The notes under the pieces: model-generated
What the model was told of the DNA's origin: nothing
Database searches by the model: none
The model's input: the letters and a program-made list of their open reading frames with translations, nothing else
In this document: positions 1-31,765 of the stretch, one piece after another
Layout of the letters: each line of letters opens with the position of its first letter
Numbering within the stretch: position 1 is the stretch's first letter
Source of the DNA: a virus
Lineage: Duplodnaviria; Caudoviricetes
Virus record (IMG/VR): IMGVR_UViG_3300047282_000591
Span: 1 to 31,765 of that record
DNA length: 31,765 bases
Strand: one strand, 5' to 3'
Translations under genes and position numbers: made by a program

Positions 1-489
1 GGCGGGGCCGAGACCCAGGGTGGGGGTAGCCGAAGCACCGCCAACACCGCTGTTCACCACATCGCCGCCGTCGAGACGGAGGCCCACACGGTACACATAA
101 GCACCGGAAGGAACAGTAATGCCGTTAGCGATATCGGCACGAATGTCCTTGTGGTAATCAGGCGAAGGAATGATTACATCGCCGGAGGTGAACGCCTTGT
201 TATCGCCGTTCAGACCGGAACCCCAAGGGGTGGTGTAGTACTCAAGCTGGTTGACAGAGCCAAGAGCTTGATACGACAGGTCGACATAGCCGACAGCTTG
301 CTGAGCGATCCAACCGGGACGGAAGATAACGCCAACAGGGCCGCCAACGGGCTGATTAGCCAGAGTCTCAGCTGTGCCGTTTTCGTTAAGAAAATCGACA
401 GACTTGGACTCGTGCCAGTACCGGAGAACGTTGGTGTAGTTACCGGGGTAGATCTTCGAAACGGAGATCTGTGCAGGATTAATTGCCAT
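1..489 (-). CDS. Putative virion structural protein (possibly capsid decoration), 3'-truncated by the window edge
   Basis: Not in the ORF track. ATG at 489, with a strong SD GAGGAGG (499-505) overlapping the MCP stop. Open for 163 codons to the window end (MAINPAQISVSKIYPGNYTNVLRYWHESK...). Function inferred from position only. Confidence 0.7.
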   Translation of the reverse strand, partial: MAINPAQISVSKIYPGNYTNVLRYWHESKSVDFLNENGTAETLANQPVGGPVGVIFRPGWIAQQAVGYVDLSYQALGSVNQLEYYTTPWGSGLNGDNKAFTSGDVIIPSPDYHKDIRADIANGITVPSGAYVYRVGLRLDGGDVVNSGVGGASATPTLGLGPA

Positions 490-503
490 CGTTAGTTACC
501 TCC

Positions 504-2745
504 TCAAGCGTTAAAGGAGTAAGCGATGGTGGCGAAATCAGCATTCAGGAGTTCGAAACCTGCGTACAGGCTCCAAATCATCATGATGAAACGGCTGAAG
601 TCGTCGTTGTTGTTCAGGAGCACCTGAGCGTTGTTGCCGCCGATACCGACGCCCACGCTCTGGGGACCAAAGAACATACCAATCGCGGTTTCGTAGGACT
701 TCGAAGTACCTGCGATGGTGGCGGTTGCGTTCTGAGAAGGCATGTTGGTCGACTCGAAGAATCGAACGCCTTCAAACACGAAACCGGTGGGCATGATCGG
801 CTCACCAGCCACGAAGGTGGCTTGACCGAAGCCCTGACCCATGTAGATAGCAGCGTTAGGCTGCATCGCCGACATGAGCGGGTTGATCTGCCCGTTGCCA
901 GGGTAACGAGCAACTTCACGGAAGTCGCTGTTCTGACGCAGGTGCATCAGGAAGGTAGGATCGCAAACGCAGCGATAGAAACCGTCCTGGTAGGTGGGGA
1001 CGTTACGCTTACGCAGGCTCTTCACCACGCGCAGCAGGTCGTCCTTAACGTCGAACTTAGCTTGCTCGGCGTTGGCATAGGTGAGGCTACCAACAGCGAG
1101 ATCGCCGGGGTAGTAGTAACCACCTTGGCTGTCGGAAGCCTGGCCCTTGGAAACAGCTTTCAGGAGTTCGTTGATGAACACCCGGTCGCGCCAACGACGA
1201 TAGTCGTCAAGCAGAGTCAGCGAACCGATGGACTGGTGGAAGGCAGTCAGGTTGCCGGTATCCAACAGAAGACGCTGCGCGGTGATCAGAGTCTCGCGAG
1301 CAATCTTGAAAGTGCTGGGCTGAGTGGGATCAGTCGGGTCGGCAGGACCGGTGTACTCGCGAAGGGTCACGAGCACTTTGTCCTTCACGATATTGCGGCT
1401 GTTAGCAGTACCAATGGTCTGCTCTGCAGTACGCTCACGTGACTCCTTGGAGCCTGGGTTGCCCCAGAAGCGATAACGATCAAGCTGAACGGTCTGGCCG
1501 GGCTGTTTTGAGAAGTCGTGAACAACACGTGTTAGGATTCTGGAGTCCGAATCCGTTCCCTAGGTTTCTCATCCCTAGGGCACTGACTATATCTTGCTCC
1601 CAGATGTCACGTTACGAACGTTTTGACCCAGATTTTTCTGTTGTTCGCGAACTGGCTTCAAAAATGCCAGATGTTGAAGCAGCGAAAATACTAGGTGTAA
1701 CGATGGTGACTTTTTATAAAGCTAGAAAGAGACTCGGTATTCCATCTTACTTTGAACAAACCGGTAAGCGTAAGAGAAAATCAGGAGAGATTTACTCTTT
1801 TATGGAATACAATGACCGATATTTTGAGGTCATTGATACACCCGATAAAGCTTACTTTCTAGGTTTGTTAGCAGCAGATGGAAACATAAGTCCTAGATTA
1901 ACAGCAGCGAGGATAGCTCTAAAAGAACAAGATTGTAACATTTTAGAGCAATTTAGAAAGTTCTTAGGTGAGGGTGCTCCAGAACTTAAAACAAAGATCC
2001 CTAAAACTAATGGAAAGGAACATGCCCCTCAAAAAATTTTAGTTCTTAGTAAAAAGTCCATGGTGGAGGATTTATTGAAGCTAGGCGTAACACCTAACAA
2101 GTCCCACACTTTGAAACTTTCTTGTGACCTCCGTGAGTTTAAAAAGGACTTTATAAGAGGAGTGTGGGACGGAGACGGTTCTATTACAGAACGTCGCTTT
2201 AAAGTCACCACGGCTTCTCTTGAGTTTGCTTACCAGCTTCAGACTTGGATCCTCGATGTGAGTGGTTTGAGTCTTCCGATTAAATCAGAGCTAACCAAAA
2301 ACGGGAAAGATTTGTATTCTATTCCCGGTTACATCAGGGACGCAAAAGCCATACAGGCTATTTACGGAGGATGTAGTCTGGGTATTGAGCGAAAGCTTAA
2401 AGCTTACGAACAATACTGGGAGCCCCGGCGCTAATGGACTTCATAATCCGGTCTGGATCGTATGTCCTAGTCGATGAACCTTCCACTCATTCCTGAGAGG
2501 CTTGGCTGCTGATTGCCCCAGACTTCAGACTTTTTAACCGTTCACGCTTGCCGTCGCCGGCTACGTTGTAGGGTCTGAAGCTTTTAAGAAGGGTTTCCAG
2601 CAATTCACCGGGTTTTCACTCTCCGATTACTCAGAGAGGCGGCTGGGTTGTCAACCGGCTCTGCAGCCATCTCTACAACGTACGCAGGGTGCGGACGGTA
2701 GAGTTCTGCGCCGAGCAGCTTCGGAAAATCATTGTCGACGAACAA
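504..2745 (-). CDS. Major capsid protein, intron-split: join(complement 2654..2745, 504..1527), 371 aa
   Basis: Exon 1 starts at TTG 2745 with SD GGAGG (2754-2758) and reads MFVDNDFPKLLGAELYRPHPAYVVEMAAEP+GT. Exon 2 continues T GTT GTT CAC... giving (V)VVHDFSKQPGQTVQLDRYRFWG..., in frame with track ORF 504..1388. 92+1024 nt = 372 codons including stop. Size and position downstream of portal/scaffold fit an MCP. Confidence 0.85.
1528..2653 (-). mobile_element. Group I self-splicing intron (IA-like, with P7.1 extension) in the MCP gene
   Basis: Minus-strand core elements: P AAUUGCUGGAAAC, Q AAUCAGCAGCC, R UUCAUCGACUA, S AAGAUAUAGUC. P1 is CGGU^UG/CAGCCG with the U.G pair at the splice site. 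P10 is GACAAC with 3' exon GUUGUU. P2 has a GUAA loop, P3 is CCCGG/CCGGG, P8 is GCUCCCAG/CUGGGAGC and P9 is CCCUAGG/CCUAGGG. The terminal G is at 1528. Confidence 0.93.
1604..2434 (+). CDS. Two-motif LAGLIDADG homing endonuclease with N-terminal HTH, antisense within intron loop L8 (276 aa)
   Basis: Motifs AYFLGLLAADGNI and DFIRGVWDGDGSI, plus an HTH-like DVEAAKILGVTMVTFYKARKRLGI. ATG 1604 abuts the P8 stem. The track start at 1439 runs into exon 2 and is unlikely. Confidence 0.9.
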   Translation: MSRYERFDPDFSVVRELASKMPDVEAAKILGVTMVTFYKARKRLGIPSYFEQTGKRKRKSGEIYSFMEYNDRYFEVIDTPDKAYFLGLLAADGNISPRLTAARIALKEQDCNILEQFRKFLGEGAPELKTKIPKTNGKEHAPQKILVLSKKSMVEDLLKLGVTPNKSHTLKLSCDLREFKKDFIRGVWDGDGSITERRFKVTTASLEFAYQLQTWILDVSGLSLPIKSELTKNGKDLYSIPGYIRDAKAIQAIYGGCSLGIERKLKAYEQYWEPRR

Positions 2746-2825
2746 AGCGTCAACCTCCGAAGAACTACGTACTTAATTTAACTGAGTACCAATAAAAAAG
2801 GAAGGTTTGTGTCGCATTCTTAGCG

Positions 2826-3581
2826 TTAAACCTGCGGCTGATTACCGACGTTAACTGACGTGCTAAAGGGTCGGATAAGACCACGCACGCTCTCAGGGCT
2901 CTGGTAGTAAACAGAACCGTAATTGGATACATACCGTGTAGAACCGCCCCGATAGATAAATCGGAGGGGCGTGGACATCAATCCCGGAGCTTGAGAACGA
3001 ACAGTCTCAGTGTAAGTTTTGCAATATACCGGGGGGTTATATCGCCATTCAGCCCTATTAGCTGTGCCCTGACTCCCAAGATCATTCGTTAATATCGCAC
3101 CCTCATAGTTACGGTGGGTAACGCCGCCGCCGGTATATCCCTCCGCAGCCGAATTGCTATCAGGAGTATTGAACGGCGTGTAAACCTGACCGTCAGGGGC
3201 GCCTCCACCGTAATAAAGGTATTTACCCGCGTTACGAACCCCGTAATCCGGTGTAGTCGCAGTTTGAGTTTTTACACCAGCAACGGTTGTGGAGCTAATC
3301 GAACGATATCCAACGTAAGTATCTAGAGCTCCACTGGGCTCGTAGGCTACATCGTGCGTGTAATCAGTCCAATAACCGGAAACAGCTCTTGGTACAGACC
3401 TCCAATCGTCTGTCTGATACCACAATCCGCTGTTAGGTGCTCCCGGAGTAATTACACCGAGATCTGCTCCGAGATCATTAATACCAGAAGCGACAACAAC
3501 AAAGCCCTCATAATTCGGACCACTTTGAATCCGATGAGGGCCTGAGTCGTACTTGTAATTAGAAAGTGGGGTATAAGTCAC
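2826..3581 (-). CDS. Hypothetical protein, probably virion-associated (Tyr/Gly/Thr-rich)
   Basis: 251-aa ORF directly upstream of the MCP gene on the same strand; no motif recognised. Confidence 0.65.
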   Translation of the reverse strand: MTYTPLSNYKYDSGPHRIQSGPNYEGFVVVASGINDLGADLGVITPGAPNSGLWYQTDDWRSVPRAVSGYWTDYTHDVAYEPSGALDTYVGYRSISSTTVAGVKTQTATTPDYGVRNAGKYLYYGGGAPDGQVYTPFNTPDSNSAAEGYTGGGVTHRNYEGAILTNDLGSQGTANRAEWRYNPPVYCKTYTETVRSQAPGLMSTPLRFIYRGGSTRYVSNYGSVYYQSPESVRGLIRPFSTSVNVGNQPQV

Positions 3582-3612
3582 GGCGAATATGCGCTTATAC
3601 CCAGTCTAAGTT

Positions 3613-3789
3613 TTAACTTTCTGTATTAGCTGCAGGAGTAAGCTGAGAATTCAGGTGACTCATATCAGCACTGATATTGGCCATATCGGTGCGATAGAGA
3701 GACTTAAGTTCTTCAAGTTCTTTTTTTAAGGTCTCAACTTCAGCTGAAGTAGAAACTTGAACTTGACGACGACCCAGAGAGTTAGGCAT
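3613..3789 (-). CDS. Small coiled-coil hypothetical protein (58 aa)
   Basis: Not in the track. MPNSLGRRQVQVSTSAEVETLKKELEELKSLYRTDMANISADMSHLNSQLTPAANTES; the start overlaps the upstream stop and it fills the intergenic gap. Confidence 0.65.
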   Translation of the reverse strand: MPNSLGRRQVQVSTSAEVETLKKELEELKSLYRTDMANISADMSHLNSQLTPAANTES

Positions 3790-3964
3790 TGGAGCTCTTA
3801 CGCTTACTCTCAGTGTACTTCTTAGCTTTACGCTTCGCCTTTACCCGCTCGGGGAGGTTGCCCTTAGTTTCTTTTTCATACTCAGCGACTTTTGCTTTCG
3901 AGATCTCGCCCCGAGCTTCCATCGCATAAAATTTGCGGCGCTGTGCCTCCGATTTAAAAGGCAT
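3782..3964 (-). CDS. Small basic phage protein (MPFKSxxQRR type)
   Basis: 60 aa, Lys/Arg-rich, N-terminus MPFKSEAQRRKFYA of a type common in phage head regions. Confidence 0.7.
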   Translation of the reverse strand: MPFKSEAQRRKFYAMEARGEISKAKVAEYEKETKGNLPERVKAKRKAKKYTESKRKSSNA

Positions 3965-3996
3965 AGTTTTAAATGTCTCTAATTGAGTTTACCAAT

Positions 3997-4024
3997 AAAA
4001 AACCCCCGTCTGTAAAGACGAGGG
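3997..4024 (-). terminator. Rho-independent terminator after the scaffold-like gene
   Basis: Minus strand CCCTCGTC-TTTACA-GACGGGGG followed by a TTTTTT tract. Confidence 0.75.
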
Positions 4025-4060
4025 CGTGTCCCTTATCCACCGGAGCGGACAAACTATAGA

Positions 4061-4978
4061 TCAGTTGCCGTCCAGGAACAAGAGTTTGGAGCGGAATGCC
4101 TCAGGACTCATTTGAGACAGAACACGCCAAGCTTGCTCAGGGTTCTGGTTCATCACGTTGCTGAAACCTTCCCATTGGATTTGGGGATCACCAGTGGGAG
4201 TGCCGGTGCCAGCCGAAGCGGGAACGGCGGGCATCTGATCGTAACGGGGTTGATAAGCATTCTCCTGAACAGGAGCTGCTTCGTCCACGGGGTACACCTC
4301 GGTGAAGAACCGGTTGGTGTAATCAGCAAGCTGATCGGGATCAGTCAGAATCTGCTCCATGGCCATGGCGCGGTTAGCCACGTTCTCCAGCACGGTGTGC
4401 TGTTGAATCAGAGCATCCTCAAGAGTAACGGAGTACTGATTGAGGATTCCAGGAGCCTCGATGCCGAAGTGATTAACGACGGCGGCGGTTTCTTGGCTTA
4501 GCTGCGGAGCTTGTTGCTCCGTAGAAGTCGGATAAGAAGTCTGGGTTGTATACCCGTTGTTGGACGAGATCAGCGGAGCCTGGGGTGCCTGGTAAGCCCA
4601 AGGCTGTTGGGCCTGTGAAGGCAGACTGCTGAGTTGAGTATCCTGCAGCGCCACCGGGCTCTGCTGATACGACGCTGTCTGGCTGGGGGACGGAGAGATA
4701 CGGGAGACCACCCGCTCCAAGCTGCTCATCGCCGCTTCCCACGGGTTGGACGGGGAGGACGTTGACGGAGACTGGCTGTACTGGCTGTTGGTAGAAGGGA
4801 CCGAAGCCTGTGTTGCCGGCGACTGCACTTGGGGCATAGCTGCCGAAGGTGCCGCCTGGGTAGTTGCTACCCACTGCGGGTAGGCTGTTGAGCCCATATC
4901 CGCCGAGGGCGCCGCCTGCGGGGCTGCTACCGCCGGGGATACCGGGCTCGGGATCGAAGCTGGGATCTGCTGGCTCAT
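4061..4978 (-). CDS. Putative capsid scaffolding protein
   Basis: 305 aa with a Q/P/S/A low-complexity N-half and an acidic helical C-half (FGIEAPGILNQY...QLADYTNRFF...FRSKLLFLD). Lies between portal and MCP; the first 506 nt overlap the portal ORF in another frame. Confidence 0.6.
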   Translation of the reverse strand: MSQQIPASIPSPVSPAVAAPQAAPSADMGSTAYPQWVATTQAAPSAAMPQVQSPATQASVPSTNSQYSQSPSTSSPSNPWEAAMSSLERVVSRISPSPSQTASYQQSPVALQDTQLSSLPSQAQQPWAYQAPQAPLISSNNGYTTQTSYPTSTEQQAPQLSQETAAVVNHFGIEAPGILNQYSVTLEDALIQQHTVLENVANRAMAMEQILTDPDQLADYTNRFFTEVYPVDEAAPVQENAYQPRYDQMPAVPASAGTGTPTGDPQIQWEGFSNVMNQNPEQAWRVLSQMSPEAFRSKLLFLDGN

Positions 4979-6710
4979 AGCTGCCCGAGTAAGTCAGTTC
5001 TTGCGCAAGGTGGTCAAACGTCCTATAGAGCAAGGGCGTTATGTTTAGCCGAGGGTCAGCCGCAAGCGGTTGATTCGGCGCAAGTGGATGTGGCGCTTGC
5101 AACATCTGATTCAATAATAGTAGAAATTGCTGGAAAGCGCCCTGGGTTTGTTGAATCATTCTGAAGGGAAAGCCCTTCAGCATTTCGGCACGTTCTGAAT
5201 CGGTTTTATCCGGGAACAGATACTTCAGAGCCTCTACGGAATCAACACCCAACTCTTGAAGATTTCGAACGACGATAGATTTTTGGTTGATGTCGTACGC
5301 AGTATCTTCGTAAACATCGCCTTGAAAGCGATATGTAACGTTACGATCTCCGTCAGGCGGAAGGCCGTAAACGCCACGTGGGACTTTGTTTTCAGTTACA
5401 GCGGTTTGAATAGCTAAGTCAACATCAGACTCGTACTTAGTGAGTCTCTTTTGGTACTTAGCAACAGATTCTTCAGTTTGCTCTTTAGGTTCTTTAGGGG
5501 GTGTAAGCCCCATAACTTGGATGAAACTTTCGCGGAAAATAATCTCCTGGTGATAAATAATCATCTCCAAGAGGCGGCAGAAACCGTAAGTTAAGAAACT
5601 TTTGTTTTTCCGCAGGGCCGTTGCTTGAGCACGACCCATTAAGCCTTTAATTTCAGTTGCGGTAGCACCAGCTGAGACAGAAATCTCGTCAACGCCACCT
5701 AAAGCTGTACGTATTTCCTCTCTTAAGAGAAGTGCGTATCGATTCATATCCCCGTTAACGGGGTCGGGCGTCATGTAGCCCACACGATCTGTAGGCTCGA
5801 CGTTGGCGATAACGCGAGGAACTCGAAGTCCGCCCAGAGCAGAGCTCGCTCCAAATGGATCGGATACACGAGTTGACGGTGTATCTAATCCGGCAAATCC
5901 GCTCTGACTACTGATGGTGGGTCGGAAGTTCCGGTCAGCGTCCGATGCTTCCACCAGATCGCTACGGGGACGCGAACTAATCAGCGTGGGATTGCCAAAA
6001 AACTCAATATTCTTGGCAATATTCGTCATCATCTGATCATGAAGCACAATCTGCTCCATGAACGCCTCAAATTCGCCTTCTCCCTCAGTACCGCTGGAAT
6101 TAGGTTTGTTTAAAACCTCAACAGCGGGAATAAATCCGAGCGTATTGGGTTTACGGCTTTTAGGTGTTAAAACCGTGCCAGGGTCTAACTCAAAACTAAG
6201 CTCTGTATTCGCTTCAAACTCTGAAATGGTTTCAGCAGTTATCGAGAGTCTGACGTACCGCTTATTTTGCCCATAAGTATCGGCAGGCAGACCTAAGGAC
6301 GAATTACGTACCTTATAACTGTAAATAATTACGACTTCCTCAATATTCCCATTTATATCGTGATAAACACGATATTGATTTTTAGAGAAGAAGTAGATTT
6401 GATACTTTAGTTTTGGATCAGGGCGGAAATAGAACAATCCACAGCCGTCGATCAAAAAATTCCGGATAATCGACGGAAAACGGATGTCGATCTTATTTAA
6501 ATCGAGTAAATCCGTTAAAAATTTGGTCCGGGCTTTATAGGTGTCTTGTTCGCAGTAAAAAAACAGGCCCTTTTTCATCATCAACAGCGTCATTTGCTGC
6601 AGATGACTCAAAACGACCATGGTGGCCGACTGCTTAGAACGATCCTGGGTGCGTGAAGCCTCCAGGATCTCGTTAAAACGTTGACGAACGCTGAGATTAT
6701 CAGCCGGCAT
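4473..6710 (-). CDS. Putative portal protein
   Basis: 745 aa downstream of TerL. Portal-like features include FLIDGCGLFYF, NTLGFIPAVEV, GEGEFE, a helical stem and SAGATATEIK; the C-tail is low complexity. Confidence 0.75.
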   Translation of the reverse strand: MPADNLSVRQRFNEILEASRTQDRSKQSATMVVLSHLQQMTLLMMKKGLFFYCEQDTYKARTKFLTDLLDLNKIDIRFPSIIRNFLIDGCGLFYFRPDPKLKYQIYFFSKNQYRVYHDINGNIEEVVIIYSYKVRNSSLGLPADTYGQNKRYVRLSITAETISEFEANTELSFELDPGTVLTPKSRKPNTLGFIPAVEVLNKPNSSGTEGEGEFEAFMEQIVLHDQMMTNIAKNIEFFGNPTLISSRPRSDLVEASDADRNFRPTISSQSGFAGLDTPSTRVSDPFGASSALGGLRVPRVIANVEPTDRVGYMTPDPVNGDMNRYALLLREEIRTALGGVDEISVSAGATATEIKGLMGRAQATALRKNKSFLTYGFCRLLEMIIYHQEIIFRESFIQVMGLTPPKEPKEQTEESVAKYQKRLTKYESDVDLAIQTAVTENKVPRGVYGLPPDGDRNVTYRFQGDVYEDTAYDINQKSIVVRNLQELGVDSVEALKYLFPDKTDSERAEMLKGFPFRMIQQTQGAFQQFLLLLNQMLQAPHPLAPNQPLAADPRLNITPLLYRTFDHLAQELTYSGSYEPADPSFDPEPGIPGGSSPAGGALGGYGLNSLPAVGSNYPGGTFGSYAPSAVAGNTGFGPFYQQPVQPVSVNVLPVQPVGSGDEQLGAGGLPYLSVPQPDSVVSAEPGGAAGYSTQQSAFTGPTALGLPGTPGSADLVQQRVYNPDFLSDFYGATSSAAKPRNRRRR

Positions 6711-6739
6711 TAGGGTTGTTCCCTTTCTGGTAGTTTAAA

Positions 6740-6889
6740 TCAGCTTTTAGGGGCTTCCTTCTCTGCGCGACGCTTCATCTTAGCTCTGCGGGCCTTACGT
6801 AGAGCTTCCTTATGCTCTTCTTTCTTACCCTCCTTACCTTCTTTCTCTTCGAAGTGCTTACGAAGGCCCTCAGGCATACCTTTAGACAT
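6740..6889 (-). CDS. Small highly charged protein (49 aa)
   Basis: Not in the track. MSKGMPEGLRKHFEEKEGKEGKKEEHKEALRKARRAKMKRRAEKEAPKS; start overlaps the GT17 stop. Confidence 0.6.
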   Translation of the reverse strand: MSKGMPEGLRKHFEEKEGKEGKKEEHKEALRKARRAKMKRRAEKEAPKS

Positions 6890-7724
6890 CGGGCAGCAGA
6901 TAATTCTTCACTCGCTCTATTTTAAACAGCTCAGAAGGCAAAAGCTCATGGGGATAATCAATAAGAATGTGATCAGTACGCCCTAACGGATCGTTACCAC
7001 CCGCCGTGGGCTTATACGCGTCTAAATGATCCAACATTTCCTGGCTATAAGCCGGGGCAACAGCATTAGGGATGTCGTCATAACAGTGAGAGAAGGAAGT
7101 GACCTTACGCTTCATACGTGCAGCGTCACCCATCCAGCTGAAATGCCAACCAGCGTCGCAATTACCGTAAACAACATCGTTTGGATTACGGCGGATCTGC
7201 GAAAGTGTTTGATCTAAGTGATCGTGCAGCACGATTGTGCCGCAAACCCAGTTTGTAGGCGGTTTTTTATCGTTTTGCTCTGGATCAACGACGCGTAAAT
7301 CTGCCCGACCGTAAAACATAGGCATCGAAAGACGGAAACAACGCTCCGGTGACAACTGAGCAAGACGCGCAGCCTCTAATAAGGCATCAGGTTTGGGGAT
7401 TTCGTCAACATCACTGAAGAAAAACACCGAATCGGGCGGTGTCATCCTCATTCCGACCGCTAGAGCGTCCCGTTGAGCGTACTCTCGTGCCCACGGGTTT
7501 GGAATTTCCTCTTTCGAAGGCAATTCGACGTGTAAAACTTGGATTTTGTCCTCAGGAAGACCCAGTTCACGGATAGTATCTACGCACGTAAAAGGCTTAG
7601 GATCGCCTTTGAACGTCCTATTTGCATCTGTAATTATAAAACCATCTACAATATCTTTAAGGATATTGATACGGAGCTCTAAAAGCTCTTTCTCATCAAA
7701 ATAAAGGAAACAATCAAACAGCAC
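6882..7724 (-). CDS. Glycosyltransferase family 17 (GnT-III/MGAT3-like)
   Basis: Motifs DCFLYFDEKELLELRI, NRTFKGDPKP, REYAQRD, SDVDEIP (DxD) and GWHFSW. Confidence 0.85.
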   Translation of the reverse strand: MLFDCFLYFDEKELLELRINILKDIVDGFIITDANRTFKGDPKPFTCVDTIRELGLPEDKIQVLHVELPSKEEIPNPWAREYAQRDALAVGMRMTPPDSVFFFSDVDEIPKPDALLEAARLAQLSPERCFRLSMPMFYGRADLRVVDPEQNDKKPPTNWVCGTIVLHDHLDQTLSQIRRNPNDVVYGNCDAGWHFSWMGDAARMKRKVTSFSHCYDDIPNAVAPAYSQEMLDHLDAYKPTAGGNDPLGRTDHILIDYPHELLPSELFKIERVKNYLLPDV

Positions 7725-7748
7725 GGCAGGCAGTCAACTGCCACTATG

Positions 7749-8075
7749 TTAGTACCGAACTGCTGTATTGATGCCGTTCCCCGCGCGAGCAGCGATAGTA
7801 GGGGTCTCCGCCCGTCGTTTTGCCCGAGCTTGAGCCAACATATCCGACTTCATCGACTCCAGAAAGTCAGGCGAGCCGGAAACAGGGCTCTCATTATCCC
7901 CGTAAGGCCCATCTTGCGGTGGGACTGGTCCAGAAAAACTGTATCCGTCCTGATCTGCGTCATATCGAGCATCCTGCATACCTGTACGCTGGGCTTTCAC
8001 CTGTTGATTTGCGGCATTAGCCTGCTCATCAAATGCTTTCGAAAAGAAAGAACCAGCGCGGGAAAAAGGATCCAT
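7749..8075 (-). CDS. Hypothetical protein
   Basis: 108-aa ORF in a tightly packed operon. Confidence 0.6.
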   Translation of the reverse strand: MDPFSRAGSFFSKAFDEQANAANQQVKAQRTGMQDARYDADQDGYSFSGPVPPQDGPYGDNESPVSGSPDFLESMKSDMLAQARAKRRAETPTIAARAGNGINTAVRY

Positions 8076-8079
8076 TAAT

Positions 8080-8295
8080 TTACGATTTCTTACTTTTAAT
8101 GTACTCAGAAGCGCGGCGGCGTGCTTCGCGAGCTGCCTGAGTGTTTGGAACCTGAGTATTCACAGGTTTATCACCGGCAGTAGCTCGCTTCTTTTTCTCA
8201 TCAGTTGCACGGCGTTCCTCAGCAGACAGACTTGCCCACGCGGATCTGGGAAGATACCGTTCGGTACGTCCTTTTTCGCGAGCTAAATCCGCCAT
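8080..8295 (-). CDS. DUF5872-like protein, C-terminal half
   Basis: ERYLPRSAWASLSAEERRATDEKKK...QVPNT resembles the second half of DUF5872-type proteins (recalled, not searched). Confidence 0.65.
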   Translation of the reverse strand: MADLAREKGRTERYLPRSAWASLSAEERRATDEKKKRATAGDKPVNTQVPNTQAAREARRRASEYIKSKKS

Positions 8296-8486
8296 CAGTC
8301 AATAACTCCAGCCTTCAGGTGTTTATCCGACAGAGCTTTAGCAATAAGTAGATCCTTCATCTGCATCACATCAGGATCAACTTTTGCAGACATATACGAG
8401 GTAATGTCCTCGAACTCGGGCAGACCGCTTTTTTCGCGATAACTGTCGCCACCGGATAGTGCGGAGATCAGCGTGGTTAGATCCAT
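8295..8486 (-). CDS. Hypothetical protein (63 aa)
   Basis: Tightly coupled to both neighbours (TGATG overlap at 8295). Confidence 0.55.
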   Translation of the reverse strand: MDLTTLISALSGGDSYREKSGLPEFEDITSYMSAKVDPDVMQMKDLLIAKALSDKHLKAGVID

Positions 8487-8487
8487 G

Positions 8488-8715
8488 TCAATCTTTGGAT
8501 TTTTCGTACTCTTCGCGAGTCTGCCAATCCTCTTTGGACCAGCGACTTAGCCGATTCTCTGAGGATTTTTTACCCTCGTAACGACCGCCCGCTTCCTTAT
8601 AGTACTTTGTAGCTAATTGCATTGCACGGGCACTGTGTCCGCCGAGTTTTGCTCGTGCTTTAGCTTTCGCTCTTGCCCATTTTTCAGGGTCTTTTTTCTT
8701 AGCGATCTCAGCCAT
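8488..8715 (-). CDS. DUF5872-like protein, N-terminal half
   Basis: HSARAMQLATKYYKEAGGRY...LSRWSKEDWQT resembles the WSARKAQ...YKxxGGGY...W..EDWQT half of the family. Confidence 0.65.
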   Translation of the reverse strand: MAEIAKKKDPEKWARAKAKARAKLGGHSARAMQLATKYYKEAGGRYEGKKSSENRLSRWSKEDWQTREEYEKSKD

Positions 8716-8999
8716 TAGTAGAGAACGAAGACACCCTGGACGGAACCACTAACAAGTGCGGTACAGGAAATAGGAATAAGAGTATTACCCTCTAAGTTAA
8801 TCGCTGTGGACACCTGACCTGGAGCGTCTGACAGCTCTACAGACAAATAATCTTTACTGCCAGAAGCTTTAGCTTCAATAAAAATTGCGCGGCAGGCGGC
8901 AAAGTTTTTGCGGCCACCAGCGGGTGCCCAACCAAAACCACTCGCGTAGGGAAGTGAGGCTGTTTGCCCGTAAACAGAACCGAAAGCCCTAACGTCCAT
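8715..8999 (-). CDS. Small beta-rich protein, possibly head-spike-base-like
   Basis: 94 aa; CRAIFI...LSVELSD...GNTLIPISCTAL weakly recalls Rcc01079-type spike base proteins. Confidence 0.45.
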   Translation of the reverse strand: MDVRAFGSVYGQTASLPYASGFGWAPAGGRKNFAACRAIFIEAKASGSKDYLSVELSDAPGQVSTAINLEGNTLIPISCTALVSGSVQGVFVLY

Positions 9000-9000
9000 A

Positions 9001-9237
9001 TCAATCGAGTGTTTCTATAAGTTTAGCCAGATATTCAGCAGCTTTTTCCAGATCCTGTTTTCCGTTTTTATCTTCCCAGCGCCATAAATACTTATAAATA
9101 CAGCACTCCAAATAACCTTGAAATTTAACTAAACCTACAGAAGCTTTCTGTGCATCGTAGCACTCTAAACCATCCTTCTTGTAATAATTAGGCTTAACCG
9201 CAGGATCAACCGGGATTGAACCAGTAGATGGTTCCAT
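9001..9237 (-). CDS. DUF3310 (SaV-like) protein
   Basis: VKPNYYKKDGLECYDA...GYLECCIYKYLWRWEDKNGKQDLEKAAEYL matches the family pattern. Confidence 0.85.
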   Translation of the reverse strand: MEPSTGSIPVDPAVKPNYYKKDGLECYDAQKASVGLVKFQGYLECCIYKYLWRWEDKNGKQDLEKAAEYLAKLIETLD

Positions 9238-9355
9238 TCGAAGCTTCGATGTGGGCTCTCAGTCTATAGGCATCCTCTCGCCTGACTGTTGTGCAAGTAT
9301 GTGTACCGCGAAGGATATAGCAGACAGCTACAAATTCTGCCCCACGCGGGACCAT
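9206..9355 (-). CDS. Small hypothetical protein (49 aa)
   Basis: Not in the track. MVPRGAEFVAVCYILRG...NGTIYWFNPG; TAATG coupling to the upstream gene. Confidence 0.5.
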   Translation of the reverse strand: MVPRGAEFVAVCYILRGTHTCTTVRREDAYRLRAHIEASNGTIYWFNPG

Positions 9356-10230
9356 TAACCGAGCCTGAACATCTTATTACAGTCTATTACGTATCCCAAC
9401 TTCTCATGAAGTTCGGGCGCGTACTTAAGATCATCGTGTTTTAAAAGGCAGTCTTCATGAGGTTTGTAGACGCCGTGTTCCCGAATTAAAGGAATGCAGC
9501 GTCGGTGCTCGTGACCTTCCGGTATATCCTCAAAAGCTAAGCCCATCGAACTGCGGTCGGCGATAGGCCAGTTACGGATACCGACTTTTTGGTAGCTTTT
9601 CTCCGGATCGTAACTGTCTGAACGAATGTATCGATCTGCGTCTGACTGGTCCAGGATCATCGCTCCGTAATACGGGCTAGCGACCTGAACAAAAAACTGC
9701 ACAACGTGATCGATTACCAAAAATTTCGTTACGTTGAATCCTTTATCCCCCCAAATGCTGGGTGTCTCCTTTGTTAGACTATATACATAGTGATTATCAA
9801 ACGGGACCTTAAGGCCGTTATACGTTTCGTACCGAATAAAACCGGGCTCGAAACCCATTCGGTTTAATCTTGGTTTCCACCGCAGCCAATAGTTGAAACT
9901 ATTAAGCGGTATAACCATGTCATTTTCTTGGTAAATATAAAAGTCTGCTTGTTTATTTAAAACAGCTAAAGCTAGATCAGTTTTATGCGCCCAAGTTAAA
10001 TACCAGCCTTCATAACCAGGAGAAGCTACGACAACCTCTATTTTTAACTTTGCGAAGGCAGATAAAAGTTTTTCTAGTAGTTCAACATCATCTTGAGCTT
10101 CATAATTTATATAGATACGAATATGTACTTCAAATGGATACTTCTCGTAAGGACTAATTACGTTTACAAGGGAATTAAGTCTGCCGAGGGGGTTGTGGGC
10201 TGTAATAGCAACCCAGATTTTTTGATTCAT
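9355..10230 (-). CDS. Putative GT-A fold glycosyltransferase-like protein
   Basis: N-terminal strand WVAITAHN and a DFYIYQENDM (ExD) motif; directly downstream of TerL. Confidence 0.5.
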   Translation of the reverse strand: MNQKIWVAITAHNPLGRLNSLVNVISPYEKYPFEVHIRIYINYEAQDDVELLEKLLSAFAKLKIEVVVASPGYEGWYLTWAHKTDLALAVLNKQADFYIYQENDMVIPLNSFNYWLRWKPRLNRMGFEPGFIRYETYNGLKVPFDNHYVYSLTKETPSIWGDKGFNVTKFLVIDHVVQFFVQVASPYYGAMILDQSDADRYIRSDSYDPEKSYQKVGIRNWPIADRSSMGLAFEDIPEGHEHRRCIPLIREHGVYKPHEDCLLKHDDLKYAPELHEKLGYVIDCNKMFRLG

Positions 10231-10232
10231 TA

Positions 10233-11753
10233 TCAGTACTCAATCGAGAAGTTCCCACGCTTCTGTAAAAACGTGATCAACCAAACGTAAGCGTCCAAGA
10301 GGTCGTCGTGCGCAGTCGCACCAACGTTAATCAGCTGGTCGAAGAGTGCGTCGAACTTACGATATTTGTTAAAAGTCACTTTTTTGTTTTCCAACAGACC
10401 TAGAGTTCCCCGGAATCGTGCGATCTTATCCCCTCTAAATCCTTTAATTTCATGAATATGTAAGTTGCTCAGTTCTCTTTCATTAATGAGAACCCGCCGC
10501 AAGTCAGCGGCTAACGAAGCTTGGTACGCTACAGACTCAACGACGAGAGTAACCGTAGAGTATGTTGGGTAGAATACATCATCTTGCTTGGTGAGGATAC
10601 CCCACTCCAAGAGCATGTCACAAAGCAAATCTATTTTCTCTAAGTTGCCGATACTCCGGCACTGATGCGCATCGATGATGTAGTACTTATCCCCTAGACG
10701 GCCGCCAAGAACAAATGCTGTGTAGTCACTCGTTTCGTTTTTACTGGCGGACAAGTCGATGCCCACAGCAAGTGAATCGAACTCTGTAACAACTTCACTT
10801 TTAACTAACAGATCCGGTGAAACAACCAGATCAGAGGTCATCACAGGTTGTTGTTGGTACTGGAAGGCAAAAGCAACAGGATCTAACTCTTTTTGTCCCA
10901 ATAGGTATTCGGTGGACCATTGCTCAGGCCAATAACTGACCGGGTCCCCCATGTTGTTATACGTAATAGCTTCTTGTGTAACCTGCTTCCACCCTTTAGA
11001 GGGCACAAACATAGTCTTATGAATATCTAACGGGTGGAATCGAGTACCCAGACAAATAGAACGACCACCTTCGAAAATAATCGGCGCAATAACTGAAGAC
11101 CAGTTGTTATTCATCTCGTCCCGGATTGCCGGGTTTTTAATATCTGCGCTGGATTTAATAGGGTCATCAACGATAACGAGGTGAGCACGTTTCGAAGTAA
11201 TCGAGCCTCGGAGACCCGCCGCCCTCAACGTAAATTCTTCATCGCCCACGCGGGGGATGCCTGCAAAATCAAAGTCGATAGACCAACCAATATCTGACTG
11301 CATACCCGCTTTTAACTGAACACGCGGGAAAACCTTGCGGTACTCCGAAGAATCAATAATTTGACGAATAATCCGACTCTTTGGGATTGCGGTGGCGATG
11401 TTATAAGACACATAGATGATCTGCAGAGGAAGCTTTGCAGTTGTGTGCCTACCTATAATCCACGCGGTAAATAGGTTTAATACCGTGGATTTAGCCGAAC
11501 CCCGTGGGGCAAGAATATCCAGATTTGGCCCAGCGATATCCAGCAGGTACTTATTCGACTCTCCAGTGATCAAATGTTGGTGCCACTCCAGCATGTGCTT
11601 TGCTGGGGGTTTATCTAGAATAGTACAGAACGTATGAAAATCATCACGCGCCTTAGAGTAAATACTTCCTACGTTTGTTGATGTATCCTCTTGTGCCCGA
11701 AGTGCCCGCATTTGAGCACCGCGCCGATAGGCAAAGGTTTCCCGACTGGGCAT
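10233..11753 (-). CDS. terL: Terminase large subunit
   Basis: Walker A APRGSAKST, Walker B IVDDPIKS, motif III GTRFH, and nuclease acidic residues GIDLS, SDYTA and HDDLLDA. Confidence 0.95.
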   Translation of the reverse strand: MPSRETFAYRRGAQMRALRAQEDTSTNVGSIYSKARDDFHTFCTILDKPPAKHMLEWHQHLITGESNKYLLDIAGPNLDILAPRGSAKSTVLNLFTAWIIGRHTTAKLPLQIIYVSYNIATAIPKSRIIRQIIDSSEYRKVFPRVQLKAGMQSDIGWSIDFDFAGIPRVGDEEFTLRAAGLRGSITSKRAHLVIVDDPIKSSADIKNPAIRDEMNNNWSSVIAPIIFEGGRSICLGTRFHPLDIHKTMFVPSKGWKQVTQEAITYNNMGDPVSYWPEQWSTEYLLGQKELDPVAFAFQYQQQPVMTSDLVVSPDLLVKSEVVTEFDSLAVGIDLSASKNETSDYTAFVLGGRLGDKYYIIDAHQCRSIGNLEKIDLLCDMLLEWGILTKQDDVFYPTYSTVTLVVESVAYQASLAADLRRVLINERELSNLHIHEIKGFRGDKIARFRGTLGLLENKKVTFNKYRKFDALFDQLINVGATAHDDLLDAYVWLITFLQKRGNFSIEY

Positions 11754-11806
11754 ATCAGTAAGCTGACAATGTTGCTATATTAGCCGTATTGAAATTCTAC
11801 ATCTGA

Positions 11807-12979
11807 ATGGCCAGGATTCTTTGGCACGGTGATGCTTGTAGTAATACAGGATTTGGTCGAGTAACACATAGTGTACTAGAGCATCTGAGTAAAGACCATG
11901 AAGTACACGTATTAGGCATCAATTACAGCGGCGACCCACACGATTATCCGTACAAGATTTACCCAGCGGCAAACGTCAACTGCCCGGATCGATTCGGGCT
12001 GCCGCGTATCCCTGAGATTATCGACAAGGTAAGACCAGACATTTATATATGCCTAAACGATATTTGGGTCGCCAATCAGGTTTGGGAACAAGCTCAGTTC
12101 CTTCAAGAAAAATACAAGTTTAAATTTATCGTTTACTTCCCGGTAGATAGTCAGTCTTATTTGCCGGATATGTTACGCAATATCCCTCACTGGGATATGG
12201 CCATCACATTTACCATTAATAGCGCTCAACGCATCATCCAGCAGAAAGTTCCAGCCAAGCGACTAGGTGTTCTGCCACATGGCGTGGATACAGGCCGGTT
12301 CAAACCCATGCCCAGGGATGAAGCCCGAGATCAATTAGGACTCCCTAAAGATAAATTCATCGTATTAAACGCCAACAGAAACCAACCCCGCAAGCGCATT
12401 GATCTAACGATTAAAGCTTTTGCCAAATTCGCGGTTGATAAACCCGACACCATGTTGTATTTGCACATGAGTGCAAAAGATCTGGGTTGGGATGTTATTC
12501 CGCTGTTTAAGAAGGAGATGTCAGCGCAGGGTCTCGATGACCACAAGCGCTTGGTCATGACATCGCATAATATTAACTATATTGCTGCTCCGTCTGACGA
12601 AGTACTTAACCGTATCTATAACGCCTGTGACGTAGGTATTAACACAGCAGACGGTGAAGGTTGGGGATTGGTTAGTTTCGAACATGCGAGCTGCCGAAAA
12701 CCGCAGATTGTCCCCAACCACACCGTCTGCGCGGACATTTGGGAGGAAGCTGGGATGCTTTCCGACATTTCCTCGTGGGTGACCGATAAAGACCTCGGCG
12801 TGGAAAGAGGGTTGGTCAATATCGACCACATGGTGTCTCTGCTAAACGAGTTGTATTACGACCAAAACACTTATAAAGAAGTCGCCGACTCGTGCTACGC
12901 GGTGACACAACGAAAAGAGTACCGCTGGGAACACATCGCTCTAGGTTTCTCCAAAGCTGTCGAAGACCTTCTGGCTTGA
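11807..12979 (+). CDS. Glycosyltransferase family 4 (GT-B fold)
   Basis: TGFGRV, PHGVD, NRNQPRKRID and the EX7E motif EGWGLVSFE. Confidence 0.92.
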   Translation: MARILWHGDACSNTGFGRVTHSVLEHLSKDHEVHVLGINYSGDPHDYPYKIYPAANVNCPDRFGLPRIPEIIDKVRPDIYICLNDIWVANQVWEQAQFLQEKYKFKFIVYFPVDSQSYLPDMLRNIPHWDMAITFTINSAQRIIQQKVPAKRLGVLPHGVDTGRFKPMPRDEARDQLGLPKDKFIVLNANRNQPRKRIDLTIKAFAKFAVDKPDTMLYLHMSAKDLGWDVIPLFKKEMSAQGLDDHKRLVMTSHNINYIAAPSDEVLNRIYNACDVGINTADGEGWGLVSFEHASCRKPQIVPNHTVCADIWEEAGMLSDISSWVTDKDLGVERGLVNIDHMVSLLNELYYDQNTYKEVADSCYAVTQRKEYRWEHIALGFSKAVEDLLA

Positions 12980-12981
12980 TC

Positions 12982-14061
12982 ATGCAAACAACTCACCGTT
13001 TTTATCACGCTTACAGTGATTGCCTGTTTCCTATTAAACAGGAGGAAGAAGGAGTTCCCAGTGTTTACCGTCAAGCCGAAAATCTCGGCGGAACCTTCAC
13101 TCGAATTACCAAAGGGTTGCCGGATAACGCTGTAGCTAACTTCAGCCCCAGCATTATCCAACACAAGGATAAAATCTTCATCGCGTGGAGATCGCAACCG
13201 GAGCCCTTTGGCTTTAGATACGATCGCAACTACTTTTACTTAAATAACGGGAACACCGATATTTACATCGGCCAGCTGGCTGATGACGAAACGATTCTTG
13301 GAACAAAGAAGTTAAGGTCTAAACCGCATCGACTGAGTTATGAAGATCCACGCCTGTTCGTGGGTCCGGACGACGAACTATATGTGCAGTTTGTCGCTTC
13401 CACATACGCGAGTCGGTATAACCGAGGCGGTAAAAATCTATTCGATAACCCCAAAGTTATCGTTTGCTACGTGGATGAAAACGGCGAGGCTGTTAGCGCC
13501 GCAATCCCACCAATCGGAGAAAACAGAAATAAGGAGAAGCCAGAGAAAAACTGGTGCTTCTTCCCGTACAAGGACCAGCTGAGTTGTCTTTACTCCACGG
13601 TTCCTCTTGTTATTGAGAGCGAATCACTGCCTCGAATTGAGACTGACTCGGAGCCTCTTAAACAGGTCAGTAAAGGGTGTCCAACCTTTAACTCCACTGC
13701 CCCTATTGATCTGGGTTACGGCCATCTGGTGTTTTATCACTGGAAGCACATGACCCGCAGTGACTCAGGTCAGAACTATTTGATTTATCACCTAGGTAGC
13801 TACATCGCGAGTAAGGATTTCAAGGAGATCCTCTATGTCGATGAAAACCCGCTGTTTACGGGGTCTTTAAACGACAAGTTAATCCAGTGGACGGATTACG
13901 CAGGTAATCCTCTGTCGACACAACCAGCGGTAATCCTTCCTTTCGGTGCCTACGTCGAAGGAACCGATCTGGTTATGTCGTTGGGTGTAAATGATGCTTT
14001 TATGGGGATCTTCAGGACCCCCTTGGAAAACATCATGCGGCGATTTAAAAGAGTCAGTTAG
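12982..14061 (+). CDS. Beta-propeller glycoside hydrolase/phosphorylase-like protein (GH130/GH43 clan-like)
   Basis: FSPSII, YEDPRLF, EKNWCFF and a terminal GVND. Likely start is ATG 12982, just after the GT4 stop. Confidence 0.7.
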   Translation: MQTTHRFYHAYSDCLFPIKQEEEGVPSVYRQAENLGGTFTRITKGLPDNAVANFSPSIIQHKDKIFIAWRSQPEPFGFRYDRNYFYLNNGNTDIYIGQLADDETILGTKKLRSKPHRLSYEDPRLFVGPDDELYVQFVASTYASRYNRGGKNLFDNPKVIVCYVDENGEAVSAAIPPIGENRNKEKPEKNWCFFPYKDQLSCLYSTVPLVIESESLPRIETDSEPLKQVSKGCPTFNSTAPIDLGYGHLVFYHWKHMTRSDSGQNYLIYHLGSYIASKDFKEILYVDENPLFTGSLNDKLIQWTDYAGNPLSTQPAVILPFGAYVEGTDLVMSLGVNDAFMGIFRTPLENIMRRFKRVS

Positions 14062-14588
14062 CTCTTTTCTTCTCGCTCCAGAGTCGACCACACCAGGATT
14101 GAGGCGTCGTCCAATAAAGCCTGGATGGTCGGCTGTCCATCCAATGTCTGCATAAGTTCCCGCAAACAACGGTCGGCGCCGGCAAGTAATAAACCGCGTC
14201 GATCCAAACCGTCAGTAATAGCCCGAACAGATTGGATGTGGGAACGGAGTTCTTTCTGAAGAGCGGAGATCTTAGTAGCTGCTGTGGCATGATCTAACAT
14301 CCCCGTCAACGTCATATCTCGAACATTCTTAATGTCTGTTTGCAAACTGTCAATCTCTATTAATAAGATTTTACGTAAATCTTCTTTAGGGTACTTCTCC
14401 TGCACCCAAGCGGTTAGATCGCTAATACTACCTTGATATCCTGGGGTTAAAAACCTAGCGTACAAATAAGCTTCAATATCACTAGCCGAATTTTTCGCAT
14501 AGTGAACAAAAGCGTCTTTCTGGGATTTATCCAGAGACGCAAGCCACTCCGCGACTGTGTCGGAGCAGCCAATTGTCGATTTAATCAT
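14058..14588 (-). CDS. Hypothetical helical protein
   Basis: 176-aa ORF with ATGA overlap to the upstream gene; a TerS role is possible but unsupported. Confidence 0.6.
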   Translation of the reverse strand: MIKSTIGCSDTVAEWLASLDKSQKDAFVHYAKNSASDIEAYLYARFLTPGYQGSISDLTAWVQEKYPKEDLRKILLIEIDSLQTDIKNVRDMTLTGMLDHATAATKISALQKELRSHIQSVRAITDGLDRRGLLLAGADRCLRELMQTLDGQPTIQALLDDASILVWSTLEREEKS

Positions 14589-15283
14589 GCGAAGGACCGC
14601 TGTCCCGCTAAGGCTAAACCAGCCCCGAAACGTTTCAACGCAAGCTGACCCTCGACTTGTCCACGCTGTAAAGCAAGTTTATTGCGGGTATCCTCCTGCA
14701 TTTTCGAGATATCTAAATTGGTTTTAGAGATATCCGAAGCCAGTTGGTTACGGGCTAAGTTAGCTTGCAGACCTGCAGTGGCTTGAGCCTGAGCAGTCGG
14801 ATTCAGCAGCGTGGTTTCACCAACTAAACCAGTCTTCTGTAAATCGCTGACACCCTGAGCGTACAGTTTGGTTAGATTTGCTGCAGTCTCAGGTCCTAGC
14901 AACTCAGTAGAAGTCCGAGCTTTGGCAGCAAGATCCTGATTCCCGATTACGCTGCTCGCATACTGAGAAGCAATACCGGCTTGTAGGCCGGACTGCATTT
15001 GCTCCTTAGAAATAGCTTGAGAAAACTGGTCATATGCCTGTTGACCTAAGACGTTCGTCTGAAAATTAAGAGCCCGGATGTACGGAGCCATCATCTGGGC
15101 TAATTCTTGCCCAGCAATGGAAATTCGAGTCTGACCGGGAGCTAGTTCAGACGCGTAGAGCGCACTGTAATCTGCAGCGGGAGCTCCGCCGCCACGAAAA
15201 GCTCCGACAACACTACCGATACCGCCTAAAGCTGTGCCGGCACCGCCAAGTACTGCCCCAATCCCAGCTAAAGGTATAGCCAT
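14585..15283 (-). CDS. Putative internal virion/ejection protein
   Basis: Gly/Ala-rich hydrophobic N-terminus (MAIPLAGIGAVLGGAGTALGGIG) followed by Q/A-rich helices. Confidence 0.5.
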   Translation of the reverse strand: MAIPLAGIGAVLGGAGTALGGIGSVVGAFRGGGAPAADYSALYASELAPGQTRISIAGQELAQMMAPYIRALNFQTNVLGQQAYDQFSQAISKEQMQSGLQAGIASQYASSVIGNQDLAAKARTSTELLGPETAANLTKLYAQGVSDLQKTGLVGETTLLNPTAQAQATAGLQANLARNQLASDISKTNLDISKMQEDTRNKLALQRGQVEGQLALKRFGAGLALAGQRSFA

Positions 15284-15288
15284 ATCAA

Positions 15289-16047
15289 TTAACCTCCTTT
15301 AAGACTGGGAAGGGGAGAGTAAGCACCTTTAAAGGCTTCATTTAAAGCCTGCATTGTGCCTACATTCGGCTGTTGTGCCAGAAAAGCCACGCTGGCTAGA
15401 GCGCCCATTTGCTGAGCTTGGGTTTGCAGGCGTGCTTGCTCTAAATCACGCCAAGCCCGAATATTTTCGGTTTCAAGCTGACGGCGAGTGAGCTGTTCCC
15501 GACCCTGTTGAGCAATCGCAGCATTTAAGATGCTGGTCTTCATCAACTGCTCGGTCTTGAAGCGCTCCAATTCAGGGAAACGCTTTAAGATCTCTTCAAG
15601 CTTATCCTCAGCGGATTTAACAACAGGTTCAGTACCCTCTTTGGGTCCTTTTGTTTCCGGCAATTCAGGTTTAACTGGAGCCTCACCTGTTTCTAACTCT
15701 CCGGAAGAACCTGAATCGATAGGAGAACCAGCCGCACTACTAGGAATAGCAGCACTTAATTCGTCCGCAGAGACGCCGGGGGGAGTACCGTAGCGCTCAT
15801 AATATGGTTTCAATTCACGCCATTGTTTTGTGGCGTCATCCCAGTAAACTTTTTTGTCGTTTAAAACAGCTTCTTGTCCACGCTTGCGTTGTTGAGCCAA
15901 ACGTAAAGCTTTGGCCTGAGGCGTCTCTTGCGTGCCTCCGGTAACGCCGCCGAATAATTTTGCAGCAAGACCGATAGGAGCTGTGGCGGGATTAGATAAC
16001 AGGATATCCCCGAAATTAACAGGAGACTGTAAAAAACCGTCAGACAT
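15289..16047 (-). CDS. Hypothetical, possibly internal virion protein
   Basis: 252 aa, helical and Q-rich C-terminus. Confidence 0.55.
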   Translation of the reverse strand: MSDGFLQSPVNFGDILLSNPATAPIGLAAKLFGGVTGGTQETPQAKALRLAQQRKRGQEAVLNDKKVYWDDATKQWRELKPYYERYGTPPGVSADELSAAIPSSAAGSPIDSGSSGELETGEAPVKPELPETKGPKEGTEPVVKSAEDKLEEILKRFPELERFKTEQLMKTSILNAAIAQQGREQLTRRQLETENIRAWRDLEQARLQTQAQQMGALASVAFLAQQPNVGTMQALNEAFKGAYSPLPSLKGG

Positions 16048-16061
16048 AACTTACGAGCTCC

Positions 16062-16772
16062 TCACTGTACTTTAGCAATTTCTTGAAGTACAGGACTGTT
16101 TTCTAACTTGGCTCGCTCGTAAACGTTGTTGATGGCCGATTGCAGAATGTTCTTGGCGTAATCGTAACCAGACTGAACACGCTGACTCTGGACTTCGCCC
16201 AGCGATTTAACCTGCTGAGAACGAATCTGAGCCTCAGACTGAAGTGCTTGGTTAATAACGTCATACTCACGCTGAGCACGAATCTTGGCGATCTCACGCT
16301 CGGTGAGACTCTCAGCCATTTCAATGTTGCGCTGCTGAGCCTGCTCTAACAAAGTACGCTGCGAGGCCAAATCAGGAACATCAATCCCTAAGGACTGCAG
16401 CATCCTGCGGCGGAATACTTCAGGAGAAGATTTCAGCTCATACTCCATACCCAGCGAAGGGGAGATGAAGTACTTGCTGCTAATACCAGCATCAATCGAA
16501 CCAGCAGGTGCTGTAGCGCTTTCGATTGCGCCACCAGCAGCCATCTTGGAGATATCGCCAGCCCACGAAGCGAGTCCGCCCATAGCGTTATCCGCAGGCT
16601 GACCGGCAAGGGCCCTCATTGTCTGAGGATTACTTAAAAGCTGTATTGCCTGATCTTGGCTAAAACCCGCCCCAACAAGTTTCTGAGCAAGATTAATGAT
16701 TAAATCTGCAGCTACGGCGCCACCCGTGGCCTTAGCCGCACCGCCCACTAAACCAGCAAAGGGATTAGCCAT
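16062..16772 (-). CDS. Hypothetical, possibly internal virion protein
   Basis: 236 aa, Gly/Ala-rich N-terminus and coiled-coil C-terminus; SD GAG upstream. Confidence 0.55.
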   Translation of the reverse strand: MANPFAGLVGGAAKATGGAVAADLIINLAQKLVGAGFSQDQAIQLLSNPQTMRALAGQPADNAMGGLASWAGDISKMAAGGAIESATAPAGSIDAGISSKYFISPSLGMEYELKSSPEVFRRRMLQSLGIDVPDLASQRTLLEQAQQRNIEMAESLTEREIAKIRAQREYDVINQALQSEAQIRSQQVKSLGEVQSQRVQSGYDYAKNILQSAINNVYERAKLENSPVLQEIAKVQ

Positions 16773-16773
16773 A

Positions 16774-17007
16774 TCAACTCACTTGAGGGCGGTCGAATTG
16801 AGTACCAGAAGGTATCTTCTTCTGTAAGTTTACATCTTTAACTTCCATTTGCGGGACTACGCCACGCTCACGCTGTTCCCCAGAAGGTAAAGCAGCTGTC
16901 TGAGGAAAATTAGATTGAACGTACATGTCCAAAAAGGACACAGGATCAAGAGCCGGAGCAGTTTTACGAACGTCTTGATCAAACAGTTGCTGACGCCGAT
17001 CCATCAA
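16774..17007 (-). CDS. Hypothetical protein
   Basis: 77-aa ORF coupled to its neighbours. Confidence 0.55.
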   Translation of the reverse strand: MMDRRQQLFDQDVRKTAPALDPVSFLDMYVQSNFPQTAALPSGEQRERGVVPQMEVKDVNLQKKIPSGTQFDRPQVS

Positions 17008-17510
17008 CCCAGCTCTTGATAACGAACAGAAGCGGGAATAGTGCTAGAAGTGGGAGCATTCAACACGGAATACTGACCGCCATAGTTCGGCATGTCGTAC
17101 TCAAGAGGACGCTGCTGGCTCAGGTACTCACCGCCGGCAAGTGCGTCATCATCGATGTTCTGAATGAAATCAGCGAACATCTGAGCAAGCGTGGGATCAC
17201 TCATGATGATCTCCAGCAGACGATACAGCTCAGCCTGATCGTCGGGAGAAACAACGCCAGCCTCTAAACGACGACCCAACTGAACGCGTGCCTCGGGTTG
17301 GCGAACGTCGGGATACGTATTTAAGGAGCGCGTAGCGCCCATGTTCATACCGGCCGGATCCTCATGCCCAGGCATGGGGGGAGCGGCACGATGAAAATTC
17401 CGAAGAATCTGAGCAACCATGGGTGCTGCCACAGCTCGCTCAGCCGGAGTTTGGGGAACCGGAAGTCCGACTACGCGAGCTGCGAACTCATAATCTTGCG
17501 GACTAAACAC
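17004..17510 (-). CDS. Hypothetical protein
   Basis: 168-aa ORF overlapping both neighbours by a few nt. Confidence 0.6.
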   Translation of the reverse strand: MFSPQDYEFAARVVGLPVPQTPAERAVAAPMVAQILRNFHRAAPPMPGHEDPAGMNMGATRSLNTYPDVRQPEARVQLGRRLEAGVVSPDDQAELYRLLEIIMSDPTLAQMFADFIQNIDDDALAGGEYLSQQRPLEYDMPNYGGQYSVLNAPTSSTIPASVRYQELG

Positions 17511-17772
17511 CAGAACACACCACTACTGATGAGTCCATCTTAGACGAAATCTTCAAAATATCGCCAGGCTCAACGTCTAATACCAAGCAGATGCGTTCTA
17601 GAACATCAGGTGACGGTATGTAAGTCTCATCATAATATATCTTACGTGTTGTAGTAGGAGATAGACTGCTCATCTTACTCAGTCGAAACGAGGAGATTCC
17701 GTACGAATCGATGACTGATTTAAGAGTATTAATTAGTTTCCCGCAGCGAGTATGAGAGGAATAAAAGGGCAT
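17503..17772 (-). CDS. XRE/Cro-C1 family HTH transcriptional regulator
   Basis: LKSVIDSYGISSFRLSKMSSLSPTTTRKI...PSPDVLERICLVLDVEPGDIL. Confidence 0.85.
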   Translation of the reverse strand: MPFYSSHTRCGKLINTLKSVIDSYGISSFRLSKMSSLSPTTTRKIYYDETYIPSPDVLERICLVLDVEPGDILKISSKMDSSVVVCSGV

Positions 17773-17804
17773 CCCACTATTAATATGCTGATGTATAAGT
17801 TTAA

Positions 17805-18131
17805 TTAAAACTCGTCAATTTTGTAACTAGGGTCCAACTGCAGGGAATCGATAAGAGCATTACAGGCTTTGATGTTTGTTCTGTACCACTCGGATTGATC
17901 CACATCCATAAGTTCGCCCAGTAACTTCACGTTACATAAAAGAGGGCGATTCGAATAGACCGAGCATTTGTTATCAACCAGCTTCTCGCAAACCCCATTT
18001 AGATCGGGCTTAAAAGGAAACCGCTCGATAGCGTCCCCTAAAACGGGGTGACAATCATCCGGATTAAGGCTTAGAACGTTACCAATGACGCGACAACATG
18101 CGCTACACCCAGTACAGGGAAAGTCGTCCAT
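17805..18131 (-). CDS. YkgJ/CxxCxxCC cysteine-cluster protein
   Basis: FPCTGCSACCR...CEKL...CSVYSNRPLLC. Confidence 0.85.
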   Translation of the reverse strand: MDDFPCTGCSACCRVIGNVLSLNPDDCHPVLGDAIERFPFKPDLNGVCEKLVDNKCSVYSNRPLLCNVKLLGELMDVDQSEWYRTNIKACNALIDSLQLDPSYKIDEF

Positions 18132-18901
18132 CAGAACCCCAGGTTCTTACGCCGGACAAAGTCCAAGTCATATGTAGTGAAATCTAGAGGCAACGACGAG
18201 TTATTAAAGGGGTAAGGATAAACATCACCTTCAATATGGTTCTGCCACGCTGGACTCCATTTCGCATGAAGGTAATGCTTGTTCATCTCGTGGGCAATAT
18301 GAATCCGCTGAGCTAACTCAGGTTCACTGCGCCAGGTCTGCGAACCATCCGTATAGTTACCGGACACCTCACCGTGGTAATAAGGAACGCCGACCGACAT
18401 CTCGCGTTTAAGCTCTTTATGCTTAAACCGCATACCGTAATCCATATCCTCACAGTACGCAGGATATAAATTCTCATCAAACAAACCGTACTGCTGTACC
18501 ACCCAGTCCTTCAGAAGGAACACATCCCAGCCGCCGTCCTGCCCATGGACCACGCCTGTTTCCGCATCTTGCGCGTGCGTAACCATGCGCTCCAGGAACC
18601 CAGGCGTATACATTACGTCGTGGTTCGTTATGATCCAATACGGGGCGTTCATGTAGGACTTGATAATTAGGTTCCAAGCCCCGGAACACCCGATGTTGGA
18701 AGGCATGTGGCAAACCACAACGCGCTTCACGTACTTGTGCGGTAACTCTTTCAGCAGATCGAGTTCCCTCGTAATCTGATCCCGCCCGTTGTTATTGAAA
18801 ACAACAAAGGTATCTACGGGATAATCGATGCTATAGAAAAGGCGATAAACCCAATGCGGTGCATTAACAACCGCCGTACCAATAACCGGAATCGAATCCA
18901 C
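18131..18901 (-). CDS. GT2-like glycosyltransferase
   Basis: VVFNNN, NIGCSGAWN, IITNHDV and GLFDENLYPAYCEDMDY. Confidence 0.85.
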   Translation of the reverse strand: MDSIPVIGTAVVNAPHWVYRLFYSIDYPVDTFVVFNNNGRDQITRELDLLKELPHKYVKRVVVCHMPSNIGCSGAWNLIIKSYMNAPYWIITNHDVMYTPGFLERMVTHAQDAETGVVHGQDGGWDVFLLKDWVVQQYGLFDENLYPAYCEDMDYGMRFKHKELKREMSVGVPYYHGEVSGNYTDGSQTWRSEPELAQRIHIAHEMNKHYLHAKWSPAWQNHIEGDVYPYPFNNSSLPLDFTTYDLDFVRRKNLGF

Positions 18902-18909
18902 AGCAAACC

Positions 18910-19425
18910 TCAGCGAGACAGAACCAGAAGACCGTTGTTATTCCGACAATCCGAGTGAACCGTCCACTCAGGATTGGCTTCCCGGAACTCGTTAATCGCG
19001 GGCATCAGTTGTCCTTCGCACGAGACAGTGTCGTGGAAAGCCAAGAACTTACGGGCTTTATTGCCGTGCAGGCTCAGTTCTTTCGACAGGCAATCGTACG
19101 TGTGATCCGTGTCGATAAAGATGAAGTCCACCTCGGGCAGCTCGATATCGAAAGAGCTGGCCTGAATCAAACCGCAGTGGATACCCTCGGCAACGCCAGC
19201 ATCGAAAATGGCGAGCGCTTCAGGCAGCAACACAATATCGTAACTAACCAAAGACGCGGGTCGGGCCGCGATCAAAGCGGTGCTACTAACAGCAGTTCGA
19301 ACGCCAAGTTCAACCACGCTGTCGCATTGTTTCGCCAGATCGAACAACAGTTGCAGATGCTCGTTAATATCTGAAGGAGTGGCCTTGGCCAACTCAAAGT
19401 TGCGGTCTACTGTGGACAAAATCAC
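18910..19425 (-). CDS. Class I SAM-dependent methyltransferase (Methyltransf_24-like)
   Basis: VVELGVRTAVS, DFIFIDTDHTY and AFHDT. Confidence 0.85.
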   Translation of the reverse strand: MILSTVDRNFELAKATPSDINEHLQLLFDLAKQCDSVVELGVRTAVSSTALIAARPASLVSYDIVLLPEALAIFDAGVAEGIHCGLIQASSFDIELPEVDFIFIDTDHTYDCLSKELSLHGNKARKFLAFHDTVSCEGQLMPAINEFREANPEWTVHSDCRNNNGLLVLSR

Positions 19426-19520
19426 AACTAAGATCTAGCAATATATTAACACTATTCGGAGTTAAAAACCGACTTGCGTCTGGAGCACGGAGAACGCCGT
19501 TTTTACTCCACGCTTATCCC

Positions 19521-19688
19521 CTAGTTAAGATCACCCCGCTCTCGGAGCCACGCGGTTCGTAGTTGATTCGCTTTGGGCTCGACCAGATGATACGAGCTCA
19601 CCACTCCGCTCTGGTCCCCAACCTTGACCTGAACACACCCGTCATCCAACGATATGGTCTCAGTCTCAGGGAACTCAATATTGTCCAT
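19521..19688 (-). CDS. Small cyanophage-type hypothetical protein (55 aa)
   Basis: Not in the track. MDNIEFPETETISLDDGCVQVKVGDQSGVVSSYHLVEPKANQLRTAWLRERGDLN, with TAAACT upstream. Confidence 0.6.
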   Translation of the reverse strand: MDNIEFPETETISLDDGCVQVKVGDQSGVVSSYHLVEPKANQLRTAWLRERGDLN

Positions 19689-19716
19689 TTGCGTGGCGGC
19701 CCGATATCTCCGTAGT

Positions 19717-20763
19717 TTAAAGATGAAGCTTGTGTTCGCTACGCCGGGCGTACCAATCCACCGTGACTTTCAACGCAGCCTCTAGGTCCGTCTGGGGATA
19801 CCATCCAAGCTCCGTCTCAGCTTTAGACCAATCAATCGCATAGCGTTGATCGTGCCCAGGCCGGTCATCGACAAACGTAAACATCACACTCTCCTCAATA
19901 CCCATCCCCCGGATGGCCGCACCAACAGCCCAAGCCATCTCGATATTCGTCAGTTCGTTGCCGCCGCCAATGCAGTACGACTCCCCGTTTTTACCCTTAG
20001 TTATCGCCAGCAAAATTGCATCAACATGATCCTCGACGTACAGCCAATCCCGCACGTTTGACCCATTCCCATAAATAGGAATAGGCGTGTAGCTCAGTAC
20101 ACCCTCGATCACCGTGGGCACAAACTTCTCAGCATCCTGCCAGGGCCCGAAGTTGTTGGAACAGTTTGTGATTGTTACAGGTAGTCCGTACGTTTTATGC
20201 CACGCTCGAACGAGGTGGTCGCTGGCCGCTTTGGTTGCCGAATACGGCGAGTTCGGCGCATACGCAGTTGTCTCGCAGAATGCGCCAATCTCATCTAGAG
20301 ACCCAAAGACCTCATCCGTAGACACATGGTGGAACCTGAAATCCTCCTGTTCCTTACCCGGTAAGGATCGGTAAGACCGAAGCGCCGCCTCCAGGATCGA
20401 GTACGTGCCAACCACGTTGCTCTCGATAAACGCCTTCGGTCCTGCAATCGACCGATCCACGTGGCTCTCTGCAGCCAAATGGATAAAAACTGTAGGTTTT
20501 AAATACTGGCAAACCAACCCAACCCCAGCTTCATCCAACAAATCCAGCTTGTGGACCCGGACATCACCCTTGCGTTCGTGCAGCACCAAGGCACTATCGT
20601 TGCTGCCGTGCCCAAACTTGTCGATAACCGCGACAGTACAGGAGCTCTGTAGCTGTAGCCTCCTGACTACAGCCGACCCGATGAACCCCGCACCACCTGT
20701 AACGACAACTGTTTTTCCGTTGAAAAACGAATAATCAATCTCGATCTTCGTCTTCGACATCAA
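19717..20763 (-). CDS. rfbB: dTDP-glucose 4,6-dehydratase
   Basis: TGGAGFIG, HLAAESHVDRS, STDEV, YSATK, VRDWLYVEDH and DRPGHDQRYA. Confidence 0.93.
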   Translation of the reverse strand: MMSKTKIEIDYSFFNGKTVVVTGGAGFIGSAVVRRLQLQSSCTVAVIDKFGHGSNDSALVLHERKGDVRVHKLDLLDEAGVGLVCQYLKPTVFIHLAAESHVDRSIAGPKAFIESNVVGTYSILEAALRSYRSLPGKEQEDFRFHHVSTDEVFGSLDEIGAFCETTAYAPNSPYSATKAASDHLVRAWHKTYGLPVTITNCSNNFGPWQDAEKFVPTVIEGVLSYTPIPIYGNGSNVRDWLYVEDHVDAILLAITKGKNGESYCIGGGNELTNIEMAWAVGAAIRGMGIEESVMFTFVDDRPGHDQRYAIDWSKAETELGWYPQTDLEAALKVTVDWYARRSEHKLHL

Positions 20764-21187
20764 TCAAAACCAATTCAACTGAAGATTCTTTAAACATTTG
20801 CTTTGATGTCTCAAAGCTCAATGCCCATCGGTCAGGGATCGGCGCGTTGATTGAAACCACGCGTTTGATCCCCGCCTGGATCAGCAGTGTACAGCAAGAA
20901 CTACAGGGAAGAAACGGCCAGACATAGACCGTGGAATCCTGCAGAGAGATTCCGTTTCTAGCTGCCTGAGCGACAATGTTCGCTTCAGCGTGGACTGTGC
21001 GCAGCAGCTTCTCGTTTCGATTGTTGAGCCGACCGGGCAGGTCCGCAATGGCTTTGGGAAACCCGTTGTAACCAGTGGCTAGAACTCGCCGGTCTCGCAC
21101 GCACACGGCTCCAACTTGCGTAGATGGATCTTTACTCCACTGCGCAATGTGCTTGGCTAAATCTAAAAAGCGGTTGTCCCAGCTCAT
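20735..21187 (-). CDS. dCMP deaminase family protein
   Basis: SKDPSTQVGA, TGYNG, HAE and PCSSC zinc ligands. Confidence 0.92.
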   Translation of the reverse strand: MSWDNRFLDLAKHIAQWSKDPSTQVGAVCVRDRRVLATGYNGFPKAIADLPGRLNNRNEKLLRTVHAEANIVAQAARNGISLQDSTVYVWPFLPCSSCCTLLIQAGIKRVVSINAPIPDRWALSFETSKQMFKESSVELVLIDVEDEDRD

Positions 21188-21241
21188 GACTTCAGCTTAC
21201 TTATGTTCTAATGATGCGGCTAGTGGGTCGGACTACTGGGC

Positions 21242-21481
21242 TTAAAGCTCATCAGCAATAGAGAGGAGTTGTTGGCGGCATTTCTGTCTTGTGTCCCGCT
21301 CAAGCTGCCAACGCTCATCAAGAAAGTGAAGTGGTTCTTCTGGTACCACTTGATCTGCAACAGCACGCAGGACAGCGGCGGCAATCTCTTCAGCTTGGTT
21401 GGGATAATCCTCTGGATCACAAGAGCTGACATAAAGAGCAGCTTTTGCTACTGCTTGTGCAGCGAGTGAGAGTTTAGACAT
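21242..21481 (-). CDS. Cyanophage-type hypothetical protein
   Basis: LSLAAQAV...IAAAVLRAVADQVVPE...LLSIADEL pattern recalled from cyanophage accessory genes. Confidence 0.65.
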   Translation of the reverse strand: MSKLSLAAQAVAKAALYVSSCDPEDYPNQAEEIAAAVLRAVADQVVPEEPLHFLDERWQLERDTRQKCRQQLLSIADEL

Positions 21482-21495
21482 AAAAGTGATGTTGA

Positions 21496-21870
21496 CTACT
21501 CAGGCAGGGACTCAAGAGCTTGCTTAATGGTTTCAAGGTCTTGGTGAAACTCTCTGGTGTCATCAGCACCTGTGGCGATGGCATAGAGGGCACCCAGCGC
21601 CTGCTCCTTCAAGCTCGGCGGCTTGGGGCGGCGGGCGGCGCGAAGTTTGGTGCCATGCCCCCAGCCAGTACCAAGTTCACAATTCAGCCACTCACAACAC
21701 GCCTCCAGCTCCTGGTCAGCGCCCCAGCGGGCGGCTTGGGTGGCGATGTCTTGCAGTTTGGTGGTGGTAACAGTCACCATGACACACGGAGACAGCGCAG
21801 AAAACTCGGGTGCCTCTCGCCACTGCTGCACCATCTCAGGCGGCGGAGTAATCGGGTGTTCTTGAGTCAT
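21496..21870 (-). CDS. Cyanophage-type hypothetical protein
   Basis: HPITPPPEMVQQW...WGADQELEACCEWL...LRAARRPKPPSLKEQAL pattern recalled from cyanophage accessory genes. Confidence 0.7.
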   Translation of the reverse strand: MTQEHPITPPPEMVQQWREAPEFSALSPCVMVTVTTTKLQDIATQAARWGADQELEACCEWLNCELGTGWGHGTKLRAARRPKPPSLKEQALGALYAIATGADDTREFHQDLETIKQALESLPE

Positions 21871-21903
21871 TGTTAAATTTAATAAGGTGTAAAACTAAGT
21901 GAT

Positions 21904-22611
21904 TCAGGAAACTACAACCAATTTATGCACGTTGAAGTGCTTAATCCAATCCACGAGGGTCATCGTATCTTCAGCGGTTCTCAGCCCAATGCACCCGCTC
22001 GTTCCACTTTCTCCGTTTTTCTTGCCCCAGCTCGGGTCATGATGGAACCCTAGGGTTGAACGGCCGGTAGCAAACATGGGCGTAATAGGAACCCAGTACC
22101 CACTGCCTAACTCGGGGTCCGAAAAACTCTCACGAACAATCTCCCGGCGATCAACGCGATAAGTGCCCTGAGGGAGAGGAGACTTGTTACCACTCGTGTG
22201 GCGATTGAGTTGCTGACGATCAGCGCGGCCGGTAACAGCATTGAGAGTCGATAGAACCTGATCACCCTTTACTAGCTGAAGTTGCCACACGGGGTCGTTC
22301 GCCGTGGTCCGTTCACCCGTCTTAATCAGCCGCAAAAACGCAGAAGATTGGGTGGGTCCGCGATATGGTCCGGTAATCGGACGATCAGGATTGAGTGGAC
22401 CGCGATCGAATGCAGGACCCCGCATTTGGGGATCGACTTTGAGGATCACCGGAGATGTGGGATCCGCATACATCATCTCCGCGATGTCCTGATTTTGAAT
22501 ACCGTGATTACCGCTGTGGTGAGCAAGAAGCCGCTCACCAACAAAATGTACGCCGATAGCAGTAACAACTCCAAGGCTCGAAGAAAGAAGGGCAATCATT
22601 TTGAGTTTCAT
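21904..22611 (-). CDS. Exported Tlde1/DUF2778 or YkuD-like (L,D-transpeptidase fold) protein
   Basis: N-terminal hydrophobic anchor, SPLPQGTYRV, and GFHHDP...GTSGCIGL (His...Cys pair). Confidence 0.7.
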   Translation of the reverse strand: MKLKMIALLSSSLGVVTAIGVHFVGERLLAHHSGNHGIQNQDIAEMMYADPTSPVILKVDPQMRGPAFDRGPLNPDRPITGPYRGPTQSSAFLRLIKTGERTTANDPVWQLQLVKGDQVLSTLNAVTGRADRQQLNRHTSGNKSPLPQGTYRVDRREIVRESFSDPELGSGYWVPITPMFATGRSTLGFHHDPSWGKKNGESGTSGCIGLRTAEDTMTLVDWIKHFNVHKLVVVS

Positions 22612-22615
22612 GTTA

Positions 22616-23041
22616 TTAGTTCAAGTTGCCCGGACCACCCGCTGGGGGAGTCGGGTAGTACTGCGGTTCGTATCCCATGTTGCCGGGACCGCGAGCAGGT
22701 GCTGGTGCAGGTGGTGGGGGCGGAGGTGCAGGAGCAGATACTACTCCAGACTCACCAGAAGATTCAGTGACTGTTGGTGATTCGGGAGATTCGGCGGCAG
22801 TCTGCGTGGGGGCATCCTCCTTACCCGAATCCTTCCTCTCGGTTTTGTTGCGCTCAGTCTCTTCGGCCGCCAAACGCTTACCTTTATCTTCGAGAGTTTC
22901 TTGCAGTTCTCCCGGAGGATCCGGTTTGTTCTGCGGAATGAGCGCGTTAACCACGCTGGTCGACACAGCCATCAACGCGCTGGCAGCAACAAACGCAGCC
23001 AAACCGCCGACGACATAAAACGCATTACGTCGAAAGCTCAT
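22616..23041 (-). CDS. Membrane-anchored Pro-rich disordered protein
   Basis: N-terminal TM/signal, poly-Pro tail and a twice-repeated GPGN. Confidence 0.65.
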   Translation of the reverse strand: MSFRRNAFYVVGGLAAFVAASALMAVSTSVVNALIPQNKPDPPGELQETLEDKGKRLAAEETERNKTERKDSGKEDAPTQTAAESPESPTVTESSGESGVVSAPAPPPPPPAPAPARGPGNMGYEPQYYPTPPAGGPGNLN

Positions 23042-23044
23042 GGA

Positions 23045-23323
23045 TCAGCGGCAAAGGTAGTCACCACGCATCCAGCCGACCAGGCCGTTGTACTCGACAC
23101 GCCACCAACGCTGACCGTCGCCGCCCCAAACCCAGTTCATGAGACGCACGTAGTCCCCTGAAGGCACCGAAGCAATCACAGAATTGTTACGACTAGGTCC
23201 GTTCCGCAGATTGAGAGACGAATTGTAGTCCCGAGTGCAGATGCTTGCGTGGGACTGAGCGAGAACAGGAGACCCAGCCAGCAGGGTCAAGGCGCCAAAA
23301 ACGGCAACCGCAAACGATTTCAC
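23045..23323 (-). CDS. Secreted SH3b-domain protein
   Basis: Signal peptide (…SPVLA), then LNLRNGPS...WWRVEYNGLVGWMRGDYL. Confidence 0.85.
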   Translation of the reverse strand: MKSFAVAVFGALTLLAGSPVLAQSHASICTRDYNSSLNLRNGPSRNNSVIASVPSGDYVRLMNWVWGGDGQRWWRVEYNGLVGWMRGDYLCR

Positions 23324-23350
23324 GAGTGCTGTAGAACAAAGGCACGCACA

Positions 23351-23379
23351 AGAGTAGACGGAGCTGGTCTGCCTGTCAA
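23351..23379 (-). promoter_or_regulatory. Sigma70-type promoter of the SH3b/Pro-rich/Tlde1 cassette
   Basis: TTGACA (23379-23374), 17-nt spacer, TACTCT (23356-23351). Confidence 0.75.
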
Positions 23380-23427
23380 GAGAAAGGAAGTAGACCCTGT
23401 AAAAACCGTTAAACTAAAAGAAAAACA

Positions 23428-24288
23428 ATGGACATACCCGGTTTACTGCAGCAGTTAACTGCCCCCATTGCACGTACTGGGCAGAACATCGTCCGCATAG
23501 CGACGACAAACCCTGCTATTAAACCGCTTATACAGCAATACAGAAGCCTACCGAATATTGCTCGTGAAGGTCTGAACCCTTTAACCAGGGCTGGTACAAC
23601 CACGATACGCGGTGGGCTCGGCGCGAACGCATTAAACCTCCTCCGAGACACGGTTTTAGTCGGTGCAGCCGAAAAATTCTTGCCAAAAGAAGGTCAAGAA
23701 CTCCTGAACACCGGTTTAGCCGCAGAAGCTCTGGTACAAATCGGTCGTTTTAACCCCTACGTAGCCGCCGCTTACTACGGTTTGCTCGAACCGCTGCCTG
23801 CAGGAGCGACAGAACAAACCATGATCGACCTGGAGCGCAAAAGATACGAACAAACCAGAGCTGAAGCAGCTAAAGAAGAGCGCACACAAGCTGCATTGGG
23901 TGGACCGACTCCTCAACCCGTTGCCGGAAATCGGGTCGATGCCTCAACTCGCCAAACAGTTGGAATTCGCCCGCAGCAAACAGCACAATTGCAGGCGCCT
24001 GCGCGTCAGATTCCGCTTACTGCATATGAAGCAGCAGTGACAACCGGGGTCGCTCCCACAACGGTGCCTCTTTCCGAGTTTTACAGAGCGCAAGAACACC
24101 TAGGAAAGTACATGGAAGAATCCGGTGAACTGCAGCGCAGGCTCAAAGACATCGGCGGCGCACGTGGAATGAGCGATCAAGCCCTGATGGACTGGGCACA
24201 AAAAAACCCGGCACTTGCATACCGGGAAATGTATAAGCTCGAAAAGCGTGCCCGCGACTTGGCTGCAGCTGAACAAGCAGGAAGCTAG
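23428..24288 (+). CDS. Hypothetical protein
   Basis: 286-aa ORF on the opposite strand to its neighbours, with TAAACT at 23410-23415. Confidence 0.7.
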   Translation: MDIPGLLQQLTAPIARTGQNIVRIATTNPAIKPLIQQYRSLPNIAREGLNPLTRAGTTTIRGGLGANALNLLRDTVLVGAAEKFLPKEGQELLNTGLAAEALVQIGRFNPYVAAAYYGLLEPLPAGATEQTMIDLERKRYEQTRAEAAKEERTQAALGGPTPQPVAGNRVDASTRQTVGIRPQQTAQLQAPARQIPLTAYEAAVTTGVAPTTVPLSEFYRAQEHLGKYMEESGELQRRLKDIGGARGMSDQALMDWAQKNPALAYREMYKLEKRARDLAAAEQAGS

Positions 24289-24524
24289 ACGAAAGCAATA
24301 TTGTTGACGCCTTCGTTGCCTTCAAGAAGATAAACAACGGAGGGGTCCCACTCCTCCCGGTGCGGGGAATGATCCGGCTCAACTACATACAGGGTTCGAA
24401 CAGCTCCACTGCGGTTCGCCTTCTGCACGTAGTCGACAATCACTCCCCGTTTATTCGGCAGCTTTAAACTAGCCGAGGGTTTTTTCTTACCAACACGGGT
24501 TCCGATTGGAAATCTGGGTTTCAT
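24285..24524 (-). CDS. Hypothetical protein (SH3-like beta barrel possible)
   Basis: 79 aa; RFPIGTRV...RGVIVD...LYVVE. Confidence 0.6.
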   Translation of the reverse strand: MKPRFPIGTRVGKKKPSASLKLPNKRGVIVDYVQKANRSGAVRTLYVVEPDHSPHREEWDPSVVYLLEGNEGVNNIAFV

Positions 24525-24672
24525 CTTCGAGAGGCCAATAATATTCGCAGGATAGACCGGGTTCGGGAGGAGCTATATAACTTTGATAATGACTCTCTGT
24601 ACTAACGTACCGGTAGCACTTTTCACGGCATTCGCACTGCTCACCGACAGCGCATTTGCTGATGTCTGCCAT
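24487..24672 (-). CDS. Small Cys-rich phage protein
   Basis: MADISKC...CECREKCYRY...QSY...CEYYWP. Confidence 0.65.
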   Translation of the reverse strand: MADISKCAVGEQCECREKCYRYVSTESHYQSYIAPPEPGLSCEYYWPLEDETQISNRNPCW

Positions 24673-24703
24673 AAGGGTAAAAATTAGCCTACATATGTTC
24701 TAG

Positions 24704-24898
24704 TTACTCAGAGGCTACAAGGGTGACTTCGAAAGCACTCTTAACAGAGGCGGGATCAAAGCCAGCAGCAATCAAAAACTTGCGGAACGTGTCCACAGCG
24801 CCGATCAATTCAGAGTCTTCTGTCTTGACCGTAATACTGTGTGAGCTTCCGTCAGAACGACCTTCGCAGAAATACTGAAACTTAAAGCGTTGAAGCAT
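24704..24898 (-). CDS. Hypothetical protein (64 aa)
   Basis: Likely start ATG 24898 (MLQRFKFQYF...FRKFLIAAGF); the longer track start overlaps the next gene. Confidence 0.6.
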   Translation of the reverse strand: MLQRFKFQYFCEGRSDGSSHSITVKTEDSELIGAVDTFRKFLIAAGFDPASVKSAFEVTLVASE

Positions 24899-25286
24899 CG
24901 GAAGAAAGTAAATACATAGAACATTCTTCGGCAAACGAACCTCCCGCTTCAGGGAAGTCGAAAGCGCAGCCATATGATGACATATACGAGCACCGCTCGC
25001 ACGTAACGCCCAACGTATTAACAATTTCTTTCGGCTCTGGTTTGTCTGACCCCGAGACAAACTTGCGAATCTTTCCCAGTATGTTCTTATTTTCTTTAGC
25101 TAATTTAAAAAAGGATTCAGTGACTTCGTAGGTGGTGTCTCTGTAACCGCACTCTCCACATTCTCTTCTGCGTCTACGGATGCTGTCCCCACGGGTTTCC
25201 CGAGACTCAATGACTTTTACAGCGATCTCGTTGCAGGAGGGGCAGCGAATTGAGAGATGGGCACGCGCGACATCAATTGGATTCAT
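24882..25286 (-). CDS. NrdR-like zinc-ribbon protein lacking the ATP-cone
   Basis: RCPSC...KVIESR...IRRRRRECGECGYRDTTYE, with a C-terminal CERC...C...C. Confidence 0.8.
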   Translation of the reverse strand: MNPIDVARAHLSIRCPSCNEIAVKVIESRETRGDSIRRRRRECGECGYRDTTYEVTESFFKLAKENKNILGKIRKFVSGSDKPEPKEIVNTLGVTCERCSYMSSYGCAFDFPEAGGSFAEECSMYLLSSDASTL

Positions 25287-25294
25287 TTAAAAGT

Positions 25295-25495
25295 TCATTT
25301 GTTATTCGCTTCCCCCAGCAGCGCTTGGCGGATGAAGGCAGCAGTCGAATCATAGTGACCCTCATCCTCAAGGGAGGATTCCCACGTGAGTTCGTCGGCT
25401 AAATAACGTAAGACCATGGCCATACGTTCTCGTGTGTTATCTTCTAAATTACACGTAAATACTTGAACACAACGGTCAAGCAGAGATGAAGCCAT
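25295..25495 (-). CDS. Hypothetical protein
   Basis: 66-aa ORF in the operon. Confidence 0.55.
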   Translation of the reverse strand: MASSLLDRCVQVFTCNLEDNTRERMAMVLRYLADELTWESSLEDEGHYDSTAAFIRQALLGEANNK

Positions 25496-25498
25496 GAG

Positions 25499-25591
25499 CT
25501 AAGGAAGAATCCGACTAGCTAGGAATAGAAGGAGAGAACCTCCCCCTATCCAAAGTAGACATGCCCAAAGAAAAAAGGAAAGGGTGCTCAT
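25499..25591 (-). CDS. Possible 30-aa single-TM peptide
   Basis: MSTLSFFLWACLLWIGGGSLLLFLASRILP fills the gap after the tRNAs. Confidence 0.35.
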   Translation of the reverse strand: MSTLSFFLWACLLWIGGGSLLLFLASRILP

Positions 25592-25638
25592 CAGAAATGT
25601 TCAACACCAAACATTCCTTTATCCTAGTTTTCTAAAAG

Positions 25639-25722
25639 TACCTCGGGCGGGACTTGAACCCGCAAGGTCACGAGACCGACGCATTTTAAGTGCGTTCTGT
25701 TTACCAGTTTCAGCACCGAGGC
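25639..25722 (-). tRNA. tRNA-Leu(TAA)
   Basis: Acceptor GCCTCGG/CCGAGGT, anticodon arm ACGCA-CTTAAAA-TGCGT, long variable arm and T-arm GCGGG-TTCAAGT-CCCGC; no encoded CCA. Confidence 0.93.
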
Positions 25723-25728
25723 ATTAGG

Positions 25729-25801
25729 TGCGCGTCGTCAGGATCGAACTGACCTGAGGCGAATTATGAGTTCGCTGCCCTCACCAGATGGCTAGACGCG
25801 C
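25729..25801 (-). tRNA. tRNA(CAT), elongator type (Ile2 or Met)
   Basis: Acceptor GCGCGTC/GACGCGC, anticodon arm GCGAA-CTCATAA-TTCGC and T-loop TTCGATC. The paired 1-72 and lack of GGG/CCC rule out an initiator. Confidence 0.9.
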
Positions 25802-25816
25802 GGGAACGGGTGAAGA

Positions 25817-25984
25817 CTAAGCGCCTCCGACCTGTTCAGGGGGCAGTTCTTTGCAATAATCCAAAATCAGTTGTTTAACGTGTTCCTCCACGGAGATTCC
25901 GGCTTCCGCTGCTTCCTCTACGAGATCGGCGTACAGCTCATCTGGAATCTCAACTTCAAAGTTTGTTGTGTCTAAGTCCGTCAT
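25817..25984 (-). CDS. Small ribbon-helix-helix-like protein (55 aa)
   Basis: Not in the track. FEVEIPDELYADLVEEAAEAGISVEEHVKQLI; ATGA overlap with the upstream gene. Confidence 0.6.
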   Translation of the reverse strand: MTDLDTTNFEVEIPDELYADLVEEAAEAGISVEEHVKQLILDYCKELPPEQVGGA

Positions 25985-26220
25985 AAAGAAACAAGTTGTT
26001 CGTTGGTTTTAGCAGCCGAGGACCTGAGGTTGCTGATCGAAGAGCACTTGTAACAGCAGTAAGGACCTTTGCGTTTGGGGTTTTGATCTTTAGCGTAAAG
26101 CCACGTGCGGAGACGGGCGCCCTTCAGAACGATTGATTTCCCGCAGGCAGGACACACTGCAGAAAGAATCGTCGGTCTCACAAGATAAAAAGAAGTGGAT
26201 ACGTCAGAAGTAAAGCGCAT
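25981..26220 (-). CDS. Putative zinc-finger protein
   Basis: CPAC...YCCYKC. Confidence 0.6.
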   Translation of the reverse strand: MRFTSDVSTSFYLVRPTILSAVCPACGKSIVLKGARLRTWLYAKDQNPKRKGPYCCYKCSSISNLRSSAAKTNEQLVSL

Positions 26221-26262
26221 CAGGTCACTGAGCGCAACCCGAGAAACCCGAATCTCACAAAT

Positions 26263-26607
26263 TCAGTTTGAGACCAGACCTTGACGCTGGCGAAGTTCAG
26301 CTTTGTAGAGGAAACTCTTTGCCCGGCAGGCGTCATAAATCCTACTGGGATCGACGTTCGGGAACTGCAACTGGGTATTAGCCCGACAGACCTCCGCGTA
26401 ATCCATGCGTTGCCGCTCCAGGTCGTTGAACGCGCCAGTATTACGAACAAAAAGCCAAGCGGTGTAGAGAGCTGTACCTGCAGCCACGCCGACAACAGCG
26501 GCAAGAACGGAGGATCCGATCAGGTTCGGAATGCGCCAAAGGGCAATCGCTACAGGGACGTGGACGCTGTTGACGTGAATATCAGAGGTGCGACGGTCGG
26601 TGTTCAT
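26263..26607 (-). CDS. Hypothetical membrane protein
   Basis: Central TM segment; first gene after a consensus promoter. Confidence 0.6.
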   Translation of the reverse strand: MNTDRRTSDIHVNSVHVPVAIALWRIPNLIGSSVLAAVVGVAAGTALYTAWLFVRNTGAFNDLERQRMDYAEVCRANTQLQFPNVDPSRIYDACRAKSFLYKAELRQRQGLVSN

Positions 26608-26630
26608 GTGATGTGCTGTGATACCCCTGA

Positions 26631-26659
26631 ATGATACGGCTTATTGGTTCAGCTGTCAA
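26631..26659 (-). promoter_or_regulatory. Near-consensus sigma70 promoter
   Basis: TTGACA (26659-26654), 17-nt spacer, TATCAT (26636-26631). Confidence 0.8.
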
Positions 26660-26662
26660 CCC

Positions 26663-26836
26663 CTAGCCGTTCCAATGCCGGATCACACCCGCACAAATGA
26701 ACAGGTTTGTAACTAGATAGGAAACGAAAATGAGGGTACGGATCAAAGCAACCCTGTCCGCCTCATGGTTGTGGGCAGAAGCCTTCTCTCCTAGAGCCTT
26801 AGCCCAGATCCTCCAGAATCCGCGTCGCTTACCCAT
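26663..26836 (-). CDS. Conserved small cyanophage-type membrane protein (57 aa)
   Basis: WRIWAKALGEKA...EADRVALIRT...TNLFICAGVIRHW; likely start is ATG 26836. Confidence 0.75.
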   Translation of the reverse strand: MGKRRGFWRIWAKALGEKASAHNHEADRVALIRTLIFVSYLVTNLFICAGVIRHWNG

Positions 26837-26838
26837 AA

Positions 26839-26940
26839 TCACCCAGATGGGATTCGAACCCACATCGCCTTGTCTCGCCTCAAAGTACCGCGTCCGGAAC
26901 TGAGCGAGGGGCCGTCCTATCCGTTGGCTCGGACTGGGTG
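26839..26940 (-). ncRNA. tRNA-like RNA with intact acceptor/T-arm and an elongated non-canonical anticodon domain
   Basis: Perfect 7-bp CACCCAG/CTGGGTG+A, T-arm GTGGG-TTCGAAT-CCCAT, D-like GGATAGGAC, and a central hairpin CTCGC-TCA...TGA-G-GCGAG. Confidence 0.65.
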
Positions 26941-27025
26941 CGGGGAGACGTTATCGGACGCCTCCAGAACCGATGCCCGATGCCAAAACAGAGCGGGAAC
27001 AGGATCAATGTAGCAGAAAAATAGG

Positions 27026-27694
27026 GTGAAACAGCTCGACGACACTGTTACTATGTTGCCGTCAGACCCAAATCTCATGGATTTCGCACTAGATAAGAAA
27101 TATACGATTACCCACGCCTGGTATGAGCAGTTAATCGGCGGTTACAACGTCATTCGGCAGGAAGAACGGGCAAAAAAGCTGGTGTTTGACCCGGCAGAGA
27201 AACGTACGATCATTGAATTAGGTATTTATGAGGGTGCATCCTCCTGCTGGTGGTCCGATTACTTCCTAGATCACCCCGAAAGTCGGTTGTACTCGGTCGA
27301 TCCCTTTACAGGAAACGAGGAATATCAGCAGAACAAGGAAGATTTTCCGACACTGGACGATATCGAGGTCATCGCACGTGGCAATATCGGTAAAAGTAAG
27401 AACGCCGGTAAGGTTTCAGTTATTAAAGGCTGCTCCTGGGACGTGTTCCCTGCGCTTTCGAGGGAAATCCAAGGTCAAATTGACATCCTGTACATCGATG
27501 GTGAGCACACAGCCAATGCTGTTTGCCGAGATGCAGCGCTTTACTACCCCTTACTGAAATCAGGCGGTGCTTTGATCTTTGACGATTATGGCCACGAACA
27601 GGTCAAGCGTGGTGTAGATGGAGCTCTCAACGCTTTCGGCGGTTTAGAGAACGCCTTCTACACCGGCTGGCAGCTCTGGTGTATTAAAAAATAA
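27026..27694 (+). CDS. Class I SAM-dependent methyltransferase (Methyltransf_24-like)
   Basis: IIELGIYEGAS, YSVDPF, DILYIDGEH and GGALIFDDY; the true start may be ATG 27077. Confidence 0.88.
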   Translation: MKQLDDTVTMLPSDPNLMDFALDKKYTITHAWYEQLIGGYNVIRQEERAKKLVFDPAEKRTIIELGIYEGASSCWWSDYFLDHPESRLYSVDPFTGNEEYQQNKEDFPTLDDIEVIARGNIGKSKNAGKVSVIKGCSWDVFPALSREIQGQIDILYIDGEHTANAVCRDAALYYPLLKSGGALIFDDYGHEQVKRGVDGALNAFGGLENAFYTGWQLWCIKK

Positions 27695-27931
27695 TCAGGC
27701 AGAGCGAGAACCGCCGGCCAACATACCGGCAAGGTAATCAGCAAGGAAAGCTTCAGAGTCCATCTGAGCTTTCCGAACAGGGGGAAGAGCAGGTTGCAGT
27801 TTCTCCTGCATGTTGGGCATCAGTCGTTCTTCGCCAGGAAGAGCAGGCTGAGCGTAAGGAGTACGACCACCTTGGATCCTCACCCGCTCAAAGTCGGGAA
27901 GATTCGCCAGAAGCTCCTCGGTGGTATACAT
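27695..27931 (-). CDS. Hypothetical protein
   Basis: 78-aa ORF, convergent with and abutting the methyltransferase. Confidence 0.55.
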   Translation of the reverse strand: MYTTEELLANLPDFERVRIQGGRTPYAQPALPGEERLMPNMQEKLQPALPPVRKAQMDSEAFLADYLAGMLAGGSRSA

Positions 27932-27957
27932 AAAAGTGCAACCCTTAGATACTAATT

Positions 27958-30447
27958 CTAGCGTCCGAACAGAAGCTCAGATAAACCAAACTCACCGCGA
28001 CGTGGGTCAAAGCGCTCCTGCACTAAATCAACACGACGCTGTAACTCGTTTCGATTCTGCTGTCGTTGCATTTCCGAACGCTGAGCAGAAGTCAAAGGTT
28101 TTACTGTTGCAGTAAGGGGTTGTTCGCCCACGCGGGGTTTTGCGGAAACACCTGTACGGGGAGCTGTCCCTAAGAACTGACGAACTTTAGGAACAACACC
28201 TTCACCCGTTTCTTGGCGGACAACTTCATTAAGTGCGCGAGCGCCCGCAGTTCCGACTAAACCTGCGCCGATTCCAGGAGCTAAAGGAGCAGCTAAAGGT
28301 GTAGATAAAACACCCGCTGCGGCTGCAGCAGTAGGTAAACTCTGGACAAACTCTTGCGCCATCTGCTTACCCATAGCTGCGGGTCCTTGAGAGTAACCAG
28401 TGCGAATAGCTTCAGGACTAGGAATCAAATCGGCAGCACCCGGAAGCAGAGAAGACGGAGTTTTTTTGATCGCACTCAGTAATTCCGGAACTCCTCGGGC
28501 AGCTGCAGAGACAGGGTCTAAACCGTAATAAGCTCGTTCTCCCTCCACGCCGCGTAGATCCCGGCGTCCACGGAAGGGCTGAACTGGAACTAATCCGCCG
28601 CTCTCAGGGTCAATATACGCATACTGTCCTTCTTGTGTACGTGCGCCAAAACCAGACTGTTGGTAAGCAAGAGCACGTTTGTTAACCATCGAAGATCCCT
28701 TCCTAAAGATCTCATTACTCAGAGGCGTATTTTTGACAAGGGCACCTGCGGGTATCCCTCGCAGAGAGTTATCTCTAACAAACTTTTGTATATCCCCTTT
28801 TATATCCTCGGGTAGAGTCTGAGACGCACTGTGCTCCCCATTAACCTTAAAGCCTATGTCATATACACCAAAGAACGGTTTCTCATCTATTAAGCGAACG
28901 AAGTTCTCGTTAATGTCTGTGCGAGGAAGACTTACCGCGTCACGCTCAATAGTTACTTTGTAGGGTCTAGAGCCAGAATAAAAGGTCTCCTGAATAACAG
29001 GTTCAAAGTCATCAGGAACGTAAGGTGTATCACCTAACACATCCATTTTTTCGGATGCTGATGGATACAAAGAACTAATTTCAGCAGTACTCAAATACTT
29101 CCCGCCGCCAACACCGGCTGCTCGGGGAGAAACAGGTACAAATTTATCTTCAATGTTCTGTAAATAGTTCTCTAGATAATTTGTTACACGATTACGTTCT
29201 TCCGTATTGGCAATATTCTTTGAGAACTGAAGCATACGTTTCAAATTGGAAACGGGTTCAGCTTTATCTACATAACCGGCTGCAAGAGTCTTATATACAT
29301 ATTCTTGAACATCAGGGTTCCCCTTAGCGTTAAGGTCGTTTATAACGCGGTTTAACTCTTCTGCAGGTAACTTTTTATAATCAGAAGGAATATAACTTCC
29401 ATAGTTTTCTAGGAGAGCGCTCTTATTTAAACGACCCCCAGACGCGGTGGGCCACGAGCGTAGGGCCTCTAAATCAACTGAATCGGCATTAAGGTTGCGA
29501 GCGGTTGTTTCCGGCGTCCCATAAATCCTTCGAGATTCCGGATCTTCGGAGTCATAATCAAATTCTTCTGGTTCAGGGTAGGAAGCTTCATCAGGAAGCT
29601 CTCCTGAGTTTTGTAAGTATTCAAGAATGTAGTCTGGATCAGAGCCACGTGTGCTCAGCAGTTCATTCAAGTCATAAGCAAACTGTCCGGGAAAATCTCC
29701 GCCGATCTCGATTTGACCTAAGTTATTTCGAGTAACGAGTCGTCTCAGCGCTTCGTCGTCAGAATTTCGCTGAGCGTCGAGACTAATTGCTGTATTTGTA
29801 TTCGGAGCGTCGCGACTAATTGTTTCGTACAGAAGACGACGAGCCGCTTCGGAAGGAGAATCAGGAGAAACGTTAGATTCGGCAAGAACTTCAGGCTGAC
29901 CTAAGACAGCTAGATCTTCCGCTAGAACAGATGGACGCAGAGAGGAAGATGTTTGACGGGTGCGCTCGAAAGGACTTAGTTCATTAGTCGGTATATTTGT
30001 AGGATCTAAGCCACCTCTTTCAGTAACACGAACGCGCTGACCTGTAGAAGGTAGTGTTACCCCACGGCGTTCAGTGGATGCGTCTGGGGTTTCAGAACCG
30101 TACTGATTAGGCACCTCACCAAATAACTGTCGAAGAGCGTATGCATCCTCGAGTCCAGCCATAGCTGAACGAGGAGAACGACTCATCAAAAGATCGACAT
30201 CACGCAAAAATTGCGGGTTCGCTTGTAATGCCCTTTTAGTTCGGACAGCAGCTGCGCGTGGATTACCGGATGGATCCTGAGTTATTTCTCCAATAAGTCC
30301 GCGAAGGTTGCGAGGATCTTCAAAAAATCGGTCAATTCGACCGCGTCCTTCAAAAGGAATCTCTTGTTGATAACCGTAAGCACGACCGAGAGGCTGAATA
30401 TCTGCGGAATTTACAAAATTCTGCCACTCAGCACGATTTTCAGCCAC
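27958..30447 (-). CDS. Large hypothetical protein (829 aa)
   Basis: Long ORF with TAAACT upstream and an Ala/Gly-rich hydrophobic C-terminal segment; no family recognised. Confidence 0.8.
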   Translation of the reverse strand: MAENRAEWQNFVNSADIQPLGRAYGYQQEIPFEGRGRIDRFFEDPRNLRGLIGEITQDPSGNPRAAAVRTKRALQANPQFLRDVDLLMSRSPRSAMAGLEDAYALRQLFGEVPNQYGSETPDASTERRGVTLPSTGQRVRVTERGGLDPTNIPTNELSPFERTRQTSSSLRPSVLAEDLAVLGQPEVLAESNVSPDSPSEAARRLLYETISRDAPNTNTAISLDAQRNSDDEALRRLVTRNNLGQIEIGGDFPGQFAYDLNELLSTRGSDPDYILEYLQNSGELPDEASYPEPEEFDYDSEDPESRRIYGTPETTARNLNADSVDLEALRSWPTASGGRLNKSALLENYGSYIPSDYKKLPAEELNRVINDLNAKGNPDVQEYVYKTLAAGYVDKAEPVSNLKRMLQFSKNIANTEERNRVTNYLENYLQNIEDKFVPVSPRAAGVGGGKYLSTAEISSLYPSASEKMDVLGDTPYVPDDFEPVIQETFYSGSRPYKVTIERDAVSLPRTDINENFVRLIDEKPFFGVYDIGFKVNGEHSASQTLPEDIKGDIQKFVRDNSLRGIPAGALVKNTPLSNEIFRKGSSMVNKRALAYQQSGFGARTQEGQYAYIDPESGGLVPVQPFRGRRDLRGVEGERAYYGLDPVSAAARGVPELLSAIKKTPSSLLPGAADLIPSPEAIRTGYSQGPAAMGKQMAQEFVQSLPTAAAAAGVLSTPLAAPLAPGIGAGLVGTAGARALNEVVRQETGEGVVPKVRQFLGTAPRTGVSAKPRVGEQPLTATVKPLTSAQRSEMQRQQNRNELQRRVDLVQERFDPRRGEFGLSELLFGR

Positions 30448-30490
30448 TATTTTCGCTGAGAGTTCGATAAAGACAGTTTAAACGATAATC

Positions 30491-30646
30491 TCAACCGCCA
30501 AAACCTGAAGTAAACAGTGCGTCACCGGGGTCACGCCCGGTTGTAACCACGGTTTCGGCGCGTTTATAGAAAAAACTATCGGTCTTACCAGCTTTTTCCA
30601 ATGCTTCTTTAACTTTACGCCACTTATCTACTTGCTCTTTGTCCAT
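30491..30646 (-). CDS. Small cyanophage-type protein (51 aa)
   Basis: Not in the track. MDKEQVDKWRKVKEALEKAGKTDSFFYKRAETVVTTGRDPG... Confidence 0.7.
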   Translation of the reverse strand: MDKEQVDKWRKVKEALEKAGKTDSFFYKRAETVVTTGRDPGDALFTSGFGG

Positions 30647-30780
30647 GATTTAACAAATAAATCACTAAAAATATTCTAGGCACAAATTTCTACGGCGAAA
30701 ATTTTCTAACAATACCTTCATCATGTTGATACTCCGAGAAGTTTTACCCTAATTTGCCAGCAAAATTTACATACCCTTCT

Positions 30781-30830
30781 CGCCAGCCCCGTCGTCTAAC
30801 GCGCGTATATAAAAAAAAGGGGGGTTGGCG
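30781..30830. repeat. GC-rich inverted repeat at the edge of an AT-rich tract
   Basis: CGCCAGCCCC ... GGGGTTGGCG (10 bp, one G.U). Confidence 0.5.
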
Positions 30831-31097
30831 GGCAGGCAGGAAGTTATACATAGCGGGTGCATTTAGTTCCTTATTATTTACACAATTAATCGCAATCAAT
30901 TTGTTATTGTTTATAGTTACTGCTGTGTAATTATTATTACTGGGGGTAGGTATAACTTTTATTTTATTTCAATTCTTCAAGAGGGCTTGACCTATGGGCC
31001 AGCCTCATGGTAGACGCGCGCGCCTTGCGCGTTTCCATTAGCTAACTAGGTGCGGACCCTGACACTGTGTGCCAATCCAGAGACCGGCTGGAAGGTA

Positions 31098-31127
31098 TTG
31101 ACCTTCGAACCGGCTACCCCGTACCTT
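31098..31127 (+). promoter_or_regulatory. Rightward sigma70-type promoter
   Basis: TTGACC (31098-31103), 18-nt spacer, TACCTT (31122-31127); preceded by GTGTGCCAAT...CCGGC. Confidence 0.6.
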
Positions 31128-31165
31128 TAGGTCACTGGAGAAACGGGTTCGCCCCGGACGCCAGG

Positions 31166-31177
31166 GCACCTAGACAA
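31166..31177 (+). promoter_or_regulatory. rrn boxA-like antitermination motif 1
   Basis: GCACCTAGACAA immediately after a boxB-like hairpin (CTGG...CGGG-TTCGC-CCCG...CCAG); resembles cyanobacterial boxA GAACCTTGA(A/C)AA. Confidence 0.5.
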
Positions 31178-31321
31178 CCCGAGAGAATCCGCGACGGCCG
31201 AACGGCTACCACGCGGCGGCGGCTCGCCCCGACTCCACCCAGGTGGAAGCAGTCCGGCAGCCAAGGCAGGCATGGTGTGACCGAACGTGAGCGGCGGAAT
31301 CTTAAAGGTAACTAGGTGAAA

Positions 31322-31333
31322 GAACCTCGACAA
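31322..31333 (+). promoter_or_regulatory. rrn boxA-like antitermination motif 2
   Basis: GAACCTCGACAA. Confidence 0.5.
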
Positions 31334-31765
31334 TCTAAATAGTTAGCCGTGCTGAGATAGTTTGCACGGAAAGCCTAAGGTTCGGCTAACTGTTTTATAT
31401 ATCTGAGCAATGAAGCGGGCGCGTGCTATCCCCCGCATGTTGTGACCCGTGGGCATTATCCGGTAGGCGAACCTTACCCGCTCACGCTCTCCAACTATAT
31501 TGCGCCTTGTCAGCGGGTATCTTGTCTTTAACTAAGGCAATTAAGTGACGCTAAATGTCAGCAACCTTCGTCAAGTTGCAGCTGAATACTAACTAACTTG
31601 TCCGGTTGCAGTTAGTTACAGGTGCAGAACCTTTGTCCGCGTACCTGTGTTTGATGCAGGTACTCTGGCCATTGGACACTGAGCCCTCACCACGGCGTCG
31701 ATCCGTAGGATGGCGGGCTTAGTTATCAGCCAGTGATCATTCTGTACGTTGTAGCTAACTACATG

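Follow-up and report, generated by a model that had tools for sequence, protein, structure and literature searches.

A group I intron carrying an antisense LAGLIDADG endonuclease gene in the major capsid gene of a probable cyanophage

A homing endonuclease gene lying opposite to its intron has a real phage precedent in the capsid intron of mycobacteriophage LittleE with its gp14 gene (Pope et al. 2013, PMC3706429). As at the locus described here, the available text of that paper presents a probable group I intron that interrupts the major capsid gene of a phage and undergoes splicing in vivo, a bottom-strand endonuclease ORF related by its authors to LAGLIDADG enzymes, and related introns that lack the gene. 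The antisense layout is thus already published, and the present locus belongs to a known kind of element. In phages this layout has so far rested on a passing remark in the LittleE paper, as far as its available text goes. The available part of a study of nuclear introns calls the expression of antisense homing genes an open question (PMC9548176).

An earlier note on this DNA had named another precedent, the HNH genes in DNA polymerase introns of T7-like phages. These introns (I-PfoP3I, I-TslI) share with the present one a group IA ribozyme and a homing endonuclease, and one belongs to a cyanophage. Unlike the gene considered here, the HNH genes of PhiI and W31 lie in P6a with a ribosome-binding site, within the DNA polymerase transcript, so that the accessible parts of the source hold no antisense precedent (PMC3428280). 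The literature searched, which included few subscription papers and no supplements, contained no papers that treat introns of capsid genes in S-EIV1-like phages.

The window is a stretch of 31,765 nucleotides (IMG/VR record IMGVR_UViG_3300047282_000591). Capsid exon 2 has 67% identity to a region of Synechococcus phage S-EIV1, and the source is a freshwater S-EIV1-like phage, likely a cyanophage. In our main reading, held with a probability of about 0.75, the group I intron of the phage capsid gene carries an intact antisense LAGLIDADG gene in loop L8, splicing and circle formation take place in close relatives, and the product of the gene is likely an active homing endonuclease expressed from its own counter-transcript. 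The intron circles, the helix covariation across the gene, the five gene-less versions and the candidate antisense extended -10 are new here. Coordinates are collected in Table 1.

Table 1. Features of the intron-bearing capsid locus (window positions; minus-strand elements of the ribozyme are written in their own 5' to 3' direction)
Feature	Position	Strand	Remarks
Major capsid protein exon 2	504..1527	-	PHROG 1357 major head protein, E 7e-23
Candidate -35 (TTGAGA)	1508..1513	+	19-nt spacer; inside capsid exon 2; 5/6 match
Group I intron of 1126 nt; IA-like, with P7.1	1528..2653	-	Omega-G at 1528 (terminal G); Rfam RF00028; covariation in 27 haplotypes; RNA circles
Ribozyme 3' part	1528..1603	-	P8 3' strand 1603-1596; S element and P7 3' strand 1589-1584; P9 1580-1558; P9.1 1554-1535
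Candidate extended -10 (TGTTAGGAT)	1530..1538	+	Opposite strand of the final 11 nt of the intron; start predicted near 1544-1545
Antisense homing endonuclease gene, 276 aa	1604..2434	+	HTH-like N-terminus (~residues 11-53), two LAGLIDADG motifs; Pfam, PHROG, fold model
LAGLIDADG motif 1 (FLGLLAADG, D92)	1856..1882	+	D92, G93 invariant in 40/40 aligned proteins
LAGLIDADG motif 2 (IRGVWDGDG, D191)	2153..2179	+	D189, D191, G192 invariant in 40/40 aligned proteins
Ribozyme 5' part	2416..2653	-	IGS 2643-2640; P2 2638-2619; P3 2612-2606/2430-2424; P4 2602-2598/2511-2507
Ribozyme 5' part, continued		-	P5 and extension 2593-2517; P6a 2497-2486; P7 5' strand 2474-2468; P7.1 2467-2436; P8 5' strand 2423-2416, paired with 1603-1596 (8 bp)
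Major capsid protein exon 1	2654..2745	-	TTG start; ends in splice-site U 2654; matches uninterrupted alleles
Candidate capsid-gene promoter	2775..2815	-	GCGACA (2815-2810), 29 nt, TAAATT (2780-2775)

Capsid exon 1 comprises 30 codons only, preceded by GGAGG (2758-2754), and an exon this short is easily overlooked in annotation. Removal of the intron restores a frame of 371 aa collinear with 68 uninterrupted alleles. These alleles come from the best 80 of an estimated ~770 stretches with capsid loci; 68 of the 80 read through the intron site without interruption (...MAAEPVVVHDF...), which fixes the splice junction, and the intron is optional, being present in five. A pattern of the form G[CA][GA]ACA-N28-30-TAnnnT stands 5' of 46 of 56 distinct capsid starts and would represent a late promoter of the activator-dependent type.

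The ribozyme matches Rfam Intron_gpI (RF00028) on the minus strand with 46 bits (E 3.6e-10) and is missed in a search at the gathering threshold of 50 bits. P3, P4 and P7 are paired in 27/27 haplotypes, with compensatory changes in P3, the top pair of P7 and P8. Covariation is found in P2, P5a, P5c, P6a, P7, P7.1, P8 and P9, and some covarying pairs have their partners on opposite sides of the endonuclease gene; the top P7 pair (2474/1584) is U-A in 14 haplotypes and A-U in 13. P9.1 aligns poorly and is supported in part. All four P1 pairs are kept in 26/26 haplotypes, U2654 at the splice site pairing with G2643 of the guide; P10 was also examined. P7.1, which defines subgroup IA, lies between P7 and P3', paired and covarying in 27/27 haplotypes. 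We take the intron to be closer to IA1. Its single long P7.1 hairpin, with no P7.2 and with a P5 extension, departs from IA2, the usual phage type, described in the accessible parts of PMC3428280 as having P7.1 and P7.2 joined by GUA.

Excision and circularisation of the intron in close relatives are shown by structure and RNA contigs together. The RNA runs consist of unstranded contigs from relatives ~96% identical. The circle joint 2652->1528 occurs in run X6 (depth 7.8) and in run X13 (depth 4), which differ in strain, year and habitat; run X2 holds a circular intron contig of 1155 nt and possibly derives from the same sampling campaign as X6. Intron circles from which the first U alone is missing are thus present in 3/8 public RNA runs (lake, estuary), and no circle joint was seen in the other five. 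The circle junctions of 19 haplotypes were absent (0/19) from 448 DNA loci. An exon-exon contig in run X8 (depth 23.9) is likely the spliced capsid mRNA of a relative, its exon-1 haplotype preceding the intron in 14/14 DNA loci. RNA cover is uneven between intron and exon 2, and contigs show neither level nor strand. Once cut out of the capsid pre-mRNA, the intron is closed into a circle of 1125 nt by attack of omega-G past the first U. The exon ends in G-U and the excised intron starts with exoG-U, so the same guide can align the circularisation site. The available text of PMC13168695 describes circle formation by omega-G in which a short 5' piece is set free. Stable-looking intron circles could flag active late infection in metatranscriptomes.

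In each of the 29 loci whose homolog reaches 50% identity or more, the endonuclease ORF lies antisense to both intron and capsid gene, as the earlier note had said for this sequence. The same note held that the gene exactly fills L8. Its ATG at 1604 is indeed the first base outside P8 and the loop (1604-2415) is filled, while the ORF overruns it by 19 nt. The proposed dual use of the tail holds: the codons Y-W-E-P-R-R-stop (2414-2434) are the antisense of the P8 5' strand, P3' (2430-2424) and J7.1/3. That a counter-transcript is needed follows logically from the orientation. The three capsid-strand frames across the ORF carry 15, 11 and 21 stops. A longer ORF from a GTG at 1439 was rejected; the spacer between S element and ATG varies from 6 to 10 nt in relatives, which changes the upstream frame, so this start is unconserved. 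Met21, invariant in 40/40 aligned proteins, is a less likely candidate for the true start, as codons 2-20 are themselves under weak constraint (pN/pS 0.53) and the L257 relative has Leu at this position.

Assignment to the two-motif LAGLIDADG family, likewise anticipated, agrees with Pfam LAGLIDADG_3 (PF14528, E 7e-12, above cut-off), PHROG 4645 endonuclease (E 3e-38) and the predicted fold; the HTH-like N-terminus scores under the Pfam cut-offs. The model (pLDDT 90.7) places the motif helices at residues 80-92 and 177-191, and Foldseek matches it to intein endonucleases, I-Tsp061I, I-DmoI and I-SceI (probability 1.00, best E 5.7e-10). A sequence search against solved structures gave intein matches only, and weak ones. 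By motifs and modelled fold the protein would be a monomeric two-motif LAGLIDADG homing endonuclease, predicted to cleave DNA. Retention of a non-cutting protein as a maturase or a WhiA-like DNA-binding regulator is very unlikely: the bI3 maturase and WhiA are among the top Foldseek matches, the N-terminus is HTH-like and Thermotoga has a LAGLIDADG maturase (PMC3984707, available part), against which both catalytic aspartates are invariant in 40/40 proteins, gene-less introns persist with intact helices and the intron is distributed patchily.

The family, which spans 52-95% identity, includes 46 homologs at 52-92%, most of them full length; its protein tree is mostly unresolved. The computation of dN/dS suggested in the earlier note gave 0.08-0.21 (12 of 17 pairwise comparisons, those unsaturated), indicating purifying selection on an intact gene. 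Synonymous divergence falls from ~0.35 elsewhere to 0.065 in the last 8 codons. The note had also counted a degenerate gene in relatives against its reading; the frame is open in 20 of 22 gene-bearing haplotypes, L118 and L255 being frameshifted. These two frameshifted haplotypes and five gene-less ones are what could make the ORF a decaying remnant, a reading that the low dN/dS largely refutes and that, with most of the 46 homologs at full length, has next to no chance.

The survey of relatives that the note proposed yielded both gene-less and sense-gene introns. Gene loss falls at five points on the ribozyme tree; of the corresponding separate gene-less versions two bear deletion scars, and every core helix is kept in them. 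A scan for further gene-less copies in 7 of 64 parts gave no new copy at this intron site. Two other sites in the capsid gene (L181, L257) likewise hold related antisense genes in L8. At the first, capsid codon 278, the ATG of the HTH-LAGLIDADG gene directly adjoins P8, and an extended -10 is again terminal. A wider search for relatives of these two genes gave one distant match and the same contig. Of the 80 best capsid loci, 6 have an intron with a sense-strand ORF of LAGLIDADG type 15 nt downstream, and with further ones near codons 18 and 88-93 the capsid gene has at least four sites of sense-ORF introns.

Homing of the intron by the endonuclease is inferred from family membership. In a co-infected cell the monomeric enzyme would cut capsid alleles that lack the intron, near codon 31, and repair would copy the intron in. 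The intron is 96-98% identical between phages whose exon-2 dS to the window (0.59-1.17) is above the dS of the gene (0.21-0.29), as in L043, L083 and L084; in L029 the order is reversed (1.07 for the gene, 0.80 for the exon), so that relatives differ in the signal of mobility. Of 69 intron-less alleles, 6 have the same five exon-1 bases and the same first base of exon 2 as the intron-bearing ones.

The endonuclease is likely read from its own promoter, as judged from the DNA of the window and its relatives. The plus-strand transcript would start near 1545 from an extended -10 that is the antisense of the conserved ribozyme 3' end. TGTTAGGAT is the only TGnTAnnnT on the plus strand within 900-2700. 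A terminal extended -10 is found in 20/22 gene-bearing versus 1/5 gene-less introns, haplotypes that are not independent of one another. At this site -12 T, -11 A and -7 T are held and the middle of the motif varies. In the gene-less L090 the sole private change in the last 76 nt, relative to four sister haplotypes, hits the -12 T; L183 has lost the terminal motif and carries another ~20 nt nearer its shifted ATG. The TAnnnT core is kept in 3/5 gene-less introns, L254 being without TG, and no extended -10 was seen at the L257 intron end. The contrast of 20/22 with 1/5, the held positions and the changes in L090 and L183 speak against expression of an active enzyme by read-through or pervasive antisense transcription from elsewhere, with the extended -10 as a mere mirror of a ribozyme motif, and so do the neighbouring genes of the window, which are on the minus strand. 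Such expression is possible, though we doubt it. Among 26 control group I cores without an antisense ORF, an extended -10 match occurs in 11 when 100 nt are scanned and ends the intron in 8, which makes the motif partly a ribozyme feature. The candidate -35 matches in the close clade of the window only and is weak in distant lineages. T4 segD, a free-standing gene, is antisense beside the capsid gene but outside any intron, with no own promoter identified in the available text of PMC2988022.

A sigma-70 scanner, which needs a 16-18 nt spacer, reported no promoter in 1000-3000 or 2400-4100. Two further elements were considered and rejected: TTATTGGTA, which occurs in two of the window's upstream regions, as a phage promoter (present in 2/52 relatives only), and TATCTT, within the S-element antisense and 8 nt ahead of the ATG, as the -10 of a leaderless transcript (unconserved in the L096, L099 and L183 lineages). 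No Shine-Dalgarno site precedes ATG 1604, from which translation would proceed without one.

The inverted orientation could be a frozen insertion accident that worked as a latent promoter was present and the ribosome never crossed the ribozyme on the pre-mRNA. The earlier note saw in it the uncoupling of a toxic nuclease from capsid transcription. Such an adaptation of the phage is unlikely, whether it serves to separate the nuclease from the abundant mRNA of the capsid or lets the counter-transcript adjust how the capsid RNA is spliced or translated. The orientation is kept in all 29 close loci and recurs in L8 at the L181 and L257 sites; one ancestral insertion is enough for the former. With no plus-strand terminator in 1000-4100 the antisense RNA could reach the capsid ribosome-binding site, and td splicing is harmed by translation through the ribozyme core (PMC2988022, available part). 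Against this stand the sense-ORF introns in the same capsid gene of relatives, one of them 15 nt away, which imply that sense expression is tolerated and weaken the toxicity argument, together with the 68/80 alleles without intron and the repeated loss of the gene. The inversion would thus not be needed for nuclease tolerance.

A rather doubtful conjecture may be added. The conserved 3' end of the ribozyme family could double as a host-type extended -10 on the other strand, and L8 would then be a place where nuclease genes could readily settle in reverse. Host polymerase would transcribe the nuclease gene early, and the activator-type promoter would serve the capsid gene late, keeping complementary RNAs apart in time. 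If true, this would explain antisense HTH-LAGLIDADG genes in L8 at three capsid sites. The candidate promoter is only 9 nt long and can be tested with a reporter. The capsid-gene family offers a natural experiment, since alleles of one abundant gene occur with the intron and its antisense gene, with the intron alone, with no intron and with a sense-strand gene.

Several known systems share parts of this arrangement. According to the available text of PMC3706429, LittleE gp14 is a 177-aa I-CreI-related protein with an HNH-like C-terminus (HNH in the figure legend); unlike it, the present protein has 276 aa with two motifs and an HTH, lies in L8 of a likely cyanophage, and comes with a family of 52-95% identity and environmental RNA circles. 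The predicted fold, in which a catalytic aspartate closes each of the two motif helices, is that of I-DmoI, I-Tsp061I and intein endonucleases (TliVMA), from which the HTH-like N-terminal extension sets the protein apart (identity to monomeric LAGLIDADG enzymes 13-26%). The T4 genes for I-TevI/II/III resemble it in being intron genes with their own promoter (a candidate here) and an ORF end overlapping ribozyme structure, and differ in being sense and of GIY-YIG or HNH type (PMC2988022, available part). The antisense His-Cys genes of myxomycete rDNA (I-DsqI in Dsq.L2066; Dir.S956-2) also lie opposite the ribozyme strand. In the accessible parts of PMC9548176, genes of the I-DsqI type have a separate transcript and an enzyme active at the insertion site, both of which are predicted here; unlike the phage gene, they belong to the eukaryotic nucleolus and the His-Cys family, with a Pol II promoter, insertion in P9 and spliceosomal introns.

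The major capsid gene is interrupted by a group I intron (Rfam Intron_gpI, 46 bits, E 3.6e-10), whose loop L8 carries a LAGLIDADG homing endonuclease gene on the opposite strand. Among the best 80 of 595 confirmed capsid matches, 68 loci are uninterrupted, 5 contain this intron, 6 contain a different one inserted 15 nt downstream of its site, and 1 lacks exon 1. Covariation was assessed in 27 distinct intron haplotypes from all loci, the window included. P3, P4 and P7 are paired in all 27, and numerous compensatory changes are observed in P2, P5a, P5c, P6a, P7.1 and P9. The top P7 pair, the partners of which flank the 830-nt gene on both sides, is U-A in 14 haplotypes and A-U in the other 13; in the second P8 pair, C-G (18) prevails over U-A (8) and A-U (1). 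P9.1 aligns poorly, P1 is fully paired in 26 of 26 haplotypes, and P10 comprises 5-6 pairs in most of the distant lineages but, in the clade of the window, just 2-3 that are in register. Due to a single long P7.1 and a P5 extension, the intron is assigned to subgroup IA, not typical IA2; it may be IA1.

Features of the capsid region and neighbouring head genes in the window
Feature	Position	Strand	Remarks
Capsid exon 1	2745-2654	minus	
Group I intron	2653-1528	minus	
Capsid exon 2	1527-504	minus	
Candidate extended -10, TGTTAGGAT	1530-1538	plus	antisense of intron 3' end
Candidate -35, TTGAGA		plus	19 nt upstream of TGTTAGGAT, in exon 2
GCGACA motif, 29 nt, then TAnnnT hexamer	2775-2815	minus	conserved before 46/56 capsid starts
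Portal	4473-6710	minus	
Terminase	10233-11753	minus	
Major head protein match of capsid exon 2		minus	PHROG 1357, E 7e-23

Of twenty public RNA-type runs that have a small portion of the window in common, eight were examined for joints; this evidence consists of unstranded contigs from relatives, without a matched DNA run. The joint 2652 to 1528 is present in run X6 (depth 7.8, short side 140 letters) and in X13 (depth 4, 255 letters), an estuary run of 2018 whose strain is missing base 1603. In X2, the last 30 letters of a 1155-nt contig repeat the first 30, giving a closed 1125-nt loop. In the RNA orientation, omega-G directly precedes intron base 2, the first U being the sole loss. Five of the eight runs lack the circle joint, and X2 and X6 possibly originate from a single sampling campaign. 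The excised intron starts with exoG-U, the dinucleotide ending exon 1, which allows the internal guide to align the circularisation site; in Azoarcus, omega-G circularisation is described as releasing a short 5' piece (passages of PMC13168695). None of 19 haplotype-specific circle junctions is present in 448 DNA loci. In run X8, one contig joins exon to exon (depth 23.9) and another contains the intron (depth 24), both with an identical exon-1 haplotype; X8 as a whole fully matches none of the compared haplotypes (best, 16 of 26 intron variants). The exon-exon contig could represent an intron-less allele; in all 14 DNA loci with this exon-1 haplotype the intron follows directly, and spliced mRNA is the likely source. 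The intron is genuine and conserved, and RNA from relatives indicates that it is active.

The 276-aa gene product matches Pfam LAGLIDADG_3 above the cut-off and HTH families below it. Its 46 database homologs at 52-92% identity are separated by a gap from the next matches (at most 45%). D92 and D191 are invariant in 40 aligned proteins, nearly all of which end in WEPRR. The predicted model (pLDDT 90.7) matches intein and intron LAGLIDADG structures and aligns over its full length with unnamed phage endonucleases. Against the window, dN/dS values lie at 0.08-0.21 in 12 of 17 comparisons and are saturated in the remaining five; the frame is open in 20 of 22 gene-bearing haplotypes and frameshifted in two. 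The predicted endonuclease is very likely functional. Synonymous divergence falls from about 0.35 to 0.065 across the last 8 codons, as predicted by dual coding with P8 and P3'. At related locus L183, the ATG lies further upstream, within the antisense of P9, so that the S element is part of the reading frame; L183 has also lost the P5 extension and has another extended -10 about 25 nt ahead of the ATG.

Orientation was surveyed in 159 loci fetched with an alignment. The intron core lies opposite the gene strand in all 29 loci at 50% identity or more (18 viral and 11 metagenomic, some sharing one contig). Among the 130 more distant loci, one gene is antisense in L8, and about six are sense between group I core motifs; distant sense relatives so placed, at 31-41% identity, occur in other phages (L207, L225, L234, L245, L291, L300). 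The antisense HTH-LAGLIDADG gene (L257:559-1386, plus strand; 275 aa, 32% identity) lies in L8 of an intron near capsid codon 200, in which no terminal extended -10 was seen. A further one (L181:499-1494, plus strand; 27% identity over part) exactly fills L8 of a codon 278 capsid intron, with its ATG adjoining P8 and its stop inside P8.

The earlier note proposed that inversion shields a toxic nuclease from late capsid transcription. Such shielding is unnecessary, since the same capsid gene holds sense-ORF introns, one of them, 15 nt away, of the two-motif LAGLIDADG type. A single ancestral inverted insertion that by chance met a promoter would account for the conserved orientation. In T4, translation of I-TevI through the ribozyme harms splicing (passages of PMC2988022); its avoidance by antisense placement would be a plausible side benefit.

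Neither a standard promoter scan nor a search for a Shine-Dalgarno site returned one for the gene. Within 900-2700, the plus strand has no TGnTAnnnT other than the candidate extended -10. A terminal extended -10 occurs in 20 of 22 gene-bearing haplotypes but, among the five gene-less ones, only in the near-identical L148. Positions -12, -11 and -7 are constant and the middle varies; in gene-less L090, the single private change in the last 76 nt falls on -12. The motif also mirrors the UAACA-type end common in these ribozymes. An extended -10 is matched in 16 of 17 antisense-ORF cores, in 11 of 26 control cores lacking an antisense ORF (8 of them with a terminal match) and in 2 of 5 gene-less cores (1 terminal), counts that are not independent. 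The chance that the candidate is the gene's working promoter is put near one half. Upstream of capsid genes, a GCGACA-like motif, 28-30 nt and TAnnnT are found in 46 of 56 distinct sequences; the window's copy is a candidate activator-binding late promoter, and this design is absent at the antisense site. The difference between the two designs is the one indication that the gene could be early and the capsid late. No RNA polymerase or sigma factor is annotated in stretches 1-50 kb and 55-68 kb of Synechococcus phage S-EIV1.

The five gene-less haplotypes are scattered over five positions in the ribozyme tree, of which at least four are forced by well-supported branches. In L090, an in-frame scar joins the first and last six codons of the gene, and L148 fits a deletion between the short direct repeats that bracket the gene in L099, its sister; gene loss is thus secondary at least in these two. 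Four of the five have another ORF-bearing intron in the same capsid gene, which could carry gene-less copies along. The intron 15 nt downstream (L068-L071, L073, L078; L090/L133/L140) is a 995-nt group I intron whose two-motif LAGLIDADG ORF is in sense orientation and lies between P7 and P3'. L090 has this intron together with the gene-less copy, and there it displaces the candidate -35. Overlap of the target sites suggests competition or hitchhiking between the two neighbours. The capsid gene of this family is split at many more sites (about codons 18, 48, 80-93, 140 and 290-304), some introns having sense ORFs and some being short (L094, L097, L147, L148, L183, L096).

The window is an entire assembly. 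S-EIV1 is the sole named phage record to match capsid exon 2 (67% identity), which suggests a freshwater picocyanobacterial host. In that record (KJ410740.1, about 60784-62010), the annotation of the capsid region shows a hypothetical protein on the minus strand and a short one on the plus strand; the true capsid frame appears to have been missed. The window also encodes two tRNAs (25639-25801, minus strand, Rfam; anticodons by eye Leu(UAA) and Met/Ile(CAU)) and, near the terminase (11807-21187), a glycosyltransferase, a galactosyltransferase, a nucleotide-sugar epimerase and a dCMP deaminase.

Phage introns are dominated by GIY-YIG and HNH enzymes (passages of PMC3984707), and one LAGLIDADG is listed in the consulted portion of a Bastillevirinae survey (PMC11878797). 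A search of literature listings returned no paper on this capsid-intron family, and the available text of PMC8557907 contains nothing on the window's capsid intron or antisense gene. The T7-like phage intron previously suggested as a precedent for inversion is not borne out by the available text of PMC3428280. Antisense genes have been studied in myxomycete rDNA introns (passages of PMC9548176). The capsid intron of mycobacteriophage LittleE likewise has an ORF on the bottom strand, which resembles a LAGLIDADG enzyme (passages of PMC3706429). The present arrangement is a variant of this published one; the additions made here are RNA evidence, recurrent loss of the gene and a candidate promoter that lends itself to testing.
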